Shown here in pieces: positions 1 to 64,000 of a DNA stretch of 64,000 nucleotides (its first letter is position 1; every line of letters starts with the position of its first letter). This DNA is from Pseudomonadota bacterium. Its GTDB lineage: Bacteria; UBA10199; 2-02-FULL-44-16; JBDRGF01. The stretch spans positions 17,623-81,622 of the forward strand of contig JBDRGF010000159.1 of the NCBI GenBank assembly GCA_043818055.1, written 5' to 3'. Both the position numbers and the translations under genes were made by a program. The notes beneath the pieces are model-generated. The model was not told where the DNA came from. It searched no databases and worked only from the letters and a program-made list of their open reading frames with translations.

Positions 1-1133
1 ATAAGTAAATAACTAGCATAAGCAACAAGCAAGTATCGTGCCGAATAATACGCTTTATATCTTATAAATGGGTATGCCAGCATCACGAAATAGAAAACTG
101 AAAATATCAATCCATAATTTCTGATTAACTCTACATATGTCAGCTCTACAATAGATAAATACTGCCCTCTGCCTGCCACATAAAATCTAGCCCCAAGTCC
201 TTGCCCAACCAGTAAATTCTTCAGACTTTCAAACACAACTGAGTAATCATTTAAAAAACTTATTTTTAATGCGTTAGATGATTCCTTCATTGATAGCGCG
301 TCTAGGAGCACATCTTTTATTAAAACACTAACAATTATTAAAAAAACAAATAGGATACTTATGACAAAAAGTTTCTTCTTTGTATATGTAAACCATGTGG
401 CAAGAGGTGTTAAAACACACAGCATAATACTACTCCTTGTTCCAACAATAAACATAGCAAAAACATTAACAAAAAGAATAAACATTGCGCCCATTTTTGC
501 AAAGCCTTTTTTTTTCATAAACTGATAAGTAAAATATGCAATCGGTATTACCAGTAATGGCGAAGTGTAGATATCTACCGTCAGGTAATCATAGCCCCCG
601 TAACTACGCATGCTCCCACCAAGCATACCATACTGTTCACCGAAATCCCACACTGCCAAACCATCAACAATCTTATACTTTACGACGAACAATATCGCAA
701 TCATTGCCATGGACAATAATGTCAAAATAACGCTCAACGTCCTGGTAAGATCGATATTCTCTGTGAACAATATGAATATAAGTGAAAGGAAAAGATATGC
801 CTTAAAATATCCAAAACCGTCGTAGTTTGCCAGTGTTTGGTTGCTTACCGCAAAATTAAATATCGACAGAACCGGCAGGACAAGACTGAACAACATAAAA
901 TAAATGACCATGGAAAAAGGAACATTTAACATGCCCTTGTCACATAGATGTTTCATTATAAAAACCAACCATGTAAGAACGAACAGCGGCACTTTTAAAT
1001 GAAATAGTTTATCAGCGGGATCAAAAACACATACGAACACGAGCAATACTATCACGATATGCAAGATCTTACTTAAAACATTATCACCTGCAATTTCTAT
1101 AGAATCGTTATTTATACAAGTGCAATTTTTCAT
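1..1133 (-). CDS. Polytopic membrane protein, O-antigen polymerase/ligase (Wzy)-like; partial, C-terminus runs off the window start
   Basis: Minus-strand ATG at 1133..1131. My manual translation gives an open frame for more than 370 aa down to position 1 with many hydrophobic segments. It is absent from the ORF track only because the stop lies outside the window. It lies at the distal end of the glycan locus. Confidence 0.5.
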   Translation of the reverse strand, partial: MKNCTCINNDSIEIAGDNVLSKILHIVIVLLVFVCVFDPADKLFHLKVPLFVLTWLVFIMKHLCDKGMLNVPFSMVIYFMLFSLVLPVLSIFNFAVSNQTLANYDGFGYFKAYLFLSLIFILFTENIDLTRTLSVILTLLSMAMIAILFVVKYKIVDGLAVWDFGEQYGMLGGSMRSYGGYDYLTVDIYTSPLLVIPIAYFTYQFMKKKGFAKMGAMFILFVNVFAMFIVGTRSSIMLCVLTPLATWFTYTKKKLFVISILFVFLIIVSVLIKDVLLDALSMKESSNALKISFLNDYSVVFESLKNLLVGQGLGARFYVAGRGQYLSIVELTYVELIRNYGLIFSVFYFVMLAYPFIRYKAYYSARYLLVAYASYLL

Positions 1134-1151
1134 GATAAAATTTACTGATAG

Positions 1152-2585
1152 TTAATACCGGAAATGCATGTCGGCAAGAATACTATTAAAGTCCTTTTCA
1201 ACATCTTTCCCTAACCGAAATACAAGACTCTCCAGATAAGAACTCTCAGAAAGCTGTCTTGACGCGGACTCAGTTAAACTCATATCGATAAGCGCCCGCA
1301 TCCAGCGTTCATCTACATTATACTTAACAAAAAAAGTGGTCATTTTTGTTAAATTTCTAATTTTTTTTGCTGTTTCCCGATCAAATCTAACAGATCCTTC
1401 GCCAGAATGCCACTCGTACTCGCATTTATCGTTTAACAAAACCCCATCATTGAGACATTTGTTGTAAAGTAAAGTGCCGGGATATAACATCAAAGGAAAA
1501 CACGTAGTAAAGCCGCCTGGAGCAACACGTTGACAAAGTTTGATTGTATCAAGGGCGTCTCCAAGTGGATCTTGGACGGGAAGTCCGATTATCACTTCTA
1601 ATTTTACTTTGATACCAAAACTACGAAGCCTTTCATAAGCTTTTTTAACCTGCTCTTCTTTTTGAAAAGTTCGATTGAAAAGGTTTAACGATTCTGGCCG
1701 CGCAGTCTGTACCCCCATTTGAACAGAACTTACAATCTTCGCCAAAGTGGTCAAAGCCTTATCAGATACCTTCATTACAGTTTGAGGCGTCACATTGGCA
1801 TATGTCGGCAAACCAATTTCCTTATTCCAAGCGTCCACAAATGATTCGATCCATGTTTCAGCCTCGGCACCTGCAAAAATATCATCATCTTCCAACGACA
1901 CTTCTCTCGTATCAAATTCAAGCAACACCTTAGCTTCTTTAATAAGCTCCTCTACGGGACGTCTCATCATCCAGTACTTATTATATTCAGTAGCACCATA
2001 ATGCTTCCGAAGTAATGAAGTAGTACAATAAGAACAGTTATATAAACAACCAAAATGCGACATGATGTATTTGCGATGTCTGTTTGCCATACGGGGAATT
2101 GACAAGTAATAATCACGTACAGACGGGTACATTACTTGGCTATCTACAGGTTTTCCTATGATAGTGCCTTTGCGCTCACTTTTTATAATTTTCTCCACTG
2201 TTCCGTACACCGGCCCTCTGACCAAAATATCGACTGCTTTACTTTCTATACATTCTGGAACGGCAAATGCATGCACACCGCCAAATACTGTCGAAGCTTC
2301 CGGTAACGCCGATTTTATCTTCATTGCAAGCTCTTCTGACTTTGAAAAAAATGTTGATAACGGAGAAAAACAGACAAAATTTGGCTTCCATTCCGATATT
2401 CTTGAAACCACATCAGGATCATCACCATCATACCATTTTACGTCATAGCCATGTCTTTCAAGCTCGCCGGCCACAAATGTAAGACCGTAAGCCATATCAT
2501 TACCTATGTGAATCAAAGCAAATTTTCTTGAATTCGATCTAATTTCTCCGACTGACGCCTTTGTTTTTTCACATGAGCAGTTCAA
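1152..2585 (-). CDS. B12-binding domain radical SAM enzyme (class B rSAM, probable methyltransferase)
   Basis: N-terminal cobalamin-binding-like region followed by CLYNCSYC, which fits CxxxCxxC. 477 aa. Confidence 0.8.
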   Translation of the reverse strand: MNCSCEKTKASVGEIRSNSRKFALIHIGNDMAYGLTFVAGELERHGYDVKWYDGDDPDVVSRISEWKPNFVCFSPLSTFFSKSEELAMKIKSALPEASTVFGGVHAFAVPECIESKAVDILVRGPVYGTVEKIIKSERKGTIIGKPVDSQVMYPSVRDYYLSIPRMANRHRKYIMSHFGCLYNCSYCTTSLLRKHYGATEYNKYWMMRRPVEELIKEAKVLLEFDTREVSLEDDDIFAGAEAETWIESFVDAWNKEIGLPTYANVTPQTVMKVSDKALTTLAKIVSSVQMGVQTARPESLNLFNRTFQKEEQVKKAYERLRSFGIKVKLEVIIGLPVQDPLGDALDTIKLCQRVAPGGFTTCFPLMLYPGTLLYNKCLNDGVLLNDKCEYEWHSGEGSVRFDRETAKKIRNLTKMTTFFVKYNVDERWMRALIDMSLTESASRQLSESSYLESLVFRLGKDVEKDFNSILADMHFRY

Positions 2586-2598
2586 TAGCCACCTCCGA

Positions 2599-3672
2599 TT
2601 AAAAAGCTTTATTCATATAACGCGAAAAAGTGGATGTTACTATATGAGCATATTTCAGATATTTAAGAGGTACCAACATTTTAAGCCTCGCTTTAGCAAT
2701 ATACAAAGGCATAGCATTAAACGCAATATTCAATTCAGAAACAGCATTATCATATAAAGTTGAACCTCTCAGAAAATCAAATCCCTTCTCAACCAAAAGA
2801 CGGTATTTCAGCATATCGTCCATAACTAACTTTTTATTATGCATTATGCTTCTTACAACAACAGCACATATAACCGATTTCAATATCGAAGATAAGTTTT
2901 TTTGGAAATCAACCTTCAGAGCATCCTTTGACAAAACCGTAATACTTTCTCGAATTAGATTTACCCCTGCTTCTTTAAACAATGCTACATCACTACTTGA
3001 GCATGTCCATGACTTTTCATGCATACGAGTCGAAACCAATGGAGCATCTATATAAACAACTTCAGGCAACAAACCAGTTTTAATTAAAAGTAAATCTTCT
3101 GTATATAAAGCTGTTGGCCCGCTTGATAGCCGTTGAACACCGCCAATACTTCTAAGATAATCTGTATTATAAAACCCACAACATCCCATCGCTTTTAACC
3201 CACCTGACAAATAAGCCCTTAGAAAAGCTCTCCCTGAAAACAACATGGCCCGTCCATCATTATATCTTTTGAACTTATGAACATGGGAACCATAAATACC
3301 AAAATATGATGTAAACACAGATATTGGGAAATCAAACTTAGTCAAAGCAGCACAAGACTCATTTAAAAAAGTTGGCGCACATGGGTCATCATCAAACTGC
3401 CATGTAAAATACTTACCATTAGCTCTGGTGAGCAAATAATTCATATTTTCCAACTCACCCATATTCCGTTTGTGATTGATAATTTTAACTCTTGGATCGT
3501 CAATTCCCAACATCTCGAGCGAAAGGGAATCGTCCACAAAATCATTTCCAACAATAACTTCAAAATCAGTAAAGGTTTGCGCTAAAATAGATGAAAGAGT
3601 TTGTTTCAATAAATCTTTTCTCCTATAAGTTGGAACACCTATTGAAAAAAAAGGCTGTCCTGTGATCGCCAT
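2599..3672 (-). CDS. Family 2 glycosyltransferase
   Basis: N-terminal FSIGVPTYRRKDLLKQTLSSILAQTFTDFEVIVGNDFVDD GT-A motif region. Confidence 0.75.
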   Translation of the reverse strand: MAITGQPFFSIGVPTYRRKDLLKQTLSSILAQTFTDFEVIVGNDFVDDSLSLEMLGIDDPRVKIINHKRNMGELENMNYLLTRANGKYFTWQFDDDPCAPTFLNESCAALTKFDFPISVFTSYFGIYGSHVHKFKRYNDGRAMLFSGRAFLRAYLSGGLKAMGCCGFYNTDYLRSIGGVQRLSSGPTALYTEDLLLIKTGLLPEVVYIDAPLVSTRMHEKSWTCSSSDVALFKEAGVNLIRESITVLSKDALKVDFQKNLSSILKSVICAVVVRSIMHNKKLVMDDMLKYRLLVEKGFDFLRGSTLYDNAVSELNIAFNAMPLYIAKARLKMLVPLKYLKYAHIVTSTFSRYMNKAF

Positions 3673-3695
3673 CCTAACTCCCCTTGTTATTAATT

Positions 3696-4565
3696 CTATG
3701 GTCTGTTTGCCGAAAACACGATATCCTTCAAATGCCGCAGTGTCATTAAAGAATATTTTTTGTCGCTTACGGTATAAAATTGACAGACAGCCCGCTTTAT
3801 GAGCCTAATATAGAATATGAAATTTTCCATTTTCGATCCATAAGATTTCATAAAAAGTGTTTCAGCTTTGAGAATATTTAAATATCTTTTTTCATTCATG
3901 AATTTATCATAGTTTCTTACGGAAAGCTCGTGTTCAACAATCGAATCCATTACATAAATCTTATTGCCTATTTTGTTGATAGAATAAAACATCCATCTAT
4001 CTAAGCAGTCCATCCAAAACACTTCATTAAATCCACCGATTTTTTGCAAAACGGGAACTCTGACAGTGCTTCCAGAACCGATGGCACAGGCGTTTTTAAA
4101 CATACAAATACCTCTGTGTCGCCTGTCTATCGCCCTGACTATCCCGCCAAACCAAATCCTTGTCGGAGAAAATATATTATTCTTAAAGCACATCTTTGGA
4201 ACAACGGCGGCAATCTCGTCATTATCACCAACCTTGGAAAGATTATCCATCAGGCTGACAATAAAATCATCCGGCAATGATGAATCTTGATCCAAAAGAA
4301 GCAACCAGTCGCAGAAAGCATTAACCGCTTTACTCAACGCGTAATTGTACGCAACTGCCAAGCCTTTGTTGGTGTTGTCATGAACATATTCGCATTTAAA
4401 TACTGTGAAATCCAGACTTTGTATTGATGGACTATTATCGTAGACAATAAAGTTTATTTTCTCAAATGATTGAGAATCTCTCATATAATTCTTCAACAGG
4501 GAAATATATGTTTTACTATTCTCAATTACACAATTATAAACCACTATAATGACCGTTAAACTCAT
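3696..4565 (-). CDS. Family 2 glycosyltransferase (rhamnosyltransferase-like)
   Basis: TVIIVVYNC...YDNSPS N-terminal GT2 signature and LLLLDQDS DxD region. 4-nt overlap with the upstream gene. Confidence 0.7.
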   Translation of the reverse strand: MSLTVIIVVYNCVIENSKTYISLLKNYMRDSQSFEKINFIVYDNSPSIQSLDFTVFKCEYVHDNTNKGLAVAYNYALSKAVNAFCDWLLLLDQDSSLPDDFIVSLMDNLSKVGDNDEIAAVVPKMCFKNNIFSPTRIWFGGIVRAIDRRHRGICMFKNACAIGSGSTVRVPVLQKIGGFNEVFWMDCLDRWMFYSINKIGNKIYVMDSIVEHELSVRNYDKFMNEKRYLNILKAETLFMKSYGSKMENFIFYIRLIKRAVCQFYTVSDKKYSLMTLRHLKDIVFSANRP

Positions 4566-6313
4566 GGTCTACCCCGACACAATTTTTCTCTTAGCACAAA
4601 CATCTTATTTTGGATTCGTCTAAACAAGCTTCTACATTTACGCGGAATGCAACCTAACAATGCAATAATAAAATATGAGTTGCAGTACAATAATATATTT
4701 ATACTTACTGCGTGTCGAAAATCACTTATTCCATACACAGCATTAGCTATAGAACTCTCCAACTTACAAAAACGATCAAAATCTTTTTTGTTAAGCAAAA
4801 CATTTAGACTTGATGCAATTCTTATAATTAACAATCTCATCGAATGGGTTTTTAAAGCCGATGTCACATCAGGAATGTTCTTCAACGCTACAAGAAAATT
4901 ATATATAGCCCTGATCACCATCACATTAAGATCAATTTTATCGCGCCATTCCCACTCAGCATCAATAAAAATGCATTTATTATCAAATATAAAACAGTTA
5001 CTCCACAAACAATCCAAATACTTTCCATCAAGTAGTTCCACTCCCATCTCCTTCGTGCATAACGATTTAAGATAGTAAAGCCACAATTTGCATGGAGCAA
5101 ATATATCCTCTATAGAAACATTTATTTCTCTAACCCTCTTCAATATCTGCGCATGCAACGTCGGCTCGTTCAGCCATTCATCTTTACATGTATGAAGTGA
5201 CATCTTTCCCAACGTCACTACTTCAAGACCACATTGAGGTACTTTATTTACAAATATTCTTTTATTTTCGCATTCAAGAATTCTGGTCACTGTTTGAAAT
5301 TCGCTAATTCGATTTTCACTATAAGCCAAACCAAGTTGGTCAAATTTAATCGATGATATGTTATGCCTGCCAGCTATAACCAAGAATGAATTAGAAAAGA
5401 AAGGGAGTTGGTTGTTTTTATCTAGTTCTAAGAGAGCGATATTTTCATCGAATAATGGTTTTCTACGGCCTGAGTAATCTCGCGGCCTATAAAGACCCGC
5501 AAGCTCACCCGCTTTTATTTTATTGAAAGCCCTCTCCGCTAAAACACATGATGGTATTTTATAATCTGGGTACGGAAAATAAAATTCGACATTTTCATAG
5601 TATTTTTTAAGTCTTGATCGCAACTCATAATAACCAAACGTCCGTCCTCTGTTTTTAAAACGGGGATACCCTTCTATGCCATCGAACATAACATCCGTAT
5701 GGTCTTCGCTACTCGATGAAAAGTATTTCAATCCAAACTGGTTTTCAATTGCCAGAACGACTACTCCATCTGGTGTTAAAATATCTTTAAAATACTCAAG
5801 AATGTAATCATAAGGATTATCTTTATTCACAAAAGCATTTGAATACTCAAAAACGCCGACACAAAAAATTATATCGAAAGGCTCTTTAAAATCCACCTCG
5901 TGAAATGGGGCACAAAGCACCGAAACATTGTTCATATCCTTTGTGCGCAAACGCGCCAAACGTGCTCTACTCTCGCTACCTTCAACGGCAACAACATCAT
6001 CGAATGTTTCTGCAAGAAAGCGAGTGATTGCTCCGCAACCGCAACCAACCTCCAACACTTTTTTTGTTCTATCATACTCAAAACCACGAAGAAGTTGCGT
6101 TCGTTTTCTCGACAAATGATATTCGCTTGACCAATCCCTAATGTAGCGTTCTAGTTCGTACGACTTTGAGCTCAAATCAGTCGCTTTCCTAAATACCTTT
6201 TCGAGGTAATTCTCAAAGAAACGACCCTCTGAGTAATTTATCGTATTTCCGTTAGCAAGAACCCAAACTGACCCATCGTTAAGCTCTATTTTGTTATTAA
6301 CTCTTTTTTTCAT
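4562..6313 (-). CDS. Class I SAM-dependent methyltransferase fused to a ~350-aa C-terminal domain of unknown function
   Basis: VLEVGCGCGAITRFLAETFDDVVAVEGSE SAM-binding motif I in the N-terminal third. I do not recognise the C-terminal part. Confidence 0.65.
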   Translation of the reverse strand: MKKRVNNKIELNDGSVWVLANGNTINYSEGRFFENYLEKVFRKATDLSSKSYELERYIRDWSSEYHLSRKRTQLLRGFEYDRTKKVLEVGCGCGAITRFLAETFDDVVAVEGSESRARLARLRTKDMNNVSVLCAPFHEVDFKEPFDIIFCVGVFEYSNAFVNKDNPYDYILEYFKDILTPDGVVVLAIENQFGLKYFSSSSEDHTDVMFDGIEGYPRFKNRGRTFGYYELRSRLKKYYENVEFYFPYPDYKIPSCVLAERAFNKIKAGELAGLYRPRDYSGRRKPLFDENIALLELDKNNQLPFFSNSFLVIAGRHNISSIKFDQLGLAYSENRISEFQTVTRILECENKRIFVNKVPQCGLEVVTLGKMSLHTCKDEWLNEPTLHAQILKRVREINVSIEDIFAPCKLWLYYLKSLCTKEMGVELLDGKYLDCLWSNCFIFDNKCIFIDAEWEWRDKIDLNVMVIRAIYNFLVALKNIPDVTSALKTHSMRLLIIRIASSLNVLLNKKDFDRFCKLESSIANAVYGISDFRHAVSINILLYCNSYFIIALLGCIPRKCRSLFRRIQNKMFVLREKLCRGRP

Positions 6314-6317
6314 ATAC

Positions 6318-7844
6318 CTATTCTCCGGCTAAGTTGGTTTGACTTTCGCAGACAAGCACAGGTCTGAAAAGTTGAATACGGACTCGAATTCCTAGTGAAG
6401 TTAGAGTATTATTAATTATTCCTACAAGTGATTCTCCGAGAAGACTTGGAACAAACGAGACTATTAATAAAACCGAAATTACACTACTGCCAAGAACAAC
6501 ACAAAGAAACATCATATTGGATGATGTTAGTTGCCGGACTGTTGTAACAATTGGTAAAATAGTTAGTAACAATAAACTACCGATTATAATTCCATGTGTG
6601 TATAGTTTAAAATAATCTTTCAATCTGAATCTGACGATTGATTTACTTAATTGTATCATTAAAATATAGCCAATTACGTTAGCTATATCAACCGCAATGG
6701 CCACGCCTTTCAAACCGAAAAATGTTCCCACCCAGCTAAATGATATGATTACGAGTGCAGTTATTGCCTTTCGCACGGCACTTGCATATACGGCACCGGT
6801 TGCACGCACAAGAGTATCGGAGATGGTTATAAATATTCTACAAACAATAGTGAGTAACAAAATGCGGAATGGCCAAATGGAAGCTGACCAGTTAGGACCC
6901 AATAAAGTGTAAATTATTTCGGGTGCAATTAGAAACATCAGCACAGTTAGCGGAATTAAAGCAGTACTTACAATGCTCGTAGAAGTAAAGTAAGCTTTTT
7001 CTAACCTTCCTGCTTGGCTTTGAACTTGAGACATTGCTGGAAAAAGAGCTTTGTCCAGGACAAGATTAAGATGCTGACCGGGCATCGACATAATTGAAGA
7101 CGCCCTGTCATAGAAGCCTAAAGATGTAGAACCTAAAAAATGACCAATAATGAAATAATCACCTTGTGAGGCAATGCTATCAAATACTCTTGTTAACGTC
7201 AGACCTCCACCATAAGTCAGAAGTTCTTTATACTCGCTGCCAATTATAAATGGCCTCAAGGAGCCTGGTCTTATAAACAATAAACACGCTGTTTGCAGAC
7301 AACATTGAGTTAATTTTCCCACAACAATTGCCCATGCCCCAGATCCATGCATTGCCATTAAAATACCAACTAGAGCATACCCAAACACATATGAACCAAC
7401 ATCAATCCACATTAGGATATCAAACCTCATCTCCCGCTCTATGCGAGAACGGGAAACAATGCCTATTTTGGTAATCAACGCCGAAACCGCAATCCATCTT
7501 ATTATACTTATAAGACTTTCAGCCTTAAAAAAGGTCGCAATTAGTGGTGCGCACAACCATAATATCAACACAAAGAAGGTACCCAATATTATCGATAGAA
7601 AAAAACCTGCCCTTATATGTTTTTCAGTTAATTCCTCTTTTTGAATTATTGCCGGGCCAATACCAGCATCGGCAAACATATCCACAAAAATCATCACCAT
7701 ATTGGCCATGGCTATGTAGCCGAATTCTCTGGGCAAAACATATCGCGCCAATACTGCTAATACCAATAATTGCAAGACACCCTTTGCGACAACAGCCACA
7801 AGTTGCCAGCTTCCCGCTTTTATGGTTCGGTGTGTTAGAGTCAT
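6318..7844 (-). CDS. wzx: Oligosaccharide/O-antigen flippase Wzx (MOP superfamily)
   Basis: 508 aa with about 12-14 hydrophobic helices and the typical N-terminal KGVLQLLVLAVLARYVLPREFG Wzx-like region. Set in a polysaccharide locus. Confidence 0.7.
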   Translation of the reverse strand: MTLTHRTIKAGSWQLVAVVAKGVLQLLVLAVLARYVLPREFGYIAMANMVMIFVDMFADAGIGPAIIQKEELTEKHIRAGFFLSIILGTFFVLILWLCAPLIATFFKAESLISIIRWIAVSALITKIGIVSRSRIEREMRFDILMWIDVGSYVFGYALVGILMAMHGSGAWAIVVGKLTQCCLQTACLLFIRPGSLRPFIIGSEYKELLTYGGGLTLTRVFDSIASQGDYFIIGHFLGSTSLGFYDRASSIMSMPGQHLNLVLDKALFPAMSQVQSQAGRLEKAYFTSTSIVSTALIPLTVLMFLIAPEIIYTLLGPNWSASIWPFRILLLTIVCRIFITISDTLVRATGAVYASAVRKAITALVIISFSWVGTFFGLKGVAIAVDIANVIGYILMIQLSKSIVRFRLKDYFKLYTHGIIIGSLLLLTILPIVTTVRQLTSSNMMFLCVVLGSSVISVLLIVSFVPSLLGESLVGIINNTLTSLGIRVRIQLFRPVLVCESQTNLAGE

Positions 7845-8776
7845 TATACCCGCATGTTCTTAATTAAACTAATCGTATCTGATATGCCGATATCCAGGTT
7901 GCCATTAAAAAGAAAATCCCTTGATTTAAACTTAGAGTTCGAAACATTATATGAAAGCTGGTTCATTATTTGAGAATCCACAAATTCAATCTTCAGATCA
8001 GAAACATGTTTCTTTATGATCTCTATAATATCATTCACAGTGGAATTGACTGTAACAATGTTATAAGTTTGTTTGTCAAACATGTTTCTTTTAATAACAA
8101 AATCTATAGCCCTAACTGCATCACCAAGATCAAGATATGGCCTCTTCTGGTACAATGCGGTCCGCCAAACGGTTATTGGCTGAGCAAGACATGCCTGCCA
8201 ACAGAACTTGTTAATCGCGGTATGAAAACGCATCCCCAAAGACGTACCGAAGATCGTGCCAAAACGTCCAACAAAGTACTTCAAACCATGCTCATCACCA
8301 AACTTTTTCAACATTTGTTCAGCACGAAGCTTGCTTGACGCGTATGGACTTTGTGGTTTTAATTCCTCGATCGAACAATTTTCATCAACGACCGCTTCTT
8401 GAGTTCCATAAACACTCGTTGTTGAAAAAAACATTATTTTACTCCCAGTCTCTAAACATGCCTTCGCAACACGTTCCGTCCCCTCATAATTAACCTTTTC
8501 AACCTGATCCTGAATATCGAAACTTCCTGCCGCATTTGTGATAGCCGCTAAGTGAATTACACAATCTATGCCATCACAATAATGCACCATATCAGCAGTA
8601 CAAACATCATCCTCCACAAACTTAAATGGCACTCCCTTGGAAAGGTTGAATAGAGAGCTGTAGCGCTGTGTCGATAAATTATCCAATAGAACAACTTTTT
8701 CAAACTCACCAGGTTTAATAGAGTGGATAAAACGAGATCCAATATGACCTAAAGCTCCTGTTATTAAAATTTTCAT
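7844..8776 (-). CDS. NAD-dependent epimerase/dehydratase (SDR family)
   Basis: MKILITGALGHIGSRF Rossmann GxxGxxG motif and YASSK catalytic YxxxK. Confidence 0.75.
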   Translation of the reverse strand: MKILITGALGHIGSRFIHSIKPGEFEKVVLLDNLSTQRYSSLFNLSKGVPFKFVEDDVCTADMVHYCDGIDCVIHLAAITNAAGSFDIQDQVEKVNYEGTERVAKACLETGSKIMFFSTTSVYGTQEAVVDENCSIEELKPQSPYASSKLRAEQMLKKFGDEHGLKYFVGRFGTIFGTSLGMRFHTAINKFCWQACLAQPITVWRTALYQKRPYLDLGDAVRAIDFVIKRNMFDKQTYNIVTVNSTVNDIIEIIKKHVSDLKIEFVDSQIMNQLSYNVSNSKFKSRDFLFNGNLDIGISDTISLIKNMRV

Positions 8777-8818
8777 TTTTCGTCCTTTGCTTGAGTTGTT
8801 TTCGTTTTACCTTATTTA

Positions 8819-9841
8819 CTAAACATATTCACTGAGGCAGTTTTTAAAATATGTTTTAGATTTCTGAAGACCTTCATCTAAACTATATTTTGGACACCAA
8901 TTCATAAATTCCTTGATTCTTTTGTTACTGATAACCGCATCCCCAAGCTCCATTGACTTGCGCTCCTTCGGCCAAGAGATATATTTCACACAACCACTAC
9001 CAATATTATGCACAGTCCTTTCTGCAATTTGTGCCACGCTATAATGATTATCGCCTACTGCAAAAAAAGTTTTACCATTCGAATCCTGTGATTCAGCAGC
9101 AGTAACCAGGGCGTCGACTGCATCCTCCACATAAAGAACATTTCGTAGCTGTTTTCCATCCCCATATACTGTGATATCCTTGTCTTGAAGTGATAAACCA
9201 ATAAAATAATTATTGAAAGTAAACTCTGGGCTATGGATAGACGCCCGGGGGCCAAATACATTAGCGAGTCTAACAACTGTTGCGCGTAAACCATAAGCAC
9301 GTGCGTATATTAGTACATATTTTTCTGAAACACTTTTATTGGCCGAATATATGTCGGTTGGAAATTCGGGATGATCTTCATCTGCAGGGTTGTAACGTAA
9401 CGGACCTAACTGAGTGCTTGTCCCAATGTGAACCAATTTTGCCTCCGAATTAAAACGTTTTATCGCCTCTATAAGATTTACGACGGCCCTGCTGTTTATA
9501 TCAAGGTCCAACCATGGTTCACGCATAGAAAAAGGATGCGACGTAGAAGCTGCGCAATTAAAAATTACGTCTTGACAACATACATGATCAGATAACAAAT
9601 CAAAATTCATGAGATCATGAAAATGCAGTTCAATAACGTCTTTAATATCTTTGACATTATAGAGATTACCTCCAGAGTGAGGGTCTAAGTTGTCATAGAT
9701 CGAAACTTTTGCTCCAAGCTCCACACAACGATGAGCAAGGTTACTGCCTATAAATCCCAATCCTCCAGTAATTAAAACCCTTTTACCTGCCATACCTGAC
9801 ACTGCACTTTTTTCGATCATATACACCTCATTGACTAACAA
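8819..9841 (-). CDS. NAD-dependent epimerase/dehydratase (SDR family); the true start is probably an internal Met
   Basis: VLITGGLGFIGSNLA motif and YSANK. The N-terminal ~20 aa of the track ORF are likely spurious. Confidence 0.7.
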   Translation of the reverse strand: MLVNEVYMIEKSAVSGMAGKRVLITGGLGFIGSNLAHRCVELGAKVSIYDNLDPHSGGNLYNVKDIKDVIELHFHDLMNFDLLSDHVCCQDVIFNCAASTSHPFSMREPWLDLDINSRAVVNLIEAIKRFNSEAKLVHIGTSTQLGPLRYNPADEDHPEFPTDIYSANKSVSEKYVLIYARAYGLRATVVRLANVFGPRASIHSPEFTFNNYFIGLSLQDKDITVYGDGKQLRNVLYVEDAVDALVTAAESQDSNGKTFFAVGDNHYSVAQIAERTVHNIGSGCVKYISWPKERKSMELGDAVISNKRIKEFMNWCPKYSLDEGLQKSKTYFKNCLSEYV

Positions 9842-9859
9842 ATTGAACTGTCGATTTGT

Positions 9860-10846
9860 TTAGCAATAAACATCTATCATTAGATCTATTCCATCTTTAA
9901 GAGAAACTTTTGCTCGCCAACTTGTAGCCTCAGTAAAACAATCAGTCTTGGCAACAAAATTACGCTCTTCTATGGGTGAAAGATTACTCGGAGGATCAAT
10001 ATGAGTAACTTTAATCTCTTTACCAGTTTTGAGTCTTGCTCGTTCCGCAACCAGATTCACAGCATCGGCAATAGTATATGCATCACCACTACCAATAACA
10101 AAATGCCGACCGTTGGCCATATCAATATTCGAAGCAGCGCTCAAGAAAGCAAATACAACGTCGTCCACATAGACATAATCTCTAATAAACTTTCCATCTC
10201 CATAAATAGTTAGTTCTTCACCTTGCAATGCCTTACGCACCATCATATTCAATACACCTCTGTCGGCACTACTACTGCGTGGGCCAGGGCCATAGACATT
10301 TGCTAGTCGTAAAATTGAGCCAAAAACAACCCCCCTATTAATATAGTGTTTTAAATACTTTTCAGACATCAACTTATGCATGTCATAGACTGTAATTGGA
10401 TTGTCTGGGTAGTTCTCATCAATTGGAATATGCTGTGTCAAACCAACCTCGGTCGCAGTTCCTGAAAAAATAATGATAGGTTTATATTGATTTTGACGAC
10501 ACGTTTCCAACAAATTCAACATTGGCATAACATTAATATTTAGGTCGGATCTTGGATCATTTTCTGCAACATAAACACTGGTTTGTGCGGCAAAATGAAA
10601 AACTATATCCACACCTTTTAATATCTGTTTCCAGGTTGTGCTATCACAAATATTCGCACAAACATCTTCAATTTGTGCAACTCCAGCGACCTGTTGAAAT
10701 GATATACCCGGTTTATCCAATCTAATTATATAGCAATCCAAGTTCCGCAATGAACTAATCACATTAGTTGCTAAGTAGCCAGCACCACCAGTTATCAAAA
10801 TTCTTTTGTTCTTGAAGAAATTCATCTGATTGAAACTGTGAACCAA
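9860..10846 (-). CDS. NAD-dependent epimerase/dehydratase (SDR family)
   Basis: ILITGGAGYLATNV motif and YDMHKLMSEKY YxxxK region. Confidence 0.75.
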   Translation of the reverse strand: MVHSFNQMNFFKNKRILITGGAGYLATNVISSLRNLDCYIIRLDKPGISFQQVAGVAQIEDVCANICDSTTWKQILKGVDIVFHFAAQTSVYVAENDPRSDLNINVMPMLNLLETCRQNQYKPIIIFSGTATEVGLTQHIPIDENYPDNPITVYDMHKLMSEKYLKHYINRGVVFGSILRLANVYGPGPRSSSADRGVLNMMVRKALQGEELTIYGDGKFIRDYVYVDDVVFAFLSAASNIDMANGRHFVIGSGDAYTIADAVNLVAERARLKTGKEIKVTHIDPPSNLSPIEERNFVAKTDCFTEATSWRAKVSLKDGIDLMIDVYC

Positions 10847-11277
10847 TCATAAACATCGTGTAATTTATCACAGGAAATACGAATTTCCTCCTGCAAATCA
10901 TATGTACCCGATGTAACATAAATCACGTTTGCTGGTCCCCCAATACATTGATAGCCATGCAAGACTCCAGGTGGAAATGAATACACCCTCGTATTTTGAT
11001 TATCTCCAACCAAAAATTCCATCTTTTCCCTATATGTTTGGGAGTCAGGGCGATTATCACATAACACCACTTTTAATAGTCCGTTAACAACATAATTCCA
11101 CTGCGTCTGTTTTTTATGTGCATGCCAAGCCTTTACAACTGCAGGATAAACAAGAGAGTGGCTAAGTTGACCAAAGCCATCTTTAAAAAATCCATCAGTC
11201 ACACGAATGATCTCACGAAAAAAGCCACGATCATCGGCATGCGTCACCAACTCCTTAAATTCAACTCCACTTATCAT
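10822..11277 (-). CDS. Cupin-fold NDP-4-keto-6-deoxyhexose 3,5-epimerase / ketoisomerase (RmlC-like)
   Basis: 151 aa with ELVTHADDRGFFREI...WHAHKKQTQWNYVVNGLLKVVLCDNR, which is RmlC-family-like. A second paralog of the bona fide rfbC at 37328. Confidence 0.6.
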   Translation of the reverse strand: MISGVEFKELVTHADDRGFFREIIRVTDGFFKDGFGQLSHSLVYPAVVKAWHAHKKQTQWNYVVNGLLKVVLCDNRPDSQTYREKMEFLVGDNQNTRVYSFPPGVLHGYQCIGGPANVIYVTSGTYDLQEEIRISCDKLHDVYDWFTVSIR

Positions 11278-12377
11278 TTTTTCTCCATAAACCTTTGAAT
11301 CACGGCTGCAACTGTCGCTAGTTCCGATGTCTTCAATTCGGGATACATCGGCAATGAAAGAACTTCATTTGCAATTTTTTCAGTATTCACAAGCTCGTCT
11401 GAACCCTTTAAACGCTTCAAATAGGCTGGCTGAAGATGTACTGGTACTGGGTAATGTACCAACGAGCCGACTCCATTATCCTTGAGATATTGCTGTAATT
11501 TATCACGTTCAGAAGATCTTATAACATATAAGTGATATACATGAGTGGATTCTTCGCGTTTCTTTGGTAAAATAATATTATGATTTACTAATAACTGATC
11601 GTATTTAGATGCCAACATTGATCTAAGTTCATTATCTTTATCTAGTGTACGTAATTTTATTCTTAGTATTGCAGCCTGCAATTCATCTAGTCTTGAATTC
11701 CAGCCTGATATTTTACTAACATAACGGTCAGCCCATCCATATTCACGCAACAATTTTGCTTTTTGCGCTATCTCTCCATCATTGGTGACCAACATACCAC
11801 CATCACCTAATGCACCTAAATTTTTGGTGGGATAGAAACTAAAACAAGCAGCATCGCCCCATGAACCAACTCGTCGCCCATGACACATCGCCCCAGTTGC
11901 CTGAGCACAATCTTCGATAACCTTCAATTTATTAGCGCGTGCTACGTCAATTATAGAGATCATGTCAACAGGCAAACCATAGAGATGAACAGGAATAATC
12001 GCTTTAGTTTTTGTACTAATCGCCTTTTCAATTTTCAATGGATCCAAAACATAAAATTTTGGATCAATATCAACTAAAACTGGTGTTGCGCCCGCAAGTT
12101 CGATAGCGGCTATTGTTGCAACAGCAGTATGAGCAACAGTAATAACTTCATGACCTGGCCCAATACCACATGCCCTTAAAGCAACGTGTAAAGCTTCAGT
12201 TCCGCTGCCAACCCCAACCCCAAACTTTACTCCAACATAATTAGAGAATTCTGATTCGAATAATTTGCATTCCTCTCCAGATATATACCATCCCTTCTCC
12301 AAAACATTAGAGATTGCAGAGACAATTTCATCCTTGTGTGATAAATATTGTATTTTAGGATTACTGCAGTGTATCAT
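11274..12377 (-). CDS. DegT/DnrJ/EryC1/StrS-family PLP-dependent sugar aminotransferase
   Basis: Strong family resemblance throughout, including EESTHVYHLYVIRSSERDKLQQYLKDNGVGSLVHYPVPVHLQPAY. 4-nt overlap coupling with its neighbours. Confidence 0.85.
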   Translation of the reverse strand: MIHCSNPKIQYLSHKDEIVSAISNVLEKGWYISGEECKLFESEFSNYVGVKFGVGVGSGTEALHVALRACGIGPGHEVITVAHTAVATIAAIELAGATPVLVDIDPKFYVLDPLKIEKAISTKTKAIIPVHLYGLPVDMISIIDVARANKLKVIEDCAQATGAMCHGRRVGSWGDAACFSFYPTKNLGALGDGGMLVTNDGEIAQKAKLLREYGWADRYVSKISGWNSRLDELQAAILRIKLRTLDKDNELRSMLASKYDQLLVNHNIILPKKREESTHVYHLYVIRSSERDKLQQYLKDNGVGSLVHYPVPVHLQPAYLKRLKGSDELVNTEKIANEVLSLPMYPELKTSELATVAAVIQRFMEKK

Positions 12378-13597
12378 TTAAGCACCTTTACTGTTGGAAC
12401 GTGGACAATCCATTTACCACCTGTTGATTTATAATCTTGTTCTTTAGCCATAATCTCTTCTGAATGGTTCCATGCAAAAAGAAAAGCATAATTCGGATAT
12501 TTTGTCTTAAATTCCTGATAACTTTTTACTGGTATATGCATTCCAGGACTAAACCTACCCTGCTTAATTGGCGTTGTATCACATATATATTCAATTAGTT
12601 CAGAACCTATCCCACAATAATTGAGAATTGTTGTACTCTTCGAAGTAGCGGCATATCCAACAACACGGTCCCCATCTCTTTTGAATTCGACCAAAAGTCT
12701 CTTCAACGACTCCTTTGACTGCTCACAATTTTTTCTAAACTTATCATATGTGTCCGGCAGATGTAACCCAAGGTCATGTTCTTTTTTTAGTTGTTCGCCT
12801 ACTCTCTTGGAAATTGGCTTTGTACCCTTATGAGCTATAACATAACGCATGGAACCACCATGAGTCGACTGAGGCTCCACATCAATAACCTCCATACCAT
12901 GTTCATTAAAAACATAACTGATGGAAGAAACAGAAAAAAGAAAAACATGTTCATCATATATTTGGTCATAAGATGTCTTTTCAATAACATCACCAAGATA
13001 TGGATCCTCGAACATCGCAACCCCATCATCTTTTAATAAAATGTTAATTCCCTCTGCTATAGAGTGGAAATAAGGTATGTGACACATGACATTTGCGGCC
13101 AAATAGGCATCTGCTTTACCATATTTATCAACGATCTTCCTTGCCAATTTCTCATCGAAAAATTCTGATATCGTATTGATACCACTATCCATAGCAACCT
13201 TAGCAACATTAGATGAAGGTTCAATTCCTAGATGCCGGATCTTTCGAGCCGCAAAGTTTTTGAGCATAATTCCATCATTACTACCTACTTCAACAACAAA
13301 CGGATCATTTGATTTTATGTAATCTTTAAGGGCATGATCGGCGAACTCAGCAAAATGGGCTATCATTCCTTTGGAAGTTTGGGAAAAGAAGGCATAGTTC
13401 TCATGAAACATCTTCTCACGATCAGGCTGATCAATAAGCTGTACCATTTTGCAGTGTGGACAAAAAGCGACCTTCATCTCAAAAAAATACTCTTCTGCAA
13501 ATCTATCCTTCGTCAGAAAACCATTAGCTATGGGCATCTTTCCAAAATCTATAAACGGCTCGATGTGAGTATTACAAATCAAACATTTTTTCATCAC
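12374..13597 (-). CDS. NDP-hexose C-methyltransferase (TylC3/Methyltransf_13-14 type, with N-terminal Zn-ribbon)
   Basis: N-terminal CLICNTHIEPF...CPHCKMVQL zinc-binding motif, then a class I MTase domain and the C-methyltransferase C-terminal domain. Confidence 0.7.
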   Translation of the reverse strand: MMKKCLICNTHIEPFIDFGKMPIANGFLTKDRFAEEYFFEMKVAFCPHCKMVQLIDQPDREKMFHENYAFFSQTSKGMIAHFAEFADHALKDYIKSNDPFVVEVGSNDGIMLKNFAARKIRHLGIEPSSNVAKVAMDSGINTISEFFDEKLARKIVDKYGKADAYLAANVMCHIPYFHSIAEGINILLKDDGVAMFEDPYLGDVIEKTSYDQIYDEHVFLFSVSSISYVFNEHGMEVIDVEPQSTHGGSMRYVIAHKGTKPISKRVGEQLKKEHDLGLHLPDTYDKFRKNCEQSKESLKRLLVEFKRDGDRVVGYAATSKSTTILNYCGIGSELIEYICDTTPIKQGRFSPGMHIPVKSYQEFKTKYPNYAFLFAWNHSEEIMAKEQDYKSTGGKWIVHVPTVKVLK

Positions 13598-13647
13598 GCA
13601 TCTCCTTTTTTATAAAATATTATCTCAAGCAATTATTAAGCCGACTC

Positions 13648-15249
13648 CTACCGTTTTTCTAAAGAAAAATAACTAACCGACTTCTCATCCTTTGGGAAAT
13701 CTCTCGGCAAATCAATATCTATTAAATTATACTTGTAAGCTTCGGCCCTTGGGTAAAAAGATGCCTTGGAAAACTGGACCGTCCTGTTTGAATATACATA
13801 TTTTCTAAACACACCACGTACAATAGGAGCTAAATCACCGCGAATATAAAAAATATTCGTCTTTCCTTTTACATTAATATCATTTTTGTCGATTATTTCT
13901 TTTAATGCATCCATGGCACCGCTGCTATATTGAATGTCATTATTTTGTTTTCCCCGTTCACCAAAAGAATTCAAGAGAGACATCGTATTTCCAAACAACG
14001 ATCCATAAAACAAATAATGAGATGCAACAAAAGCTGTCGCGGTCATTCCGATCATAGAAACACTCATATAAACATGCCGTTTAACTGCGCTCTTGTCTGG
14101 CAAAATAGCAAAGACAAAAACCGGCAAAATAACAAACCAGGCTGAACCGTAATAGAATCTCCAAACAATTTGATAATGAGTTATAATAGCGGCGACTATG
14201 AATGTTAACGGGATAACGGGAACTAAAAAAAACAGTATCGACGAAATCAATTGTGACTTAAACAGATTTTGATTTATTATTATGCTCCGTTTCTTTGAAA
14301 TCCATAGCGTAAAAAGACCCGCTAAGAGTGAAAATATGGCAATCTCGCTAAAGGCCTTTGGAAATGCGTTGAGCTCCATTACAAGCCTGCCTAAGCCTAC
14401 ACTTTTAACTTTATCGACATATAAAACATATGTGGCATAAAAATCAGTAAAAAGTGATGGTACAGGTATACTCTTTGTCAGGATAATAATTACAAAACAA
14501 ATCGAAAGAAATGATATTGCAAACACAAAGGGCCAACGATAAGCGATAATAATATTATGTACATAGGACCTACAGAAGCAAACCATCACCATCAACGAAA
14601 TTAAATAAAACAATGCTTCAGTAGGATGTATAATTAGAAGCAAAGGCAATATGAGAACGATCTGGGAAAGTGCAACTATTTTTTGCCTTCTAATCGAACA
14701 TTTATCGAACAATATGTGCATGGACAAAGCGGAAATATACCAATACAGCGGGATCGTTAAACCCTGATAGGTGATCGAATACCATAAGATCCAAGCTCGT
14801 TGATCATACTCAGCACTACCATTTCCTATAAACCAGAGAATTATAGAAAATATGATAAGCATCTGCCGCTCGACATTTTTAATATTTGGCAGGGCTAATT
14901 TTACAAAAGTTGAACTGAAAAAAGCGATACAGACGTAAGATAATATTGATTGAGAAACATGGATGATCTTTGCCCATACGAAAATGTCATTTATATGAAT
15001 AAATTTAAAGAAATATCCCCATACAAGGTGCCAAAGATACATTGAACGACGCACATCTTCTGGCCAAAAGATGAAGCTTTTACCATTGTCATAAAAACTC
15101 GTAATCACCGTGAGGTGTTCCCACATGTCAAATGGTAATTTCAGGAATGGATGCGAAAATATAATAGCTGCGATCACCATGACCGAGAATACAGCAATAT
15201 ACGAATTGTCTAAAATTTTATTCTTGATCGTCATAATATTCCAAAACAC
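13648..15249 (-). CDS. Large polytopic membrane protein, possible GT-C-type glycosyltransferase/polymerase
   Basis: 533 aa with more than 12 predicted hydrophobic helices. I see no recognisable soluble domain. Confidence 0.45.
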   Translation of the reverse strand: MFWNIMTIKNKILDNSYIAVFSVMVIAAIIFSHPFLKLPFDMWEHLTVITSFYDNGKSFIFWPEDVRRSMYLWHLVWGYFFKFIHINDIFVWAKIIHVSQSILSYVCIAFFSSTFVKLALPNIKNVERQMLIIFSIILWFIGNGSAEYDQRAWILWYSITYQGLTIPLYWYISALSMHILFDKCSIRRQKIVALSQIVLILPLLLIIHPTEALFYLISLMVMVCFCRSYVHNIIIAYRWPFVFAISFLSICFVIIILTKSIPVPSLFTDFYATYVLYVDKVKSVGLGRLVMELNAFPKAFSEIAIFSLLAGLFTLWISKKRSIIINQNLFKSQLISSILFFLVPVIPLTFIVAAIITHYQIVWRFYYGSAWFVILPVFVFAILPDKSAVKRHVYMSVSMIGMTATAFVASHYLFYGSLFGNTMSLLNSFGERGKQNNDIQYSSGAMDALKEIIDKNDINVKGKTNIFYIRGDLAPIVRGVFRKYVYSNRTVQFSKASFYPRAEAYKYNLIDIDLPRDFPKDEKSVSYFSLEKR

Positions 15250-15261
15250 CTAAACAAATGT

Positions 15262-15897
15262 TTACTCACAAGAATTTCGCAGGCCAACCTTTTCAAACAA
15301 TAACAGCCTGAACACATCCAGAAATATCTTCTCGTTTCGCACGATATTAAAACCATGCCCAGCAAAAATATTGATAAAATCCATAATTCTATAATTATAT
15401 TCGTAAACATTTTTATCGCCCACAAGCAGTTCGGACAAATATGCAAGCGTTTTGCCGATAAAAGAACCATGATTCGGCTGAATTAACAGCACGTAGCGTC
15501 GACTTATCCTTACCAAATGCTCTGCATACGGTTCAAAATTAAGGAAGTGTTCAAGCATGCCGTCGCTTGAAACAAGATCGAACTGCCGATCCATCGCGTC
15601 CAAATTCATCAGTGTAGCATTCAGTCTTTTTTTTCTGCACACTGCCACCGCTTCCGGAGAAATATCTATGCCCTCACATTCATAACCAGCATCGTGAAAA
15701 ATACGCAAGGTATGGCCAAGCCCGCAGCCAACCTCCACCACTGTCCTGATCTGAATATCATCCAGCACCTTTTTCAGAATGTGTTCTTTTGCGTTGAACA
15801 TTTTTCGACCAAGGATGGTCAACCTCTCCTTTTCCTGACTCCCGTCCCATCTTTTATCCCACTCAACAGCAAGGTTCTTGTCTATGTCATTTGTCAT
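15262..15897 (-). CDS. Class I SAM-dependent methyltransferase
   Basis: VVEVGCGLGHTLRIFHDAGYECEGIDISPEAV motif I and post-I. Confidence 0.75.
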   Translation of the reverse strand: MTNDIDKNLAVEWDKRWDGSQEKERLTILGRKMFNAKEHILKKVLDDIQIRTVVEVGCGLGHTLRIFHDAGYECEGIDISPEAVAVCRKKRLNATLMNLDAMDRQFDLVSSDGMLEHFLNFEPYAEHLVRISRRYVLLIQPNHGSFIGKTLAYLSELLVGDKNVYEYNYRIMDFINIFAGHGFNIVRNEKIFLDVFRLLLFEKVGLRNSCE

Positions 15898-15929
15898 ATG
15901 TTTTTAAAAAATCTGCTGTAAGGTTTATC

Positions 15930-16922
15930 TCATTTCACTCTTGGGTTGAGAAGCCCATACATCTCTCCTAGAGCATAGCCAAAATGTTGCACTATATAAA
16001 CAGATATAACATAAAAAACTACAGATAATTTCTTTTTTTTAAAGCACATAAAAAAAGATAATATCGTAATGGCCAAAAAATATAATAACGGCAGAAAAAA
16101 CATTCTATTCTGAATAGAAAATAATGTGGAAAGCATGATCAATATAAAAATTATCGGCAAGACAAAACTTGGCTTCCACATGGCCGGATACCGTTTCAAA
16201 AGACGAGCTCTCCCTTTTCCATAACGAAACATGTTTTTCAACCATCTTGTGGGGGTAGGCCGCATTTTGTGCCACACCATGGATTCGGGGATAAAGACAA
16301 ATTTATGACCTGACAAAGAAAGTCTATAATTAAGATCGGCGTCCTCTGCCTCGCTAAAAAGTGATTCGTCATAACATCCAGCCTCAACAATCTTATCTTT
16401 TCTATATAGAACATTGAGACTTGAAAGACTTGTAACGTACCTGTGTTCTGCAAAACATCTTCCTTGCACACTATTAAAGCTCCCGGCATACGAATCAAGT
16501 GCAACACCGATTGCATTCATAAACTTAGAAGAATATTCAGGAGGCTTATTTCCGCCTCCCACAGCCACAACCCGATGATCCTTATTTGTCGCACGTTGAT
16601 AATTATCGACAAGAATGGTCAACCAATTTGACAAGGCCTCGCAATCGGCATCGATAAGAGCTATATGGTCGTATCGCGAGGCCTTGATACCTGCGTTTCT
16701 ACCCGCAGCAACTCCTTTTTTTGGTTCAATTATGAGAGTAACCTTCTTCCCTTGTCTCTTACAAAACTCTTCAACAATAGCTCTAGTGCAATCATTGGAA
16801 TTACCATCAACAACAATTATTTCATACTCACCAAGCCGATAATTCATATTCAGAAGCGACCTCAAACAGTCCCCTATATTTTTTTCTTCGTTAACGCATG
16901 GAACTATTACCGACACGTTCAT
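15930..16922 (-). CDS. Family 2 glycosyltransferase with C-terminal transmembrane segments
   Basis: VSVIVPCVNEEKNIGDCLRSLL...IIVVDGNSND and ALIDADC DxD, with a hydrophobic C-terminal tail. Confidence 0.8.
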   Translation of the reverse strand: MNVSVIVPCVNEEKNIGDCLRSLLNMNYRLGEYEIIVVDGNSNDCTRAIVEEFCKRQGKKVTLIIEPKKGVAAGRNAGIKASRYDHIALIDADCEALSNWLTILVDNYQRATNKDHRVVAVGGGNKPPEYSSKFMNAIGVALDSYAGSFNSVQGRCFAEHRYVTSLSSLNVLYRKDKIVEAGCYDESLFSEAEDADLNYRLSLSGHKFVFIPESMVWHKMRPTPTRWLKNMFRYGKGRARLLKRYPAMWKPSFVLPIIFILIMLSTLFSIQNRMFFLPLLYFLAITILSFFMCFKKKKLSVVFYVISVYIVQHFGYALGEMYGLLNPRVK

Positions 16923-16924
16923 GA

Positions 16925-18412
16925 TTACTGTCCTCTTCCAAGTTGTCCCATAAAATATTTTGAGAAAAAAACCCTTGCGGATTTCAGACTCCTATAGCCT
17001 TCCGATGGGTCTTTAATGGCCTGTTTTAGCTTCATAAACATATATGCAAACCTTAAATGATATTTTTTTAAATAGTCATCACAAAGAGATACCATCTCTT
17101 CTGATTTGAGACTAGCAGTATTAATCACACAATTGTGTAATCCATCGTTTGTCAACCATTGTGAAAAATCTTCTGTTTTGAGATATCCATGCTCCTTTGC
17201 CCATGAATATGCTTCTGTTCCGGGATAGACGTAGAGCGGATAAAACTGCATACTGTCGCAGTTTATCTTTTTGGAGAACTCATAGCTCTTCATCAGAGTT
17301 GTCTTGGTATCTCCGGGATTGCCAACCATTATGCAACCATGTACCAGAACACCGGCCTTCCTCGCGCTGTCAGCAAATTTATAATAAACTTCAACCCTCT
17401 CACCTTTGCACATCTTGTCAAGAATCTGTTGACATCCGCTCTCAAAACCAACTGTAACGAGACGACAACCCGCGCTCTTCATCAATTTCAAAAGATCATA
17501 ATCAAGATCACCGCGCACATTGCAATACCACTTTATTTTTATTCCGCGGCCAATAATTAACTCACATATCTTTTTCACCCTTTTACGATCTGCGCTGAAA
17601 CAATCATCCTCTATACCGATCTCTTTTACATCTGGAAAGTTCCTGACAATATATTCAAATTCATCGACAACATTCTCCGGAGAACGCGTTCTGTAGGATC
17701 TTGCATGGAATACTTGCGGATAAACACAAAAAAAGCACTTAAACGGACAACCCCTGCCCGTAATTATCATCATCATGGGATAATTAGCTGCCGCAAAAAA
17801 ATATTTACGGCAGTTAAGATGCTTTTTATATACCGATGAGACAAAGGGAATATTGTCAAGGTCCTTGATTTTCTCCCTTTCCTTATTGCGAACTATCACC
17901 CCGTCTTTTCTAAAGACCAAGCCGTCAACCTCACCAATGTCATTCTTGTTCATTATGACGCCTGCAAGGTCACGGATCGTGTAATCATATTCGCCGATGG
18001 CAACGGCATCGACCTTCGTGCTTAAGTTCACCGTCTGTTCGGGAAGTGCGGAGGGATGTGTCCCGACCATTACAATGAACGAGGCAGGATATTGATCTTT
18101 GATGGTCCCTGCAATATGAACATCACTGAATATGCTCGGTGTGCTTGTATCGATAACCGCAATTTCAGGGACGAAACCGTCTAACGAGTTAAAGACCCCT
18201 TCGATATCAAGTCCAAGGGCCGGCGCATCTATCAGCCTGACGTTATGACCAGCCTGTTCGGCAACAGCCGTCGCATAGGCAAGCCACAAGGGGTAGTATA
18301 GCGTTCCCCCCTTACAAACCGCGGGGCTGCGCGAGGTCCGTGAAAACTGATCAAGAAACGGAGGATTGAGAAATAATATGTTCATTGAATTGATTTGATG
18401 CGTTAGATCCAT
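16925..18412 (-). CDS. B12-binding domain radical SAM enzyme
   Basis: GRGCPFKCFFC CxxxCxxC after an N-terminal B12-binding-like domain. 495 aa. Confidence 0.8.
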   Translation of the reverse strand: MDLTHQINSMNILFLNPPFLDQFSRTSRSPAVCKGGTLYYPLWLAYATAVAEQAGHNVRLIDAPALGLDIEGVFNSLDGFVPEIAVIDTSTPSIFSDVHIAGTIKDQYPASFIVMVGTHPSALPEQTVNLSTKVDAVAIGEYDYTIRDLAGVIMNKNDIGEVDGLVFRKDGVIVRNKEREKIKDLDNIPFVSSVYKKHLNCRKYFFAAANYPMMMIITGRGCPFKCFFCVYPQVFHARSYRTRSPENVVDEFEYIVRNFPDVKEIGIEDDCFSADRKRVKKICELIIGRGIKIKWYCNVRGDLDYDLLKLMKSAGCRLVTVGFESGCQQILDKMCKGERVEVYYKFADSARKAGVLVHGCIMVGNPGDTKTTLMKSYEFSKKINCDSMQFYPLYVYPGTEAYSWAKEHGYLKTEDFSQWLTNDGLHNCVINTASLKSEEMVSLCDDYLKKYHLRFAYMFMKLKQAIKDPSEGYRSLKSARVFFSKYFMGQLGRGQ

Positions 18413-19059
18413 CCCTTGAACCAGAAATAAACGATGGATAGATATTCCCTGATAATTTCCGGCATGAATCTAATCCTATTGGGAATGTGATATATCTCCT
18501 TTTCATAACAAGACACCGGTGCAGGATATGCTTCAATTCCCATTTTCTTACAGATCAGGAGACTTCTGAACATGTGATATGAAGATGTGACCAACAATGA
18601 TTTTTTTAAACCTAAGGAATCCAATATCGGCAGTGAATTGGCAAGATTCTCATAGGTATTTTGTGAACGCTCTTCAGTGATAATATCATCTCCATTTACG
18701 CCCATTTTCACCATAAGATCTTTTATTGTGACCGATATCGGCGGATCTCCTTTTTTCAGCACACCTCCACAAATAATTATCTTCTTGGCATACCCTTCTT
18801 TATATAGAGATACTGCCTGCAACATCCTTTGAAACGAGTTCTGTTCGGGTATGTTTTTAGTAAAATATCCCGACGAAAGAAGAATGATCGAATCGGCTTG
18901 TTTTATCTCGGGTATAACCTCTAAATACGAATATAATCGATTGACAAGTGGCGTGAACACAAGAATGCATACAAGAAAATTCATGAGCAAAGATAAGAAA
19001 AAAACCGATCTATAGATTTTCTGTTTCGCTGTCATTAAAACTTTCGGGGTATCTGTCAT
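18403..19059 (-). CDS. DUF218 / YdcF-SanA-ElyC family membrane-anchored protein
   Basis: N-terminal TM segment and KKIIICGG...GDPPISV DUF218 core. Confidence 0.55.
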   Translation of the reverse strand: MTDTPKVLMTAKQKIYRSVFFLSLLMNFLVCILVFTPLVNRLYSYLEVIPEIKQADSIILLSSGYFTKNIPEQNSFQRMLQAVSLYKEGYAKKIIICGGVLKKGDPPISVTIKDLMVKMGVNGDDIITEERSQNTYENLANSLPILDSLGLKKSLLVTSSYHMFRSLLICKKMGIEAYPAPVSCYEKEIYHIPNRIRFMPEIIREYLSIVYFWFKGWI

Positions 19060-19079
19060 CTGGGATAGCTCGTTTCGTG

Positions 19080-19670
19080 TTATCTTATTATGTATTCTAC
19101 TCTGCCGACGATCATGTCATTGATACAATGAAGAAGCAAATTATGAATGATCTCAACATAACCATAGGCCTTGGAGTTGATCCAAAAATTTATTGAACCC
19201 AATGCACTCAAAGGATTTTTTTGATCGAACCCTGAAAATGTGATCACGGTCATATTTTTTTTCAATGCCTCTTCACAGGCGTTCAAAATGTTCTTAGACG
19301 AGCCACTACTGCTGATAGCTATCAAAACATCACCCTTACAACCGTAGTGTTCAACGCCCTTTTGAAACATCCTTTCATATCCATAATCATTAGCATATGC
19401 CGTCATCATCGGAGACCCGCTGATCGTCATAGCCCTTAAACCAGCATTTTTCGTCAAATCGACAGACATGTGTTCAGCTATTGCCGCCGAAGCGCCATTT
19501 CCTATCAATATTATCTTAGCCCCCCTATTCTTCGTGGCAATAAGACACTTTGTGGCATCAATCAACTTAGCCTTGTTGTTCTTTTTTCCGATATGGGCTT
19601 CAACAATACTGTTAAAGTCACAAAAAAACTCATCCAAAAAACTATTATAAAACTCGTTCGTCTCATTCAT
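19080..19670 (-). CDS. gmhA: SIS-domain sedoheptulose-7-phosphate isomerase
   Basis: KIILIGNGASAAIAEHMSVDL...DVLIAISSSGSSKNIL, the SIS fold typical of GmhA. 196 aa. Confidence 0.75.
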   Translation of the reverse strand: MNETNEFYNSFLDEFFCDFNSIVEAHIGKKNNKAKLIDATKCLIATKNRGAKIILIGNGASAAIAEHMSVDLTKNAGLRAMTISGSPMMTAYANDYGYERMFQKGVEHYGCKGDVLIAISSSGSSKNILNACEEALKKNMTVITFSGFDQKNPLSALGSINFWINSKAYGYVEIIHNLLLHCINDMIVGRVEYIIR

Positions 19671-19706
19671 ATATTAAAACACCTATGGAGGAATCGTTAA
19701 ATAATG

Positions 19707-21008
19707 TCACTGACAATTGCCATGAAGCTCTGGATACAAGGTTTTATTGTTATTTTTCTCATATTCAGCCAAAATCTGTCTGAATTCGGGAATGGTCATA
19801 CTTCCTTTCTTCTCAAGTGCAGGATAATAAAAATTCATAAAATCCGGATCATCTGCCAAAAAGCAGGCGTGATATCCTCCAAATGGAGTTTCTTTCAGAC
19901 CTCTTTCCCGTGCAACAGACAGTGGCTCCTTCATAACATTTCCCATGTAAACATGCATGTTAGCACAATTCATGACATCACCGTAGGGGGTCATATTTAT
20001 CATTTCTTTCGTCCCGGGACATCCGAACTGCTTCCCGTAATTGAAGTTCAGATGCCTGGTAACCCAGTTGTATGGTTTTATAATTTTCTCGTAATTTTTG
20101 ACATCTTCCTTGTCGAGCATAACCTCCTTGTTATGGAAATTGCCTACTCCTTTGGCAAATAGTGTGCACAGAAGCACCTGTTCCCGTTCCGCAAGCTCCA
20201 ACAACTCCCTGAAACCATCTGTATAGAGATTACCTTTGTGAACGCAGCAATTAATAACAACTTTAATACCATATTTTTTACTCAACCTGATATTTTCAAC
20301 AACCTTTTCAAAGCTCCCAGCCTTTTTTCTGAAGGCATTATGAATTTCAGGATAACCGCTGTCGAGACTATAATTGATCGTATCAACACCCAACTCGTAA
20401 GCTCTTTTGATCTTTGCTTCGTCAACAAGATAACCATTGGTGGTAATAATAATATGATTCTTCATCGGTTGCCATGCCCTGATAAACTCCTCCCAGTTTT
20501 TTACAACAAAAGGCTCTCCGCCTTCCATGCCAAACGTAGTGGCACCAAGCTTCATCGCCTCTTTCACAACTCTCGCATAATCGGAAGGTTTCATCTCCTG
20601 TCTCTTCCCCGACTCATCAATCCTTGCACAAAGACAATGATTGCAACTAAAGTTACATCTAAAGCTAACTGCAAACTCTATCCCTCTTAGAATATATTTT
20701 TTCATTCCCAGGTAGTGATAAACTTTCCCTCGGATCTCATTCCAAATAATCCTGAAGGGATAGAATGGCTTTCTCCAATGGATCCCATATTTAAAACGAA
20801 TGCGCCATAACGTAAGGAATTTTTTAATTGGATTGTATTGCCGTGTAATTATTACCCGTTTGCGTTTTGTCTGTTCTTCGGCTTCTTTCAATTTTTTCAT
20901 TATACGTCTGGACTCTTCCTGTGTTTTGGCAATCAGCTTAACATCGTCTTCAAGCGTACTAAATACCGACACCTTGTTTTGTGACGCAAATACACTACTC
21001 TCAAGCAT
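19707..21008 (-). CDS. Radical SAM enzyme with auxiliary-cluster-like C-terminus and ~100-aa N-terminal charged/coiled extension
   Basis: FRCNFSCNHC CxxxCxxC and GGEPF. C-terminal Cys cluster CPGTKEMINMTPYGDVMNC. The N-terminal extension may be an artefact of an upstream start. Confidence 0.7.
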   Translation of the reverse strand: MLESSVFASQNKVSVFSTLEDDVKLIAKTQEESRRIMKKLKEAEEQTKRKRVIITRQYNPIKKFLTLWRIRFKYGIHWRKPFYPFRIIWNEIRGKVYHYLGMKKYILRGIEFAVSFRCNFSCNHCLCARIDESGKRQEMKPSDYARVVKEAMKLGATTFGMEGGEPFVVKNWEEFIRAWQPMKNHIIITTNGYLVDEAKIKRAYELGVDTINYSLDSGYPEIHNAFRKKAGSFEKVVENIRLSKKYGIKVVINCCVHKGNLYTDGFRELLELAEREQVLLCTLFAKGVGNFHNKEVMLDKEDVKNYEKIIKPYNWVTRHLNFNYGKQFGCPGTKEMINMTPYGDVMNCANMHVYMGNVMKEPLSVARERGLKETPFGGYHACFLADDPDFMNFYYPALEKKGSMTIPEFRQILAEYEKNNNKTLYPELHGNCQ

Positions 21009-21082
21009 AAAATCGCTCCTTTTTGATCTGTAATTATAGTTTTATACTTAACCGAACACCAAGGAATTCTTCTCTCAAATTA

Positions 21083-22078
21083 TCATAACAAACCCTCTTT
21101 TCTAAGATTTTCAACTGTTTTGCTAATCGACTTTCTCCAATTGGTAATAGCGTACCCCAACTCTTTTATGGCCAATTCCGAAGAATAAAAAAGATTCTGC
21201 CGAATCATCTCTCCTACTATTTTAGTAATCGGTGTTTCTTTCTTCAGCAAATTAAAGATCAACTCAGCACCATACCCAAGCCAGGGCAGTATAAATCTCG
21301 GCAGTGGAATTTTAGGCGAAATTCCTCCGGTGGCATAGGCTATATCGCTAAAATATTCTTTAAAAGATATATTATCCCCACCTAAGATATATTTTTTTCC
21401 AGTAATACCCTTTTCATAGCATAGGAAAAGACCTCTTACTAAGTCATCTATATCTGTAAGGCAGACCCCGCCTGAAGGATATATTTTCATCTTACCTTGA
21501 GCAATAGCCTTAAAATTATCTAACTGAGTTCTCTTGATACCGTGCGATCCTATCACATTTCCGGGACAAACGATGATCGAGTCTAACCCCAAGCCAACCT
21601 CTCTAAGGACGGCCTGTTCTCCCAGATATTTTGTATAAGCGTAGGGATCTCTGTAGTTGTTAAAAACAAATTTTTCATCGGCCACTTCTCCATGTTCAGG
21701 GACACCTACAGCCGACACCGAACTGATATGGATCAGACGCAATCCTCCTTTTTCTCTGGTCATTCTCGCAACATTGCTGGCAACTGCAATGTTAATGATC
21801 TCCCTTAAACGTTGATCTCTTTTCAATGAAGAGCCACACGCGGCAAAATTATAAACAGCAACACACCCCTCCATGGCTTTAGCCAGCGCCATATTGTCAG
21901 TTAAATCTCCTTCAAAAGGAGTAAAAGAAAAACCGGTTAGGTTCTTCATTGAAGATGATTTCCGATGGAAGACAACAACCTCTACATCCTTTTCCTGTAA
22001 ATATCTGACTAAATTACTGCCAATAAATCCTGTCCCACCTATAAGTAGAATCCTATTATTATTTGTTTTTCTACCCAT
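21083..22078 (-). CDS. NAD-dependent epimerase/dehydratase (SDR family)
   Basis: ILLIGGTGFIGSNLVRYL and YAYTKYLGE YxxxK. Confidence 0.75.
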   Translation of the reverse strand: MGRKTNNNRILLIGGTGFIGSNLVRYLQEKDVEVVVFHRKSSSMKNLTGFSFTPFEGDLTDNMALAKAMEGCVAVYNFAACGSSLKRDQRLREIINIAVASNVARMTREKGGLRLIHISSVSAVGVPEHGEVADEKFVFNNYRDPYAYTKYLGEQAVLREVGLGLDSIIVCPGNVIGSHGIKRTQLDNFKAIAQGKMKIYPSGGVCLTDIDDLVRGLFLCYEKGITGKKYILGGDNISFKEYFSDIAYATGGISPKIPLPRFILPWLGYGAELIFNLLKKETPITKIVGEMIRQNLFYSSELAIKELGYAITNWRKSISKTVENLRKEGLL

Positions 22079-22086
22079 ATATATAT

Positions 22087-22866
22087 CTATCCCTTTATGC
22101 CTTTAATTATCATAATGGGTCTCCGCATAAAATCTGGGTTATCCATTCCAATCAAACTATCATCTTCTCTAAAAAGCTTTCTTCTATTTAGAAAGATAAA
22201 TGGTTTAATTACCAAAGATACAAACACTTTATAACACCACAGAATTAATGGTTGCTTCTTTTCTAATTTGAAGGATATGTTTTCAGAATATCTATTTTCC
22301 TCAGGTTCCGGTTTATAACCAAAAAATGTCTGCAATTTAATGATAAACATTCTTAATTGCACCAAAGATGGAATTGCTCTAATTAGTTTATATTCCTTTA
22401 TTTTCAGATTTTTTTTAACAGCCGTAATTATAAATTCTTTAGTTATTCGGCATCCATTTCCCGGGCCTAGAGGAACTAAAAGCAATAGCTCTCCATTTTT
22501 GGTCAGTAAATTGGCAAAGTTTTCTATTGCGGTTTCCGGATGCTCTATATGTTCAAGTGCAGAAAGATTAATTATTTTTGTAAAGGATAATTTGGACAAT
22601 CTCTTGGAATGTTCTCCAATACTGAGGTTGCCAAGGTGAGTATGAAGAAAAACCAGATTATTCAAGTTATATATCTCTTCATTTCTTTTTATTCTTAAAA
22701 TATCCCAATCAACACCGACCACATTAGCAACTTTCTTAGCAACCTGTGAGCCAATATAACCATCCCCACATCCCGCATCCATTATAATGTCATCTTTCTT
22801 GAATTCTATAAAATTGGGCAGAATTTTTAGTTTCCACAATACATCTAAATGATATTTTGATAACAT
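22087..22866 (-). CDS. Class I SAM-dependent methyltransferase
   Basis: IIMDAGCGDGYIGSQVAKK motif I. Confidence 0.7.
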   Translation of the reverse strand: MLSKYHLDVLWKLKILPNFIEFKKDDIIMDAGCGDGYIGSQVAKKVANVVGVDWDILRIKRNEEIYNLNNLVFLHTHLGNLSIGEHSKRLSKLSFTKIINLSALEHIEHPETAIENFANLLTKNGELLLLVPLGPGNGCRITKEFIITAVKKNLKIKEYKLIRAIPSLVQLRMFIIKLQTFFGYKPEPEENRYSENISFKLEKKQPLILWCYKVFVSLVIKPFIFLNRRKLFREDDSLIGMDNPDFMRRPIMIIKGIKG

Positions 22867-22891
22867 TTATCACCTCCAATAGCTCACAAGA

Positions 22892-24265
22892 TCACAGTTT
22901 TTCCGTCGTCCATTGGATATAATCCCTGATGGCGCCCCAATTCCTTGTTTTATAGAAGTATGTTAAGACGGATTTGACTCCAACATAAGATCTATAATGT
23001 TTAAACATTGCCCTTCTACAAAAATTATAGAGAACATTTTCGTCAAGATCTTTTCTATAGATAGAAAAATACGGATATTCTTTATCTGAGGTAAAATCAT
23101 ATTTATCCTTGCATCGTTCAAATAGTGTGCTTCCGGGCAATGTCCTCAATACCCCCCAGCTAAGAAAGTTTGCTCTGATTTCCTTTTGTAGCTGAAGGCC
23201 CATTTTTATATCTTCATCAGTTTCATCCGGGTTTCCCACCATAAAAAAAGCAAATGTCGTTATTTTAAGTTCATGGCACCACTTAAAGGCATTTCGTATA
23301 TGCTCTACGGTATAGCCTTTCCTCAATGACTTCAGAACCCTCGGCGAACCGGACTCCACGCCCAAAACTATAAAATACAAACCGGCCTTTTTCATTTTGA
23401 CCAATAGTTCCCTTGTTAAAAAATCTACCCTAGTGGTGCAGGTCCATGGCAGGTTAATTCTTTCTTTAATTAACAAATCACAAATATCAAAGGTTCTTTT
23501 TTCCAAAATGGTAAAATCATCGTCGAAAAACCTTATCTCTCTTATTGGAAGCCTCCCCTTCCAGTATTTTATCTCTTCGATAATCCGATCGGGCGACATT
23601 GATCTAAGGGTATTCTTAAAAACCGCTTTCGAACAAAAAATACATCTGCCCGGACAACCTCTTGTTGTAACCATTGTTAAGGGAATACCATACCACCCGT
23701 ATGGAGGATGAATTTTATATTTGCTCGAATCAACCTGTTCTAGGTCTGGGAATGGAAGGGTATCAAGATTCTCTATGTATTCCCGGGGGGGATTAATTAT
23801 TATCTCATCTCGTTTCCTAAAAGCAATGCCTTTTATATGATCTAACCTGTCTGATTTTAAAGATTCTACAACATCTACTATTGTATTCTCACCTTCTCCA
23901 ATCGCCACCAAATCAATGGAATCTATCTCTTGCAATACTTCCCTCGGAAGAGCTGAGGGATGCGAACCACCAACAATTATTTTTATTGTCGGAAACCATG
24001 ATTTTAATTTATTCGCCAATTCCTTAACAGTAACATATCTTCTGGTAAAAAAAGTAATCCCGATTAAGTCCGGATTATATTCCAATATCTTTTTTCTGAG
24101 CGCATAGTCTGATAATGGCTCAGCGCAAAGATCCAGTATCAACGCCTCATGATTATTAGCTTTCAGGAATGAGGATAAATACGACAGACTCAATGCTGGA
24201 AAAGGGATATTTGATTTTTCAGGCAAGGGATTTATTAATACGACTTTCATCTTATTCCTTTCCAT
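22892..24265 (-). CDS. B12-binding domain radical SAM enzyme
   Basis: TRGCPGRCIFC CxxxCxxC with an N-terminal B12-binding-like domain. Confidence 0.8.
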   Translation of the reverse strand: MERNKMKVVLINPLPEKSNIPFPALSLSYLSSFLKANNHEALILDLCAEPLSDYALRKKILEYNPDLIGITFFTRRYVTVKELANKLKSWFPTIKIIVGGSHPSALPREVLQEIDSIDLVAIGEGENTIVDVVESLKSDRLDHIKGIAFRKRDEIIINPPREYIENLDTLPFPDLEQVDSSKYKIHPPYGWYGIPLTMVTTRGCPGRCIFCSKAVFKNTLRSMSPDRIIEEIKYWKGRLPIREIRFFDDDFTILEKRTFDICDLLIKERINLPWTCTTRVDFLTRELLVKMKKAGLYFIVLGVESGSPRVLKSLRKGYTVEHIRNAFKWCHELKITTFAFFMVGNPDETDEDIKMGLQLQKEIRANFLSWGVLRTLPGSTLFERCKDKYDFTSDKEYPYFSIYRKDLDENVLYNFCRRAMFKHYRSYVGVKSVLTYFYKTRNWGAIRDYIQWTTEKL

Positions 24266-24270
24266 TAAAA

Positions 24271-25407
24271 TCAGAATAAATTATTCATTTTAATTTCATA
24301 CCCGATGTTTAATTTTTGCATGCATTGCCGACAAATATCGAATGTATTATAATTTTCCCCGGTTACAAATAAACCGCGGATTTTCTGTAATTTTCTACTA
24401 TTCCAGATATCAGATAAATTGTCTTCGTTTATATTTCCCAAAACCAATCCTTTCTCGATTTTGTGAGAGAAGGCTGTGCAACATATTGAAACATCTCCGT
24501 TTATATATACCGCCAGTTGCAACCATGGTGACATGCATAAGAAGCGCCGTCCCCTGGTGTACTTAAACCATGGAAGATAGTAGTCGGAATCCTTAAGCCG
24601 ATACCCTTTTATGGAATCCTTCTCCATTTTATTGACGCCATTTAACAAGCTGGGAAGACTGCTCTTGAGACCAATCTTTGAGGAAAGCTTCTCGGCCTTC
24701 CTTAAAGTGGCAATGATTTTTTCCAGATCATAATTCTCTCTGAACTCCCTTGCGGTTTCTTCTGTAAATTGTGAAAAGTTTACCGGAACAAAACTAACGA
24801 ATGAACTATTTAACTCTTTTGCCAGATAGACAAATGGGATAATGTCGTCTAAGTTGTTTTTCTGAATAACAAAATCCAGACGGCATATTTCTCTTTTAAC
24901 ATCAAGTTCCTTTCTAATCCTATCCAGTCGTCTGATATTACCTAATAATTGATCAAATCCATTGTTTTTCCGTATCTTTTCGTAGGTCTCCTTTGTCGCT
25001 GCATCCATGGAAAATTTGATTAAATTGATGCCATTTTTTATTAAATTGTATGCAGTTCTTTCGTCAAGCAATAGACCGTTTGTAGTTATGAATGATTTAG
25101 ATTTATTTTCGCTAGCTATCCTCACCAATTCGCAGATGTCCTTATTCATCAACGGTTCAGCGGAAATGCCACCGAATAACATCATTTTTGGCTTTATCTG
25201 CGAATACAGCTTTTCTAATGTCTTAATGCTGAGAAATTGCTTCTCAGATTGCTTAAAATATGATTGATTCCGATAACACATTTTACAGCTCAAATTGCAA
25301 ACATTAGATGTGTCTACATTCACCGCAATCGGTTGATTTAGAATCTTTTTATGTTTTAAAATCAGCGAAATGAAAGCCTTTATATATTCTGACATAAACC
25401 GTCCCAT
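24271..25407 (-). CDS. Radical SAM enzyme with SPASM/twitch C-terminal domain
   Basis: VDTSNVCNLSCKMC and C-terminal CMSPW...ICC...CRQC Cys-rich SPASM-like region. Confidence 0.8.
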   Translation of the reverse strand: MGRFMSEYIKAFISLILKHKKILNQPIAVNVDTSNVCNLSCKMCYRNQSYFKQSEKQFLSIKTLEKLYSQIKPKMMLFGGISAEPLMNKDICELVRIASENKSKSFITTNGLLLDERTAYNLIKNGINLIKFSMDAATKETYEKIRKNNGFDQLLGNIRRLDRIRKELDVKREICRLDFVIQKNNLDDIIPFVYLAKELNSSFVSFVPVNFSQFTEETAREFRENYDLEKIIATLRKAEKLSSKIGLKSSLPSLLNGVNKMEKDSIKGYRLKDSDYYLPWFKYTRGRRFLCMSPWLQLAVYINGDVSICCTAFSHKIEKGLVLGNINEDNLSDIWNSRKLQKIRGLFVTGENYNTFDICRQCMQKLNIGYEIKMNNLF

Positions 25408-25409
25408 AA

Positions 25410-26498
25410 TTATTCAATTGTTATTGAAGAAAACTTTCCTTTTTTTAATTTATTCGCTATTAACAAGGCTATTTTTTCAAACCTGTATCCTAGAAAGTTT
25501 GTAACTGCATCAGTCAAACTAAGCCTTATGCCCGAAGGAATACCTACTATAGGGGGAGTGCCCAAGACAATACAATTACCGCATAGTGGCAACAGATCAA
25601 GATAATCTCCATCGAGCATTGATTGTCTTAATTTAAGCATTTTATTGCTGTTCCAAATATCTATTAATTTGTTTTCCTTGATATTTCCTATAACATATTC
25701 ATGATTGGTATCATAAACACATGGCACAACATCGCCATTCCAGGTGATACATACTGTACTCCACAATCGCGAGCACGGCGGAAAAAAGCGGTCATGTTTT
25801 CTAGGGTTAAAGGTATCTACACCCTCAAAAGTGCTACCCCAGGTTGAAACCTCCCTTAAACGGACCTCATCAATAAGACCATTGAATTTTTTCAAAAAAA
25901 CCTCTTTTTCTTCTCCACTACAATCCCCTATTTCGAGCATTAAGATGGATAATACGGTATAGGGAGATTTTTTTTCTTTTCTCTTTTTCAATTCTAGGAA
26001 GTAAAAAATGTTATCAAGGGTTTTTTCAAAATCAGCACCGACCCTTGCCTTTTCATAGGTTTCCTTATTAAACCCGTCAAAAGCAAAGCTTATACTGGCT
26101 ATTCCGGAATACAATAACTGCTCCACCTTTTCCTTAGTCAAGAGGGTAGCATTTGTATTTAGCAAGATCTTTATGTCATTAGAACTTGCATATCTTACCA
26201 TATCGAAGAATTGAGGGTGAAGCAGAGACTCGCCCCCAACTGCCAGGATGATTGCAGATGTATAATCCTTAACCTCATCTATTATCTTCTTGAACAGACC
26301 ATAATCCATATAGCCCTTTTTAACACTTGTCATTCCAGTCCCCGTAGGACACATAATACATTTCAAGTTGCAATGGTTGGTTGGCTCTAACCAAATAAAA
26401 CTAGGGGGATTATCTAAATGCACCTTTTTCCTGTGATAATTTTTTAAGGCCCTTATATTATTGAATAGTATTTTAATTTTTTTTATCATATCTGACAT
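25410..26498 (-). CDS. Radical SAM enzyme with SPASM/twitch C-terminal domain
   Basis: EPTNHCNLKCIMC and C-terminal CSRLW...PC...CGNC. Paralog of the preceding gene. Confidence 0.8.
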   Translation of the reverse strand: MSDMIKKIKILFNNIRALKNYHRKKVHLDNPPSFIWLEPTNHCNLKCIMCPTGTGMTSVKKGYMDYGLFKKIIDEVKDYTSAIILAVGGESLLHPQFFDMVRYASSNDIKILLNTNATLLTKEKVEQLLYSGIASISFAFDGFNKETYEKARVGADFEKTLDNIFYFLELKKRKEKKSPYTVLSILMLEIGDCSGEEKEVFLKKFNGLIDEVRLREVSTWGSTFEGVDTFNPRKHDRFFPPCSRLWSTVCITWNGDVVPCVYDTNHEYVIGNIKENKLIDIWNSNKMLKLRQSMLDGDYLDLLPLCGNCIVLGTPPIVGIPSGIRLSLTDAVTNFLGYRFEKIALLIANKLKKGKFSSITIE

Positions 26499-26512
26499 TT
26501 ATTAATTACTAA

Positions 26513-27964
26513 CTAACCGCATATCCGATGGTTTATCATAGCTACTTTTAAAGCTTCAAAATAATTTGTATAGGACTTCTTGGTCTTTTGAGTATAAAGT
26601 TGTCTCAGCAATACATATGGACGAAAAACCAACATTTCTAAGAGGAAGAGGCTAAAGCGTGGATACGTGAATAGATTAAGGTTAGCATTCTTTTGCCCCA
26701 ACGAGAGAAACTTTGATCTATAGTATAATAATTCATTTCTCGATAGAGTTGACCGAAAATTGGGATTTTCCGTTAACGAAAACGATAGATCATCCAACAT
26801 CTCTCCATCTTGCTCATTATAGTAGGAAGTACCTGGCATAGGCATATAATAGTTTACTGTTACAAAAGTTGGTTTGACCTCTTTCAACAATTCTACGGTT
26901 TGGTCCATATCGCGTTTGGTCTCTCCAGGAAGGCCTATGATAAGAAATATATATGTATATATACCAGCGTCGTTGATAGCCTTGATTGCCGTTTTAACCT
27001 GTTCAATTGTAATCCCCTTATTCATATCAATAAGCATTCTTGGAGACCCAGATTCAACCCCTAGTGCCAATTGCATAAAGCCCGCTTCCTTCATCAATTT
27101 CAACGTTTCTTTTGAACCTACCTTATCTACTCTTGTCTGTGCATATATCTTCAATTTTATCTTCTCTTTTAATAGTCCTTCACAGAATTCCGTAACGCGT
27201 CTATCAGTGAAATAAAAGAGGTCGTCCAGAAGGACAAGTCCCTTAATCTTATATCTGTCTATCTGCCATTTGATCTCATCTATTATTTCGCCGATAGGCC
27301 TTTCGCGGTACACGTTCCTTATTGGCTCAGTACAAAACTTACATCTAAATGGACATCCTCTATTGGCCATCAGAAAACCCGTCTTGATGAAATGCCCAGG
27401 TATACCACCCAGCTTGATATTTGTATAGTGAACATAGTCCACTAAATCAACTGCGGGATATAAAAGATTATAGAGATCCTTCGGTTCTCTTCGAGATGTT
27501 TGGAAAACCTTCCGTTCTTTCAAGAAGGCAATGCCTTTTATGTCTTCCAATGTCTTACTTGAATCATAAGCATTTATGAGTTCAACCGCTGTTTCTTCAC
27601 CTTCGCCAATTACTACCACATCGGCTGAATAGCTTAGATATTTTTCAGGTGAAAAAGAGGGGTCTTTTCCACCGCATATGATGATTTTATCCTTGGTAGT
27701 CTCTCTTACCTTTTTTATTATCCTTGAGGCAACCTTTCTATTCCAACTTATGACTCCTAAACCAATGAAATCGGGATCAAAAATGTAGAGCTCCTCCCAC
27801 AATTTCTTATTTTTTCGGGTATTAAAATCTTCATCGATAAATTCGATTATCTTCACCTCATGTTGTGCTCTTCTAAGATAACTAGCTACATATAGTAAAC
27901 CCAAGGCAGGACGCCATCCTTTTCTAGGATTTATAAGTAATATTTTCTTTCTCATATTATACAA
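26513..27964 (-). CDS. B12-binding domain radical SAM enzyme
   Basis: NRGCPFRCKFC CxxxCxxC with an N-terminal B12-binding-like domain. Confidence 0.8.
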   Translation of the reverse strand: MYNMRKKILLINPRKGWRPALGLLYVASYLRRAQHEVKIIEFIDEDFNTRKNKKLWEELYIFDPDFIGLGVISWNRKVASRIIKKVRETTKDKIIICGGKDPSFSPEKYLSYSADVVVIGEGEETAVELINAYDSSKTLEDIKGIAFLKERKVFQTSRREPKDLYNLLYPAVDLVDYVHYTNIKLGGIPGHFIKTGFLMANRGCPFRCKFCTEPIRNVYRERPIGEIIDEIKWQIDRYKIKGLVLLDDLFYFTDRRVTEFCEGLLKEKIKLKIYAQTRVDKVGSKETLKLMKEAGFMQLALGVESGSPRMLIDMNKGITIEQVKTAIKAINDAGIYTYIFLIIGLPGETKRDMDQTVELLKEVKPTFVTVNYYMPMPGTSYYNEQDGEMLDDLSFSLTENPNFRSTLSRNELLYYRSKFLSLGQKNANLNLFTYPRFSLFLLEMLVFRPYVLLRQLYTQKTKKSYTNYFEALKVAMINHRICG

Positions 27965-28967
27965 CCTGTTTTATCCGCAAGAAATCGCATCTTCTGCAGA
28001 AGTCAAATTCTTCCTGGTGTTTCCTGAGATAATTGAATTTCTCACCACACCATACTTCTCTTATGTCCTTTTCCAGCATGTTGCCCATATTTAGTTCTTT
28101 AGAAAAACAACAAGGATAGACATCGCCATTTTGAGCAATAAATACGAAATCTTGAAATCTGTAACAATATGTATCGAGTCTTAGAAGAAACTTGAAATAC
28201 TTGTAAAAAAACCCTTTCCATCCATCGAATATTTGATCTTGGAGATAGTCAATTCTTATCTTGTATCTCTTTCTTAACCTAGCAAATTCATTAAATATCT
28301 CTCTTTCTTCTATCAAGTTAGGCCGTTTCATGTCAGGGACAAACCTTAAATCAACGCGAACGACATTGATCCTATCAACACAATTTTCAGCACCCCACTT
28401 GATTATCTCATAAACATCTTGCACTTTATCGCTAAACAGAATGGGCTGAAGCGTAACTCTTGGTGTTAAAGAACCCAGTTCCTTTTTCATCTCAATCAAT
28501 CTTTTTATGTTCCTTAGCGCTTTTACATTTGGATGGGATATTTCACTGTTTTCCTTCAGACTTTCAATGGAAAACGAAATCCAGTCCAGTTTTGACCGAA
28601 TTACTTTCTCCATCTTCTCTTCATCTTCTAACAACAAACCATTTGTCGTTATCTGAACTTCCAAACCTCTTTCCTTACAGTATCTTATGGCCTCATAAAA
28701 TCTAGGGTATGTTAATGTTTCTCCAATTCCCACCAAAATCACAGTCTTTACCGCTTCAAGTCTATCTACCACTTTCTTGAATAACTCGTAATCCATATGA
28801 GTTCGTTCGATATCAATATAATTTCTGATGCACATCTTACAATCTAAATTACAACAATTGGTAATACATATCTGTGCAAAACGAGGTGAGCTCTCTGGTA
28901 TATGCAAGATTTTCCTTATCGCTGTAGAGATAAAGCTTCTACTCATATTAATAAACAAGCCTCTCAT
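27957..28967 (-). CDS. Radical SAM enzyme with SPASM/twitch C-terminal domain
   Basis: ICITNCCNLDCKMC and C-terminal PCC...CRRCDF. Confidence 0.75.
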   Translation of the reverse strand: MRGLFINMSRSFISTAIRKILHIPESSPRFAQICITNCCNLDCKMCIRNYIDIERTHMDYELFKKVVDRLEAVKTVILVGIGETLTYPRFYEAIRYCKERGLEVQITTNGLLLEDEEKMEKVIRSKLDWISFSIESLKENSEISHPNVKALRNIKRLIEMKKELGSLTPRVTLQPILFSDKVQDVYEIIKWGAENCVDRINVVRVDLRFVPDMKRPNLIEEREIFNEFARLRKRYKIRIDYLQDQIFDGWKGFFYKYFKFLLRLDTYCYRFQDFVFIAQNGDVYPCCFSKELNMGNMLEKDIREVWCGEKFNYLRKHQEEFDFCRRCDFLRIKQVV

Positions 28968-30012
28968 CTAAATTCTCCTGACTTTGCTGGGCACGCTTGA
29001 TTAGCTCTTTATTAAAGATATAATAAAGATAGCTAATGAACGCTACAAAAATTAAAGACGCCTCACCAAGTATTCTCGAAACCACTACAAAAATCCCAGC
29101 CTCAGGCGCATTAACACCCATCAATACCAAAACCCCAAACCAACTGACATCAAGTGATCCAAGAGCCCCTGGAATAAATGTTGCAATAATTATGACCTGA
29201 ACCACGGCAGAGCCTAATAAGATATAGTAAAAAGGGATGTTGATCTGTAAAGCTAAAATAATAATATAAACCCGTAATGTTATGCATAATTGTTTCAAAC
29301 AGGAGTAAAAAAATAATCTAATGGCAATACTTCTACTAAATGGGTTGAGTTTTTCGGACATTATAGAATTGTTCTGAAACCTTCTTTTGAAAAAGAAAAC
29401 CTTGGAAACGATCTTAAGTAAAAACCTATAAACCCGTATTATCAATCCGAATATCATTCCATTTTTATAAACAATCAAACCAAACAATGAGAGGATCGAC
29501 ACAACAATAAATGTAACCGAGGCCTCTAAAGATAAAATGTCAACAAAAAAAAGCAATGATGGGATAACCAGTAAAATGAGTATTAATAAATCAAATAATT
29601 GTTCGATAAAGATTGCCAGTACCCCTTTGTCTGCTGGTATTTTATGTAATAACTTCATGGAAATAGTTTTAAGGCCATAATTTCCACTTTGTGGTATTAT
29701 AGTATTCAATATCATAGCTATTGCACAATTGTATAAAAAATAACCTTTGGGGATTTTACTAATGTCCACTAAATTATTTAAAATCATTTTCCATTTTAAA
29801 CCTGAAATACTAAGAATGAAAAAATTTGTAATTACTATAGCAATGAGATAATAATATTTAATATTACGAAGATTATTTATAACCATTTTTGGTGAAATGC
29901 CGGCGAGCCTTATCATCAAGACAATCAAAAAAAAACCCAGAACAGCTAAAGATGAATTAATGATAATTTTATAATGTTGTTTAAAAAAAATTTTACCTGA
30001 AATTAATTTCAT
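28948..30012 (-). CDS. UPF0104 / lysyl-PG-synthase-TM-like 'flippase-like' membrane protein
   Basis: 354 aa with about 8 TM segments and the N-terminal pattern typical of the YbhN/UPF0104 family. Confidence 0.5.
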   Translation of the reverse strand: MKLISGKIFFKQHYKIIINSSLAVLGFFLIVLMIRLAGISPKMVINNLRNIKYYYLIAIVITNFFILSISGLKWKMILNNLVDISKIPKGYFLYNCAIAMILNTIIPQSGNYGLKTISMKLLHKIPADKGVLAIFIEQLFDLLILILLVIPSLLFFVDILSLEASVTFIVVSILSLFGLIVYKNGMIFGLIIRVYRFLLKIVSKVFFFKRRFQNNSIMSEKLNPFSRSIAIRLFFYSCLKQLCITLRVYIIILALQINIPFYYILLGSAVVQVIIIATFIPGALGSLDVSWFGVLVLMGVNAPEAGIFVVVSRILGEASLIFVAFISYLYYIFNKELIKRAQQSQENLDERLVY

Positions 30013-30041
30013 TCTTTATCCCCATCTCAACACCTATCCAA

Positions 30042-31301
30042 TCACTTGTTCAACCTCATTCTGAAAAAATCTTTTACACTGCTGGCAATGTAGCGAATGT
30101 CTTTTTCAGTCAAGCTGGGATGGCAAGGCAAGTAGATAATTTTGCCGTTAAGCTTACTGGCATTAGGAAAAACACTGTTAACATAAGGTTGAAAACGCTT
30201 CATCTGAGTGATATCTTCGGCCGATTCATCTTGGGCATCAATTTTGTTTTTTAGAAGATATTCTTGAAGGTCTTTTTTTCTTTCCGTCCAAATAGCATAG
30301 TGGACACAAACATGTTCTCTATCGGTTGGATCGGATGGGATATGAAGCTCTTTGATACTTTTTAGTTCATTATTTAGAATTTTGAGATACTCTCGACGCC
30401 GTTGATTAGTTGAGTCAATCGTCATAATCTGGCGCAGTCCCATCCTTGCCTGAATACTATACATATCTATCTTGAAATCTTCTGGGACGCCGTTGTAGTA
30501 AGGTTTTTTGATTCGAAACCACGAAGCAAACCTTTCATCTTCTTCTATCTGATATCTGTAACTAAGTGGAAAGAGAGTAAATCTATGTATCAAAGGCGTA
30601 TTGAGAAATTTGAGCAAGCAGCCTTTGAAAATACCATGGTAAAGATTCTTCACCGAAATAGTTTTGAAGTCTCGTTTCAACTCACGTAGTCGTTCAATAA
30701 AGATTTGGTCGTTGGAAGTGACCATGCCTCCACCAAATCCGTAAAAGGATTTTCCGTATCCAAAACTGAAAGCACCAATGTCAAAAGAACCAACTCGCCT
30801 ATCCTGAAACCGGCTACCACAAGAGCGAGCACAGTCTTCAATAACACGGAGATTATACTTCCGAGCTACATCCATAACAGCCTTTATATCGGCAGGAAGA
30901 CCGTTAAGATGCGCGAGCAAAATGACTCGGGTTTTGGAGGTGATAGCATTTTCTATTTTTGAGCTATCAATATTCAATGTTTCAAAGTCAACATCAACAA
31001 ATATTGGCTTCAATCCGGCCAAGAGAACCACAGCTGCATCCACCCAAAAGGTAAATGCAGGAAGAATAACCTCATCACCATCCTCTAAATTCAAGGCCTT
31101 AAGGCAAAAGTAGAGCGCGCTGCGGCATTTTGGAAAGGCTACTGCTTCTCTGGTGCCAATAAATCGGGCGTAGGCCCTTTCAAATTCAGATAACAATAAC
31201 CGACCCCCGGCCATAGATGGATTGAGAACGCGAAACAGGGCTGACATTACCTCGACTGTTTTAAGATCAACCCAGACCCTAGGATATGCCTTAAACATCA
31301 T
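30042..31301 (-). CDS. DegT/DnrJ/EryC1/StrS-family PLP-dependent aminotransferase (second copy)
   Basis: DVARKYNLRVIEDCARSCGSRFQDRRVGSFDIGAFSFGYGKSF covers the lysine-bearing region. Confidence 0.8.
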   Translation of the reverse strand: MMFKAYPRVWVDLKTVEVMSALFRVLNPSMAGGRLLLSEFERAYARFIGTREAVAFPKCRSALYFCLKALNLEDGDEVILPAFTFWVDAAVVLLAGLKPIFVDVDFETLNIDSSKIENAITSKTRVILLAHLNGLPADIKAVMDVARKYNLRVIEDCARSCGSRFQDRRVGSFDIGAFSFGYGKSFYGFGGGMVTSNDQIFIERLRELKRDFKTISVKNLYHGIFKGCLLKFLNTPLIHRFTLFPLSYRYQIEEDERFASWFRIKKPYYNGVPEDFKIDMYSIQARMGLRQIMTIDSTNQRRREYLKILNNELKSIKELHIPSDPTDREHVCVHYAIWTERKKDLQEYLLKNKIDAQDESAEDITQMKRFQPYVNSVFPNASKLNGKIIYLPCHPSLTEKDIRYIASSVKDFFRMRLNK

Positions 31302-31423
31302 TCACCAACCATTTCTTCACATTTCTGATAATAAAATTGTCCCAAATCCAGACCCTTCTCTTCCATTTACGGTTTATCAATCAATATACCATCACGCTAT
31401 TTTACTCTCCAACAACCTATCTA

Positions 31424-31546
31424 TTACACCATGTGATATATCACGTACTTCCGTGCCGCTTCTGCTGACATTACCAATCTAGATTCGATTTCTTCGACCA
31501 CTTGCCGTTTAAACCCTTTCTCAAATTTCCTTCTCGTCACTCCCAT
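31424..31546 (-). pseudogene. Remnant of an IS3-family transposase orfA (N-terminal HTH only)
   Basis: A 40-aa ORF MGVTRRKFEKGFKRQVVEEIESRLVMSAEAARKY resembles the IS3/IS911 OrfA N-terminus, and no remainder of the IS is present. Confidence 0.4.
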
Positions 31547-31736
31547 CACAAATCTCCCCTCTAGCTAAGTTCTCTGAGATTTGCAACATCCTTTCTCATT
31601 TTTTAGTCCAAAATCTCAACCCATAAGTATGCATATCAAAGTAAACCAAGAGGCAATATCGAGTTCGAGGCACACGAAACTGAATTGATCAATACTACAT
31701 GCATTTTTTCACTTTAGAAAAATATTTATTCAAGCG

Positions 31737-31907
31737 ATGACGTAACGGCACTGCCTCCATTACCAAAAATGAAGATGTTTACCGCATTTTCATACGCTAG
31801 AATAAGTTCAGAAATAAAACCCTTAAACTCTCTCTCATCAACTTTATCAAAGATGTTGATCAGTTCGGTAAAATATTGTCTCAAGAAGACCTCTTTCATA
31901 ATAAACT
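31737..31907 (-). pseudogene. gmhA: Truncated gmhA (N-terminal 56 aa of sedoheptulose-7-P isomerase)
   Basis: MKEVFLRQYFTELINIFDKVDEREFKGFISELILAYENAVNIFIFGNGGSAVTSSLE* parallels the N-terminus of the intact gmhA at 19080..19670. It sits directly downstream of hddA. Confidence 0.5.
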
Positions 31908-31908
31908 A

Positions 31909-32877
31909 TTACTCGCGGAATAACAATTTGGAACCTTCCGAATCGATGCTAAATGGTAGCGACCTACACCCCATTTTCTGTTCCAATTGTCCATGATCCA
32001 CCGCATAAACAAGCATAAAACCAGCCCCGCCAGCGCCCAGAAGCTTACCACCCGACGCTCCACCCTCTATTGCCTTTTTGTACATTGCATCGATCTCATG
32101 ATTAGAAATACCTGACGCAAGTTCCCTTTTGTAACACCACCCTTTATTTAAATATTCTCCGACTAAATCGTACTTACCCTTCGAGAGTTTGTCCTTTAGA
32201 TCATCTGCCATGGAAGCCATGTCTTTCACGCACAGCATCATTGAATCCTGAGATAAGTTATCTCTTTGTCTGGAAAGAATATCTGCCGATCGCCTCTCTC
32301 CACCCGTGTAATATAAACGTAAACATTCTTCAAACTTCTTAATAGTAACGATGTCCAATTCGATCGGATACACATTTACAGTTTCATCCTTATTAAATCT
32401 AATATAATTAAGTCCTCCGTAGGCAACGGCATATTGGTCCTGTTTTCCAACAGGATCTCCAAGAACATCCATCTCTATTTCACATGATTCCCTAGCCAAT
32501 CGTTCCTTTGAAACTTCAATTCCCCTATAAGCATAGAGAGCATTCAAAAGGCCGACTGTAAACGAACTGGATGAACCAAGGCCAGTACCCTTAGGGACAT
32601 CAGCAAAGCTTGCTATCTCGATACCTTTATCAATTTCCACTTTTTCCAAACAAGCCTTAACAATCGGATGCTTAATATCTTTAACGTTGGAAACATCTTC
32701 GGTTTTAGAATATTTTACGCGTATCTTGTCATGAAAGTAAGGATGAATCACTATGTACATGTACTTTCTAATCGCAGCACTCACAACAGATCCATAGCCA
32801 CTCTTCGAATAAAATTCTCTCAAATCGCTTCCTCCACCGACAAAACTCACTCTAAAAGGAGTTCTCGTTATTATCAT
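31909..32877 (-). CDS. hddA: GHMP-family D-glycero-alpha-D-manno-heptose 7-phosphate kinase
   Basis: MIITRTPFRVSFVGGGSD...PKGTGLGSSSSF GHMP motifs. Confidence 0.7.
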   Translation of the reverse strand: MIITRTPFRVSFVGGGSDLREFYSKSGYGSVVSAAIRKYMYIVIHPYFHDKIRVKYSKTEDVSNVKDIKHPIVKACLEKVEIDKGIEIASFADVPKGTGLGSSSSFTVGLLNALYAYRGIEVSKERLARESCEIEMDVLGDPVGKQDQYAVAYGGLNYIRFNKDETVNVYPIELDIVTIKKFEECLRLYYTGGERRSADILSRQRDNLSQDSMMLCVKDMASMADDLKDKLSKGKYDLVGEYLNKGWCYKRELASGISNHEIDAMYKKAIEGGASGGKLLGAGGAGFMLVYAVDHGQLEQKMGCRSLPFSIDSEGSKLLFRE

Positions 32878-32878
32878 A

Positions 32879-34213
32879 CTATATCGCCATCCTACTGTTT
32901 AAAATCACATTGACCGCTTCTTCCAAATTATCGCAGATAAAATCTGGGTTTATTGAAGTATTTTGATTTTTATCATCGTTATTTTTCCGAAGTAATATAG
33001 ATCTCAACCCTGCATTAATAGCGGCTTGAATATCTATCACTGAATCACCTATCATCCATGAGGATACAAGATCGATGTTATATTGGCTAGCCGCTTTCAT
33101 TATCATTCCCGTCTTCGGTTTTCTACAATCACAGACAATCTTGAACAAAGGATTTTCTTCAGGATATCCCTTATCGGGATGATGCGGACAGAAATAAATC
33201 TCGTCAACATATACCCCGTTTTTACCCAGCAAGGTCTCAAACTTATCGTGAATACTTTTTAGCGTTTCAAGAGAACAAAGATTTCTGGCTACGACTGGCT
33301 GATTCGTAACCACAATTGACAGATAGCCAGATTCGTTGATACGCTTGATGGCCGGTGTTGAAAACGGTAACAACTCGAGATCCTCCGACCTATGCAACAG
33401 ATCTACCTCCTTTACCAAGGTGCCGTCTCTATCCAAAAAGATCGCCGGTCTCTTATTTTTCTTTGAAAGTCTTTTAATTTTACCGTTCGCAAAATCTGAC
33501 TTGACCTTTTCCAGCCTATCGACCGTTCCTACATCTTTGATATACTCAGTGGTTTTGTATCCGCAAAGTTTTTCGAAATTCAGCATGCGAGGAAAGACAT
33601 CTTTAACAAAATCCGAAGCGACACCTTTGCTGATGTATTTAAAAATCCGCGGCGAAAGAACGTACATTGCGGCATTGATCTGATTTGGATAGCATTCCCT
33701 ATCGACGCTCTTTGGCAAAAAACCGACTATCTCCGATTTTACGTCTGTCAACACGATATCGCTGTCATATGGATGATCGTTGGGGTGAACAACAAGAGTT
33801 GCTGCTGCGCATTTTTCTTTATGATATTCAAAAAGATCGTCAAGATCCAGATCGAACATGACATCGCCATATGCAAGAAGAAAGTCCTCATCTATCTCAT
33901 TTTCCAGCGCCTTCAAGCAGCCCGATGTCCCCATTGGCTTATTTTCCAGATAGTGTCTAATATCGATTCCGTGTTCGCTACCGTTGCCAAAATAATCTTC
34001 AATCACATTTCCCATGTATCCTGAAAGAATGATCACTTCCTTTATCCCATGCCTTCTCATGACGTCGATCTGATGCTCGAGTATCGGCTTGCCGGCAATT
34101 TTCAGCATCGGTTTAGGGCAATCGAATGTCAAAGAATGAAGACGCTCCCCACGTCCTCCTGCCAGTATCACTGCTTTGCGAACAGAATGTTGTAACCGAA
34201 CTAAGCTTCTCAT
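32879..34213 (-). CDS. Bifunctional sugar-1-phosphate nucleotidyltransferase (HddC-like) / HAD D,D-heptose-1,7-bisphosphate phosphatase (GmhB-like)
   Basis: N-terminal AVILAGGRGERL...KPML NTP-transferase domain. C-terminal FLDRDGTL...VTNQ HAD motifs I/II of the GmhB type. Confidence 0.7.
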   Translation of the reverse strand: MRSLVRLQHSVRKAVILAGGRGERLHSLTFDCPKPMLKIAGKPILEHQIDVMRRHGIKEVIILSGYMGNVIEDYFGNGSEHGIDIRHYLENKPMGTSGCLKALENEIDEDFLLAYGDVMFDLDLDDLFEYHKEKCAAATLVVHPNDHPYDSDIVLTDVKSEIVGFLPKSVDRECYPNQINAAMYVLSPRIFKYISKGVASDFVKDVFPRMLNFEKLCGYKTTEYIKDVGTVDRLEKVKSDFANGKIKRLSKKNKRPAIFLDRDGTLVKEVDLLHRSEDLELLPFSTPAIKRINESGYLSIVVTNQPVVARNLCSLETLKSIHDKFETLLGKNGVYVDEIYFCPHHPDKGYPEENPLFKIVCDCRKPKTGMIMKAASQYNIDLVSSWMIGDSVIDIQAAINAGLRSILLRKNNDDKNQNTSINPDFICDNLEEAVNVILNSRMAI

Positions 34214-34216
34214 TAT

Positions 34217-34585
34217 CTATTTTTGGATATTTCCGTCTCTGCTGTTAAGCGTTGATAATTCACTTTCGAATATAGCTAGCTGTTGAATAAGCCGTCTGAT
34301 CTGACGTCTCTGGGAAGTGATAACAATCGAAAACTGCAAGCACATCAATAATACGACTATCAGCCCCAGAAAAAAAAGCGTATTTGCCGGAGCAACCACT
34401 CCAATCAAATGCGTCAAATAAATAAGCCATTCATATTTTACTACGATCAGTGTTGTTACGACACCTATCGCCAACCATAACCAGCAATAAGCCACATCCA
34501 GACGCCCTTTTTGAATCAATCTTATGATTAATAGCAATAAAGAAAGTGCAACGAACAAAAATACAATTACCTGATGTAAAGACAT
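34217..34585 (-). CDS. DUF2304-like small membrane protein
   Basis: 122 aa, 3-4 TM segments, located directly after a GtrB-like GT2. Confidence 0.5.
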   Translation of the reverse strand: MSLHQVIVFLFVALSLLLLIIRLIQKGRLDVAYCWLWLAIGVVTTLIVVKYEWLIYLTHLIGVVAPANTLFFLGLIVVLLMCLQFSIVITSQRRQIRRLIQQLAIFESELSTLNSRDGNIQK

Positions 34586-34610
34586 TAATCGCTCCTTTAC
34601 AAAATTTTAA

Positions 34611-35363
34611 TCATAATTCTTCAGAAACTTCGGACTGGTTGGACAATCTTCGAAGGCTTCTCTTGTTCAAACGAACAATAAACAAAGATAAAAACATTTT
34701 GAACACATAATATAGCGGTTTGACACCAGAATGCATAGAAACACCCTTAATTCTGTTCAACATTTTTACGGGCACTTCTTTGATTCTTAAGCCTGCAAAT
34801 TTTGACATCATAATCACATCGGCATCAGGATAATCATGTGGAAAAAGGCCACTGGCAAAAAGCCTTAACGATCGTTTATCCAGCCCCTGGAATCCAGACG
34901 TCGAATCGCTTATGTGAAATCCGGATAATAAATAAACAACGGTTGAAAACAATTTCTGTCCGATTTTTCTGAAGATAGAATGTGAATAATCACAATCGTT
35001 TCTGTCCCCAATAACAATATCCGCCTCGTTATTTTCAAGAATAGAAAGGATCTTTAACAACTCAGAGGCAAGATGTTGTCCGTCTCCATCCATTTGTAAA
35101 ACAAAATCATAGTTTTTCTTAATCGCATATAGATAACCGGTTTCTAAGGCGGCTCCATATCCCAAGTTGAAAGTATGAGAAACAACTTTTGCACCGACAC
35201 TTATGGCTTTTAATCGAGTTTTATCATATGAACCATCATCTACAACCAAAATATCTGCTGCAGGAACAGATTTGGCTATTTCACTTACAACTTCAGCTAC
35301 ATTGTTCTGTTCGTTGAATGCTGGAACAATAACCAGAATATGCTTTAACGTTTTGAAAGTCAT
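34611..35363 (-). CDS. GT2 polyprenyl-phosphate sugar transferase (GtrB/DPM1-like)
   Basis: VIVPAFNEQNNV...LVVDDGSYDKT...QMDGDGQH motifs. Confidence 0.75.
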   Translation of the reverse strand: MTFKTLKHILVIVPAFNEQNNVAEVVSEIAKSVPAADILVVDDGSYDKTRLKAISVGAKVVSHTFNLGYGAALETGYLYAIKKNYDFVLQMDGDGQHLASELLKILSILENNEADIVIGDRNDCDYSHSIFRKIGQKLFSTVVYLLSGFHISDSTSGFQGLDKRSLRLFASGLFPHDYPDADVIMMSKFAGLRIKEVPVKMLNRIKGVSMHSGVKPLYYVFKMFLSLFIVRLNKRSLRRLSNQSEVSEEL

Positions 35364-35388
35364 AAACTATTAATTCATTTATATTACT

Positions 35389-36459
35389 TTATCTTTTTGA
35401 ATAATTCTTATCAATCCATTCCCTATACTTATTACTTCGAATGTTTTCAATCCATGTTTCATTTGTCAAATACCACTTAAGAGTCTCTTCTAGAGCCAAT
35501 TCAAATCCATAATATTGTTTCCATCCAAGCTCTGTTTTTATTCTATCACAATTTATTGCATATCTTTTGTCATGACCTGGGCGATCCTTAATGTGTGTAA
35601 TTAATTTTTTATAATAATCGCTCGGTTTATCTACTATCATGGACATCTTTTCACAGAGAGTATTTACTAATCTAATATTTTCCCATTCATTCTCACCGCC
35701 GATGTTGTATGTCGCACCAAGCTTCCCCGCATTCAAAATCAACCAGACAGCGCTGTTATGATCATCAACATAAAGCCAATCACGAATATTCTTACCATCA
35801 CCATAAACCGGCAATGGCTTTTCTTCTTTCATATTCATAATCATTAATGGAATTAGTTTTTCAGGAAATTGATAAGGACCATAATTATTAGAACAGTTTG
35901 AGATTGTAATAGGCAATCCATAAGTATGATAATATGCCATCACCAGATGGTCAGATGAAGCTTTTGAAGCTGAATACGGGCTTCTTGGATCATACGGGGT
36001 ATCTTCATAAAAATATCCATTATCTTGGAGAGAACCATATACTTCGTCGGTACTAATATGATGAAACAACACACCATTTATGCCGCTCCAGTTTTCACGC
36101 GCCACTTCAAGAAGCGAGAACGTTCCAATGATATTTGTATGAACAAAATCTTTTGGACCATGAATCGATCTGTCAACGTGTGATTCAGCGGCAAAATGGA
36201 CCACAGTGTCAATATCAAATTTGTCAAATATTTCCTTTATTTTTTGACAATCACATATATCTGCTTTTTCAAAACAATATCTTTCGTTTCCAAATTCATT
36301 TTGAATATCTAGTAAATTTTCAAGATTGCCAGCATATGTGAGCTTATCGACATTTATTATTCGTCCTGTGAAATCCGTTTTTTTAAATACATAACGAATA
36401 AAATTCGAACCAATAAAACCAGCACCGCCAGTGACCATTATGTTTTTTAGTTTTCTCAT
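35389..36459 (-). CDS. rfbB: dTDP-glucose 4,6-dehydratase
   Basis: IMVTGGAGFIGSNFIRY...VHFAAESHVDRSI...YSASKASSDH. Confidence 0.9.
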   Translation of the reverse strand: MRKLKNIMVTGGAGFIGSNFIRYVFKKTDFTGRIINVDKLTYAGNLENLLDIQNEFGNERYCFEKADICDCQKIKEIFDKFDIDTVVHFAAESHVDRSIHGPKDFVHTNIIGTFSLLEVARENWSGINGVLFHHISTDEVYGSLQDNGYFYEDTPYDPRSPYSASKASSDHLVMAYYHTYGLPITISNCSNNYGPYQFPEKLIPLMIMNMKEEKPLPVYGDGKNIRDWLYVDDHNSAVWLILNAGKLGATYNIGGENEWENIRLVNTLCEKMSMIVDKPSDYYKKLITHIKDRPGHDKRYAINCDRIKTELGWKQYYGFELALEETLKWYLTNETWIENIRSNKYREWIDKNYSKR

Positions 36460-36470
36460 ATCTTCCTATT

Positions 36471-37331
36471 TTAAGTCAGCGACTTGATGAATTCATCTAA
36501 AGCTGAGTTCCAACTTCTGTTTTTAAAACCAAAAGTGTCCAACATTTTATTTTTTGATAAACATGAATTTTTAGGTCTAATCGCCCTTGTTGGATAATCC
36601 TTGGTGCTTATTGGAACAATGCTTACATCGTTTTCTACTAATCCATATTCTTTCGCAAATTCATATATCTTACAAGCAAATTCATACCATGTCGTGGCAC
36701 CATCATTAGTAAAATTATAAATTCCGTATTTTACTGAGTTTGAAACAACTATATTTAATATAAATTTTGCTAAATCCTTCGTAAAGGTCGGACTGCCACA
36801 TTGATCATTAACTACTTTTACAACATCCTTTTCATTGAAAAGCTTTATCATTGAACAGACAAAATTATTTCCATTTTTTCCATAAAGCCATGCTGTCCTG
36901 ATAATAAAATGTTTTTCAAAATTATTTCGAATATTTTTTTCACCTTGAACCTTGCTCTTCCCATAAATCCCCAATGGATTTGGCACATCATTTTCAAAAT
37001 ACTCAGCAGCTTTGTTCCCATCAAAAACATAATCAGTCGATAAATGAATCAATTTCGCACCAATTTCTCTAGCAACATTTGTAATATTTAAAACGCCGTC
37101 CGAATTGATTTTATAAGCAAGTTCCATTTCACCCTCTGCCCTATCTACTGCTGTATAGGCCGAACAATTTATAATCCAATTTATTTTTTTAGCTTCAATA
37201 AATTTTTTGAGTTGATCGGCGTTGCAAATGTCGACTTCTTTGTCAGATACAACAAAATTCAATTTTCTACTAGTCAACAATCGTTCAACATCTGAGCCAA
37301 GCATACCTTTGTTTCCAATAAGCCAAATCAT
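36471..37331 (-). CDS. rfbD: dTDP-4-dehydrorhamnose reductase
   Basis: MIWLIGNKGMLGSDV and an overall RmlD-like sequence. Operon position after rfbC. Confidence 0.85.
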   Translation of the reverse strand: MIWLIGNKGMLGSDVERLLTSRKLNFVVSDKEVDICNADQLKKFIEAKKINWIINCSAYTAVDRAEGEMELAYKINSDGVLNITNVAREIGAKLIHLSTDYVFDGNKAAEYFENDVPNPLGIYGKSKVQGEKNIRNNFEKHFIIRTAWLYGKNGNNFVCSMIKLFNEKDVVKVVNDQCGSPTFTKDLAKFILNIVVSNSVKYGIYNFTNDGATTWYEFACKIYEFAKEYGLVENDVSIVPISTKDYPTRAIRPKNSCLSKNKMLDTFGFKNRSWNSALDEFIKSLT

Positions 37332-37885
37332 TTGTATTCAAAATTATTATCGGCACATTCTAATGTTGGATTTCCTTTATCTTTATCGGAAAGAATAGGG
37401 CTTAAAGTGGGCCAATTTATGTTTATTATTGGGTCATTCCAAATAATTCCTTTGTCATTTTTTGAATCATATTCGGCGGAACATTTATAAACTATTTCTG
37501 TCATGTCACATTTTGCAAAAAAACCATGAGCAAAACCTGGTGGAATATATAACATATGTGCATTTTCCTCAGAAAGATCGGCAAAAATCCATTTACCATA
37601 GGTTGGCGAGCCTTTTCTTATATCAACCGCAACATCATATATTTCACCCCTTACACACCTAATAAGCTTTCCTTGTGCAGAAGGATTCTTTTGATAATGT
37701 AACCCTCTTAATGTATTCTTCGATGAACTTGAGTGATTATCTTGTAGAAATCTTATATTGACACCTGCATTTGTAAAATCAAGCTCCTTATATGTTTCTA
37801 TAAAAAAACCCCTTTTGTCACGTAATATTTTTGGTTTAATTAAAACTACTTCTGGAATTGCAAGTTTTTGGAATATAAATGACAT
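37328..37885 (-). CDS. rfbC: dTDP-4-dehydrorhamnose 3,5-epimerase
   Basis: EVVLIKPKILRDKRGFFIETY...RGLHYQ RmlC signature. Confidence 0.85.
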   Translation of the reverse strand: MSFIFQKLAIPEVVLIKPKILRDKRGFFIETYKELDFTNAGVNIRFLQDNHSSSSKNTLRGLHYQKNPSAQGKLIRCVRGEIYDVAVDIRKGSPTYGKWIFADLSEENAHMLYIPPGFAHGFFAKCDMTEIVYKCSAEYDSKNDKGIIWNDPIININWPTLSPILSDKDKGNPTLECADNNFEYK

Positions 37886-37892
37886 AATAGTT

Positions 37893-38795
37893 TTATTTCA
37901 ATATATTCATCAAGTAACTTCCATATGAATTTTTCTTTAAAGAGTCTGCCAATTTGATAAATTGATTATCATCTATATAGCCTAAAGCGTGCGCAATTTC
38001 CTCAATACACGCAATTTTCAACCCTTGCCTTTTTTCTATGGCTGATACATAATTTGACGCTTCTAAAAGGGATTCATGAGTTCCAGTATCAAGCCAAGAG
38101 AATCCTCTGCCCAGTATTTCAACGCGAAGTTGATTTTCCTTCAAATACTTTTTATTAACATCCGTAATTTCCAATTCCCCCCTTCGGGAGGGAGTTATTG
38201 TTTTTGCTATTTTAACAACGTCATTGTCATAAAAATAGAGTCCAGTAACAGCAAAATTTGATTTTGGTTGTTCTGGTTTTTCTTCTAATGAAACAACTCT
38301 GCCACTTTCATCAAACTCTACTATACCATATCTTTCTGGATCATTAACAAAAGAACCGAATACAGTTGATCCACCCTCTGTTTCAACAGCTTTTACAGCC
38401 TTTCTAAGTATGTCGACTAATCCATGTCCATAAAACACATTATCACCTAATATTAAACTTACTGCCTGCTTTCCTATAAAATCCTCACCAATGATAAATG
38501 CTTCTGCAAGGCCATTTGGTTGCAGCTGTTCCTTATATGACAACTTCAAACCCAATTGAGAACCATCGTTGAATATTTCTTTAAATCTAGGTACGTCCTG
38601 TGGAGTGGATATTATCAATATTTCCCGTATTCCAGCTAACATCAAAACGGACAAGGGGTAATAAATCATAGGTTTGTCATAGATTGGCAGCAACTGTTTA
38701 CAAACCGCTGTTGTAATAGGATAAAGTCTAGATCCACTTCCACCAGCTAAGATTATTCCCTTCATAGTTATCTCCAATTTACTTTTGGTTTTCAT
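37893..38795 (-). CDS. rfbA: Glucose-1-phosphate thymidylyltransferase (likely true start at the internal MKGIILAGG)
   Basis: [18 protein letters not shown]...[10 protein letters not shown] RmlA motifs. Confidence 0.9.
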
Positions 38796-39973
38796 CCATT
38801 AATATTTTCAACTACATACCTGCTAAACGAAAAAGCACATGTAAACGCAGGGGAAACAGCATTTAGAATATGGGTTGAATTTTCACCATGCTCGACTACA
38901 AAATCCATAACCAGATCCATTGAATGTTTATCAACAAGTTGCGCACGAATGCCAGGCTCAAGATATTTTCCAAATTTTAGATAGTCAACTGTTTTTGTCA
39001 TATATGTTGCTTGGCTTGTCATATATTTTTTATAATATTTTCGTATTTCATCAAATGCAAGTGAACGAAATTCAGGTTTTGTCAGAAACATCCTTGATTC
39101 GTAAAGCACAACTTCCATCAGTTCCTTGACCTTAAAACCCTTTCCAATACTGTAATTCTCTCTCCAAAACGCTGGCATTGATGTTGGGCCTATTTTTACA
39201 CTTCCATCAACTTTTTTTGTATAATGAACTCCCAAAAATGGATTTTTCAGATTGGGTACTGGATAGACATGCATTCGCAAAAAATCATCATCATTATATT
39301 TAACATACATACCTTTAAATGGAATCAGCGTGTACTTTTTCCCAACACCATATTGATGAGCAATCCTATCTGCATAAAGTCCGCCACAATTGATCAAATG
39401 CTTATATCCTATCCTGCCTTTATTTGTAATAACAGTTTTTTTACTATGTCCTTCAAATGTTGTATTAAACAAAATCTGTGAATTTTTCCCTAGATCATCG
39501 ACTATAGATTTACAAACAGCTTTTGGATCAACAGAAGATGTCGTCGGGGAATAAAGTGCTTTTTTATATGTCTTTGCATTTGGTTCAAGTTTTGAAAGTT
39601 CTTTTTCATCTATAATCTTTATAAAGACGCCATTTGTCTTTCCACGCTTTTCCAGTTCTAACAGCGTATTCAATTCCTGTTCATCCTTTGCAACAACCAC
39701 TTTTCCGCAACGATTTATCTTTAGACCTTTTTGTAGACAATAATCGGTCAATAATTTATTTCCATCACGCGTAAATCTCGCCTTCAGTGAATCTGCTGTA
39801 TAATAAAAACCCGCATGAAGAACTCCGCTGTTTCGTCCGCTGGAATGTAGAGCAACAGTGTTTTCCTTTTCCAGAATGACGATTTTGGAATCGGGATATC
39901 TCGTTGAAAGTTCACGTGTAATTGAAAGCCCTATTATTCCTGCGCCAACTATTACAAAATCCGCTTCAATCAT
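38792..39973 (-). CDS. FAD-dependent oxidoreductase, L-2-hydroxyglutarate oxidase (LhgO)-like
   Basis: [18 protein letters not shown]...[24 protein letters not shown] aligns with the LhgO/YgaF N-terminus. Overlaps the rfbA start by 4 nt. Confidence 0.65.
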
Positions 39974-39989
39974 CCATTCTCCTTTAAAG

Positions 39990-41918
39990 TTAAAAATTTA
40001 CGGTTTTTCCTCTACTATCTTCTTCAGACGCAAATGTATGGATAGTATTTGCTCTATCCAGTCCCCTCACAGCCTCCGCAATCGCCGATGAATCGATGTT
40101 GTGCATTCTTCTCAGATCATTTTGTGAAGTGTGTATGGTAAATTCATCGCTGATGCCAAGTTCGTAGATGGAAAGATCTTTATCTGAAATGTGATTTTTG
40201 ATCAGTGATCCCAGGCCTCCTGTTAAGCTACCCTCTTCAACTGTGATCACATTTGAACAATGTTTGGAAAGTTGGTTGAACAGTGAGAAATCAAACGGCT
40301 TCACAAAACATGGATCGATAACTGTGATATCGATTCCTTCTTCACTCAAAATATTTGCGGCTTTCACGGCTTCGATTACAAGATGGCCGGCTGCCCAGAC
40401 AGTTGTCTGTGGTTTTTCTTTTTCATAAACGATCTGAGCTTTTCCATACTCCAGCGTCTTGGGTAGCCTTTGATATTGCAAAGCAGGAACCTCACCTCTT
40501 GGATAGCGTATGGCCATTGGTCCATTATATTTTGATGCCATAAAAAGCATCTCTCGCAGTGTTTGTTCGTCCCTTGGTGCAGCGATTGTCATATTCGGGA
40601 TCGGATTTAAAAAGGAGATGTCGAAAAGGCCATGATGTGTGGAGCCATCTTCTCCGACAACACCGGCTCTATCGATAGCAAAAATCACCGGGAGATTTTG
40701 CAGACATACGTCGTGAATGATCTGGTCATATGCCCTCTGCAAAAACGTTGAGTATATAGCAACGACCGGTTTATACCCTTGAGTTGCAAGACCGGCAGCG
40801 AATGTTACAGCGTGTCCCTCTGCGATTCCAACATCAAAAAAACGGTCGGGATATTTTTTAGCGAATTTGGTCAAGCCTGTCCCTGTTGTCATTGCTGCTG
40901 TAATTGCTACAATTTTAGGATCGCGATCTGCAAGATCAACGATGGCGTCGCCAAAGGCATCTGTAAATGTCCTTCCACTTGAAGAATGAGTCTCGCCGGT
41001 TGTAATATTGAATGAGCCTATTCCATGAAATTTTGTTGGATTATCTTCAGCCAGTTTATATCCCTTTCCCTTCTTCGTCATCACATGAATGAGAATAGGG
41101 CGTTCACCTATAGACATGCTTTTGACTTCGTTAAATATCCTGATCAGTTCATCTATATTATGGCCATCAATCGGGCCCATATAATCAAAACCGAACGCCT
41201 CAAACAAAAATCCCGGCGTAAAAAAACTGACTGTTGTTTCCTTCGCCCTTTGCACGAGATTGAAAATCACAGTTCCCCAAAATGGTATCCTGAATAATAA
41301 CCTCTTTAATCTTTTATTTAATCTTGAAGCTGTTTTTCCATGAACGTTGATAGAAAAAAACTTTGAGAGTGCTCCCACATTCGGCGAAATGGACATCTCA
41401 TTATCGTTGAGTACAACGATAAGATTCCCCACTTTGTGACCTGCGTTATTCATCGCTTCGAAGGCGAGCCCCCCTGTCATTGCACCATCACCTATCACTG
41501 CAATCGCCCTGTTATCCTTATTTTGTCTCTTCATGGCATGCGCGATTCCAAGTGCAGCTGAGATCGAAGTTGACGAATGTCCGGTGCCAAAGGCATCGTG
41601 TTCACTCTCTGAGATCTTTGGAAAACCGCTTATGCCGTTTGCAGTTCGCAATGTATGAAAGCGATCTCTTCTTCCGGTTAAAATCTTATGCGCATATGAC
41701 TGGTGTCCCACATCCCAGACGACCTTGTCGTTCGGGGAATCAAAAACATAATGAAGTGCTGTGGTCAACTCAACGACACCGAGGCTGGGTGCAAGATGGC
41801 CACCGTTTTTTGAAACGGTATCTACTATCAACTCACGAATTTCTGAGCAGAGATTAGGGAGTTCTCTGGAAGAGAGTTTTTTTAGATCGTTGGGATTGTT
41901 GATTTTTTCTAAAAACAT
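39990..41918 (-). CDS. dxs: 1-deoxy-D-xylulose-5-phosphate synthase (ThDP-dependent)
   Basis: DVGHQSYAHKILTGRR, GTGHSSTSISAALG and GDGAMTGGLAFEAMNNAG DXS signatures. 642 aa. Confidence 0.85.
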   Translation of the reverse strand: MFLEKINNPNDLKKLSSRELPNLCSEIRELIVDTVSKNGGHLAPSLGVVELTTALHYVFDSPNDKVVWDVGHQSYAHKILTGRRDRFHTLRTANGISGFPKISESEHDAFGTGHSSTSISAALGIAHAMKRQNKDNRAIAVIGDGAMTGGLAFEAMNNAGHKVGNLIVVLNDNEMSISPNVGALSKFFSINVHGKTASRLNKRLKRLLFRIPFWGTVIFNLVQRAKETTVSFFTPGFLFEAFGFDYMGPIDGHNIDELIRIFNEVKSMSIGERPILIHVMTKKGKGYKLAEDNPTKFHGIGSFNITTGETHSSSGRTFTDAFGDAIVDLADRDPKIVAITAAMTTGTGLTKFAKKYPDRFFDVGIAEGHAVTFAAGLATQGYKPVVAIYSTFLQRAYDQIIHDVCLQNLPVIFAIDRAGVVGEDGSTHHGLFDISFLNPIPNMTIAAPRDEQTLREMLFMASKYNGPMAIRYPRGEVPALQYQRLPKTLEYGKAQIVYEKEKPQTTVWAAGHLVIEAVKAANILSEEGIDITVIDPCFVKPFDFSLFNQLSKHCSNVITVEEGSLTGGLGSLIKNHISDKDLSIYELGISDEFTIHTSQNDLRRMHNIDSSAIAEAVRGLDRANTIHTFASEEDSRGKTVNF

Positions 41919-41938
41919 TTTTTTAGAAGTCCATCCGC

Positions 41939-42755
41939 TTACTTGACATAATATCCACCGGTTTTTTTGCTGCCACGGTATTCGATTTTACCTTGCTTTT
42001 TTAATTTTGCCGCCCATCTTTCGACTGTCTTTGGCGACATGCTTATTTTTTCAGCAATTTCTGAAATTCTTTTACCTGGATTGACTCTAATAAATTCCAG
42101 AAAAACATTTATTCCCTCATTTATTCCCTCATTTATTCCCTCATTTATTCCCTCACTTATTCCCTCACTTATTCCCTCATTTATTCCCTCATTTATTCCC
42201 TCACCTCTTTTTCGTAAGTGAAAAACAATGACAAATGCCCCTGCTGTCTCACTAAACTCTGGTGCAGGGTTACCATTTTCAAGAGAATAGTTATAAATCT
42301 TTTGAAAGCCTCCTCCCCAGCCTTCAATCAAACCTATCTTATGAAAAACATCTACTATCGCCTTGTTCCGGGGTATGGAACGACCTTCAGTCAGTAAATT
42401 TTCTATGTTGATTTCCTTAGGTAACAATCCGGGGCTCCATATTTCCAGCCTGTCATCAAAAATTCTGATCTGTATATTACCTGCGTCTGCATAATCACGG
42501 TGTGCAACTGCATTAATAATAGCCTCTCTTATGGCCGGTAAAGAATAGTCCCGGATCTGTATGCAGCTTTACCTTGTTGATCAAATCCTCAATCGCTCCT
42601 TTTCCAACAACCATGTTTAAAGGTCCACCGCTATCATCCAAACCTACGATCACTTTTCCACCACTCTTGTTTGCAAAGGCACCAAGGGTGACTATTACAT
42701 CTCTCCACTCCGCAAGAGAGGATTTGAGTTCCAATGTTTCGGATTCTTTATACAT
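41939..42755 (-). pseudogene. AlbA_2 (Schlafen-like DNA-binding) + wHTH regulator, disrupted; contains (NEGI)n coding repeat
   Basis: Two adjacent ORFs, 42513..42755 (AlbA_2 N-domain, ETLELKSSLAEW...FANKSGGKVIVG) and 41939..42427 (wHTH C-terminus), are separated by a frame break. 12-nt tandem repeat at about 42100-42215. Confidence 0.5.
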
Positions 42756-43479
42756 GGCTATACACCCTCATGATCTCTTGTGCATACTCAACTGCCTGTT
42801 CAGCTTCTTTTCTGGTGATTTCATGTTCGTCATCCATCCAATTTTCAGACTTCTGAAATAACTTATAAAGATATTTAAATTTTGAGGCTATATCTTTACC
42901 ATAATATTTCTCGGTCAGCGGGAGAAGCACATCTATCTTGCTTGAATATCCCTCGTTCTTCATGGCAAGTGAAGCTTGTAAGGCATGTTTTGATGCAACA
43001 AAGCAATAATCGATCACACCATTTGTAAAGCCATCCTTCAGCAATTCCTGAGCCAACTTAACTTTCCGGGATTCAAAATCTCTAGAGTCTTTAAAAAAGC
43101 CTGCATATTTAGATGAAGGAGACTCAAAACTTAACGACATATCAATATCTCCAAAGATAAGCTTTCCTTCACGCTTAGCAGCTGTATAAACAGGCAACTT
43201 TTCCTTTACGAAATCCTTCTCGCTTGCAACTAAAACAGAAAAAGCCTCTTCCTTTACAAGTTCATCTCTGATGCGATTTGCCTTTTTATTCACATTATCA
43301 ACAACCATAAGCAGATCGACATCCGAATCTTCCCTGGCACATAATTTTGCCCATGACCCATAGAGAATGGCCGCTTTAATACTTTTACTTTCAGTTAGCT
43401 TTTGCCTGATTGTTTCAATATGCGTGTCTATTGGCTGAATCATATTAATTAATGGGTTGGGGTATTTTTCTATGAGCAT
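42748..43479 (-). CDS. Fused minimal nucleotidyltransferase (MNT) - HEPN domain protein
   Basis: N-terminal ILYGSWAKLCAREDSDVDLLMVV NTase motif and a C-terminal HEPN-like helical domain. Confidence 0.65.
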   Translation of the reverse strand: MLIEKYPNPLINMIQPIDTHIETIRQKLTESKSIKAAILYGSWAKLCAREDSDVDLLMVVDNVNKKANRIRDELVKEEAFSVLVASEKDFVKEKLPVYTAAKREGKLIFGDIDMSLSFESPSSKYAGFFKDSRDFESRKVKLAQELLKDGFTNGVIDYCFVASKHALQASLAMKNEGYSSKIDVLLPLTEKYYGKDIASKFKYLYKLFQKSENWMDDEHEITRKEAEQAVEYAQEIMRVYSHV

Positions 43480-43503
43480 TTTTTAATAGATAGTGGTCAG
43501 TCT

Positions 43504-43572
43504 GAAACTAGAAGCCAGAAGCAAGAAGCTAGAAATCAGAGGCCAGAAAATAGAAGTTAGAAACTAGAGGTC
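43504..43572. repeat. Heptanucleotide tandem array block A, about 9 units (AAGYYAG/AGAAGYY)
   Basis: gaaactag aagccag aagcaag aagctag aaatcag aggccag aaaatag aagttag aaactag, period 7. Confidence 0.8.
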
Positions 43573-43771
43573 ATAAATCCTTGATTCCTGCAATTTTTAG
43601 CAGGGCTTTTTGCAAACCGACTTTCAAAGGCCTATTGCCATGTATCGGCAAACTTATTCGTTCTCTCTATCCATCCTTCATAAATATATGATGGCTGCCG
43701 TGTATCCTCTTTAACATCCAGCCGTTATTTTCCAACAATTCTACCATTTCTTTACCTGATAGGGCTTTCAT
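43571..43771 (-). pseudogene. hicA: hicA toxin gene interrupted by an in-frame TAG
   Basis: MKALSGKEMVELLENNGWMLKRIHGSHHIFMKDG*RERISLPIHGNRPLKVGLQKALLKIAGIKDL. Amber codon at 43667..43669. ATGA overlap with the hicB stop. Confidence 0.6.
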
Positions 43772-43971
43772 ACAGCAATTTCCAGCACTTCTGCTTTATC
43801 ATGATTCTCTCCCTCATCAACATCGACAGACAAACAACCTTCCACTGCCTCGTATATATTACTTAGCAACTCTTCCCAAGTGTCGCCTTGCGTGATACAG
43901 CCCGGAACAGCCGGCACTTCCGCCCAATATCCACCCTCCTCCGCTTTGTGAACGACTACCTTTATCTTCAT
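43768..43971 (-). CDS. hicB: HicB-family antitoxin (UPF0150-like)
   Basis: MKIKVVVHKAEEGGYWAEVPAVPGCITQGDTWEELLSNIYEAVEGCL, the canonical HicB N-domain. Confidence 0.7.
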   Translation of the reverse strand: MKIKVVVHKAEEGGYWAEVPAVPGCITQGDTWEELLSNIYEAVEGCLSVDVDEGENHDKAEVLEIAV

Positions 43972-44009
43972 TATCTCACCCTCCCCCTGTTTATCATTTT
44001 TATTTTGTG

Positions 44010-44135
44010 GTTTTCATCAAAATTTTGAATACACCTTCATGATCTCTTGTGCATATTTGACCGATTGTTCAACTTCGTTTCTTTATATTTCATCTTCCGC
44101 ATCCAGCCAATTCTCAGACTTCTGATATAACTCAT
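44010..44135 (-). pseudogene. Degraded duplicate of the 3' end of the MNT-HEPN gene
   Basis: About 75% nucleotide identity to 42757..42870. Encodes ...YAQEIMKVYSKF* compared with ...YAQEIMRVYSHV*. Confidence 0.35.
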
Positions 44136-44142
44136 ATAGATT

Positions 44143-44205
44143 CAGAGGCTTGAAGTCAGAAGCTAGAAGTCAGAAGTCAGAAGCTAGAGGTCAGAGGGGG
44201 GAAGT
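44143..44205. repeat. Heptanucleotide tandem array block B (AGAAGYY)
   Basis: agaggct tgaagtc agaagct agaagtc agaagtc agaagct agaggtc agagggg. Confidence 0.8.
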
Positions 44206-44630
44206 TGCTATCGTTCCCTTTTTGTAATTGACTTTGACTTCAAATCGTCTGAAGAAGTCCAATCCTATCAGCACCTTTATTCCCCAAGATTGGTCGAAGT
44301 GCGAGACATAGAATTGCATCAAACTTATGCCATCTGCCATCCCTGGTTGTGACAAAAACCGGAAGAAATATGTAGCGCGCGCTCGTATCAAAAGTGGTGA
44401 TGTTCGGCATGAGCTCTCCATCCGCCGGGGAATTTGCTTTCGCCGGTGTACTTAAAAGTGCAATCCTTATCAGGTGCCGGAGGACTAAAAACATCCTGAT
44501 CGTTCTTTGAGTGTCGTTCAACAATACCGGAGATGAGCCGGCCGGATTCATCTTCATCACAATCAACAATCATAAGCCACTCATCCGGAAAGGCCTTCTT
44601 CATCTCTTCCCAACTCATTTTCTGTCCCAT
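44191..44630 (-). pseudogene. Frameshifted small gene; the C-terminal part resembles a retropepsin-like (clan AA) aspartic protease
   Basis: Three overlapping ORFs in three frames. One ends ...WGIKVLIGLDFFRRFEVKVNYKKGTI, which is like the C-terminal motif of bacterial retropepsin-like proteases. Confidence 0.3.
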
Positions 44631-44667
44631 GATTTTCTCCCAATGGAAATTTATATTGCGATATACA

Positions 44668-44782
44668 AAAGCAAGAAGTCAGAGGCAAGAAGTCAGAAGT
44701 TAGAAGTTAGAGGTCAGAAACAAGAAGTCAGAAGTCAGAAGTCAGAAGCAAGAAGCTAGGAGTCAGGGGCCGGAAGTCAACC
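44668..44782. repeat. Heptanucleotide tandem array block C, about 16 units (AGYYAGA)
   Basis: agcaaga agtcaga ggcaaga agtcaga agttaga agttaga ggtcaga aacaaga agtcaga agtcaga agtcaga agcaaga agctagg agtcagg. Confidence 0.8.
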
Positions 44783-44833
44783 GTAGGTTTGCCAGTTGTT
44801 TAAGAGTCCCCATAACATTTTGCCGATTTCATC

Positions 44834-45151
44834 TTAGTTTTCATAACATCCTTGGTAAGTTGCCTCATCGATATATTTGCACTTGCTTGCGAAATCAAGC
44901 CATACCTTAACGTCTTCGCATGAACCGATAGAATCCAACAGATGCCTTTTAAATACATTTTCAAATCGCCTTTTGGCCCAACATTCTGCAATATTGGCTG
45001 GAATTGATCTCGACGATCTTCTCATTTGATCTATCAAACTATAGCGTTCTTCCTTTGGAAATTTACCGGTCAATCTGAATATACCCATCGCAGATTCGAA
45101 AGATTTCGTAAAAACGACCAAATCTTTACATGTTTTTATCTTCTCTTGCAT
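44834..45151 (-). CDS. Four-helix-bundle protein (23S rRNA intervening-sequence protein family)
   Basis: MQEKIKTCKDLVVFTKSFESAMGIFRLTGKFPKEERYSLIDQMRRSSRSIPANIAEC, the typical family signature. Confidence 0.8.
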   Translation of the reverse strand: MQEKIKTCKDLVVFTKSFESAMGIFRLTGKFPKEERYSLIDQMRRSSRSIPANIAECWAKRRFENVFKRHLLDSIGSCEDVKVWLDFASKCKYIDEATYQGCYEN

Positions 45152-45200
45152 CTGGCTTCTTGCTTCTGACTTCTTGCTTCTTGCCTCTGGCTTCTGCGAC
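45152..45200. repeat. Heptanucleotide tandem array block D (inverted orientation) plus adjacent duplicated 5'-end fragment of the MNT-HEPN gene (to about 45250)
   Basis: gcttcttgcttctgacttcttgcttcttgcctctggcttctg is the reverse complement of AGAAGYY units. 45195-45250 is about 85% identical to 43390-43450. Confidence 0.7.
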
Positions 45201-45284
45201 TTTCAGTTAGCTTTTATCTAATTGTTTCAATATGCGTATCTATTGGCTGTCAGTTGAAAAAAATAAATTACAGATGTTGGTTTA

Positions 45285-46626
45285 TCAGTCCTTTTTTATC
45301 ACTTTCCAGTGACCACCCTTATCGGGGCCAACACGTTCTATAAATCCTTTTAATTTTAACTTCTTCAGGTTTTCCTCAATTTTCCTCTGTGAAATTCCAA
45401 CAAACGTTGCCAGTTCATTTGCAGAAACATGAGGTTTTTCCCTAATTGTTTTGAGAATTTTAGCCTGGTTTCCCGTTACCTTTTCTCCGACCTTTTCTCC
45501 GACCTTTTCTCCGACCTTTTTAGACCTATTATAAACAGTGACCAAAAACCCCCCACCCTGTACATCAAACTTTGGAGAAGGAAGTTTTCTATCGGCAAAT
45601 GAATCAAATACGCGTTTTATTCCGGAACCATATTTTTCCATTATCTTCAGCTCTTTAAACATTGTTGCAATCTGCTTGTTTCTTATCTCCGATTTATAAT
45701 TCCCTTTCACCAGCTGTTCAACAGTAAGCGGTCCCATCAATTTTCCTGGATTGTAAAATTCCATTCGATCACTAAGACGAACTTGAGTAGTCGCGATGAA
45801 CGACCATGTTTATTACCAGCTCTCTAAGTGCATCCAAAGGATAATCCCAAACCTCATCTCTTTGTGGCTTTCCAGTTATAACATATGCCTTATTGATGTG
45901 CTTGGTTATAAAATGCATCACTTCATCAACTTCTGAAAGCACATCCGTTCTAACCGTTGTACCATCTTTGATAAGTGTCTCCGTCTGAAATCTGCCCAGT
46001 TCAATCGTGCTTAATATCGACCACTCTTTCATAAAAAGTAGAAAACACGCCTTCGATATTTTTTTATCACGCAACAACTCATACTTTTTTAGAAACGTAA
46101 TAGGGTCATCCGTAATTGGATATTCTCTGTTTCTATTTGCTCTTTCAATGAACAGCACAACCTTATCCAGAGAAATATCATTTATTGTATGATTGCTGTC
46201 CTCATAATAATCCCAGCTAGAATTAAATGTTTTGAGATGCATATTGACGACTTCATTTATATTCAGAAGATGATTAGAATTTTTGACCCGTTTGTAATAT
46301 CTGCCTCTGAACGCCACCGGTTTTATCGGATATTCAATCGTATTTATAACAGCTATCAATTTTCCACCGCGTTTTTTAACATCGACGTCAGGAATGATTG
46401 ATGGGTTGGTTTTGTTCTTGATTTCATTTATCCAATTCTGAACAGTTTCTTTGCCTATTTTAACACCTTCCACTTTGCCTTTATCATTCACGCCGATAAC
46501 AACACTCCCGCCTTTCGCATTAGCAAAAGCCACAAGCGTCTCTATTACCTCATTTCCAAAATTGAGTTTAAATTCCTGTTTGTCTGATTCTTTGTATTTC
46601 ATTCTACACTGTCCACGGTAGCCCAA
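45285..46626 (-). pseudogene. AlbA_2 + HATPase_c_4-like + wHTH 'divergent AAA / Schlafen-like' regulator, split by a frameshift; contains (KVGE)n 12-nt coding repeat
   Basis: ORFs 45772..46626 (AlbA_2, FANAKGGSVVIGV) and 45285..45764 (wHTH C-terminus) lie in different frames. ccgaccttttct x3-4 at about 45480-45530. Confidence 0.55.
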
Positions 46627-46733
46627 CCCCCAGCAAGACTTATTTGTAAACCCACCGCTGATTTCCTAACAATTTTCCTTCCAAATCACATGGCATTAAA
46701 AGTGCCCACAAAAACACCAACTTTTAGGATTCG

Positions 46734-47678
46734 TTATACATGGTTCAAGAAAGTTGCGACATCTGGGGAAATCGTTACTCCATTATCCTGAAGCAGTTTG
46801 ACGCTACCCCAACCTCCTACGTCGCTCCAGTCGAATGCGGCTTTTACGACGGCTACTTGCTGGGATTTTTCTAGCAGGGCGTAATCGACTGATATCGATG
46901 GTGACTGTTCAAAGCATCTTTTGAGAAAATCTCCGCTATCCGCATCTATGTTGATAGATTCATAAACTTCTGTGGCATGAGTTTTGAGTTCACTTAAAAA
47001 TTTACTCGCTCTCCAGACGAAAATGCCGGCGTTCCAGAGATATCCCTCATCTATATATGTCTTTGCCAATTCTTCGTTTGGTTTTTCTGTAAAATTTTTG
47101 ACTGGCGACCAGTCTCCTTCATGCGCTGGAGAAATATAGCCATAGTCCACTGATGGCCAGGTTGGATTGATGCCTAATGTTACCAGATAATCTTTTTGTG
47201 CGATTTCTATCGCTTGTTTAATAACTTCATGAAAAAGATTCTCCTGCGGGATATAGTGATCGGACGGCACGCAACAGATGATCGATTCCCCGTCCTGCAT
47301 ATGAATAATTTTTGTAGCATAAGATAATGCGGGAGCAGTATTTTTTTTGCATGGTTCTGCTATGATATTTTTCTCAGGCAACTCGGGAATCTGTTCTTTC
47401 ACAAGATCGACATATTTTTCATTTGTGGAGATATAAATTTTCTCGCATGCAAACAATGGCAACATCCTATCAAACGTCTGACGAATGAAGGTTTTCTCAC
47501 CGATGAAGTTTAGAAATTGTTTTGGCTTTTCAGGCGTTGAAAGTGGATAAAACCTTGTCCCCTCGCCACCTGCCATGATAACTGCGTATAGATTTTTTGA
47601 GTGATTGTGATTCAAACGAATACTCCTGATTTCTCTACATTTTCCATATTGTGTACCAAAAATTTTTTGTTCTTTCAT
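46734..47678 (-). CDS. manC: Mannose-1-phosphate guanylyltransferase (no PMI domain)
   Basis: LYAVIMAGGEGTRFYPLSTPEKPKQFL motif. 314 aa. Confidence 0.75.
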   Translation of the reverse strand: MKEQKIFGTQYGKCREIRSIRLNHNHSKNLYAVIMAGGEGTRFYPLSTPEKPKQFLNFIGEKTFIRQTFDRMLPLFACEKIYISTNEKYVDLVKEQIPELPEKNIIAEPCKKNTAPALSYATKIIHMQDGESIICCVPSDHYIPQENLFHEVIKQAIEIAQKDYLVTLGINPTWPSVDYGYISPAHEGDWSPVKNFTEKPNEELAKTYIDEGYLWNAGIFVWRASKFLSELKTHATEVYESINIDADSGDFLKRCFEQSPSISVDYALLEKSQQVAVVKAAFDWSDVGGWGSVKLLQDNGVTISPDVATFLNHV

Positions 47679-47889
47679 CTATTTCCCGACTTCTTCTGAC
47701 AACTATTTTAATCGAACGAACACCTGTATTCTCTAATAGCCACCTCACAGCTTTTACATCTCCAAAATTCAGGATTCTCTCTATGATAAAAAACTTATAT
47801 TTTTCGAACTGCAAATCCTTAAACTCGCAGTCCCAGAAATATTTCGCAAACGATTTTGGGAGTTTTATATTTTTTTTCGATTTAGTCAT
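47635..47889 (-). CDS. Hypothetical small protein (84 aa)
   Basis: ORF only. Overlaps the manC start by 44 nt. No recognised domain. Confidence 0.3.
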   Translation of the reverse strand: MTKSKKNIKLPKSFAKYFWDCEFKDLQFEKYKFFIIERILNFGDVKAVRWLLENTGVRSIKIVVRRSREIDERTKNFWYTIWKM

Positions 47890-47984
47890 GTGATGACGCG
47901 TTTCTGATGTTATTAACGCTGAAGAGTGATTAAGAGTTTGATTAATTCAGTCCTTCGACCCCCTCCACCTCCCCCTTATAAGAG

Positions 47985-48062
47985 GCTGTTGCTAAAATGT
48001 AGGGGCACCCCCCCCGTGGTTGCCCTCTTATAAGGGCAGGCACGGGGGCCTGCCCCTACAAA
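47985..48062. repeat. Inverted pair of REP-like GC-rich hairpins (...GCCCCTACA family)
   Basis: tgtaggggcaccccccccgtggttgccc ... gggcaggcacgggggcctgcccctacaaaaac. Confidence 0.7.
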
Positions 48063-48095
48063 AACATCAAAAAACAGACTTCGGCAATTGGCTAT

Positions 48096-48518
48096 TCATT
48101 TTTTATTTACCAGGCTGTTTAAAAGACTCTTAATTTGGCTTATCTGTTTTTTATATACCATTATAGTCTGCCATTTGAGATCGAGATAGCGATGTACGAG
48201 CCTGTTTCGATGAAAGGCAAGTTGCCCAAGTGCCTGGGCTTGTTTTGCGCTCAATCCCGCATTTTTGGCCGCGAGAGATAAAGTTTGCGCATAGCTATCG
48301 GCGGAAATTCCTTTTTCAGCTAAAACAGTCCCGCAAATTTCTATCAGGGCGTTCAATATATTTTCCACTGTTCTGTCGATCAGCTTTTGTTTTTTTGTAT
48401 CAGTCCGATATTCTTCCCACGTAATCCTGGAGTATTCTGCATCAAACTCGCACATCTCCTGCGATATAAACTGAATCGATTCTGCTATTCTCCCCTTTGC
48501 ATAAGTATATTCAGGCAT
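48096..48518 (-). CDS. HepT-like HEPN toxin (DUF86)
   Basis: AFHRNRLVHRYLDL contains the Rx4-6H HEPN motif. 140 aa. Confidence 0.7.
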   Translation of the reverse strand: MPEYTYAKGRIAESIQFISQEMCEFDAEYSRITWEEYRTDTKKQKLIDRTVENILNALIEICGTVLAEKGISADSYAQTLSLAAKNAGLSAKQAQALGQLAFHRNRLVHRYLDLKWQTIMVYKKQISQIKSLLNSLVNKK

Positions 48519-48954
48519 TTTTGATTCTCCTTAAGTTTACCTTAGAAGCAAGAATCTGCCAGGCAGTCCCAAAAAGGCAAAAATCTTCCATCTGAGCTAT
48601 TGATTCAAACAAATAGCGATCACACAGATCCTTATTTTTAACATATACTGGGATTCCTTTTACAGAGGCATTGTAATAAACCATTGGATGATCAAATTCC
48701 TTTTTTAATCTTAGAATGTTCACTTCCAATCCAAGCAATTCACTTAAATCGACACTGATCTTTCCAATAACATCGAGCATTTTCTCCTCATCAGTATGTT
48801 CATCGGAAAACAGAACAGCTATATCGACATCGGATATCCTTCTCTGCTTCCCATGCGCCCAGGAACCATACAAAAAGACCAAATCTAATTTGAGTTTTTT
48901 TGAAACTCTTTTAAAATATTTTTCTAAGATTTTTTTTAACTTTGAGGAGTCCAT
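48511..48954 (-). CDS. MntA-like minimal nucleotidyltransferase antitoxin (start set at the internal Met; the track ORF extends to 49083)
   Basis: LVFLYGSWAHGKQRRISDVDIAVLF NTase GS...D.D motif. Start at 48954 overlaps the epimerase stop (TAATG). Confidence 0.65.
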   Translation of the reverse strand: MDSSKLKKILEKYFKRVSKKLKLDLVFLYGSWAHGKQRRISDVDIAVLFSDEHTDEEKMLDVIGKISVDLSELLGLEVNILRLKKEFDHPMVYYNASVKGIPVYVKNKDLCDRYLFESIAQMEDFCLFGTAWQILASKVNLRRIKNA

Positions 48955-49961
48955 TATATGTTCAACTCCTTCACAAACTCCCAATTCTCTCTGGTCCAAT
49001 CGACTGTTTTTTTGAGGCCATCTATAAAGGAAACTTTTGGTGACCAGTCGAGCATCTTTTTCGATTTTTCTATTGATGCCCATGTCGCTTTCATATCCTC
49101 TTTCGGGAATGGTAGACGATCAATTTTGAGTTTCGCGCCGGTCGCTCCCTCAATAAATGATATCATTTCAACTAGTTCATGAGGAGCATCGCCTCCCAGA
49201 TTGAATATCTCATAGCCAACATTTTTAAGCGCCTTTATCGTGCCATCGGCTATATCATCCACATATGTGAAATCACGCTTCTGAGTTCCATCCCCCATCA
49301 GCTGGATATGATTTCCTTCAAAAGCCCACTTTATAAAACGAAATATACTCATATCGGGTCGCCCAGCAGGTCCATAGACTGTGAAGTACCTTAAAATTGA
49401 GACATCGATATCGTAAAGATAATGATAGCTGTATGCAATTCCCTCCGCTCCACCTTTTGACGCTGCGTATGGTGATATCGGCGTTGTCGTTGGTATCGAT
49501 TCATCGAAGGGCATCTCTTTTCCGGCATAAAGGCTCGATGTTGAGGCCAGGACGAATTTTTTAACATCGTGTTTTTTACAGAGTCCCAACAAATTAGCGG
49601 TGCCAAGCATGTTTGTAGTGATATAAACTTGAGGATTATCGAGGCTTGCCCTTACACCCGCTCTGGCCGCAAGATTTATCACCGCGTCAAATTTATGCTC
49701 CGAGAAAATTCTTTCCAAGGCATCTTTGTCTTCGATATCGAGCTTTATAAATTTAAAATTGTTAAACTTTGACAGGAAATTTTCAAGTCGCCACTCTTTC
49801 AACCGGACATCGTAGTAGTCATTGAGATTATCGATACCCACGACCTCCACACCCAACTCACACAATCTCTTAGCCACATGAGAACCGATAAACCCAGCAA
49901 CCCCTGTGACAAGAATTTTCTTAGTATTTTGAGTCAATTTTTTAATATCGTTTACCATCAT
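48954..49961 (-). CDS. NAD-dependent epimerase, UDP-glucuronate 4-epimerase-like
   Basis: KILVTGVAGFIGSHVAKRL...YAASKGGAEG. Paired with ugd in the locus. Confidence 0.7.
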   Translation of the reverse strand: MMVNDIKKLTQNTKKILVTGVAGFIGSHVAKRLCELGVEVVGIDNLNDYYDVRLKEWRLENFLSKFNNFKFIKLDIEDKDALERIFSEHKFDAVINLAARAGVRASLDNPQVYITTNMLGTANLLGLCKKHDVKKFVLASTSSLYAGKEMPFDESIPTTTPISPYAASKGGAEGIAYSYHYLYDIDVSILRYFTVYGPAGRPDMSIFRFIKWAFEGNHIQLMGDGTQKRDFTYVDDIADGTIKALKNVGYEIFNLGGDAPHELVEMISFIEGATGAKLKIDRLPFPKEDMKATWASIEKSKKMLDWSPKVSFIDGLKKTVDWTRENWEFVKELNI

Positions 49962-50094
49962 CGATTTTTACCACATGCCACATGCTCAAGCCTACATACT
50001 GCTCTTGACAGGCTACCGCCGTCCCCGTTCAAAATTCGAACCGGCAAAAAGGAAAATAGATTGTTTATACTGCTCATCAATTTTTTTTTGGGAA

Positions 50095-50150
50095 GGTTTG
50101 AAACCTTCCCCTACATTCACGGGCGACCACGGGGGGATCGCCCCTACAAT
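50095..50150. repeat. Two tandem REP-like hairpins (...CCCCTACA family)
   Basis: ggaaggtttgaaaccttcccctacattc and gggcgaccacggggggatcgcccctacaataaa. Confidence 0.7.
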
Positions 50151-50191
50151 AAAACATTTCGCCGTACGCTATACGCCGTACACCGTACGTC

Positions 50192-50704
50192 CTATGCTAC
50201 TTTTTCAACACGCACGCAGGGCAATTCAAGCCGAACTTTCTTCCCTACAAGATTCAACAGCACTTTAACCCTTCCATCCGCAGAGATCGGTTTTTCCAGC
50301 ACTCCGACGAGATCCGTAAGCGGGCCATAGCAGATCCGCACGCTATCCCCGGCTTTAAAAAGCAGCTGCTGCTGTATAATTCCTTTTTCATCCACCCTGC
50401 CCTTTATTACATCTATCACAACATCATCAAGTGAGAGGGGAATGTCTCCGGCGCTTACAAATTTCCTGACTCCACGCGTATATTTTATCATCCTGAACAG
50501 ATTGATCTCGTTTGGTGATATGCGAACGAAGAGATATGAGGGAAAAAGGGGCTTTAGCCTCTGCAGTTGTCTCGTCACTCCCCTCACTGCAACGCGAATT
50601 TGCGGCAAAAAGGCCTCGACATTCGCCCGCCTCATATGTTCGAGGACGATATGCTCAATGCATGGCTTTGTCTGTAAAACGTACCATTTCATATCATGCA
50701 CCAC
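50192..50704 (-). CDS. NusG-like transcription antiterminator paralog (RfaH/UpxY/LoaP-type, NGN + KOW)
   Basis: WYVLQTKPCIEHIVLEHMRRANVEAFLPQIRV NGN domain and a C-terminal KOW-like AGDSVRICYGPLTDLVGVL. Confidence 0.7.
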   Translation of the reverse strand: MVHDMKWYVLQTKPCIEHIVLEHMRRANVEAFLPQIRVAVRGVTRQLQRLKPLFPSYLFVRISPNEINLFRMIKYTRGVRKFVSAGDIPLSLDDVVIDVIKGRVDEKGIIQQQLLFKAGDSVRICYGPLTDLVGVLEKPISADGRVKVLLNLVGKKVRLELPCVRVEKVA

Positions 50705-51242
50705 CCATCGCCAAACCGTTATTCCAGATCAACAGCAACCCCTCTTCTTTCAACCAGTCGTCCATCTTAGAAAATTCAGAGCTCGACAACAAAAGGGTGC
50801 GTATCTTCTTTTTCACCATGCCCTCAACTTTTGTGATGATCCCCTCAAGCTTACCCTTATCGACATCGCCTACGAGCAAAAGATCTAGAACAGCTGTCTC
50901 AGAGCCCTTCGCCAACGCACCCATCAGATAAGCGCTTTCCACGTTTCCGATCTCACTGACAATTTCGTGAAGCTTATCGATGCCGACCACCTTCTTTGAC
51001 ATGCTGTTGATTTCTGGGAAGAGTGGGTGCTCAGTATTTGCACAATAGTAAACATTCCTTCCCCGTTTTTCGGAGACGAGGAGAGAGGCCTTTTCTAATC
51101 TATTGAGTTCGACGCGAATTGAATTTGAGGAGCAATGAAACTCATCGGAGAGTTCGCGCAAATATGCCTTGGTCTTTGGATTTACAAAAAAGCGAATTAA
51201 CAACTTGATTCGCGCTTCCGATGTGATAATAGAGTCCAACAT
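50694..51242 (-). CDS. Winged-helix transcriptional regulator with C-terminal domain
   Basis: KAYLRELSDEFHCSSNSIRVELNRLEKASLLVSEKRGRNVYY is a wHTH motif. 11-nt overlap with the NusG-like gene. Confidence 0.5.
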   Translation of the reverse strand: MLDSIITSEARIKLLIRFFVNPKTKAYLRELSDEFHCSSNSIRVELNRLEKASLLVSEKRGRNVYYCANTEHPLFPEINSMSKKVVGIDKLHEIVSEIGNVESAYLMGALAKGSETAVLDLLLVGDVDKGKLEGIITKVEGMVKKKIRTLLLSSSEFSKMDDWLKEEGLLLIWNNGLAMGGA

Positions 51243-51405
51243 CTTGTGATGATTTCTCCCCTACCTTTTTAGACGATCAATTTAATCAATCGAAGCCATT
51301 GCGTTGCAATATGAGTAAAAATGTTGCTCATAATTATCATCTCTCACATACTTGTCAACCCGCTAAAGAACGATAATTGTAACGATTTGTTTTTTAATGA
51401 TTAAA

Positions 51406-52737
51406 TCATCCCACAGAATGAACAATGAATCCATGTTCATATAAATGAGACTTTTCATAGAGGTTTCTGCCATCAAAGATGATAGGGTCCGTCTTCATCA
51501 GGGATTTGATTTTAGAAAAATCGGGACTCCTGAATTCACGCCACTCGGTACAAACTATCAATGCATCGGCATTTGTCAGACATGCATATGCATCATCATT
51601 CCACATCACACTGTTTGCAATCTGTCCAAGGGCTTCCTGGGAACTTGCAATAGCAACTGGATCAAACGCATTGACCAAAGCCCCATGTGCTACTAACTTT
51701 TCTATCAAATATAACGAAGGTGCAAACCTCACATCGTCAGTATTTGCCTTGAAGGCCAAACCCCAAACTCCGAAAGTCTTTCCCTCGAGACCTCCCCTGT
51801 CATTAAAATGCTTAACGATCTTATTCCAATACCATTCCCTGTGATAATCATTGGCACGGTCTGCAGCCTCGACGATTGTTATAGGATGATCGTGTTCCCT
51901 GCCAAGCTGGACGAGCGCTTTGGTATCCTTTGGAAAACATGAGCCTCCGTAGCCAAGCCCGGCGTACAGAAAATCAGGACCGACCCGGGGGTCGCTTCCC
52001 AGCCCGCGTCTCACATGATTGATATCGGCACCTATCTTCTCGCAAAGGCGCGCCATCTCGTTCATAAAGGAGATGCGAGTGGCGAGCATCGCGTTGGCGG
52101 CGTATTTGGAAAGCTCTGATGAAGGGATGTCCATCTTTAAGAAACGATCCGATCTGCGCATGAAAGGGGAATAGAGTTCGTGCAATATCTGGCCAACACT
52201 CTCCTTCTCCATACCGACTATCACGCGATGAGGCTTCATGAAATCGCTGACTGCGTCTCCCTCTTTGAGAAATTCAGGATTCGAAGCGACATCTACGAGA
52301 TGTGGATCGAAGCCCCTCCTTATCAGTTTTTCCTCGATGACCTTTTTTACACGATATGTTGTTCCTACGGGGACTGTGCTCTTTGTCACAACCACGATGG
52401 GAGATGTGATGATGCTTCCTATCTCATCGGCAACTGCCAGGACATTTGTAAGATCCGCCTTGCCATCCTCCATGGGAGGGGTATCCACTGTGATAAAGCA
52501 GATCGTTGCATCTTTCAATCCGTTGCTGAGTTTGTTGACAAAGAAGAGGCGATTTTCTTCGATATTTCTGCTGACCACCTCTTTTAGACCGGGCTCAAAG
52601 ATGGGAATTTCTGAGCGTTTGAGTTTTTCAATTTTATCCAGATTTTTATCTACGCATGTGACGACGTTTCCGGCATCGGCAAAGCATGCCCCGGTGACGA
52701 GCCCCACATAACCTGTTCCAACGACACAGAGTTTCAC
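51406..52737 (-). CDS. ugd: UDP-glucose 6-dehydrogenase
   Basis: MKLCVVGTGYVGLVTGACFA...GGSCFPKD catalytic Cys region. UDPGDH family. 443 aa. Confidence 0.85.
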   Translation of the reverse strand: MKLCVVGTGYVGLVTGACFADAGNVVTCVDKNLDKIEKLKRSEIPIFEPGLKEVVSRNIEENRLFFVNKLSNGLKDATICFITVDTPPMEDGKADLTNVLAVADEIGSIITSPIVVVTKSTVPVGTTYRVKKVIEEKLIRRGFDPHLVDVASNPEFLKEGDAVSDFMKPHRVIVGMEKESVGQILHELYSPFMRRSDRFLKMDIPSSELSKYAANAMLATRISFMNEMARLCEKIGADINHVRRGLGSDPRVGPDFLYAGLGYGGSCFPKDTKALVQLGREHDHPITIVEAADRANDYHREWYWNKIVKHFNDRGGLEGKTFGVWGLAFKANTDDVRFAPSLYLIEKLVAHGALVNAFDPVAIASSQEALGQIANSVMWNDDAYACLTNADALIVCTEWREFRSPDFSKIKSLMKTDPIIFDGRNLYEKSHLYEHGFIVHSVG

Positions 52738-52767
52738 TTTGCCTCCATATAAAAATACTGCCCTCAG

Positions 52768-52840
<73 letters not shown>

Positions 52841-53047
52841 ACTGAAAGCAGTTTTTAAAAACATCAAACTGAGTTCGCTTAGCTAGCTAATATGTGAAAA
52901 AAGATCAAGGGTTTAATCTCATGTTTGGGATATTTTAGCATCGGCATCACATAAACTGTTTATTTTTATTCCCACTTGATATCTGGCTGGAATTATGCTG
53001 AATTAAGCATCAGAAGCCCTTTTTAAGGGAACAAATTAGGAGGCAAC

Positions 53048-54796
53048 ATGAAGAAAAAATCCCTATCAAACCTTGTGACCTTTATCCTCATCATGTCATT
53101 TCTTATAAGTTGTTCAGGAGGAACGAGTTCACAGGGAGGAGTAGATAATTCGGCATCGGTTGCAGATGATAGCCTTGTTGGAGTTTGGACGCAAAACACG
53201 AGTGACGCAAACGCTCTAAAAACGATGACTCTTACAAAAACGAACGTCACCAACAGCCTTAGCATGGATGGGAATATGGGGAATAACACACAAGTGAAAG
53301 GGGTAATGGTTGTAATCCCATCCTCCACTGCAAAAGCTGCTGCCGACGCTGAAACTGCAACAGCAATCTTGAGTTTCTATGATACAGGAACAAACGGCGC
53401 TATCCTAGATGTTACCATCAAAGGCGCGATCTCCTTATCTGCCGACTGCAAAACACTTACGATAGATGACAGCCAGAACAACACTACAACTACATTCACC
53501 AGCACCAAGACATCCTGCTCGGACACCGGGACAGTAACACAGCCTACAACACCCGGCGCACAGCCCGCCAACTGCATCAATAGCGATATCCCAGCAAAGA
53601 TAAATTGGGCAAGACAGATAGGTTCAACAAATACCGATTTTGCCACTAGCATTTGTATGGATAAAACCGGAAATGTTTACATGGCCGGACATACCCTGGG
53701 CAGTTTGGACAACAACCAAAACGCGGGGGGGGCCGATATTTTTCTCGTAAAACACGACTCCTCGGGAAATAAAATATGGCTTCGGCAGATTGGAACAGCA
53801 TCAAAGGACCTTGCTGCTGGGGTTGCTGCCGACTTGAATGAGAATATCTATATGACGGGATATACCCAAGGGGGTTTGGATAATAATCAAAATGCCGGTG
53901 ATTATGACATCTTTGTCATGAAGTTCGATGCCTTGGGGAACAAGCTCTGGACGCGCCAGATGGGCACTAATGCGTATGATGCCTCATCCTCAATAGCGGT
54001 GGATAGCAGCGGAAATGTGTATATTGCCGGCAAAACGAATGGAGCTTTGGATGGACAGAAACATTCAGGGCTCAGGGATATCTTTCTTATCAAGCTGGAT
54101 TCGTCAGGCAACAAGCTCTGGACACGCCTGTCGGGAACCGCTGCAAACGATGAAGCCACCGGTGTCGCTGTGGATAGCACCGGGAATGCCTATGTCACCG
54201 GCATGACAGAGGGTGCATTGGATGGCAATCAGCATTCAGGGTTCTCTGATATATTTGTTATGGAGTTCGATCCGTCAGGCAATAAGCTCTGGACGGAACA
54301 GAGGGGAACAGCCCTTAACGATAATACATCGGCCATTGCAGTTGATAGTAGTGGAAACAGCTATGTATGTGGCAGGACGGAGGGTGGGCTGAGTGGCAAT
54401 CAAAATGCTGGATTGACGGATATCTTTCTCATTAAGCTCGATTCAGCGGGAAATGATATCTGGACGAAACAGTTCGGCACAACACAAAATGACAGCGCAT
54501 CAGGGATCGCAACAGATATGAGCAACAATATTTATGTCACAGGCAATACCGATGGAGGTGTGGATAACTATAACAATATGGGATTTTCAGATATTTTTAC
54601 CGCAAAAATAGACCCATCATCTGGAAATCCAGTCTGGATATTTCAAACGGGTTCTCCCGGCGGCGACGAGGCAACTGGAATTACGATTGATTCAGGCGGA
54701 AGTATCTACGTGGCAGGACATACCGACGACGATTTGTATGGTAATAAGAATGCGGGCATAAGAGATGCCTTTGCGATCGCGCTGATTTGCAATTAA
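53048..54796 (+). CDS. Lipoprotein with multiple SBBP beta-propeller repeats
   Basis: Signal peptide plus lipobox (LISC). At least 7 repeats of the ...GNVYxxGxTxGxLDGNQNAGxxDIFLxKxDSSGNKLWTRQxGT type. Confidence 0.7.
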   Translation: MKKKSLSNLVTFILIMSFLISCSGGTSSQGGVDNSASVADDSLVGVWTQNTSDANALKTMTLTKTNVTNSLSMDGNMGNNTQVKGVMVVIPSSTAKAAADAETATAILSFYDTGTNGAILDVTIKGAISLSADCKTLTIDDSQNNTTTTFTSTKTSCSDTGTVTQPTTPGAQPANCINSDIPAKINWARQIGSTNTDFATSICMDKTGNVYMAGHTLGSLDNNQNAGGADIFLVKHDSSGNKIWLRQIGTASKDLAAGVAADLNENIYMTGYTQGGLDNNQNAGDYDIFVMKFDALGNKLWTRQMGTNAYDASSSIAVDSSGNVYIAGKTNGALDGQKHSGLRDIFLIKLDSSGNKLWTRLSGTAANDEATGVAVDSTGNAYVTGMTEGALDGNQHSGFSDIFVMEFDPSGNKLWTEQRGTALNDNTSAIAVDSSGNSYVCGRTEGGLSGNQNAGLTDIFLIKLDSAGNDIWTKQFGTTQNDSASGIATDMSNNIYVTGNTDGGVDNYNNMGFSDIFTAKIDPSSGNPVWIFQTGSPGGDEATGITIDSGGSIYVAGHTDDDLYGNKNAGIRDAFAIALICN

Positions 54797-54813
54797 AAAG
54801 TTTGTGTAAAAAA

Positions 54814-55572
54814 TTATTTTGTAAAATCAACTGTAAATGTGCTGCCGTTACAATTGCCGCAGTTTGCTATCTCAAGTGTAAATTTTGCCTTATCAGAACA
54901 TCCAACGCTACCCTGTGAGTTTTTAGCTAATACCAAATTGCAATTCCGCGTGTTATTCGTCCATGTACCTCCTGTTGTAGCGTTATCGTTCATCGTAAAT
55001 ATAACCCCACCTGCTATGTAGCGGTTTTGCTCACACTTTCCATCTTGATATTGACCGGCTGTATCTGCAGGCAGGTTGTAGCCCGAACAATCCAGAAGTT
55101 CAGTGAACATCCACCTTATTTTTGCAGAGTTTGGAGTCGTCTCGGCCGGAGGAGGCTCAGTAGAGGTTTCAGGCGACGTCTCTTTGTTGGATTCTTCCGG
55201 AGCAGTTTCATTCGCGGGTTCGGTTTCTCTTGCGGGTTCGTCTGGGCCGCCGTCGCGGGGGGCTCTTTCCTCCGCAACTATCTCAGGTGATTTCTCCTGT
55301 GGTTTCTCAGATGTCTTATCAACGGGCTTTTCAGCAGGTGGTGTGTCGGGCATCTTCTCTGTGCCGCCATCTTTTGGAGTCTCCTCGTATGGTTTCCCCT
55401 CTTTGATTTTTTCCAGCTGTTTGGCGCTTTTGCAATAATCCTCTAACTTCTTGCTACTATCCTTATCGACTTTGACCTTTTCCCCTTTGCACTCCACGTA
55501 GGTGTCTTTTCCCGCACAGCCTTTGAGCAACAGGGCCAGAGTCCCTAATCCCAATACAATCAACGGAACCAT
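54814..55572 (-). CDS. Putative lipoprotein with Pro/Glu-rich linker and Cys-rich C-terminal domain
   Basis: MVPLIVLGLGTLALLLKGC lipobox. Low-complexity PE-rich middle region. Confidence 0.45.
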   Translation of the reverse strand: MVPLIVLGLGTLALLLKGCAGKDTYVECKGEKVKVDKDSSKKLEDYCKSAKQLEKIKEGKPYEETPKDGGTEKMPDTPPAEKPVDKTSEKPQEKSPEIVAEERAPRDGGPDEPARETEPANETAPEESNKETSPETSTEPPPAETTPNSAKIRWMFTELLDCSGYNLPADTAGQYQDGKCEQNRYIAGGVIFTMNDNATTGGTWTNNTRNCNLVLAKNSQGSVGCSDKAKFTLEIANCGNCNGSTFTVDFTK

Positions 55573-55695
55573 AATTTCCTCCTTGCCGCATTGAAGTGCT
55601 ATCTGCAGAGAAAGTCAAGAGAATATATCGCCAAAAGCTCTATTTTCAACGTTTTGCGAGCAATAAAAAAATGCCCAATTAACAATACCAAAATT

Positions 55696-55828
55696 CAATA
55701 TCCAATATCCAATATCCAATATCCAATATCCAATATCCAATATCCAATATCCAATATCCAATATCCAATATCCAATATTCAGTTAACAATATCCAATATC
55801 CAATATTCAATACACAATACTCAATTAA
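55696..55828. repeat. (CAATATC)n heptanucleotide microsatellite, about 12 near-perfect plus about 7 degenerate units, in a divergent promoter region
   Basis: caatatccaatatccaatatcc... seen directly in the sequence. Between the minus gene start at 55572 and the plus gene start at 55866. Confidence 0.9.
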
Positions 55829-55865
55829 TGTTGAATAATTATCGACAAGAATATAGATTGTAGCG

Positions 55866-56378
55866 ATGTTATCGAAAACTATCATTCTATTCTTAATCAC
55901 GCTCCTGCCCTTTTTGGAGCTGAGAGCTTCGATACCATTTGGAATCTTATCCGGCACCGTTGCTATGCCTTTGGGGTTTCACGCTACAGGGCTTGATCTC
56001 AGCTGGCCGATCGTCTTTGCCATCTGTGTGGTTTCCAATATGGTGCTTGGTATTATACTGTATCCGGTCATCCATCATCTTATTCTTCTTTTGGAGAAGA
56101 TTCCTTTATTCGGGAAATTTTGGAAACGCCGCGTTGAAAAGACTCAAAGAAAAATCCACCAATATGTCGAGAGATGGGGGATGATCGGGGTTGCCCTGTT
56201 CATCGCCGTGCCGCTCCCCGGCAGTGGGTCATATAGCGGTGCAATCGGTGCTTATCTGATAGGCATGAGCTACAGGCGATTTATACTCGCCAATTGCATC
56301 GGCGTTACGATCGCGGGGATACTGGTGACGCTCGCAACGATGACTGGCAAAGGAATTTGGGCATTTTTCTCTAGCTGA
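55866..56378 (+). CDS. Small multidrug-export-like (COG2426/Sm_multidrug_ex) membrane protein
   Basis: LELRASIPFGI motif and 4 TM segments. 170 aa. Confidence 0.45.
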   Translation: MLSKTIILFLITLLPFLELRASIPFGILSGTVAMPLGFHATGLDLSWPIVFAICVVSNMVLGIILYPVIHHLILLLEKIPLFGKFWKRRVEKTQRKIHQYVERWGMIGVALFIAVPLPGSGSYSGAIGAYLIGMSYRRFILANCIGVTIAGILVTLATMTGKGIWAFFSS

Positions 56379-56404
56379 GAGCTAAAAACCTGCCCGAAAG
56401 TAGT

Positions 56405-56437
56405 AACGCGGGCGGGTTTAAAACCCGCCCCTACAAA
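56405..56437. terminator. REP-like hairpin, probable bidirectional terminator between convergent genes
   Basis: gcgggcgggtttaaaacccgcccctacaaaaag. Confidence 0.55.
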
Positions 56438-56442
56438 AAGAG

Positions 56443-57006
56443 TTAATCTTTGAGCGATGGGCATTTGCAACCCTGTTTACCCACTGACTTGACCTTTTTT
56501 TCGATGATGTTCATCTCGTCGGAGCCGCTTAAAATTAGAGGGAAAAATTCGGCTTTATCATCCTGTGCCCACTTTAGATTTTCATTCTCCCACCGGGCTA
56601 CCATCTGCCGCGATTCACCCTCATCGATCACAAATACAAGGTCTCTCTTATAATCGAAGTCCTTTGAGATAAGGGGCGCGTAGGTTTTGAGCCTCTTTGC
56701 CAGAAAGTTCACATAGACAGAAAAATAGCGCTTCAGGAAGCGATTCAGACGCGCCCTCTCCTGGGGCAGATATTTATCCAGCAACGTCACTTCAACCTCT
56801 ATCATGTTCTTATCCGTTACCCTCGGGGCAAAGGCCAGCAGGCATGAAGTGAGGTAGAGGCTGGTGATATCAAGTTGCAATTGCAACGCCTGTTTTTGAG
56901 TGAACGGCGCCGACTTGTTCAAATCGCCGCTTTTTAAACTGGCAAAGGCCTGTGATGTCGAAAACAAGAGAACTACGACGATCAAGCATGCGGAAAACCT
57001 TTTCAT
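56443..57006 (-). CDS. Secreted hypothetical protein
   Basis: N-terminal signal peptide MKRFSACLIVVVLLFSTSQAFA. No recognised domain. Confidence 0.45.
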   Translation of the reverse strand: MKRFSACLIVVVLLFSTSQAFASLKSGDLNKSAPFTQKQALQLQLDITSLYLTSCLLAFAPRVTDKNMIEVEVTLLDKYLPQERARLNRFLKRYFSVYVNFLAKRLKTYAPLISKDFDYKRDLVFVIDEGESRQMVARWENENLKWAQDDKAEFFPLILSGSDEMNIIEKKVKSVGKQGCKCPSLKD

Positions 57007-57103
57007 ATAACACCTCCAAGTAAGCTTGATGAACCAGTTTTATGCGATTGTCAACTCTCTAGGAAAAAGTGTAGGAGTGTAGAAGTGTAGGAGTGTTTAA
57101 GTT

Positions 57104-57760
57104 ATGATGATATGTGGATTGATATTGGCTGCGGGGGTGTCATCTAGGATGGGGGCTTGCAAGGCGCTGCTCTCACTTCGTGATGGAAGCACGCTTTTGT
57201 CTGCGCAATATAACCTGCTCAAAAATGCAGGGTGCGAGAGTATAGCGGTCGTAGTAGGAGCAAATAATAAAGATATCGTAAAGGCGCATGAGGATCTGGA
57301 TGTCATCTGGGTTGAAAATGAGCAATGGGAGTTGGGGCAGTTTTCATCTTTGCAATGTGGTTTGGATAAATTGCTAAAACTATCACCCCCTCCCCATCCC
57401 TCCCCCCTCAAGGGGGAGGGGCTAAATGTGGTGATCCTCCCCATCGATACTGTCGGGGTGGAGGGTAAAACGGTTGAAATTCTCATAAGCGAAGCTCAAC
57501 AGGATGAAAACTATGATGCTTATGTGCCAGAATATGCTGGTAGAGGTGGACATCCCATACTCATCACAAAAAAAATTATAACCCGCAGTCTTGATTTAGA
57601 CCCTAAAAATGAGAGGGCCAGACTCGATTTCATCATCTCTGAGGCTCACCATAGGATGGTCCCTGTCGATGACAAAGGTATAAGAAATAACATCAACACG
57701 AGAAGCCAATGGAGAAATTATATTTCCCAATCACAAGAGATCTTTCAGATAATCAGATAG
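57104..57760 (+). CDS. mocA: MobA-like NTP transferase, probable molybdenum cofactor cytidylyltransferase
   Basis: GLILAAGVSSRMGACKALL matches the MobA/MocA family. Adjacent to an XDH-family operon. Contains an unusual GC-rich palindromic in-frame insert. Confidence 0.65.
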   Translation: MMICGLILAAGVSSRMGACKALLSLRDGSTLLSAQYNLLKNAGCESIAVVVGANNKDIVKAHEDLDVIWVENEQWELGQFSSLQCGLDKLLKLSPPPHPSPLKGEGLNVVILPIDTVGVEGKTVEILISEAQQDENYDAYVPEYAGRGGHPILITKKIITRSLDLDPKNERARLDFIISEAHHRMVPVDDKGIRNNINTRSQWRNYISQSQEIFQIIR

Positions 57761-58570
57761 TATGTTAGCAGAGACAAAGCTCCTGTAGGCGGCGGTCGAT
57801 CTGATATCATCGATCGATTTCCATTCATTCTTCAGTGACTCTTTAGCTTGATCAATCAAATCTTCACTTAGCAACTCTCCTTCAAGAAGCTTCACTGTTT
57901 TAGGCGCCGTCACAACAGTCGGCCCCATGCTTGCGGCTGCTATCGAGATCGATTCGATAACGCCTTTTTTTACAATCGACCCAACGCAGAGAGCAGCCTT
58001 TGATATCGTCTGCGCCTTTCGTGTTCCTATCTTATAGAACTTCGCATTCATTCCATTTTGAGGAGTGGGAAGTTTTAATCTTGTGATGATCTCGTCCGGT
58101 TTTAGATTCAATTTTTTATACCCTTCAAAAAGATCGACGAGTTTGATAAGGCGAGAGCCTCTAAGACTTTTAAGTTCTAATTCACAATTGTAAACTACAA
58201 GGACAGGAGGGGTATCCCCCGCAGGACTTGCGTTTGCGACGTTTCCACCGATCGTTCCGCGACTTTGTATCTGCTTGGCGCCGATGGTCGAACATGCGTG
58301 CGATAGAGTAGAAAAATGTTTTTTGATCAAAGCATCCTCTTTGATCATCGCATGGGTAACGAGCGCCCCTATATAAACATCTTCCCCCTCTTCAGATATG
58401 CCGCTCAATTCAGAGAGGGCTGATATATCTATGACGCCCTTCAAATCGATGGCGCCGCTTTTCCATTGGACGATGAGATCCGTCCCTCCGGCGAGGAGTG
58501 GAAAGCGGGTCGATTCGTCGAATAGATATCGAAGCGCTTCGTCCAATGTTGTTGGTTTGAGATATTTCAA
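57731..58570 (-). CDS. Xanthine dehydrogenase family FAD-binding (medium) subunit; proposed TTG start
   Basis: FAD_binding_5-like LLAGGTDLIVQWK...GTIGGNVANASPAGD. Track ORF 57731..58906 has a spurious N-terminal 112 aa overlapping the 2Fe-2S gene. TTG at 58570 forms TTGA with the upstream stop. Confidence 0.7.
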   Translation of the reverse strand: MKYLKPTTLDEALRYLFDESTRFPLLAGGTDLIVQWKSGAIDLKGVIDISALSELSGISEEGEDVYIGALVTHAMIKEDALIKKHFSTLSHACSTIGAKQIQSRGTIGGNVANASPAGDTPPVLVVYNCELELKSLRGSRLIKLVDLFEGYKKLNLKPDEIITRLKLPTPQNGMNAKFYKIGTRKAQTISKAALCVGSIVKKGVIESISIAAASMGPTVVTAPKTVKLLEGELLSEDLIDQAKESLKNEWKSIDDIRSTAAYRSFVSANILSDYLKDLL

Positions 58571-59040
58571 CTTTTCATTTCCCTTGCGGCGTTTTCTATT
58601 GCGTCTATTATTTTCACATATCCGGTGCAGCGGCAGAGATTGCCTGAGATCGCTTCTGTGATCTCCTCGCGCGTCGGTCTTTTGTTCTTTCTCAAAAGGG
58701 ATTCGGCCGCCATCATCATGCCGGGCGAGCAGATCCCGCACTGCATAGCGCCACCTGAGACGAAGTGTTTTTGTAGCACTGAAAACTTTTTTCCTTGTGA
58801 TAAACCCTCTATCGTCTCCACATGATCGCCATCCTTCAGCTGGCCTAAAAGTATCAGGCATGAATTCACAACTTCGCCATTTAGCAGGACTGAGCAGGCG
58901 CCACACTCACCCTCTCCGCACCCCTCCTTCGTCCCAGTTAAATGAAGTTTTTCACGCAACAGATCGAGTACTCGGGAGTGAGGTTCGGCTTGAATCATCG
59001 TGTCTTTTCCGTTTAATTTTATTTTTATTTCTATCATCAT
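58567..59040 (-). CDS. [2Fe-2S]-binding small subunit of the XDH/aldehyde oxidoreductase family
   Basis: GCGEGECGACSV and CGICSPG...CRCTGY two-cluster motifs. Start taken at MMIEIK so that the REP hairpin is intergenic. Confidence 0.8.
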   Translation of the reverse strand: MMIEIKIKLNGKDTMIQAEPHSRVLDLLREKLHLTGTKEGCGEGECGACSVLLNGEVVNSCLILLGQLKDGDHVETIEGLSQGKKFSVLQKHFVSGGAMQCGICSPGMMMAAESLLRKNKRPTREEITEAISGNLCRCTGYVKIIDAIENAAREMKS

Positions 59041-59048
59041 ACGCCCTC

Positions 59049-59076
59049 GGGCAGACACAGGGGTCTGCCCCTACAT
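59049..59076. repeat. REP-like hairpin between Mo-enzyme subunit genes
   Basis: gggcagacacaggggtctgcccctacatc. Confidence 0.6.
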
Positions 59077-61311
59077 CTATTTTATACAAGCCGCTAATAA
59101 TTTCTCCGGTGTTATCGGCAGGTCGCGGATACGCACACCGATTGCATCATAAACCGCATTTGCGATCGCCGGAGCGGGGCCGTCCATCGGCAACTCCCCC
59201 AATCCCTTGCAGCCGCCGGCGCTGTATGAATATAAATTCTCTATAAAATGGACGTGCATCTTCGGGGCATCTAGCGCTGTCGGTATGAGATATGTCTGCA
59301 TGCGATCCGTTTTCACGTGCCCTTTATCCATGACAAAATTTTCGAGCAGCGCGTATCCGACGGCCTGAAGAGCGCCGCCCTCCACCTGTCCGGAAGCCAG
59401 CATCGGATTGACCACCTTTCCCACATCCTGGACGAGATGGAGATTGGTGAGTTTCACTTCAAATGTATTCATGTCGACTTCAACCTCTGCTATATTGGCT
59501 CCCCACGCAAATACGGGATAGGCATCCCCTTTGTAATTATGTTCATCCCATACGATACCGGGTGGAACCTGATACTGACGAATGACCTCGGTGGGACCGT
59601 TACTATCATAAAATTCCCGCGCGATTTCGATAAATCCTTTTTTAACTGGTGCAAAGCTCTCAATTCTATTCCTCAACTCCAATGCCGCATCGTACAACAC
59701 CTTTCCTATGACCATCGTCGTCCGCGATGCAACAGTCGGACCGCTATTTGGAACGACAGATGTATCCGGGGTTGCGACCTTAATATTTTCGATTGAGATA
59801 GCAAGTGCATCGGCGACTATCTGGGTCAAAACAGTATGAGAGCCCTGTCCCATCTCGGTCGATGCTGTTAGAATTGTAACTGAGCCATCCTTTTCCAAAC
59901 GTACACCGGCCTTCGATTTCAGACGATCCTCGCCGCTGCCTGTAAATCCGGCGCCGTGCAGAAACAACGAAATTCCGATGCCGCGCCTTTTCGAAGAATT
60001 CCTTTTCCATTTTGAATCGGGTTTGGACTTCTTTTCAAATTCGCTCATCGACGACGCCTTCTCCAGGACTTCCGATGCTGACACGCTCTCCTTGAGCCTT
60101 TGCCCCGTGGTGGTCTCGTCGTTTAACTTGAGGAGGTTTTTCCTGCGAAATTCCAGAGGTGACATTTTAAGCTCATTTGCTATCTCATCGATGTGCGACT
60201 CCAGCGCGAAGATCGACTGCGGCGCGCCAAAGCCTCTGAATGCGCCGTTTGGTGATGTGTTGGTGGCAAATGTTAAAGCATGTGCACTGAAATTTTCGAT
60301 CTTATAGGCGCCCCCCGAATGCAACACGCCCCTGGACAACACAACCGGGGAGAGAGACATATACGCGCCACCATCCAGAAAGAATCTTATCTCCATCGCC
60401 TTGATCGTTCCGTCGCTTAAAACGCCGGTCTTGTAATGCGCCTTTGCCGGATGGCGCTTCGTCGAGACGATTATATCCTCATTGCGATCGTAGATAATCT
60501 TGATGGGACGGCGTGCCTTGTATGAAAGGATGGCTGCATAACCTGCGATGACAGATGGATAATCCTCCTTGCCGCCAAACGCCCCACCGACAACGGCCTG
60601 ACGAACGGCGATGCGCGCATCGTCCCAGCCAAAAAGATATTTCATGGCATCGTGAACGTAATACGGACACTGAAGCGAACCGATTATCTCCATCACGCCA
60701 TCTTTACGAAAATCGGCGATCACGCTCTGAGGTTCGATATATAAGTGTTCTTGGTGACCGACGCTGTAATCACCCTCGATGATCAGATCGGAATTTTTGA
60801 ATCCTGCGTCAACATCACCCTTTACGATATCATAGGAGGCAAAGAGATTATCGTCGCCATATAAAACCCTCTTTTTCGAAAGCGACTCCTCCATCGTGAG
60901 GACTGGATCGATTGCCTCAAATTTGACTTCGACCCTCTTTCTCGCCTCGAGCGCCATCTCCCTTGTGGGTGCGGCAATCAGACATATCCCCTCACCGACA
61001 TAACGAAACTCAGCCGTAGCAAGCAGCGGCATATCTTTTTCTATCATCGCCACACAGTTTTTTCCGGGAATATCATCGGCAGTTGCCACAACGACCTTAG
61101 ACCAATCAAAGGAGGGATCGAAATCTACAGATGTGATGCGCCCAGCTGGGGCCTTCGCCCTCACAACAGCGCCATGCCACATGCCGGGAAGCACGATATC
61201 GTCGACATATTTTGCTATTCCAAGCGCTTTATCATGAGCATCAACACGAGGTGTATTTTGTCCTATAAAATTCATCACGTTATTTTTGCTGGAAGCACTG
61301 TAAAAAGACAA
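59077..61311 (-). CDS. Molybdopterin-binding large subunit of the XDH/aldehyde oxidoreductase family
   Basis: 744 aa. Ald_Xan_dh N-terminal a/b hammerhead region and MoCo-binding domain patterns (GGAFGGK, GQG...E). Confidence 0.85.
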   Translation of the reverse strand: MSFYSASSKNNVMNFIGQNTPRVDAHDKALGIAKYVDDIVLPGMWHGAVVRAKAPAGRITSVDFDPSFDWSKVVVATADDIPGKNCVAMIEKDMPLLATAEFRYVGEGICLIAAPTREMALEARKRVEVKFEAIDPVLTMEESLSKKRVLYGDDNLFASYDIVKGDVDAGFKNSDLIIEGDYSVGHQEHLYIEPQSVIADFRKDGVMEIIGSLQCPYYVHDAMKYLFGWDDARIAVRQAVVGGAFGGKEDYPSVIAGYAAILSYKARRPIKIIYDRNEDIIVSTKRHPAKAHYKTGVLSDGTIKAMEIRFFLDGGAYMSLSPVVLSRGVLHSGGAYKIENFSAHALTFATNTSPNGAFRGFGAPQSIFALESHIDEIANELKMSPLEFRRKNLLKLNDETTTGQRLKESVSASEVLEKASSMSEFEKKSKPDSKWKRNSSKRRGIGISLFLHGAGFTGSGEDRLKSKAGVRLEKDGSVTILTASTEMGQGSHTVLTQIVADALAISIENIKVATPDTSVVPNSGPTVASRTTMVIGKVLYDAALELRNRIESFAPVKKGFIEIAREFYDSNGPTEVIRQYQVPPGIVWDEHNYKGDAYPVFAWGANIAEVEVDMNTFEVKLTNLHLVQDVGKVVNPMLASGQVEGGALQAVGYALLENFVMDKGHVKTDRMQTYLIPTALDAPKMHVHFIENLYSYSAGGCKGLGELPMDGPAPAIANAVYDAIGVRIRDLPITPEKLLAACIK

Positions 61312-61408
61312 GACAAAAAACGTGAAGCCTAAAAACGTGAAGCGTCCACGCGTGACGCGTGAAGCGAAAAAAAAGGAGCAGCATTACTGCGCCACCTTAT
61401 ATTCTCAA

Positions 61409-62533
61409 TCAGTACTCCTGAGATAAATAGTATGCAAAGAACGGATCGGCGATGCGCACACCATTTTCGTCCTTTTCGACATATCCTTTATCCATGAGCA
61501 GGTTACACATCTGAGACATCCCTCTCGCTGAAATTCCACTTTCAGAAACCGTCGCTTGCGATGTGACCTCCTTAATGTATCCGTTTTTTGCAATCACAGA
61601 AAGAAACTTGACCTGTTTTATACTCAAAAATGCAACCTTTTCAGCATATCGGCTCTGTGCATCGAGGTATCCATGATGGATGATGTTTTTAATCTCCGAA
61701 ATTTCGACAGCCTCATGTTCATGAGAGTTGTAAATATCAGAACAGAGCTTACATATATAGTTAGGGATATGATATCCGCTTTGAATGATGAATCTCAACG
61801 CATCATCATCCAATCGAATTTTTTTGTTTTTCATTCTCTCCAGTATATACGGCTTCCAATTTTCAAAGCTTATCTCTTTCAACTCCAGGCTTTTTCCCCA
61901 GTTATAAAATGGCCTTCGCTCGTCAAGAAAGATATCCTTGAGAAGATGTTTCTTAGACCCTGAGATGATGATGGAGCCCTTATTCAATTTCTGGGTCAAA
62001 TCTCTTAACAGTGCTTCTGCCTCTGGCACGAAAACCACATCCTGAAACTCATCCATGACAAGAAGAAGGGGATATTCGCTGCCTAATCCTAATAAAGAGT
62101 TAAAAATATCATGAAGGCTTCTTTTATCTGTTGTTTCTGTCGATATGGTGAGCTTTGTCTCACCAGATAATGAATCGACCTTGATCTCCGGACGCAAAGA
62201 TTTCAGAAGCTTTAATATATTGGAGGCTATCACTTTTATTGAAAAAACTTTATTGATCACATCTGTCAGCGCATGTGAGAAACGAATTGCTATCGAATCA
62301 AGATCCTTCACCTCCTGCAAGTTCACGTAACAAAAGATTGCGCTTTTTTTCCTCGCAAGAAAATGTTTACCTGTCACATTGACCAGCACAGAGGTCTTTC
62401 CAAATCGACGGGGGGCGAAGAGAAGAATTTTTTCACCACCGTTGACATATCTATCAAGCCTTTTTATCTCCTCCTCGTAGTTACAGATATCCTCTTCGTC
62501 TATCAACACGTCATATTTAAACATGGCTTCCAA
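61409..62533 (-). CDS. AAA ATPase (archaeal-type ATPase_2 + DUF234)
   Basis: LLFAPRRFGKTSVL Walker A, LLVMDEFQ Walker B, and a C-terminal DUF234-like region. Confidence 0.65.
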   Translation of the reverse strand: MEAMFKYDVLIDEEDICNYEEEIKRLDRYVNGGEKILLFAPRRFGKTSVLVNVTGKHFLARKKSAIFCYVNLQEVKDLDSIAIRFSHALTDVINKVFSIKVIASNILKLLKSLRPEIKVDSLSGETKLTISTETTDKRSLHDIFNSLLGLGSEYPLLLVMDEFQDVVFVPEAEALLRDLTQKLNKGSIIISGSKKHLLKDIFLDERRPFYNWGKSLELKEISFENWKPYILERMKNKKIRLDDDALRFIIQSGYHIPNYICKLCSDIYNSHEHEAVEISEIKNIIHHGYLDAQSRYAEKVAFLSIKQVKFLSVIAKNGYIKEVTSQATVSESGISARGMSQMCNLLMDKGYVEKDENGVRIADPFFAYYLSQEY

Positions 62534-62545
62534 CCCTCCTAAAAT

Positions 62546-62609
62546 ATTGATTATACTAAAAGTATAATACTGTTAGTATCATATATATTATACTTTTAGT
62601 ATAATCAAG
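62546..62609. promoter_or_regulatory. 23-bp perfect inverted repeat (16-nt spacer), 13 bp upstream of the AAA ATPase start
   Basis: TTGATTATACTAAAAGTATAATA ctgttagtatcatata TATTATACTTTTAGTATAATCAA. The arms contain TATAAT-like boxes. Confidence 0.7.
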
Positions 62610-62626
62610 AATAAAATTTACACATT

Positions 62627-62656
62627 AAAAAAACGGGCGGATCATCGATCCGCCCA
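62627..62656 (-). terminator. Rho-independent terminator of rpoD
   Basis: On the minus strand, gggcggatcgatgatccgccc followed by a T7 run. Confidence 0.7.
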
Positions 62657-62696
62657 ACTTAAACACTCAAACACTCCTACACTTAAACACTCACAC

Positions 62697-64000
62697 CTAC
62701 CAATCAATAAAACTCTTCAGCTTCTTAGCACGACTGGGGTGGCGCAGCTTTCTCAAAGCTTTGGCTTCGATCTGTCTGATACGCTCCCTCGTCACGGAGA
62801 AATCTCGGCCCACCTCTTCGAGCGTATGATCCGATTTCTCACCTATGCCGAATCTCATCCTGAGCACCTTCTCCTCACGCGGTGTGAGAGTAGATAGAAT
62901 CTCCTGAGTCTGTTCGGAGAGATTTAAATATGAGACTGCATCGGAGGGTTTGACGACCGATTTGTCCTCGATGAAATCACCAAGGTGGCTATCCTCCTCC
63001 TCGCCGATCGGCGTCTCTAGGGAGATCGGCTCTTTTGCGATCTTGAGCACCTTTCTCACCTTCTCAACCGGCAACTCCATCTTCTCGGCTATCTCTTCAG
63101 GAAGCGGCTCTCTTCCCAGCTCCTGAACGAGGTAGCGGGATGTCCTCACAAGCTTGTTGATCGTCTCGATCATATGGACAGGGATCCTGATCGTGCGCGC
63201 CTGATCGGCGATCGCTCTGGTTATCGCCTGTCGTATCCACCACGTTGCGTACGTGGAAAATTTATATCCCCTCCTGTATTCGAACTTATCGACAGCCTTC
63301 ATGAGGCCTATGTTGCCCTCCTGAATCAGATCCAGAAACTGCAATCCACGATTTGTATATTTCTTCGCGATGGAGACGACCAGCCTCAAATTCGCTTCGA
63401 TCAACTCGCACTTTGCCCTCTCAGCGAACTGCTCAGCCCGTTTTACTTCGAGGTAAGTCTGTCGCAAGCTCTCAACGTCCTGTCCTGCCACCTTCTCCAG
63501 ATCCTTTATAGCGGCAACGATCTCTGAATATTCCTTTGATAAATCCAGGACATCGTTTCTCGACAGCCCTGACTGCTTTGTGAGCTTTCTCTTCTGATAA
63601 TCATTTCTCTTGAATTCGACAAAGAGTTTTTTCAAATCCTTCCGGTCAGATTCAAGCTTATGCGCCATCTTCTTGACGGCGTACTGATGTTTATCGATAT
63701 CCTCAACCTTGTCGTGCAGAAGCTCGATGATCCTGTCGATCGTGCGAGTCGCAAGGCTCATATCCTTGACATGTTCGAGCATCTTCTCTTTGAGATCCTT
63801 CTGCTGTCCCATGAGTTTAGTCTTCACGGCTTCACTGATCCGCGACCTCTTGAGCTTATCCTGAACGGAGTTCAACTGTTTTAGACTTGTTTTGAGTTTC
63901 GAAACCGCTTTGAGAAAATCTGCCTTGCACTTCTGTTCGTCAAATGTCTCCTCGGTCGAATCGATATCCTCAATCTCTTTGATCACCTCGATGACCCTGA
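62697..64000 (-). CDS. rpoD: RNA polymerase primary sigma factor (sigma-70); N-terminus beyond the window end
   Basis: Regions 2-4 are fully recognisable, including ...[52 protein letters not shown].... The frame stays open to the window edge. Confidence 0.9.

Follow-up and report, generated by a model that had tools for sequence, protein, structure and literature searches.

The closest described counterparts of the genes analyzed here come from antibiotic, hopanoid and glycan pathways. The radical SAM (rSAM) enzyme BtrN and the Btr aminotransferase belong to butirosin biosynthesis and AprD4 to that of apramycin, GenK-type enzymes are B12-dependent C-methylases, and HpnL is a UPF0104-type protein. 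We know of no rSAM enzyme in the tailoring of the heptoses of capsules and S-layer glycans, where NAD(P)-dependent dehydrogenases, epimerases and reductases are used. The UPF0104/MprF family has been tied to glycosylation loci by earlier prediction (PMC5898192; bioRxiv 10.1101/2022.03.11.483950); its members occur in such settings as AglD fusions and in archaeal gene neighborhoods, and were predicted to flip lipid-linked saccharides (PMC5898192). Our reading of a DUF2304 protein paired with a PpgS-like GT2 draws on the literature on GacI/GacJ/GacL and PpgS/Rv3632 (bioRxiv 10.1101/180810).

The eight-gene block at 22087–31301 lies on the minus strand of the window (the entire 64,000 nt stretch of Pseudomonadota DNA analyzed), and is the center of a larger, old and widely shared gene set. 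All eight ORFs of the initial annotation were recovered in place, and its gene labels agree with the Pfam domains of all eight proteins (Table 1). The order of transcription is DegT aminotransferase, MprF-like protein, SPASM-type rSAM, B12-rSAM, two SPASM-type rSAMs, B12-rSAM and methyltransferase, with spacings of +29, −20, −8, +14, +2, +5 and +25 nt, a range of −20 to +29 nt in place of the gaps of 3–15 nt first described. Of the two overlaps described, that at 28948–28967 (20 nt) stands, but that at 27957–27964 exists only with a TTG start for B12_483. Alignment of ortholog N-termini (MRKKILLINPRKGW) favors the ATG at 27955, which is likely to be the true start and would turn the SP336/B12_483 junction into TAA-T-ATG, with a 1 nt spacer and no overlap. 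The spacing of the genes is compatible with translational coupling. Scans for promoter-like and terminator-like sequences returned no more than background, every terminator-like site being intragenic.

Table 1. Features of the block, the surrounding cassette and its flanks, in order of transcription.
Feature	Coordinates	Strand	Basis or position
PpgS/GacI-like GT2	34611-35363	-	Pfam/NCBIfam
DUF2304 protein	34217-34585	-	Pfam/NCBIfam
HddC-like nucleotidyltransferase fused to GmhB-like phosphatase	32879-34213	-	Pfam/NCBIfam
HddA-like GHMP kinase	31909-32877	-	Pfam/NCBIfam
SIS/GmhA-like gene remnant, N-terminal, 57 codons	31726-31899	-	within the 607 nt kinase-AT419 gap
AT419: DegT-family PLP sugar aminotransferase, first gene of the block	30042-31301	-	Pfam DegT/DnrJ/EryC1, 242 bits
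LPGTM354: stand-alone MprF-type (UPF0104/PplT) flippase-like membrane protein	28948-30012	-	LPG_synthase_TM
SP336: rSAM, four-cysteine twitch-type C-terminal domain	27957-28967	-	Pfam Radical_SAM + SPASM
B12_483: B12-binding-domain rSAM	26513-27964	-	Pfam B12-binding + Radical_SAM
SP362: twitch-type rSAM, most conserved marker of the cassette	25410-26498	-	Pfam Radical_SAM + SPASM
SP378: twitch-type rSAM, accessory, paired with B12_457	24271-25407	-	Pfam Radical_SAM + SPASM
B12_457: B12-binding-domain rSAM, accessory	22892-24265	-	Pfam B12-binding + Radical_SAM
MT259: class I SAM-dependent methyltransferase, last gene of the block	22087-22866	-	Pfam Methyltransf_12/31/23
SDR331: HpnA-like SDR	21083-22078	-	Pfam/NCBIfam
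rSAM433: 433-aa rSAM	19707-21008	-	Pfam/NCBIfam
SIS196: GmhA-like	19080-19670	-	Pfam/NCBIfam
DUF218 protein, membrane-anchored	18403-19059	-	Pfam/NCBIfam, TM segments
B12_495: HpnJ-like B12-rSAM	16925-18412	-	Pfam/NCBIfam
GT2_330: GT2, two C-terminal TM helices	15930-16922	-	Pfam/NCBIfam, TM segments
MT211: methyltransferase	15262-15897	-	Pfam/NCBIfam
unk533: GT-C fold membrane glycosyltransferase, family without a Pfam model	13648-15249	-	directly after MT211

The block forms the core of a minus-strand cassette of roughly 20 kb (34213–15262) that contains seven of the eight rSAM genes of the window. Orthologs of the genes of its downstream half (15262–22078) are 51–69% identical across loci, and the trio B12_495–GT2_330–MT211 is kept in comparison loci L015, L017, L022 and L023. 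The HddA- and HddC/GmhB-like activation genes are also found in L015, L017, L020, L022 and L023; in L020 and L023 the cassette likewise has a GT2 + DUF2304 pair at its flank. The SIS gene remnant upstream of AT419 shares 35% identity over 51 aa, including GNGGSA, with an SIS gene at the same position in L020 (kinase-SIS-DegT); it is short and was not recognized by Pfam. With its gene order shuffled, the cassette recurs in Scalindua/Brocadiales, Omnitrophica, Magnetococcales and Desulfobacterales, and further carriers include Desulfobacula phenolica and a Brocadiales-type metagenome contig; these are unrelated anaerobic lineages, and the MprF-like protein recurs within the cassette. No description of it was found in the literature. 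In the view of L019 there is a CMP-sugar-type cytidylyltransferase and the heptose genes are absent, while the distant variant L025 has glycosyltransferases between its rSAM genes and no DegT gene, so the cassette may act on more than one kind of substrate.

The initial annotation took five rSAM genes of the block (three SPASM-type, two B12) to be the product of repeated in-locus duplication of a methylation/redox module. Genes of the same families are indeed neighbors here, in a roughly alternating arrangement, and tandem duplication does occur in the cassette elsewhere: SP336-type genes form adjacent doublets in L015, L021, L022 and L023, and a second B12_483-type gene is present in L015 and L023. 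However, paralog identity within the window is only 24–33% (24–25% among the SPASM-type trio, 32.6% for the B12 pair) against 53–69% to the 1:1 ortholog that each of the five has in L020. Most also have orthologs in five to eight further loci from other phyla, ortholog identity being 41–69% in L015, L017–L019 and L021–L023. The phylogeny that had been proposed as a check, in the form of neighbor-joining (NJ) trees, places the paralogs in separate deep clades; by identity, orthology and trees they are not each other's closest relatives, which is the result that the annotation itself had named as contradicting duplication. Because SP378 and SP336 fall apart in the trees, as do B12_457 and B12_483, the SP336–B12_483 and SP378–B12_457 pairs were not duplicated as a unit. 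SP336 forms a clade of its own, with orthologs 41–53% identical that often stand as tandem pairs in other loci, while SP378 has an ortholog (57%) only in L020, again adjoining that of B12_457 (64%, L020 only); B12_483 has orthologs (57–65%) in L015, L018, L020 and L023. SP362 has more than 100 relatives at 40–71% identity in many phyla, and representatives of about 1,189 50%-identity clusters match it at E ≤ 1e-30; its in-window paralogs gave E values of ~1e-23 to 1e-24 in a small local BLAST, and more than 1,000 database clusters thus appear closer to it than its neighbors, a comparison that is indicative only because the E-value scales differ. The alternation of SPASM and B12 modules survives as recurring neighbor pairs (the order SP336–B12_483 occurs in the window, L018 and L021, and SP378–B12_457 in the window and L020), but not as pairs that are copies of one another. 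Every paralog is old and has its own orthology, and an origin of the five genes by repeated duplication in this locus is very unlikely.

The CX3CX2C motif is present in all five rSAM proteins of the block (residues 39–46 in SP336). The Pfam SPASM matches underlying the label "SPASM-rSAM" are genuine, but the full motif CX2CX5CX3C is absent from SP336, SP362 and SP378, which carry only C-X17-C...C-X2-C, the four-cysteine twitch pattern of BtrN (C268/C286/C324/C327, C242/C260/C306/C309 and C291/C309/C359/C362, respectively). For each of the three C-terminal domains the best match among solved structures is likewise BtrN, and the core of SP362 resembles DesII and BlsE. The nearest solved structures are OxsB, AprD4, 9ccb and TokK for B12_483 (all ≤63 bits) and 9ccb, AprD4, TokK, OxsB and CysS for B12_457 (all ≤68 bits), the latter reaching no NCBIfam cut-off, and methylation by the B12 enzymes is an assumption. 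Enzymes with SPASM and B12 domains are typical RiPP maturases, and many weak NCBIfam matches were to peptide maturases. For a role in RiPP maturation, however, the spacers of the block (≤29 nt) leave no space for a precursor gene, no protease or leader-binding domain was seen, the twitch is that of a sugar enzyme, and the conserved parts of the cassette include the sugar-activation and DegT genes; we regard it as extremely improbable.

AT419 keeps the PLP lysine (FGYGK, aligned with FYPTK of 7b0d), and among solved structures it best matches scyllo-inositol and 2-deoxy-scyllo-inosose transaminases, QdtB and perosamine synthase. Its orthologs (50–68% identical) are present in all nine comparison loci with 20 kb of context except the truncated L024, while MT259 has an ortholog in none of the comparison loci and is specific to this locus. 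In both the window and L020, the best NCBIfam matches are to the HddA, HddC, GmhA and GmhB families. Curated NCBIfam equivalog cut-offs were not reached by any rSAM, kinase, isomerase or transferase, so that the substrate and the individual reactions are predictions. With moderate confidence, we propose that the product of this ancient, horizontally spread cassette is a heavily modified amino sugar for a cell-surface glycan of anaerobic bacteria, made by tailoring a nucleotide-activated sugar, most likely a GDP-heptose-type sugar derived from sedoheptulose 7-phosphate. The GmhA-, HddA-, GmhB- and HddC-like enzymes would supply the NDP-sugar, a secondary alcohol of which would be oxidized to a ketone by the HpnA-like SDR and/or a BtrN-like twitch rSAM and then aminated by AT419, following the logic of BtrN/BtrS and DesI. 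The remaining twitch rSAMs could carry out oxygen-independent dehydrogenation, epimerization or deamination, and the B12-domain rSAMs could C-methylate unactivated carbons or rearrange or dehydrate the ring (compare OxsB, AprD4 and HpnJ); MT259 may add a locus-specific N- or O-methyl group.

The nearest characterized enzymes (BtrN, the Btr aminotransferases, AprD4, OxsB, BlsE and DesII) act in aminoglycoside and nucleoside antibiotic pathways, and GT2_330, which gave generic GT2 matches only, has as its best NCBIfam match the mycofactocin glycosyltransferase MftF and lies next to a small methyltransferase gene. These similarities would suit a diffusible aminoglycoside- or aminocyclitol-like small molecule as the product, rather than a structural glycan. 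The comparison loci, however, show no resistance, regulator or exporter genes of the antibiotic-cluster type; surface-glycan genes (GT2 + DUF2304, TPR-containing and multi-TM proteins, Wzx, rml, GT-C) flank the cassette repeatedly, and its distribution over uncultured anaerobes of many phyla resembles that of a cell-envelope trait, making a small-molecule product improbable.

LPGTM354 matches PF03706 with 94.9 bits (cut-off 33.4) and TIGR00374 with 63 bits, also above cut-off, and the only credible Foldseek matches to its AF2 model (pLDDT 78.6) are the MprF structures 9j8s and 9j8q (prob 1.00, TMq 0.53). Rather than an incidental transporter, it is cassette-internal in six other loci (L018, L019, L021–L024), often with overlapping start and stop codons. 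Its subfamily is small (only 10 matches at E ≤ 1e-5), and members with examined gene context were seen only inside the rSAM cassette. It is absent from the 20 kb views of L015, L017 and L020, and so is not essential to the pathway. A UPF0104 protein was initially thought unusual in a sugar-nucleotide pathway, but such a protein in a glycosylation locus has published precedents (PMC5898192); the accompanying idea of a lipid-linked substrate holds up better, as the neighboring genes fit a lipid carrier. The GacI/GacJ-like pair, the membrane GT2 and the GT-C enzyme all support a lipid-carrier stage; the DUF218 protein has an N-terminal membrane anchor. In the proposed amino sugar pathway, GT2_330 or the GacI/GacJ-like pair would load the finished or part-finished sugar onto polyprenyl phosphate, and the HpnJ-like enzyme encoded beside GT2_330 might act on the lipid-linked sugar. 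Transmembrane movement would then fall to the MprF-like protein. Specific to this locus and outside the cassette elsewhere, unk533 is likely the periplasmic transferase here, and in this genome would join the sugar to a rhamnose-containing, Wzx-exported polymer.

The HpnA, HpnJ and UPF0104 matches would also suit a lipid head-group pathway. In such a scheme the cassette would modify the polar head group of a membrane lipid (hopanoid-like or another glycolipid), with GT2_330 placing a sugar on the lipid, the rSAM enzymes remodeling it at the membrane and the MprF-like protein flipping it (compare HpnI/HpnK/HpnJ). B12_495 is closest to HpnJ (391 bits) and SDR331 to HpnA (197 bits), rSAM433 weakly matches HpnH, the UPF0104 family includes lipid flippases, GT2_330 is membrane-bound, and dxs heads the operon. 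Yet all Hpn matches fall under the curated cut-offs, and the cassette brings with it a sugar-1-phosphate nucleotidyltransferase, a kinase, an isomerase and a DegT aminotransferase. In the window it lies within an rml/Wzx/GT locus with a GT-C enzyme, and neither squalene-hopene cyclase nor other lipid-synthesis genes were seen in any of the loci; we consider a head-group role unlikely.

Among known systems, the hopanoid side-chain genes (HpnA/I/J/K/L) share with the cassette an HpnJ-like B12-rSAM beside a membrane GT2, an HpnA-like SDR and a UPF0104 protein, but the scores fall short of the cut-offs (391 against 578 for HpnJ, 197 against 368 for HpnA), and the loci examined have sugar-nucleotide genes and no hopanoid core genes. 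All four enzyme types of the GDP-D-glycero-alpha-D-manno-heptose pathway (GmhA, HddA, GmhB, HddC) are present as remote homologs, all of which score under the curated equivalog cut-off. LPGTM354 shares Pfam family and fold with MprF/PplT (UPF0104, PF03706), including the archaeal AglD fusions, but unlike MprF it stands alone, with no aminoacyl-PG synthase domain. As in the three-component glycosylation systems (ArnC/ArnEF/ArnT, GtrA/GtrB/Gtr(type), GacI/GacJ/GacK/GacL and PpgS/Rv3632/Rv3779), a GT2 + DUF2304 pair, a candidate flippase and a GT-C enzyme occur in one operon and adjoin rml genes. The candidate flippase, however, is an MprF-type UPF0104 protein instead of GtrA, ArnE/F or Wzx, a long rSAM pathway would supply the sugar, the GT-C family has no Pfam model, and the machinery might carry a sugar other than that of the cassette. 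With aminoglycoside tailoring the cassette shares a C-X17-C...C-X2-C twitch rSAM beside a DegT aminotransferase, and the B12-rSAMs of that pathway act on sugars, but the similarity is remote (≤75 bits), and the cassette combines its seven rSAM genes with its own NDP-sugar activation genes and is found in anaerobic Gram-negative envelope loci rather than in actinomycete antibiotic clusters.

The eight-gene block is part of a larger cassette whose gene order is shuffled between loci and which, in the window, extends from 34213 to 15262. Gene context was retrieved for ten loci carrying relatives of SP362, a SPASM-type radical SAM (rSAM) protein of the block, and all proteins of nine of these were compared with those of the window. 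Most loci encode the DegT aminotransferase AT419, SP362, a second SPASM-type protein (SP336), rSAM433 (of a 430-aa class of rSAM proteins without a SPASM domain), an HpnA-like SDR enzyme, the B12-binding rSAM protein B12_483 and a DUF218 protein. The cassette further has a constant set of three genes, for an HpnJ-like B12-rSAM (B12_495), a 330-aa GT2 glycosyltransferase (GT2_330) and a 205-aa methyltransferase, and it includes the sugar-activation genes. Among the loci compared, the adjacent pair of SP378 (SPASM-type) and B12_457 (B12-rSAM) occurs only in the window and in L020, and the methyltransferase MT259 only in the window; a B12-rSAM orthogroup of about 470 aa that is common in the other loci is missing from the window. 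There is a cultured carrier, Desulfobacula phenolica (L017). The tenth locus, L025, is a Falkowbacteria-type CPR contig in which three SPASM-type and four B12 rSAM genes (929-19864) are interleaved with GT2 and GT4 glycosyltransferase and methyltransferase genes, and the view shows neither a DegT gene nor sugar-activation genes; clear orthology to the window is limited to its SP362 relative (40% identity), and it was left out of the orthology argument.

The eight block genes were recovered at the positions proposed in the initial annotation, with domain labels that agree with Pfam, and they belong to a long series of genes on the minus strand between about 47.7 and 1.1 kb. Their spacings, in transcription order, are +29, -20, -8, +14, +2, +5 and +25 nt, and not the 3-15 nt first described. 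The overlap at 28948-28967 corresponds to the -20 nt spacing between SP336 and the UPF0104 membrane protein LPGTM354. The other overlap, of 8 nt (27957-27964), exists as annotated but needs a TTG start; ortholog N-termini favor the ATG at 27955, giving a TAA-T-ATG junction between SP336 and B12_483. Promoter-like and terminator-like scans of the locus gave background levels only, with every terminator-like site intragenic, and so carry no information on operon structure. The spacing is compatible with a single transcript with coupled translation across the block, which is plausible. An Rfam scan at gathering thresholds detected neither a cobalamin nor a SAM riboswitch, its sole match being a tRNA.

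Positions of the block genes and of other features of the window
Feature	Positions	Strand	Basis	Context
AT419, DegT aminotransferase	31301-30042	minus	Pfam	block, first in transcription order
LPGTM354, LPG_synthase_TM protein	30012-28948	minus	Pfam	block, second
SP336, SPASM-type rSAM	28967-27957	minus	Pfam	block, third
B12_483, B12-rSAM	27964-26513	minus	Pfam	block, fourth
SP362, SPASM-type rSAM	26498-25410	minus	Pfam	block, fifth
SP378, SPASM-type rSAM	25407-24271	minus	Pfam	block, sixth
B12_457, B12-rSAM	24265-22892	minus	Pfam	block, seventh
MT259, methyltransferase	22866-22087	minus	Pfam	block, eighth
TylC3-type NDP-hexose C-methyltransferase	12374-13597	minus		second amino-sugar pathway
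Second DegT aminotransferase	11274-12377	minus		second amino-sugar pathway
Small cupin/RmlC-like protein	10822-11277	minus		second amino-sugar pathway
Wzx flippase	6318-7844	minus		after second amino-sugar pathway
HicB-like antitoxin	43768-43971
23S rRNA-intervening-sequence protein	44834-45151
AlbA_2/HATPase_c_4 regulator, apparently split	45285-46626
Lone C-terminal fragment of another AlbA_2/HATPase_c_4-type regulator	41939-42427

The alternation of SPASM-type and B12-binding genes had been read as iterative duplication within the locus, a reading that is refuted because the paralogs are not each other's closest relatives. Pairwise identity is 24-25% among the three SPASM-type proteins and 32.6% between B12_457 and B12_483, and each has its own ortholog in L020 (B12_483 64%, SP362 69%, SP336 53%, SP378 57%, B12_457 64%), as do AT419 (68%), the SDR enzyme (57%), the DUF218 protein (55%) and rSAM433 (63%). 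In neighbor-joining trees, each of the window's three SPASM-type and four B12 proteins has a deep clade of its own, which includes sequences from other phyla; these trees, built without bootstrap or outgroups, were read for clade membership only, and the identity values independently support the same grouping. A search with SP362 returned a 100% match (an NCBI entry from a Pseudomonadota MAG) and more than 100 proteins at 40-71% identity, with relatives in Brocadiales/Scalindua, Magnetococcales, Omnitrophica, Desulfobacterales, Acidobacteriota, Magnetobacterium and a Falkowbacteria-type CPR bacterium; a scan of a genome-contig collection with SP362 gave only relatives of 24-36% identity. When 1.84 billion representative proteins were searched exhaustively, 1,189 clusters matched SP362 at E<=1e-30, as against about 1e-23 to 1e-24 for the in-window paralogs in a small local BLAST, a comparison across different scales that is indicative only. 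Recent tandem paralogs are ruled out by the identity values, the one-to-one orthologs and the clade separation, the cluster matches being an indication in the same direction. Judged by sequence, the paralogs are old and not local duplicates. Tandem duplication is seen elsewhere in the family: L015 and L021-L023 carry SP336-type or B12_483-type genes in duplicate.

All five rSAM proteins of the block match PF04055 (64-99 bits; cut-off 29.5) and carry a CX3CX2C motif (residues 39, 43, 37, 204 and 204). The SPASM subfamily has two auxiliary [4Fe-4S] clusters, and twitch-type rSAM enzymes, which are BtrN-like, have one, with a shortened SPASM domain. SP336, SP362 and SP378 match the Pfam SPASM model at 52-61 bits, but the CX2CX5CX3C portion of the seven-cysteine SPASM motif is present in none of the three; each has just four patterned C-terminal cysteines, C-X17-C...C-X2-C (C268/C286/C324/C327, C242/C260/C306/C309 and C291/C309/C359/C362, respectively). 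The SPASM label holds for the domain model and not for the full motif. The four-cysteine arrangement is the twitch pattern of BtrN, an anaerobic 2-deoxy-scyllo-inosamine dehydrogenase, and BtrN is the best solved match to the C-terminal domain of all three. By motif they are twitch-type enzymes, with auxiliary-cluster binding predicted. Their rSAM cores give weak matches to DesII, BlsE and GDGT-MAS.

B12_483 and B12_457 match PF02310 (70-72 bits; cut-off 32.1) as well as PF04055, and so have the N-terminal B12-binding domain and rSAM core that characterize cobalamin-dependent (class B) rSAM methyltransferases. The nearest solved relatives of the B12 proteins are AprD4, OxsB, TokK, CysS and 9ccb, all remote (<=75 bits). 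TokK and CysS are methylases, and AprD4 and OxsB are not. Because the similarities are remote, methylation is only one possibility beside dehydration and ring rearrangement. The equivalog model for HpnJ, the rSAM enzyme of hopanoid ring contraction (TIGR03471, at least 577.6), was not reached by B12_495 (391), B12_457 (180) or B12_483 (126), and none of the cassette rSAM proteins reached the cut-off of any curated NCBIfam family. AT419 scores 242 bits against PF01041 and retains the PLP lysine; when AT419 is aligned with 7b0d and 7n63, this residue falls on their Schiff-base lysine. Inosose and NDP-ketosugar transaminases are the enzymes nearest to AT419, which attained no NCBIfam equivalog cut-off.

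The sugar-activation genes encode an HddA-like kinase, an HddC-like transferase fused to a GmhB-like phosphatase, and a GmhA-like isomerase. They are remote relatives of the four enzymes of the GDP-D-glycero-alpha-D-manno-heptose pathway, which are the best or near-best NCBIfam matches, all under the cut-offs (HddA 156/600, GmhB 158/178, GmhA 95/276 and HddC 92/300 bits), and the activation genes of L020 show the same pattern. The Desulfobacterales version in L019 has a CMP-sugar-type cytidylyltransferase (CTP_transf_3, 4175-4978) with no heptose-type activation genes in view, and the activated sugar at the start of the pathway may differ between versions of the cassette. In the window locus, the intact SIS gene is at 19080-19670. 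A 57-codon remnant of an SIS/GmhA-like gene (31726-31899) lies in the 607 nt gap between the GHMP kinase gene and AT419 (31302-31908, minus strand), at the position of the intact SIS gene in L020, and the gap looks like a rearrangement scar. A 40-codon ORF near the remnant has only a sub-threshold HTH match, and an IS3 transposase remnant in the gap was not confirmed, Pfam giving only a sub-threshold Brinker-type HTH match (E ~1e-3).

LPGTM354 (354 aa; PF03706 flippase domain at 94.9 bits, cut-off 33.4) is a membrane domain alone: the C-terminal aminoacyl-phosphatidylglycerol synthase domain of MprF is absent, and the model for bifunctional MprF gives 22 bits where 600 are required. Its AlphaFold model (pLDDT 78.6) matched MprF only among solved structures (9j8s, 9j8q). 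There are ten close relatives at E<=1e-5, and the three whose context was examined (L022, L023, L024) are all inside the cassette, as are more distant homologs in L018, L019 and L021. Genes for a methyltransferase, the UPF0104 protein and a B12-rSAM usually follow one another in that order, and most of these loci show overlaps of about 4-20 nt. The UPF0104 protein is not in the views of L015, L017 and L020. Since homologs sit inside the same cassette in six other loci, the UPF0104 protein is a recurrent but non-universal member, and this placement, with its overlapping neighbors, counts against an unrelated, separately transcribed transporter.

A PpgS/GacI-like GT2 and DUF2304 gene pair (34217-35363, minus strand) precedes the cassette directly after rmlB, and also flanks it in two other phyla (L020, 1-577; L023, 20039-21011). 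The DUF2304 protein scores 72.5 bits (cut-off 25.5) and its GT2 is PpgS-like at 94 bits (cut-off 370). The DUF2304 proteins GacJ and Rv3632 activate polyprenyl-phosphate sugar synthases, and GacL is a GT-C enzyme that uses the polyprenyl-phosphate sugar product (bioRxiv 10.1101/180810); the window's DUF2304 protein, a small membrane protein, resembles GacJ and Rv3632. GT2_330 has two C-terminal TM helices, and the DUF218 protein an N-terminal anchor as in ElyC and SanA. Comparison with solved structures did not assign GT2_330 to the ArnC/GtrB type. A GT-C fold transferase, of the kind used by three-component transmembrane glycosylation systems, is encoded as unk533 (13648-15249), a protein that is missing from the other loci and was rejected as a cassette member. 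A role for UPF0104 proteins as flippases of lipid-linked saccharides was predicted earlier for archaeal glycosylation (PMC5898192), and such proteins have been found fused to glycosyltransferases and methyltransferases (bioRxiv 10.1101/2022.03.11.483950), making LPGTM354 less unusual in a sugar locus than the initial annotation held. Its proposal of a lipid-linked or membrane-associated substrate is reasonable for the delivery stage, because of the GT2/DUF2304 pair, the membrane segments of GT2_330 and the DUF218 protein, and the UPF0104 literature.

Beyond gene content, orthology, cassette recurrence, fold assignments and motif types, which are established, we infer the following route as the most likely one. 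An NDP-heptose-type sugar would be oxidized and then aminated, and next modified by the twitch and B12 rSAM enzymes; a membrane GT2 would load it onto polyprenyl phosphate, the UPF0104 protein would flip the lipid-linked sugar and, in the window's genome, the GT-C enzyme would add it to a rhamnose-containing, Wzx-dependent polymer. The rmlABCD, Wzx and several GT2 genes share the operon with the cassette. That the product is a small-molecule, aminoglycoside-like compound seems distinctly improbable, and a RiPP pathway very unlikely. An Hpn-type pathway to a lipid head group would suit the HpnJ-, HpnA- and UPF0104-like proteins, but is weakened by the presence of sugar-nucleotide genes and the absence of lipid-synthesis genes, and we consider it unlikely. 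A more adventurous form of the polyprenyl-linked sugar route, which we hold to be unlikely, has a product of an undescribed kind: a heptose-derived amino sugar with several C-methyl or C-alkyl groups added by radical chemistry, its ring possibly contracted to a carbocycle by the HpnJ-like enzyme. Part of the synthesis would take place at the membrane, on an intermediate linked to polyprenyl phosphate, with a stand-alone MprF-type protein as the flippase for this glycolipid. If true, an rSAM pathway would for the first time be seen to act on a sugar bound to a lipid carrier, and a bacterial non-MprF UPF0104 protein would have its first assigned cargo.

The surrounding locus has several further features. 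G+C is 0.33-0.40 across it, compared with 0.45-0.48 in the 50-64 kb flank, and a tRNA gene (52768-52840) adjoins the UDP-glucose dehydrogenase gene at its upstream edge; the tRNA and the drop in G+C would fit an island acquired by horizontal transfer. The same operon has, at 7844-13597 (minus strand), a second amino-sugar pathway of conventional type, which includes three SDR enzymes besides the proteins in the table. The far end of the locus has a fourth gene for a B12-binding rSAM protein (477 aa; 1152-2585, minus strand), which adjoins two GT2 genes and the gene for a 583-aa methyltransferase; this rSAM protein is only 20-26% identical to the other three, and its nearest tree neighbor is a protein in L017. 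Directly upstream of rmlA are dxs and an FAD oxidase gene (38792-41918, minus strand), an unusual beginning for a polysaccharide operon. The FAD oxidase exceeds the cut-off for L-2-hydroxyglutarate oxidase (332 vs. 299 bits), and the 3' end of its gene overlaps the start of rmlA by 4 nt. Fragments of toxin-antitoxin systems and regulators are abundant at 41939-49083 within the polysaccharide locus; besides the last four entries of the table, they include a fused MNT/HEPN protein and a HepT and MNT pair.

The duplication story that gave the block its appeal is wrong, and the cassette itself is worth experimental work, to which the cultured Desulfobacula phenolica gives access. The pathway is conserved in anammox bacteria, Omnitrophica, magnetotactic bacteria and sulfate reducers, which suggests that a complex surface sugar is made there by a route independent of oxygen. 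Solving the pathway would reveal new rSAM reactions on carbohydrates and could explain unusual, heavily modified glycans of anaerobes. It would also supply a cargo that can be tested for UPF0104/PplT membrane proteins, which are widespread but poorly understood. Seven to nine rSAM enzymes in one sugar pathway is exceptional: a literature search found no description of the cassette or gene combination and no sugar pathway of comparable rSAM density, and we know of none. The component families are all known; the novelty lies in a sugar pathway that is conserved, dense in rSAM enzymes and equipped with a UPF0104 subfamily of its own.

Follow-up and report, generated by a model that had tools for sequence, protein, structure and literature searches.

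Gene content and setting of the locus

The window, by which we mean the whole 64-kb stretch of DNA analyzed here, carries a polysaccharide locus at about 1-49 kb with a GC content of 0.32-0.40, and beyond 50 kb GC is 0.44-0.50. Within this locus, 607 bp without a long open reading frame (ORF) separate hddA from a gene for a DegT-type aminotransferase (31302-31908); this stretch is referred to as the scar. All genes around it lie on the minus strand and are read in the order hddC/gmhB fusion, hddA, 607-bp stretch, DegT aminotransferase gene. The features discussed below are, in reading direction:

32879-34213, minus strand: intact hddC/gmhB fusion, coding for a nucleotidyltransferase and a HAD-IIIA phosphatase, which opens the heptose cassette
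31909-32877, minus strand: hddA, heptose kinase, with GHMP_kinases_N and GHMP_kinases_C domains
31726-31899, minus strand: gmhA fragment ORF of 57 codons, with ATG at 31899 and stop at 31726-31728, starting 9 nt past the hddA stop
31639-31734, minus strand: degenerate gmhA, about codons 56-87, of which codons 73-84 are recognizable and codons 56-72 are not
31615-31638, minus strand: left terminal inverted repeat of an IS3-family element (TGATATGCATACTTATGGGTTGAG), outer end at 31638
31547-31614, minus strand: IS leader, running from the left repeat to orfA, from DNA alignment and direct reading
31349-31546, minus strand: pseudogene of orfA that retains the HTH-encoding codons 1-64 of 116, from tblastn and from DNA and family alignments
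31302-31348, minus strand: possible orfA codons 65-77, of weak similarity, ending in VGE and reaching the junction with the DegT start
30042-31301, minus strand: DegT/DnrJ/EryC1-type aminotransferase (Pfam, 242 bits), first gene past the scar
19080-19670, minus strand: second SIS/GmhA-like gene, intact, in the same cluster, a candidate replacement for gmhA

The hddC/gmhB fusion contains the Pfam domains NTP_transferase and Hydrolase_like, is matched by the NCBIfam GmhB and HddC models, and shares 54-57% identity over about 430 aa with its homologues in the loci L002 and L006, which marks it as full length. The hddA product scores 155 bits against the NCBIfam HddA model, under the equivalog cut-off, and aligns over its full length, at 58-66% identity, with the products of 13 genome loci and many metagenome loci. 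On the other side of the scar, the N-terminus of the DegT protein is complete: it is 54% identical over 413 aa to its homologue in L003, an Omnitrophota metagenome-assembled genome (MAG), and the alignment runs from residue 2 at the start of that gene. No clear Shine-Dalgarno sequence is seen at the DegT start (31298-31330), where the bases before the ATG derive from the IS; AAGGAGG precedes the L003 homologue. Translation of DegT may be affected.

The sugar locus also holds seven radical-SAM genes on the minus strand, at 16925-28967 of the window. Three are of the B12-binding type (16925-18412, 22892-24265, and 26513-27964), three are of the SPASM type (24271-25407, 25410-26498, and 27957-28967), and one is a plain radical-SAM gene (19707-21008). 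An NAD epimerase gene, a methyltransferase gene, a DUF218 gene, and the SIS gene at 19080-19670 are interspersed among them. This unusually dense radical-SAM set suggests extensive heptose modification.

A gmhA fragment downstream of hddA

A preliminary description of this DNA had placed an N-terminal gmhA fragment with a premature stop downstream of hddA, and tblastn and profile matches bear this out. Its coordinates (31737-31907, 56 aa) were a few bases off at each end; the ORF occupies 31726-31899 and has 57 codons. These comprise gmhA codons 1-55 in their original frame (31735-31899), two unrelated codons, and the stop. Residues 1-55 align with the N-terminus of SIS/GmhA-like proteins of 185-198 aa encoded at the same place in related loci, with 41-56% identity to the closer copies; identity is 49% to the L006 protein, 42% to that of L003, and 32-36% to those of Prevotella-group loci. 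When the L006 SIS protein was searched against the whole window with tblastn, it matched 31735-31899 (49% over 55 aa, E = 1.5e-11). A profile built from 10 syntenic SIS genes gave 36 bits in the window through profile positions 5-56 of 190 only, and positions 57-190 found no match in any frame of 31250-31960.

Taken alone, the fragment cannot be classified. Only noise, with nothing above threshold, was returned for it from Pfam, NCBIfam, and PDB sequences; BLASTP gave no alignment between it and the window's own SIS gene (19080-19670); and a word-indexed search of 5.8 billion proteins retrieved only the fragment itself, with no homologue of similar length. Its identity as gmhA therefore comes from synteny with the gene that follows hddA in relatives. 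The fragment combines homology to GmhA-type SIS proteins with linkage to hddA, gmhB, and hddC. It retains the GNGGSA loop, past which the SIS sequence is lost or scrambled, and it lacks a complete SIS domain, along with the catalytic and metal-binding residues that lie downstream of the loop. The 57-codon ORF is a gmhA pseudogene fragment and not a functional member of the family. In the NCBI annotation, 31726-31899 is entered as a stand-alone 'hypothetical protein' (ABIE74_12340) and is not flagged as a pseudogene.

Past codon 55, gmhA continues in a degenerate form. Codons 73-84 (FSFVCLELDIAS, 31649-31684) are found in the -1 frame and in register, opposite FRFVCLSDNVPS of the family. In a fixed-register test that allowed three frames, the score was 29.1, against 8.4 +/- 3.1 in 5000 shuffles (p = 2e-4). 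When the next 96 nt were aligned locally without that constraint and with frameshifts tolerated, the outcome was marginal: three of the four relatives tried gave p values of 0.05-0.11, and the remaining one gave 0.29; thus the fixed-register test is the only significant one for gmhA past codon 55, and the profile search is empty there. Matches to LNK and FRV in the third frame, read from translations, were rejected because their offsets were inconsistent. Since the gmhA trace runs on to about codon 87, the stop at 31726 is a local lesion and not the IS junction. The premature stop of the preliminary description thus exists, but it does not mark where the IS begins, which is at 31638.

No frame is recognizable in codons 56-72 (31688-31734), even though both flanks are recognizable and length is kept to within 1 nt. 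Simple decay does not account for the loss of these codons, codons 1-55 being so well preserved.

Conserved order of the heptose cassette in relatives

The comparison set consisted of 13 genome loci fetched via hddA at 47-66% identity. A SIS gene directly follows hddA in 11 of these. In 10 of the 13, it encodes 185-198 aa, begins no more than a few tens of bases past hddA, and aligns with the fragment over its first 55 residues; the eleventh locus, L004, has a more divergent SIS copy. The metagenome count took in only the 41 loci whose sequence extends at least 250 nt beyond hddA, and in 23 of them the same SIS gene lies 10-156 nt after hddA, with up to 56% identity to the fragment. The hddA-linked SIS proteins match SIS_2 at 58-62 bits, and their best NCBIfam models are those for gmhA (TIGR00441, about 107 bits, below the equivalog cut-off of 209).

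The order fused hddC/gmhB, hddA, gmhA found in L006 is identical to that proposed as ancestral for the window. An ancestral gmhA-hddA-hddC/gmhB arrangement had been proposed beforehand from the window alone, and it agrees with the L006 order as well as with the genome and metagenome counts. The genome and metagenome scans contained no relative closer than 66% hddA identity, and thus no empty site or site with an intact IS was found in them.

Wider gene content is also shared. In the L003 MAG, positions 5291-12965 carry hddC, hddA, gmhA, an epimerase gene, two rSAM/SPASM genes, a DegT gene, and a B12 rSAM gene, all homologous to genes at 19080-34213 of the window (28-54% identity) and arranged in a different order. 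In L006, a DUF218 gene and a B12 rSAM gene lie directly upstream of a GT2-like gene and hddC/gmhB, which resembles 15930-19059 of the window. It seems that the heptose cassette, together with these radical-SAM, DegT, and epimerase genes, makes up a gene pool that is conserved across phyla but shuffled. In a further metagenome locus, L038, the gene after hddA (4983-5078) matches only residues 1-32 of the fragment (47%) and may be another truncated or divergent gmhA.

Remnant of an IS3-family element

The second part of the scar is the left end of an insertion sequence. Window position 31638 is the first IS base (TGATATGC...); the DNA alignments to L022 and L023, two contigs carrying related elements, start there (64% over 78 nt, E = 2.4e-4). 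By hand count, 18 of 24 positions of the left repeat match the left repeat of L022, and the window repeat starts with TG. The IS left end falls directly after gmhA codon 87-88. Inward of the repeat, the leader contains a GGGGAG ribosome-binding site 7 nt before the orfA ATG.

The orfA sequence itself is disrupted. It reads from the ATG at 31546 to a stop at 31424-31426, giving 40 codons (ORF 31424-31549). An insertion of 2 nt creates a double stop (31421-31426), an insertion of 4 nt lies 24 nt further on and offsets it, and in the DNA alignment two nonsense codons, TAG at 31397-31399 and TAA at 31367-31369, stand in place of sense codons. Searched against the whole window with tblastn, the L022 OrfA matches across these lesions (31349-31546, 59% over 66 aa, E = 3.7e-17), and the orfA read-through is 49% identical over 82 aa to the protein P0003 (E = 3e-21). 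Codons 65-77 are less clear, as BLASTP reaches residue 82 for some family members and a 3-aa gap is required. The 40-aa OrfA stub with an HTH described earlier at 31424-31546 is therefore an exact ORF and was correctly assigned to the IS3 family, but the remnant is longer than had been stated, with at least 64 codons. Both small ORFs singled out in that description accordingly show significant similarity in tblastn against the window, one to GmhA (E = 1.5e-11) and the other to IS3 OrfA (E = 3.7e-17).

The stub alone gives little. All of its Pfam and NCBIfam matches are sub-threshold: BrkDBD at 19-22 bits, IS66 TnpA at 17.5, and HTH_Tnp_1 at 13.9 once stops are removed; among PDB sequences, too, nothing rose above threshold. 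An exhaustive phmmer search of 1.84 billion representative proteins returned four matches at E <= 1e-3. Two of these, with the lowest E values (9.6e-6 and 1.6e-5), are PF01527 proteins with 42-44 bits against a cut-off of 24.1, and the other two are fragments of 61-70 aa with only sub-threshold PF01527. Nothing was found for the stub in the word-indexed search of 5.8 billion proteins, and tblastn against 72,556 plasmids gave one meaningless match (E = 10). One relative of the stub, P0002 (153 aa), joins an OrfA N-terminus to a second transposase-like N-terminus (KKHHTKEFKAKVV...) and looks like a nested IS or a fused gene call.

The full-length relatives define the family. A search with P0003 yielded OrfA proteins of 116 aa (PF01527), mostly on contigs of 1.3-1.5 kb. 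In 9 of 10 element contigs fetched, orfA is followed by an orfB of 272-290 aa (HTH_21 + rve + rve_3) in the -1 frame with a 4-nt overlap; the tenth, L017, ends 390 nt into orfB. Element ends were defined from flank comparisons of L015 with L016 and of L022 with L023. The unit common to L015 and L016 is 1314 bp long and is bounded by TGGTATGCGCCCC... and its imperfect inverse ...GGGGCGCAGTCCA, that is, by TGG...CCA inverted repeats.

Among the IS3-family hallmarks given in two sources (PMC4433286, PMC5771124) are an orfA and an orfB that overlap, a DDE transposase, and ends of the TG...CA type. The stub's full-length relatives resemble IS911, IS3, IS150, and ISSau2 in their length of about 1.3 kb, an OrfA with the PF01527 HTH, an OrfB with HTH_21 and rve, and TG...CA repeats. 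In these relatives, an ATGA motif forms the overlap of orfA with orfB; L022 showed no obvious A6G slippery site. The window differs from such elements in that only a left repeat, a leader, and some 55-65% of orfA are left in it, all of them decayed. Target-site duplications of the IS3 family are short (3-4 bp); none is present here, the right IS end and the gmhA sequence downstream of it having been deleted. No orfB-like sequence occurs anywhere in the 64-kb window (tblastn, E <= 1), the right repeat is absent from it, and only chance-level matches were found there to other copies of the scar or of the inverted repeats. What the window carries is thus a remnant and not an element.

The two ORFs could also be real small genes, one for a micro-protein and one for a small regulator of the HTH type. 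Each begins at a plausible start codon, GGGGAG is a good ribosome-binding site for the stub, and NCBI lists the 57-aa ORF as a protein. We nevertheless find this reading barely credible, since both ORFs align with the N-termini of much longer proteins, homology runs past their stops in shifted or interrupted frames, the 57-aa ORF has no homologue of similar length among 5.8 billion proteins, and the 57-aa piece is without SIS catalytic motifs beyond GNGGS. This corrects the annotation, in which a pseudogene fragment of gmhA stands as a 'hypothetical protein' of NCBI and an IS3-family remnant passes for 'intergenic' DNA.

Origin of the scar

With a probability of about 0.9, 31302-31908 is the non-functional debris of an IS insertion and a subsequent deletion in an hddC/gmhB-hddA-gmhA cassette. 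An IS3-family element of about 1.3 kb, oriented like the operon, would first have entered gmhA at about codon 87-88. A later deletion would have taken the rest of orfA, orfB, and the right IS end, and along with these the 3' two-thirds of gmhA (about 100 codons) and whatever DNA preceded the DegT start codon, leaving DegT undamaged. The remains have decayed: past codon 55, gmhA has acquired frameshifts and stops, and orfA carries two insertions and two nonsense codons. Disruption by IS insertion and deletion had been put forward before the relatives were compared; the full-length IS3-type relatives, the left terminus at 31638, and the lack of orfB in the window all uphold it. The order of the insertion and deletion events is one that we infer.

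A different sequence of events is conceivable, in which gmhA was already dead when the IS arrived, the lesion in codons 56-72 having come first, or in which the IS remnant was recombined in from a locus that carried DegT. The sharp loss of similarity at codon 56, 96 nt from the IS boundary, would fit the former. Repeated rearrangement is indicated by the comparison of the window with L003 and L006, which share content and differ in order. We regard this history as rather unlikely; the end state and the conclusion that the stretch is a scar are the same in either case.

Insertion and deletion in the genome also have to be weighed against an error of assembly. The window comes from a MAG labelled Pseudomonadota, and copies of this IS family sit mostly on isolated contigs of 1.3-1.5 kb, a sign that the IS breaks assemblies. 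If the contig had been mis-joined inside a repeated IS, hddA with the gmhA fragment and the DegT gene would not be true neighbors. An independent contig of 787 nt (L001) reproduces hddA, the gmhA fragment, and the IS left end with 100% identity. It is the only independent contig, and it ends in the orfA remnant at 31498, short of the orfA/DegT junction. Because the right junction is without an independent contig, a small chance of mis-assembly remains. However, the orfA segment is decayed, with indels and stops, and is not active multi-copy sequence that would offer a shared k-mer path; no second copy of any scar sequence is present in the 64-kb window; and homologues of DegT and of the radical-SAM genes that follow it are linked to the heptose cassette in L003 as well. 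A mis-join is therefore highly improbable.

The debris might instead have been put to use. The IS remnant would then have been co-opted to give DegT and the downstream radical-SAM operon a translation-initiation region, and perhaps a promoter, and the scar would be kept as a regulatory element. A promoter-like site does occur in the IS remnant (31411-31383), and promoter-like sites overall are no commoner than in shuffles. Terminator-like sites number four, against 0.7 in shuffles; each of these falls within DegT or hddA, and the scar has none. Rfam gave no match to the scar at E <= 1. We consider such a role quite improbable and retain the reading of the scar as non-functional debris.

Remnants of insertion sequences occur at the junctions of O-antigen and capsule gene clusters. 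The window is alike in that a truncated IS adjoins a truncated sugar-pathway gene in a low-GC polysaccharide locus, and it is a typical instance. The scar is ordinary for polysaccharide loci and reveals no new mechanism or system; what it preserves is a single step in the rearrangement of a mosaic polysaccharide locus for heptose and radical-SAM functions.

Heptose pathway and a second SIS gene

The loss of gmhA leaves an intact SIS gene at 19080-19670 of the window. Its product scores 89-95 bits against NCBIfam phosphoheptose isomerase models, below their cut-offs. It belongs to the same family at 25-30% identity, with 28-30% to the products of hddA-linked SIS genes (E = 1.7e-17). It retains the GNGxSA, AYxND, SxSGxSxN, and E..H...H motifs. 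Functional replacement of the lost gmhA by this second gene, as put forward in the preliminary description, is plausible from its sequence.

Synthesis of GDP-heptose employs an isomerase, a kinase, a phosphatase, and a guanylyltransferase (PMC10680097), and the window locus has the same enzyme set. Known GDP-heptose genes differ from those of the window in that hddC and gmhB are fused here and the hddA-linked gmhA is truncated; in C. jejuni, gmhA adjoins hddA, as it does in the window. None of the heptose enzymes of the window reaches its NCBIfam equivalog cut-off, and their substrate and nucleotide specificities are therefore putative. The cluster probably still makes GDP-heptose by this pathway, and heptose synthesis here is predicted to depend on the second SIS gene.

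Follow-up and report, generated by a model that had tools for sequence, protein, structure and literature searches.

In-frame 12-nt repeats in the linker of two disrupted Schlafen-ATPase-winged-helix genes and their relatives

Two disrupted genes in a decaying locus

Here we describe two minus-strand genes located within the window, a 64,000-nt stretch of a metagenome-assembled genome (MAG). Both had originally been assigned AlbA_2, HATPase and winged-helix (wHTH) domains from the sequence alone, and the assignment was borne out by Pfam, which found SLFN_AlbA_2, HATPase_c_4 and HTH_24/MarR in each conceptual translation. A catalytic-type E-x4-E-x-K (E..E.K) motif is also present in the window Schlafen genes.

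Copy 1 (41939-42755) survives as two pieces in different frames. Its N-terminal remnant (42513..42755, minus strand; ORF list, translation and Pfam) starts at an ATG overlapped by the stop of the upstream MNT-HEPN gene (ATGTATAA) and encodes the first ~69 residues of SLFN_AlbA_2, covering positions 1-68 of the 118 in the Pfam profile. Three-frame translation and homologue alignment place a frame change after these residues, into DYSLPAIREAIINAVAHRDY, from which the C-terminal part (41939..42550, minus strand) continues with the C-half of HATPase_c_4, an (EGIN/EGIS)x8 linker and a wHTH of the 'NPGK..ERW..KIEYRGSKKTGGY' type. It follows from this jump that ~185 codons (~555 nt) are absent.

In copy 2 (45285-46602) the upstream piece (45772..46602, minus strand; ORF list, translation and Pfam) runs from an ATG at 46602 to an early stop following ...HRDYSSSS. 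It encodes SLFN_AlbA_2 (Pfam, 3e-20) and the beginning of the GHKL ATPase, keeps the family-invariant residues E5, E10, K12, E261 and N265, and is an exact match to a public protein of 276 aa (P0001). Reading resumes in a different frame at (V)RLSDRMEFYNPG, and the downstream piece (45285..45782, minus strand) encodes the remaining HATPase_c_4 (Pfam, 3e-21), a (KVGE) linker and a wHTH (HTH_24, 5e-8) of the 'ISQRKIEENL...GPDKGGHW' type. At the frame break (45765..45795, minus strand) the codons for HRDY and MEF are spaced by 22 nt, a distance that is 42 nt in the 15 homologues aligned, and thus ~20 nt must have been lost, with a shift of frame, from the GHKL beta-strand 'DSIIKIFDD'.

The 12-nt in-frame repeats reported for both copies were recovered by Tandem Repeats Finder (TRF). 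The copy 1 array (42106..42203, minus strand; 8.2 copies of GAGGGAATAAAT on the coding strand, a class III unit) has a period of 12, 97% matches and the consensus CATTTATTCCCT, a rotation of the originally reported ttccctcattta. Two of its units carry AAT>AGT (N>S), and the product, in frame on the minus strand, is GEGINEGINEGISEGISEGINEGINEGINEGIN. The copy 2 array (45478..45520, minus strand; 3.6 copies of AAGGTCGGAGAA on the coding strand, a class I unit encoding KVGE) has a period of 12, 100% matches and the unit ACCTTTTCTCCG, a rotation of ccgaccttttct; its product, likewise in frame, is KKVGEKVGEKVGEKV. In 100 dinucleotide-preserving shuffles no unit dimers were expected for either array, versus six observed for copy 1 and two for copy 2. 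Both arrays lie after the end of HATPase_c_4 and before helix 1 of the wHTH, the shared position first proposed for them. The two copies share 29% identity across their last 200 residues and 41% across the N-terminal 69; they are distant paralogues, probably from two old subfamilies, and not recent duplicates.

The region between the copies is itself eroded. An intact nucleotidyltransferase-HEPN fusion gene of 243 aa (42748..43479, minus strand; Pfam Polbeta/NTP_transf_2 + HEPN) is followed by a HicBA pair (43571..43971, minus strand; Pfam HicB_lk_antitox and HicA_toxin), in which HicB (43971..43768) is accompanied by a HicA (43771..43571) interrupted by an in-frame TAG at 43669-43667, as read directly from the sequence. 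A second MNT-HEPN copy (44029..45249, minus strand) consists of two separated pieces, one 5' (45249..45199) and one 3' (44141..44029), which match the intact gene at 47/51 and 92/113 positions in local alignments. The ~1.06 kb separating these pieces contains period-7 (heptamer) arrays found by TRF, an 80-aa ORF and a gene for a 23S_rRNA_IVP four-helix bundle (45151..44834, minus strand; Pfam, 1e-26). The locus is a decaying islet of toxin-antitoxin/defence type, flanked by dxs and a sugar-nucleotidyltransferase gene. A class III relative, L103, also adjoins an NTP_transf_2 + HEPN pair.

Alternatively, metagenome assembly could have produced the frame breaks, and possibly the copy numbers too, with both genes whole in the organism itself. 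The window is indeed a MAG contig (P0001 is annotated 'MAG: ... Pseudomonadota bacterium', on one contig), and assemblers can be misled by paralogous genes and by repeats. However, the lesions are deletions of ~20 nt and ~555 nt and not homopolymer errors, a typical read is longer than either array (43 and 98 nt), and the neighbours, namely HicA with its nonsense codon and the split MNT-HEPN gene, have decayed independently. Furthermore, relatives of copy 1 are frequently broken too, being truncated or disrupted in four other assemblies, one of which is an isolate genome. A second strain of the source organism was not found in the collections searched. We consider an artefact very unlikely; the disruption of both genes noted at the outset is real in this assembly, and as assembled in this one MAG both genes appear to be dead.

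The array across the gene family

A period 12, 24 or 36 array was found at the same site in all 80 of 80 related GTDB loci, which span many phyla, mostly ~155-200 nt upstream of the stop codon. Among the 83 genes used for copy-number counts, 49 arrays are nucleotide-perfect, and the copy number has a median of 4.5 and an interquartile range of 4.15-5.2; only 1/83 has at least 8.2 copies, so the number in copy 1 is unusual. One in-frame register, NAN-AAN-RNC-NNN, fits all units. Period-4 peptide repeats occur at the same linker in 52 of the 120 closest homologues; more distant family members have no repeats or have 7-residue units. The copy 1 12-mer GAGGGAATAAAT is identical in unrelated genomes (L101, L102, L103 and L104), and the copy 2 12-mer AAGGTCGGAGAA is unchanged in a Bacteroidales MAG (L012) and near-identical in L006, L032 and L040. 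These comparisons suggest that the 12-nt array is an inherited, family-wide hallmark whose exact DNA is oddly well conserved. No published description of this hallmark was found; the 'Schlatpase'-HTH family itself was already known.

Copy number was compared in 10 clusters of proteins at least 90% identical. Internal linker indels of 4 residues or multiples thereof occur in 7/10 clusters, and in five of those seven they are the sole internal indels. Because the unit is a multiple of three, slippage changes the length of the linker only and never the frame, and the array cannot switch the gene on or off. In an AlphaFold2 model of an intact homologue (P0055) the domains have a pLDDT of ~90, and linker residues 368-387 have a pLDDT <50 and are without secondary structure; the tetrapeptide-repeat linker between ATPase and wHTH is thus predicted to be disordered. 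Differences between units within arrays are nonsynonymous in 90 cases and synonymous in 17, indicating that the peptide is weakly constrained.

The original prediction called the two repeats independent and suggested that their length could tune or phase-vary these putative defence regulators; as a model, each paralogue would have gained its own repeat in this genome and both regulators would be live. In its favour, the two copies have unlike unit sequences, family members differ in linker copy number, the neighbours are of toxin-antitoxin/defence type, and R-M or defence islands harbour some of the relatives. Yet arrays occupy the same site in every relative of the set, unrelated genomes share both window 12-mers and all units obey a single register, so independence does not hold; a unit that never alters the frame leaves no room for phase variation. 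The deletions that broke the two genes are unconnected with the repeats, and PADLOC gave no system-level match, only partial matches to fused domains. Variation in repeat length is thus real in the family, but since both window genes are pseudogenes any tuning is moot there. As a whole, we find this account most improbable.

Unit conservation and module exchange

Between genes, 294/324 unit codons (90.7%) are identical, compared with 40.4% in the synonymously saturated flanks, and all four unit codons are identical in 53/81 pairs versus 2.2 expected, though the 81 pairs are phylogenetically non-independent and represent ~35 effectively independent genes. The sequence directly flanking the arrays has random identity between genes. 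Moreover, at a matched N-domain identity of 45-50%, C-domain identity is 53.8% for same-unit pairs and 33.9% for different-unit pairs (sd 8.6), and alignment by unit class reveals distinct recognition-helix motifs in the wHTH; unit type therefore tracks wHTH subtype.

These observations raise the possibility that the array acts at the nucleic-acid level, with selection on the 12-mer itself, whether as DNA or as RNA, and a match between it and the wHTH next to it. In one version, the wHTHs of an ATP-driven tetramer would recognise ~4-5 direct repeats as their cognate, iteron-like site; in another, the array would be a codon-repeat sensor that couples translation of the gene to the pool of tRNAs hit by the nuclease. 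Besides the codon identity, the random flanks and the link between unit and wHTH, this notion draws on synonymous differences not being enriched within arrays, on one clade that reads the class I DNA unit in a different frame, and on the modal 4-5 copies, which fit the tetramerisation of the RzAgo GHKL module. However, a search for extra units in 4-kb flanks and in the rest of the window found matches only in paralogue arrays, plain physical linkage likewise predicts that unit and wHTH go together, the frame-shifted use is a single evolutionary event, and repeats are absent or of 7 residues in the more distant members. With ~35 effectively independent genes behind the codon result, we judge such an element unlikely.

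A further proposal is that the arrays serve mainly as recombination junctions for wHTH swaps, comparable to Rhs/CdiA junction motifs, leaving displaced orphan modules behind. In mosaic pairs (clusters 2, 3, 6, 7 and 8) the Schlatpase part is 94-98% identical and the post-linker part 39-70%. For L099 and L100 the DNA is ~95% identical up to the 5' edge of the array and unrelated beyond it. At one locus (L022) a full gene precedes an orphan cassette of GHKL end, array and wHTH, and window copy 1, P0219 and L103 each have a short N-terminal remnant but are otherwise C-terminal cassettes. On the other hand, unit type switches along with the wHTH, which implies crossovers upstream of the array and a shared homology other than the array itself; paralogues residing together mostly differ in unit; and L099/L100 is the one breakpoint examined at the DNA level. 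We regard a primary role as junctions as rather unlikely.

The reading we favour, and think probable, is that both window genes are 'Schlatpase'-HTH pseudogenes and that their arrays are an inherited family linker microsatellite, now relics since the genes are inactivated. Members of this family, widespread in prokaryotes, combine a Schlafen/AlbA_2 nuclease domain at the N terminus with a GHKL-type ATPase (PF13749) and a winged helix at the C terminus, and the array encodes a tetrapeptide-repeat tether, predicted to be disordered, that joins the ATPase to the DNA-binding domain. Replication slippage would homogenise the units and shift the tether by 4-residue steps among close relatives, and selection in working genes may keep it near 4-5 units; the 8 units of copy 1 would fit drift once function was lost. 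Array and wHTH behave as one module, replaceable relative to the conserved Schlatpase body, and the single breakpoint examined in DNA is at the 5' edge of the array. The conserved 12-mer and the random identity beside the arrays are both unexplained by a plain model of a flexible linker maintained by slippage.

Comparison with known systems

According to a recent preprint (bioRxiv 10.64898/2026.05.29.728809), SLFN and GHKL form a supradomain with an HTH on >90% of its C-terminal tails; in RzAgo (SLFN-pAgo), ATP drives tetramerisation and SLFN cleaves tRNA, and AlphaFold3 predicts a linker from ATPase to pAgo. Like Schlatpases, the window genes have SLFN_AlbA_2, the GHKL ATPase PF13749, the E-x4-E-x-K motif and a C-terminal HTH, and, judging from the P0055 model, the family resembles RzAgo in having a flexible linker at the same position after the ATPase. 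Unlike RzAgo, the window genes carry a wHTH and no Argonaute core, and both are disrupted. The preprint makes no mention of tetrapeptide or 12-nt repeat linkers; it uses the word 'repeat' three times, in the passages viewed never about a linker. Because this work points to an ATP-driven tRNA nuclease and the E..E.K motif is present, the family proteins are, by analogy with RzAgo for nuclease and ATPase function, more likely effectors bearing a DNA-binding module than the regulators first envisaged.

In the type IC HsdS of EcoR124I/II, a 12-bp TAEL repeat in two versus three copies changes the recognised sequence from GAAN6RTCG to GAAN7RTCG (PMC3874165). Both there and in the Schlatpase family, an in-frame 12-bp repeat encodes a tetrapeptide spacer beside a DNA-recognition module, with a copy number that varies among close relatives. 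However, TAEL lies within an alpha-helical coiled coil, which fixes the spacing rigidly, and occurs in 2-3 copies, whereas the T/K/V/G/E-rich Schlatpase linker is predicted to be disordered, has 4-5 copies and varies in unit between lineages. Also, TAEL copy number alters specificity; the Schlatpase linker is not known to do so.

The arrays resemble simple-sequence contingency loci in being perfect tandem repeats in a conflict-related gene family, polymorphic among near-identical alleles, but unlike the phase variation produced there by slipped-strand mispairing, the change is in-frame and graded in length, not on/off. Finally, the Rhs/CdiA polymorphic toxins undergo displacement of C-terminal modules, with a conserved junction peptide motif and a toxin accompanied by an immunity gene. 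In a few cases the Schlatpase family is similar: the N-terminal body is conserved, the junction is sharp, the C-terminal modules vary and orphan cassettes lie downstream. Here, however, the variable module is a DNA-binding wHTH, and the junction, a microsatellite, moves together with it.

Two broken genes and their surroundings

The arrays in the two window genes exemplify, locally and in defunct form, something that characterises their whole family. Between 39.9 and 47.7 kb, where the ORF list places every gene on the minus strand, Tandem Repeats Finder detected a period-12 array in the gene at 42755..41939 (copy 1; array 42106-42203, minus strand, 8.2 copies, 97% matches) and another in the gene at 46602..45285 (copy 2; array 45478-45520, minus strand, 3.6 copies, 100% matches). 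Both are translated in frame from the coding strand, as (EGIN/EGIS)x8 and (KVGE)x3.6, respectively, and no dimer of either unit arose when the window was shuffled 100 times with dinucleotides preserved. Pfam searches identified SLFN_AlbA_2 (PF04326) in copy 2 at 2.9e-20 over profile positions 1-117 of 118 and in copy 1 at 3.5e-7 over positions 1-68 only, a remnant, followed by HATPase_c_4 (PF13749; 3.4e-21 in copy 2, 1e-24 in copy 1) and by MarR-type winged helices in both (HTH_24; 4.7e-8 in copy 2, 3.1e-4 in copy 1). Each array lies between the last HATPase_c_4 strand and helix 1 of the winged helix-turn-helix domain (wHTH). The original prediction of two AlbA_2/wHTH paralogs, carrying repeats at the same position before the C-terminal wHTH, was thus upheld, as was its claim that frame breaks split both genes.

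In this assembly neither copy retains an intact single ORF. Copy 2 has 276 open codons and a stop after ...NMVVHRDYSSSS, and resumes as (V)RLSDRMEFYNPG in another frame. Its HRDY and I/MEF codons are 22 nt apart, against 42 nt in 15 aligned homologues, so that about 20 nt have been lost, removing the ATPase strand 'DSIIKIFDD' and shifting the frame. Apart from this deleted beta-strand, the ATPase keeps its YGSG motif and the family-invariant E261 and N265; the loss looks recent because all other family-invariant residues remain. In copy 1, about 69 AlbA_2 residues are followed by a jump, in a different frame, to DYSLPAIREAIINAVAHRDY, so that about 185 codons are missing. The lesions are unlike base-calling errors, and both copies are pseudogenes in this assembly. 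The sole public protein identical to a piece of either copy is a truncated 276-aa product, which does not independently confirm the lesion because it derives from the same MAG contig. The possibility that copy 1 is a natural short form, raised by best matches of 160-300 aa, was rejected: those matches are themselves fragments or broken genes, and the two parts of copy 1 lie in different frames.

The copies are old paralogues, 29% identical in their C-terminal 200 residues and 41% in their N-terminal 69. Residues E5, E10 and K12 are invariant in alignments of 19 and 78 sequences, copy 2 included, and copy 1 has the counterpart E4..E9.K11. Both copies carry the E-x4-E-x-K form of the Schlafen catalytic-type motif (E-x4-E/D-x-K), comparable with the E17-D22-K24 site of the CRISPR-associated Schlafen protein CbCash, which cleaves tRNA (2026 Nature Communications, PMC13462974); the activity of the window genes is a prediction.

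The surroundings of both copies are also decayed. The HicA toxin gene (43771-43571, minus strand), which lies 3' of an intact HicB gene, has an in-frame TAG at codon 35 (43669-43667), and the toxin of this pair is inactivated. A second MNT-HEPN copy is broken into two minus-strand pieces, one 5' (45249..45199; 47/51 identical to the intact gene) and one 3' (44141..44029; 92/113). About 515 nt of it are missing, as if replaced by a heptamer-bounded cassette: the ~1.06 kb between the pieces holds heptamer arrays, an IVP gene, an 80-aa ORF (44630..44388) and a short retropepsin-like remnant. The gene adjoining copy 2 encodes a sugar nucleotidyltransferase (Pfam).

The small genes of this islet are separated by degenerate heptamer arrays, (AGAAGNN)~7 and (CTTCTNN)~8-13, located (minus-strand reading) at 45196-45144, 44766-44674, 44195-44142 and 43577-43504. 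The first two are mutually inverted and bracket a 23S_rRNA_IVP (four-helix-bundle) gene (45151..44834); their predicted RNA fold is a long terminal stem around the IVP ORF (MFE -165 kcal/mol, z = -5.65 versus shuffles), which, as modelled, recalls rRNA intervening sequences. The top-scoring tandem repeat of the window is likewise a heptamer, CAATATC x18.7 (87% matches, 55683-55812; Tandem Repeats Finder). Degenerate period-7 arrays of many sequences also surround relatives in other phyla, with 81 arrays of at least 3 copies in 33 of 80 loci (L022, L042, L061, L062, L070, L071 and 27 others). They often flank the Schlafen-ATPase-HTH gene directly on both sides, as at 3958-4004 and 5319-5409 around the gene at 4001-5314 in locus L062, and the GTCAGAG/GTCGGAA arrays of L022 resemble those of the window. 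Among published repeats, the intergenic TAACTGA heptamers described in Beggiatoaceae, Cyanobacteria and Bacteroidetes come closest to the islet arrays (PMC4679880).

A period-12 array as family signature

Clear tandem peptide repeats occupied the same linker in 52 of the 120 top-ranking copy 2 homologues (49-59% identical across most of the query), with a period of 4 throughout and units that include TTQK, KTPQ, KVGE, KVTE, KVVE, RVPD, GSQR and TGEV, among others. At the DNA level, an in-gene array of period 12, 24 or 36 was present in all 80 loci of relatives taken from GTDB species genomes (Bacteroidota, Desulfobacterota, Elusimicrobiota, Nitrospirota, Ignavibacteriota, Calditrichota, Planctomycetota, Gammaproteobacteria, Clostridia and others), ~155-200 nt before the stop in most. 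Nucleotide-perfect arrays made up 49 of 83; the median copy number of these 83 was 4.5 (interquartile range 4.15-5.2), and only one gene had at least 8.2 copies. Neighbouring paralogues, each with a unit of its own, are common (L017, L031, L040, L054, L064, L070), and the two-copy arrangement of the window is therefore typical. Searching 50%-identity representatives returned 47,509 family matches at E<=1e-3, in which the closer members have repeats of period 4 (or 8 or 12), a few have 7-residue units, and repeats are absent from a more distant branch, whose HTH is of another kind ('LNERQ..ITN.EY'). The period-12 array is a signature of the family in the subfamilies examined, not a local oddity.

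This distribution contradicts the description of the two repeats as independent, as does the sharing of units between genomes. The copy 2 unit AAGGTCGGAGAA is identical to that of a Bacteroidales MAG (L012) and one base from those of L006, L032 and L040; the copy 1 unit GAGGGAATAAAT recurs unchanged in L101-L104, which come from unrelated samples and include the isolate genome of Galbibacter mesophilus. In-frame unit pairs with at least 9/12 identity numbered 98 versus 4.4 expected from composition-matched shuffles, and a single in-frame register, NAN-AAN-RNC-NNN, accommodates all units, with 7/12 positions matching between copies 1 and 2 by our own count. The simplest reading of these sequences is one ancestral array at this linker.

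The original prediction also held that repeat length could tune or phase-vary the genes. On/off phase variation can be excluded, a unit length of 12 nt being divisible by three; the unit lies in frame within the coding sequence and alters neither frame nor promoter spacing. Ten clusters of proteins at least 90% identical were compared for length, and in 7 the linker carried internal indels of 4 residues or multiples of 4, which were the sole internal indels in 5 of these 7; the indels seen among close relatives were all multiples of 4 residues. Tuning by length is plausible for living members of the family. A second strain of the window organism was not found in protein collections or in a Dxs-anchored scan of metagenome contigs, which gave nothing above 58%; the closest proteins are 55-56% identical to copy 2, apart from its own record, and 57-60% to copy 1.

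In an AlphaFold2 model of an intact homologue (P0055, 78-sequence alignment), the domains have pLDDT ~90, whereas linker residues 368-387 fall below 50 and are without secondary structure; three helices and a wing follow. T, K, V, G, E and D are abundant in the units, and some of them also contain P. Differences between successive units within arrays are 90 nonsynonymous versus 17 synonymous, with 24% synonymous expected, so the tetrapeptide itself is weakly constrained. Taken together, the length differences, the model and the composition fit a disordered tether that lengthens or shortens in four-residue steps.

Nucleotide conservation and the wHTH module

Genes of different species with the same tetrapeptide unit were compared codon by codon, with synonymously saturated flanks as reference (40.4% codon identity at identical residues). 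In the units, 294/324 codons (90.7%) were identical, and all four codons agreed in 53 of 81 pairs versus 2.2 expected. After collapsing close relatives, AAAACCACCCAG encoded the unit in 5/7 KTTQ genes, GATAAGGTCACC in 4/4 DKVT genes and GAGAAAACTGTG in 3/3 EKTV genes. Recent transfer of a larger segment was rejected as the source of these identities, since the sequence abutting the arrays is random (~30% identity) and the wHTH codons are saturated. The Sphingobacteriia loci L016, L018 and L026 have units, GAGAAAACGTCG and GGGAAAACGTCG, identical at 10-11 of 12 positions to the units GAAAAGGTCGGA and GAAAATGTCGGA of class I, the copy 2 type, but translated in a different frame, so that they encode T-S-E/G-K and not E-K/N-V-G; in these arrays the DNA unit has been kept and the peptide has changed.

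Unit type also tracks the adjacent domain. At 45-50% N-domain identity, C-domain identity is 53.8% in same-unit pairs versus 33.9% (sd 8.6) in other pairs, and alignment by class reveals a distinct recognition-helix motif for each unit class.

Neutral slippage would give ordinary synonymous drift, and the pattern therefore suggests constraint on the nucleic acid itself. That the 12-nt unit is selected as nucleic acid and co-evolves with the adjacent wHTH would explain the conservation of synonymous sites (91% versus 40% in the flanks) and the tight copy number of 4-5. It would also explain why unit type predicts wHTH subtype, but linkage alone accounts for that coupling; moreover, the compared pairs are phylogenetically non-independent and dispersed copies of the unit do not occur near the genes, and we consider selection of this kind unlikely. 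Its possible versions include ~4-5 iteron-like direct 12-bp wHTH sites for an ATP-driven tetramer, a codon-repeat feedback sensor of a tRNA nuclease, or some other role. An operator in the form of extra unit copies near the gene was rejected: the flanks of 65 loci held additional exact 12-mers only in the arrays of neighbouring paralogues, and the window beyond its arrays held only chance-level singletons with 1 mismatch. Mini-ORFs, out-of-frame stops and slippery sites were dropped by eye as common features of the units, class II units being open in all frames. If selection on the nucleic acid were true, the array would be a self-embedded cis element that travels with a DNA-binding module across thousands of Schlafen-ATPase-HTH genes.

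Returning to the array as a signature of the linker, its boundary coincides with exchange of the C-terminal domain in some cases. Certain pairs within the clusters at or above 90% are 94-98% identical in the Schlafen-ATPase body versus 39-70% in the wHTH after the linker. In the one pair whose breakpoint was examined at the DNA level, L099 and L100, the DNA is ~95% identical over a stretch that begins ahead of the start codon and ends at the array's 5' edge (nt ~1120), and the sequences are unrelated beyond it, downstream genes included. In locus L022, an orphan cassette of GHKL end, array and wHTH comes after a complete gene; copy 1, the homologous protein P0219 and L103 each consist of a C-terminal cassette and a short N-terminal remnant. 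In these few cases, array and wHTH behave as a replaceable module, a replacement that resembles the C-terminal displacement known from polymorphic toxins.

Relatives of copy 1 (class III, EGIN/EGLN units) repeatedly have a disrupted Schlafen domain and a C-terminal part that is still open: the L101 gene (762-2106) has a nonsense codon and a frameshift, the L103 gene (361-1465) has lost an internal segment, and in P0219 an in-frame deletion fuses residue 23 to the C-terminal half of the GHKL domain. An NTP_transf_2 and HEPN pair comes after the L103 gene; in the window, copy 1 has an MNT-HEPN fusion gene directly upstream.

Family function and comparison with known systems

The gene family itself is already known. 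According to a 2026 preprint, the SLFN_AlbA_2 and PF13749 pair, named the 'Schlatpase' supradomain, occurs in 60,692 of 103,533 prokaryotic Schlafen proteins, has an HTH on >90% of its C-terminal tails and joins ATPase and sensor domain by a flexible linker (bioRxiv 10.64898/2026.05.29.728809). Literature searches turned up no account of the repeat linker, of its conservation at the nucleotide level or of its connection with the wHTH module. Sequence relatives in the PDB are 3LMM and mammalian Schlafens only, NCBIfam gave no family-level match, and PADLOC made no system-level assignment, with partial matches only to fused pAgo/Aga domains and HTH models. ATP-dependent oligomerisation and tRNA cleavage are shown in the literature for CbCash and the SLFN-pAgo member RzAgo only. 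By analogy with these, we infer that intact family proteins would act as nucleases switched by ATP, to which a DNA-binding module is tethered, and not as the regulators originally proposed.

Neighbouring genes vary. A conserved partner was absent among the upstream and downstream neighbours of the copy 2 subfamily, which are a mixture of polysaccharide-synthesis, toxin-antitoxin and restriction-modification (R-M) genes; members of this subfamily often lie in polysaccharide-synthesis loci. Other relatives adjoin Cap4/nSTAND (L100), Eco57I/GmrSD (L102) or HNH/MazG (L104) genes. On the metagenome contig L099 (1181-5552), hsdM and hsdS of a type I R-M operon enclose a Schlatpase-HTH gene, which shares 4 nt with the end of hsdM. 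The arrangement is reminiscent of the EcoprrI locus, in which the anticodon nuclease PrrC is embedded.

A role of Schlafen nucleases in prokaryotic immunity was recently demonstrated, and HTH-bearing Schlafen-ATPase proteins are by far their commonest form. In the subfamilies examined, a near-perfect, length-polymorphic 12-nt microsatellite at the ATPase-wHTH junction, with 4-5 copies, tracking the wHTH subtype, marking the module boundary and conserved in sequence beyond coding need, offers a concrete way into the coupling between the DNA-binding module and the nuclease-ATPase. For annotation, such arrays are a signature of the family, and Schlatpase-HTH genes are frequently found decayed.

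The nearest mechanistic analogue of the array is the TAEL repeat in the HsdS subunit of EcoR124I/II, where the recognition-site spacer differs between two and three copies of a 12-bp repeat (PMC3874165). Like the arrays of the window and the family, it is a 12-bp in-frame tetrapeptide repeat beside a DNA-recognition module. The TAEL repeat, however, is a rigid alpha-helical spacer, whereas the family linker has no predicted secondary structure and a pLDDT below 50.

Follow-up and report, generated by a model that had tools for sequence, protein, structure and literature searches.

We show that, of four heptanucleotide repeat arrays confined to 1.7 kb of the DNA studied here, two (arrays 3 and 4) are the arms, complementary to each other, of a single module centred on a gene of the four-helix-bundle (FHB) family. 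The two arrays bracket this gene as a unit of ~530 nt, which has the layout of a 23S rRNA intervening sequence (IVS), yet sits between protein genes. We consider it probable that all four arrays form one family of slippage-prone heptamer repeats of common descent, and that their core role is that of the two arms of an IVS-like module around the FHB (PF05635) gene. Throughout, the window denotes the whole 64-kb stretch of DNA that was analysed.

The sequence-only reading had placed four period-7 arrays in this island, and reading of the sequence, TRF and a repeat finder agree on all of them (Table 1), with TRF reporting a period of 7 and 5.6-13.3 copies. A search with AGAAGYYAGAAGYY, allowing up to two mismatches, returned 40 matches in the window where 5.0 +/- 2.3 are expected, a number reached in 0 of 100 shuffles, and 31 of these matches lie inside the arrays. 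Over 43 units, positions 1-3 are near-invariant (A in 39, G in 42, A in 41); the five-nucleotide core AGARG is kept, while positions 6-7 are free to vary (non-uniformity p = 2e-9). The AGAAGYN unit is restricted to the 1.7-kb stretch and absent from the remaining 62 kb, where other arrays use other units (e.g. CCAATAT x19), which argues for common descent of the four. Furthermore, an independent contig from ENA (L122) matches the window without a difference over the whole of array 3 and on into array 2, which rules out an assembly artefact. An Rfam search returned no family matching the arrays or the module, and a scan of the island for promoters and terminators gave counts no different from those in shuffled sequence.

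Table 1. Repeat arrays, genes and gene remnants of the island, in window positions; the arrays were delimited by sequence reading, TRF and a repeat finder
Feature	Positions	Strand	Remarks
Intact fused MNT-HEPN gene	42748-43479	-	nucleotidyltransferase + HEPN; reference copy for fragments A and B
Array 1	43503-43572	+	10 degenerate units; putative solo arm, 3' type
hicA pseudogene	43571-43771	-	in-frame stop; HicA_toxin E = 7.7e-17 with stop read through
hicB	43768-43971	-	HicB_lk_antitox E = 2.9e-10
Fragment A	44017-44141	-	3' remnant of MNT-HEPN paralogue; broken off exactly at array 2
Array 2	44144-44206	+	9 units; putative solo arm, 3' type; far end abuts fragment A
76-aa ORF	44191-44421	-	family unassigned; extends five codons into array 2
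80-aa ORF	44388-44630	-	family unassigned; between arrays 3 and 2; overlaps 76-aa ORF
Array 3	44667-44785	+	16-17 AGAAGYN units; 3' arm of FHB module; inverted pair with array 4
FHB gene region	44778-45151	-	PF05635 / TIGR02436, bAvd-like
Array 4	45140-45196	-	8 units, AGAAGYN on minus strand; 5' arm of FHB module; same sense array with embedded ATG in homologues
Fragment B	45199-45249	-	51-nt internal remnant of MNT-HEPN paralogue; ends 3 nt before array 4

As head-to-tail 7-nt units between ORFs, the arrays are heptanucleotide SSRs or STRR-like repeats, as had been proposed from the sequence, and not CRISPRs. Tandem repeats adjoining toxin-antitoxin genes could in principle be CRISPR-like or encode the RNA antitoxin of a type III toxin-antitoxin system; we regard this as exceedingly improbable. 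The period-7 units are contiguous and have no spacers, compared with CRISPR repeats of ~23-50 nt, and no cas gene was found among the ORFs scanned in the island and next to it. The single match with a cas label in that scan is one of the wHTH of the protein encoded at 45285-45764 to cas_HTH/Csa3, below the cut-off (20.6 bits vs 60.2). Type III antitoxin repeats measure tens of nucleotides and precede a ToxN-type toxin (PMC3401426), whereas here a period of 7 nt goes with MNT-HEPN, HicAB and FHB as neighbours, among which no ToxN-type toxin was found.

The gene enclosed by arrays 4 and 3 matches Pfam PF05635 with E = 1.3e-26 and NCBIfam TIGR02436 with 79.6 bits (cut-off 24). Alignment with homologues of 120-125 aa places a nonsense mutation in it, a TAA in place of a Tyr codon that shortens the present ORF (44834-45151) to 105 aa; the ancestral ORF of 124 aa ended in a TGA at 44780-44778, within the last unit of array 3. 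When restored, this ORF matches PF05635 with E = 1.3e-30 and covers model positions 1-105 of 106. The sequence-only reading was right to call it a four-helix-bundle gene, but missed the mutation and listed as a mere neighbour what is in fact the centre of the module. On the minus strand, array 4 reads AGAAGCC AGAGGCA AGAAGCA AGAAGTC AGAAGCA AGAAGCC AGATGCA AGAGAAG; it is purine-rich on the mRNA strand, and the start codon of the FHB gene (45151-45149) sits in its seventh unit. Array 3 reads RRCTTCT on the mRNA strand and begins at the ancestral stop codon. The repeat finder reports the two as an inverted pair with 83% complementarity over 52 nt (44702-44753 and 45144-45195). In RNA folds of 44655-45205, minus strand, arm pairs with arm in both the MFE and the centroid structure, and the fold energy of -165 kcal/mol compares with -136 +/- 6.5 for shuffles (z = -4.54). 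Because the FHB ORF has become a pseudogene within a decaying island, the module may have lost its function here.

FHB genes within repeat-bounded elements are familiar from rRNA: 23S IVSs carrying an S23p / four-helix-bundle ORF are found in Coxiella, Leptospira and Brucella. The window module resembles them in carrying an ORF of the PF05635 / S23p family, in its terminal inverted repeats with a predicted stem around the ORF, and in its size (elements of about 430-530 nt). In the Coxiella IVS, RNase III cuts a terminal stem of 28 bp, and two to three tandem heptamers (GACAGAT), their number depending on the strain, stand directly before the S23p start (PMC4990558); heptamers right before the ORF start are likewise present in the window module. 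Arms that consist of heptamer arrays are shared with the IVS of Azospirillum lipoferum, where the FHB ORF lies within the 23S rRNA gene (an Rfam search finds LSU rRNA around it) between CAGAGGA/CGGATGA arms (fold z = -10.1). In contrast to these elements, which occupy helix 45 or helix 25 of 23S rRNA, the window module has remnants of protein genes and ORFs on its flanks, and the Rfam search that detected the Azospirillum LSU rRNA returned a single tRNA and no rRNA for the window. Its arms are also longer (8 and 16 units with ~50 bp of pairing, vs 28 bp in Coxiella), there are additional, putative solo arms nearby, and excision by RNase III, experimentally shown for rRNA IVSs, is presumed here by analogy.

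The arm-gene-arm layout recurs around FHB homologues in unrelated contexts, where the units differ and the arms stay complementary. The modules L479 (86% identity), L480-482 (69%) and L483 (74%) have a sense AGAAGYN array containing the start codon and an inverted array after the stop, with complementary stretches of 57 nt at 82%, 46 nt at 78% and 30 nt at 80%, respectively; the L479 module folds with z = -6.7, and that of L480-482 lies between ugd and a 2-epimerase. A sense array with embedded ATG, present in L479, L480 and L483, is also found in L494, where one of two FHB genes has AAGAAGC arms and the other GTGTWAT arms, both pairs inverted. FHB genes of cyanobacterial plasmids use GGGAGCA, GCAGGGGAG, AGCAGGGG, AGGGAAG, ACAGGTG, AAGGCAG, AGGAGATA, AGGGTGT and others, and at least 11 different unit sequences are in use in the modules examined. 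The host contexts seen include polysaccharide, cus and cas operons as well as toxin-antitoxin islets. Among cultivable carriers are Nostoc punctiforme PCC 73102 (pNPUN02, 213.7-214.4 kb), Nostoc PCC 7120 and Picosynechococcus PCC 7003, in the last of which the site is between cas10 and cmr3.

This recurrence was quantified on 25 FHB genes, a small and cyanobacteria-rich sample that was not picked by flank content. Short-period arrays are present on both flanks of 20 of the 25, and in 16 they are inverted by unit match, i.e. the downstream unit, once reverse-complemented, can be rotated onto the upstream unit with two mismatches at most; L497 and L501, judged by eye, are also inverted and raise this to 18 of 25. 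Two modules (L498, L502) have direct instead of inverted arrays, and in a few (L014, L101, L509) a second arm was not detectable. Complementarity was scored array against array and not per base pair on aligned modules, because arms of unequal unit number align ambiguously. The predicted duplex between upstream and downstream flank has a median energy of -72.7 kcal/mol for 20 FHB genes, compared with -38.3 kcal/mol for neighbouring genes (n = 37; Mann-Whitney p = 6.7e-5). The expectation that such arrays vary in length was borne out as well: in assemblies with identical FHB protein, the homologous module P0036 has 6, 8, 8, 8, 9, 14 or 15 units, and its length changes by whole multiples of 7 nt. 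Altogether, complementarity and not unit sequence is the conserved property of the FHB arms.

Could the arrays nevertheless be generic heptanucleotide SSRs (LSSR/STRR), products of replication slippage in tolerated intergenic space that have no function and lie near the FHB gene and the gene fragments incidentally? Among long SSRs, heptamers are reported to be the commonest class in most bacterial genomes (summarised in PMC4679880 and PMC4692102, which cite Mazel 1990 for STRRs and Mrazek 2007 for the heptamer excess); the GGGAATC repeats of Xanthomonas and the GGGGAYT repeats of Nostoc are examples of such arrays. AGAAGYN arrays themselves occur in more than 119 genomes from many phyla; period 7 prevails at their loci with 271 arrays (period 6, 7 arrays; period 8, 14 arrays), among these 271, 128 are built from other units, and unrelated arrays such as that of CCAATAT are present in the window itself. 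An all-against-all BLASTP comparison of 368 neighbouring ORFs from 119 genome loci yielded no recurrent neighbour family. AGAAG is no privileged core either, for in a coarse comparison permuted cores were about as frequent in viral contigs (at least 120 loci for AAGGAYN, 118 for GAGAAYN and at least 120 for AGAAGYN); the cross-phylum spread of AGAAGYN is therefore probably convergent. With an HMM built from 120 FHB homologues, an FHB gene was detected near 2 of the 119 genome loci and, among the matches listed, 0 of 120 viral loci, which rules out AGAAGYN arrays as markers of FHB genes; FHB relatives in viral contigs were found at one locus only. The link thus runs from the FHB gene to the arrays, not from the arrays to the FHB gene. 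An origin as generic SSRs leaves unexplained why start and stop of the FHB gene lie inside complementary arrays in many homologues and with different units, why FHB flanks pair more strongly than those of neighbouring genes, and why four arrays in 1.7 kb share one unit that is missing elsewhere in the window. We consider it rather unlikely.

The resemblance to described heptamer systems is nonetheless real. Like STRRs and long SSRs, which differ in length between relatives, the arrays are intergenic and have period 7, both orientations are represented, and two of them make up an inverted pair; in the homologous module P0036, length varies too. STRRs and long SSRs were described without link to a gene family, whereas arrays 3 and 4 are arms of an FHB gene. 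FHB genes of cyanobacterial plasmids do have STRR-like arrays on their flanks, but STRRs in the strict sense belong to cyanobacterial hosts, and the host of the window is labelled a Pseudomonadota MAG: a database protein with 100% identity carries the label 'MAG: Pseudomonadota bacterium'. The TAACTGA direct repeats of Beggiatoaceae, Cyanobacteria and Bacteroidetes (MacGregor 2015, PMC4679880) are likewise short heptamer arrays found in distant phyla, in transcribed intergenic spacers near translation signals. They differ in lying just upstream of the starts of many unrelated genes, while the AGAAGYN arrays surveyed mostly begin at the stop of the preceding gene (40 of 70 within 15 nt) and the pair in the window forms complementary arms. 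With the Avd proteins of diversity-generating retroelements (DGRs), the window FHB protein has the fold family PF05635 / bAvd in common, but it scores only 20.4 bits against DivGenRetAVD (cut-off 80); no TR/VR-like long repeat was found in 41.8-46.8 kb, and no reverse transcriptase among the ORFs examined at ~41.9-56.4 kb of the window.

Avd-like proteins bind nucleic acid, and the omega repressor of pSM19035 recognises contiguous heptads. The arrays might, by the same token, be protein-binding sites, read by an FHB pentamer or a heptad-reading regulator and acting as operators or RNA-protein scaffolds, with no pairing between arms. The conserved AGARG core next to freely varying positions 6-7 and the overlap of the 5' arm with the translation start are consistent with such a role, and RNA-binding proteins have been suggested for the TAACTGA repeats (MacGregor, PMC4679880). 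However, the units are wholly different between FHB modules, even between the two in L494, while the FHB proteins stay similar, which disfavours sequence-specific recognition; we hold this explanation to be very unlikely.

Arrays 1 and 2 have the unit and orientation of the 3' arm, array 3, but no adjoining FHB gene. Each starts at the stop codon of the gene that precedes it in transcription; array 1 fills the spacer from the hicA pseudogene stop (TGA 43573-43571, overlapping the last unit) to the start of the MNT-HEPN gene (43479). The gene-proximal ends of array 2 (ACTTCCCCCCTCTGAC..) and array 3 (ACTTCCGGCCCCTGAC..) are equal at 45 of 54 nt without gaps, although these 83% barely exceed any in-phase alignment of such arrays. 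To array 4, arrays 1 and 2 are 76-79% complementary. Given the shared unit, the shared orientation and one shared end, they are most simply read as leftover or duplicated 3' arms.

The genes around these arrays are in part remnants. The MNT-HEPN gene matches Pfam Polbeta/NTP_transf_2 and HEPN (an NCBIfam MntA-like match stays below cut-off), and self-comparison bears out that two degraded pieces related to it lie no more than 3 nt from an array: 42760-42872 matches 44029-44141 (fragment A) at 81% over 113 nt, and 43387-43437 matches 45199-45249 (fragment B) at 92% over 51 nt. They are not quite what the sequence-only reading took them for. The supposed 3' end has retained its own stop, following EIMKVYSKF, and is thus a paralogue remnant rather than a copy of the gene now present; the supposed 5' end is an internal piece that corresponds to about codons 15-31 and has no start codon. 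The hicBA pair was correctly recognised from the sequence, except that hicA is a pseudogene. A protease-like pseudogene had also been proposed, but the ORF at 44191-44421 has no Pfam match even at E = 5. Neither this 76-aa ORF nor the 80-aa ORF has a Pfam or NCBIfam match; the product of the latter is also encoded in an independent assembly.

Of the three points at which the MNT-HEPN paralogue is truncated, two fall within 3 nt of an array boundary (arrays 2 and 4), a coincidence with a chance of ~1e-3 by a rough estimate from 8 boundaries in ~2.6 kb. This speaks for the earlier proposal of recombination hotspots, taken here as DNA-level sites at which homologous exchange, inversion or slippage-mediated deletion shuffles small accessory-gene cassettes. 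An array also follows each gene block in cassette-like fashion, arrays 2 and 3 have a non-canonical end in common, and MacGregor suggested a role in rearrangement for long TAACTGA arrays (PMC4679880). Yet the junctions are equally well accounted for by insertion of an arm-bounded module, and arrays 3 and 4 are module arms and not free-standing. Nothing was found of the shuffling itself: contigs of the locus in Logan, JGI and ENA match the window exactly and none has an alternative arrangement, one independent contig spanning array 3 has the same unit number (a single contig), and all genes and fragments of the island share one orientation (minus strand), so that there is no trace of inversion between the inverted arrays. 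A metagenome scan with the MNT-HEPN protein recovered only one contig, of 1.2 kb; look-ups of exact proteins led to short contigs whose ends lie in or close to the arrays and whose sequence equals that of the window, and gave no record for several proteins of the locus. Among the ORFs examined at ~41.9-56.4 kb, none was recognised as a recombinase or integrase gene, and, unlike the attC-type imperfect palindromes of integron cassettes, the elements between the genes are tandem heptamers. Taken together, we regard recombination hotspots as an unlikely explanation of the arrays.

We thus return to the arms of an IVS-like module, for which a mechanism can be proposed. Read-through transcription would include the module together with the genes around it, which all lie on the minus strand. 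Pairing of the arms would next give a stem of ~50 bp; the FHB ORF would be looped out of the RNA, and its start codon buried. Such a stem, looping out the gene and hiding its start, is the most likely function of the arrays; by analogy with rRNA IVSs, it is probably also a substrate for RNase III. Tandem-repeat arms could pair in many registers and would still pair after gain or loss of units, which would explain why the arms consist of short repeats and vary in length. As to arrays 1 and 2, one or more modules may have inserted into the MNT-HEPN paralogue and recombined within it, leaving these arrays behind, and both might serve as alternative pairing partners for array 4.

Bacterial heptanucleotide arrays have been catalogued for decades but, to our knowledge, have no accepted function. 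Genes of the four-helix-bundle "23S IVS protein" family are abundant and turn up in cas operons and DGRs too; we know of no role for the family outside DGRs. We found no paper on an arm-gene-arm arrangement of FHB genes outside rRNA genes in a search that covered the older literature thinly. The locus described here joins the two subjects, in that the repeats appear as the paired arms of an IVS-like unit whose architecture is constant across phyla while the repeat sequence changes. For annotation, this calls for caution: ORFs that enter such arrays, and starts called inside them, are often artefacts. For the biology of the family, it suggests how an FHB gene can sit in an operon without breaking it. 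Tentatively, and at less than even confidence, we propose that FHB genes with inverted short-period, mostly heptamer arms may be widespread selfish modules, defined by structure and lodged between the cistrons of operons, of which the 23S IVSs would be the special case residing in rRNA. Their arms would loop the module out and be kept complementary by concerted slippage or conversion, and decayed or duplicated arms might make up part of the STRR and heptanucleotide arrays of bacteria.

The four degenerate AGAAGYN heptamer arrays at 43.5-45.2 kb that the sequence-only reading had described are borne out by the sequence itself and by tandem-repeat and repeat searches. A two-unit pattern (≤2 mismatches) has 40 matches in the window against 5.0 ± 2.3 expected, a number equalled by 0 of 100 shuffles. 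Since 31 of these 40 matches lie inside the four arrays, the AGAAGYN unit is restricted to 1.7 kb of the 64-kb window. Among 43 units compared, positions 1-3 are near-invariant and positions 6-7 freely variable (p = 2e-9), and the core changes are mostly transitions (21 vs 3 others). The window sequence recurs unchanged in an independent ENA contig across the whole of array 3 and into array 2, which rules out an assembly artefact as the source of the arrays.

Features of the island in transcription order, followed by other repeats and a second cluster (window positions; all island features lie on the minus strand, and for arrays the strand is that of the AGAAGYN unit)
Feature	Position	Strand	Remarks
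Mannose-1-phosphate guanylyltransferase-like gene	46734-47678	minus	first in transcription order
AlbA_2 / HATPase_c_4 / wHTH gene	45285-46626	minus	disrupted
Fragment B	45199-45249	minus	MNT-HEPN paralogue
Array 4	45140-45196	minus	8 units
FHB gene (PF05635, TIGR02436)	44834-45151	minus	
Array 3	44667-44785	plus	16-17 units
80-aa ORF and overlapping 76-aa ORF		minus	no family
Array 2	44144-44206	plus	9 units
Fragment A	44029-44141	minus	MNT-HEPN paralogue
hicB		minus	
hicA pseudogene		minus	in-frame stop
Array 1	43503-43572	plus	10 units
Fused MNT-HEPN gene	42748-43479	minus	
Second AlbA_2-type gene	41939-42755	minus	internally deleted
dxs		minus	last of the row
27-nt direct repeat, left copy	42731-42757		
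27-nt direct repeat, right copy	46717-46743		
12-nt tandem repeat	42106-42203		8 copies, encodes (GINE)n
12-nt tandem repeat	45478-45520		3.6 copies, encodes (GEKV)n
Second toxin-antitoxin cluster	47635-49083		DUF6922, 140-aa ORF (48096-48518), MNT nucleotidyltransferase gene
CCAATAT array	55683-55825		~19 near-perfect heptamers
8-nt-period arrays	57068-57096; 62657-62693		opposite orientations
CGTGAAG array	61336-61366		short

Arrays 3 and 4 are the arms of one module around the four-helix-bundle (FHB) gene. The mRNA-strand sequence of array 4 is AGAAGCC AGAGGCA AGAAGCA AGAAGTC AGAAGCA AGAAGCC AGATGCA AGAGAAG, and the ATG of its AGATGCA unit is the FHB start codon. Alignment with 120-125-aa homologues reveals that the gene is cut short by a TAA in place of a Tyr codon; the ancestral frame runs on ..DEIGKMLWGLLNNWQTYG and ends at a TGA (44780-44778) belonging to the last unit of array 3. 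The two arrays are complementary at 83% across 52 nt, and in the predicted fold of a 551-nt transcript arm pairs with arm and the ORF is enclosed; the energy is -165 kcal/mol, compared with -136 ± 6.5 in shuffled sequences (z = -4.5).

The same build is found on unrelated contigs at three close FHB homologues: L479 (86% identity), L483 (74%) and L480-482 (69%), the last flanked by genes for UDP-glucose dehydrogenase and UDP-GlcNAc 2-epimerase. There, a sense AGAAGYN array starts at the stop of the preceding gene and contains the FHB start, an inverted array starts at the FHB stop or at most ~12 nt from it, and the whole unit measures ~530 nt (fold z = -6.7 for L479). An Elusimicrobiota contig (L494) carries two FHB genes with arms AAGAAGC and GTGTWAT, respectively, and in both modules the two arms are reverse complements of each other. 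In L479, L480, L483 and L494 the module sits exactly between the upstream stop and the start region of the next gene, with the genes co-oriented.

A tblastn search of plasmids returned 35 records with FHB, mostly cyanobacterial, from which 14 were retrieved, picked for taxonomic spread and not for flank content. Short-period arrays occupy both flanks of 20 of the 25 FHB genes examined; the flank units are inverted in 16 of the 25 (downstream reverse complement a rotation of the upstream unit, ≤2 mismatches), two further modules (L497, L501) are inverted as judged by eye, and in another two (L498, L502) the arrays are direct. At least 11 distinct repeat units occur among these 25 genes. Most upstream arrays have period 7, four have period 8 and one has period 9; in one more locus, L497, the flanks are unequal, with period 7 upstream and 8 downstream. 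For 20 FHB genes, the predicted duplex of the upstream flank with the downstream flank has a median energy of -72.7 kcal/mol, versus -38.3 for 37 neighbouring genes from the same loci (Mann-Whitney p = 6.7e-5). The conserved property is complementarity together with short-period repetition, not sequence. P0036 is a module homologous to that of the window, with a cusA-like gene on one side and an outer-membrane factor gene on the other. Its upstream arm has 6, 8, 8, 8, 9, 14 or 15 units across assemblies whose encoded FHB protein is identical, and the arms are therefore live SSRs. What these loci display is an arm-gene-arm anatomy that recurs with co-varying arms of polymorphic length.

The surroundings of such genes vary. 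The L480 homologue lies among polysaccharide genes and adjoins MNT-type nucleotidyltransferase genes, one with an NTase_sub_bind domain. FHB genes with short-period arrays on their flanks also occur within cas operons (L502 2291-2972, L505 2134-2911, L508 2456-2885), in the orders cas6-FHB-cas4 (type I-D) and cas10-FHB-cmr3 (type III-B); a Pseudanabaena cas-operon FHB is preceded by ~15 AAAAGCT units and followed by ~14 AAAAGCC units, the two arrays being direct. Cas operons with interspersed FHB genes have already been reported (PMC3936711). In a Gemmatimonadota MAG (L024 3333-4052), a non-FHB gene for a 198-aa membrane protein lies between inverted AGAAGTG arrays, one directly after its stop and the other 6 nt before its start, and arm-like inverted arrays are thus not exclusive to FHB.

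PF05635 owes its name to ORFs within 23S rRNA intervening sequences (IVSs). In one plasmid match, from Azospirillum lipoferum (L504), FHB is contained within a complete 23S rRNA gene (Rfam), with a terminal stem made of the heptamers CAGAGGA CGGATGA CAGAGGA CGGAGGA and their complement (fold z = -10.1). The Coxiella burnetii IVS has a 28-bp terminal stem that is cleaved by RNase III (Warrier et al., PMC4990558). In it, an AGAAGA motif and then 2-3 tandem GACAGAT heptamers stand directly before the S23p start codon, the heptamer number differs from strain to strain, and the 5' cleavage site is at the first repeat (PMC4990558). The window module matches the rRNA IVSs in every sequence feature testable here and is identical to them in build, but protein genes, not rRNA, surround it (Rfam). 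Judged by these features, it is an IVS-type element apart from its location. We found no description of an FHB module of this kind outside rRNA in the literature searched, which did not cover much of the older work.

Arrays 1 and 2 match the 3' arm (array 3) in unit and orientation, and each starts at the stop of the gene that precedes it in transcription order. The stop codon of hicA (TGA) shares bases with the last unit of array 1, and the 76-aa ORF, whose earlier label 'protease-like' is unsupported by a family search, extends five codons into array 2. Arrays 2 and 3 have in common an unusual G/C-rich gene-proximal end (45/54 nt ungapped), a match only modestly above any in-phase alignment of such arrays. 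Complementarity to array 4 is 76% for array 2 and 79% for array 1, next to the 83% of array 3, and all three would be possible pairing partners of array 4 if they lay on one read-through transcript. The most economical reading of the sequence is that arrays 1 and 2 are duplicated or leftover 3' arms.

The duplicated MNT-HEPN fragments noticed beside the arrays are both real: fragment A matches the 3' end of the intact gene at 81% identity (repeat search), and fragment B matches codons ~15-31 at 92%. Fragment A retains its own C-terminus and stop (..VYSKF-stop vs ..VYSHV-stop in the MNT-HEPN gene), which marks it as what is left of a paralogue rather than a duplicate of the living gene. Its truncated end is 1-2 nt away from array 2, and that of fragment B is 3 nt away from array 4; no array lies at the far end of fragment B, where the third truncation is. 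The solo arms may have arisen when at least one module entered the MNT-HEPN paralogue and underwent recombination there. The proposal that the arrays are recombination hotspots or scars is borne out in part, by their position at break points and by their length changes, but it overlooked the main structure, the arms of the FHB module. The arrays are best classed as arms of an IVS-like FHB module outside rRNA plus two solo arms, set in a decaying toxin-antitoxin islet.

The entire island is bracketed by a 27-nt imperfect direct repeat (85%). In its right copy the guanylyltransferase-like gene ends ..NHV-stop, followed by a dead 5-codon AlbA_2 start, MYNES-stop; in the left copy the MNT-HEPN end, ..SHV-stop, overlaps the true AlbA_2 start, MYKESE... 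This repeat suggests that ~4 kb were inserted or duplicated into the junction of the guanylyltransferase-like and AlbA_2 genes. The two AlbA_2 genes, one at either side of the island and both disrupted, are divergent AlbA_2 / HATPase_c_4 / winged-HTH regulator paralogues (25-39% amino acid identity), each with a 12-nt tandem repeat in the linker preceding the HTH. Two independent short-read assemblies whose contigs match window 42382-43572 (L120, L121) break off precisely where array 1 has its outer end; their other break, at 42382 within the deleted AlbA_2 gene, may reflect strain variation at that deletion. The second toxin-antitoxin cluster is inserted among nucleotide-sugar genes and has no flanking heptamer arrays.

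AGAAGYN arrays of at least 4 units occur in the genomes of more than 119 species from many phyla. Array periods in these loci are 7 (271 arrays), 6 (7) and 8 (14), and 128 of the 271 period-7 arrays have other units; on viral contigs, permuted-core arrays are about as common as AGAAGYN among the matches listed. The dominance of period 7 and the similarly common permuted cores fit the published picture, in which heptamers are the commonest long SSR class and polymerase slippage is the proposed cause (PMC4692102, PMC4679880). No recurrent neighbour protein family was found beside AGAAGYN genome arrays, and FHB is rare near them (2/119 genome loci). In L001-L119, the loci from many phyla, arrays start ≤15 nt from a same-strand upstream stop codon in 40 of 70 cases and end ≤15 nt from a downstream start in only 4 of 64; the first repeat unit often supplies the stop codon of the upstream gene itself.

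The window holds further short-period arrays. The CCAATAT array, which has no sequence relationship to the AGAAGYN arrays and no FHB gene nearby, occupies the intergenic region from which a 252-aa ORF without a family and a small multidrug-export gene diverge. Both 8-nt-period arrays are AGTGTAGG-like and, read in the sense direction of the gene beside them, end ..GAGTGTTTAAGTT. One immediately precedes a start codon; the other is placed between a stop and a hairpin + T-run terminator and would be a transcribed 3' UTR array. The CGTGAAG array precedes the start of a 744-aa ORF (59077-61311) by 25 nt.

As to mechanism, the FHB module would be transcribed by read-through together with its neighbours, whereupon the arms would pair, looping out the ORF and hiding the FHB start codon. 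Looping out would draw the upstream stop and the downstream start together and could thereby limit the harm of insertion, and the stem would probably be cut by RNase III, as in rRNA. Arm sequences are highly diverse, even inside a single genome, which speaks against movement of the module by a sequence-specific transposase. Arms built of repeats would withstand register shifts and the gain or loss of units, which could explain why repeats are used.
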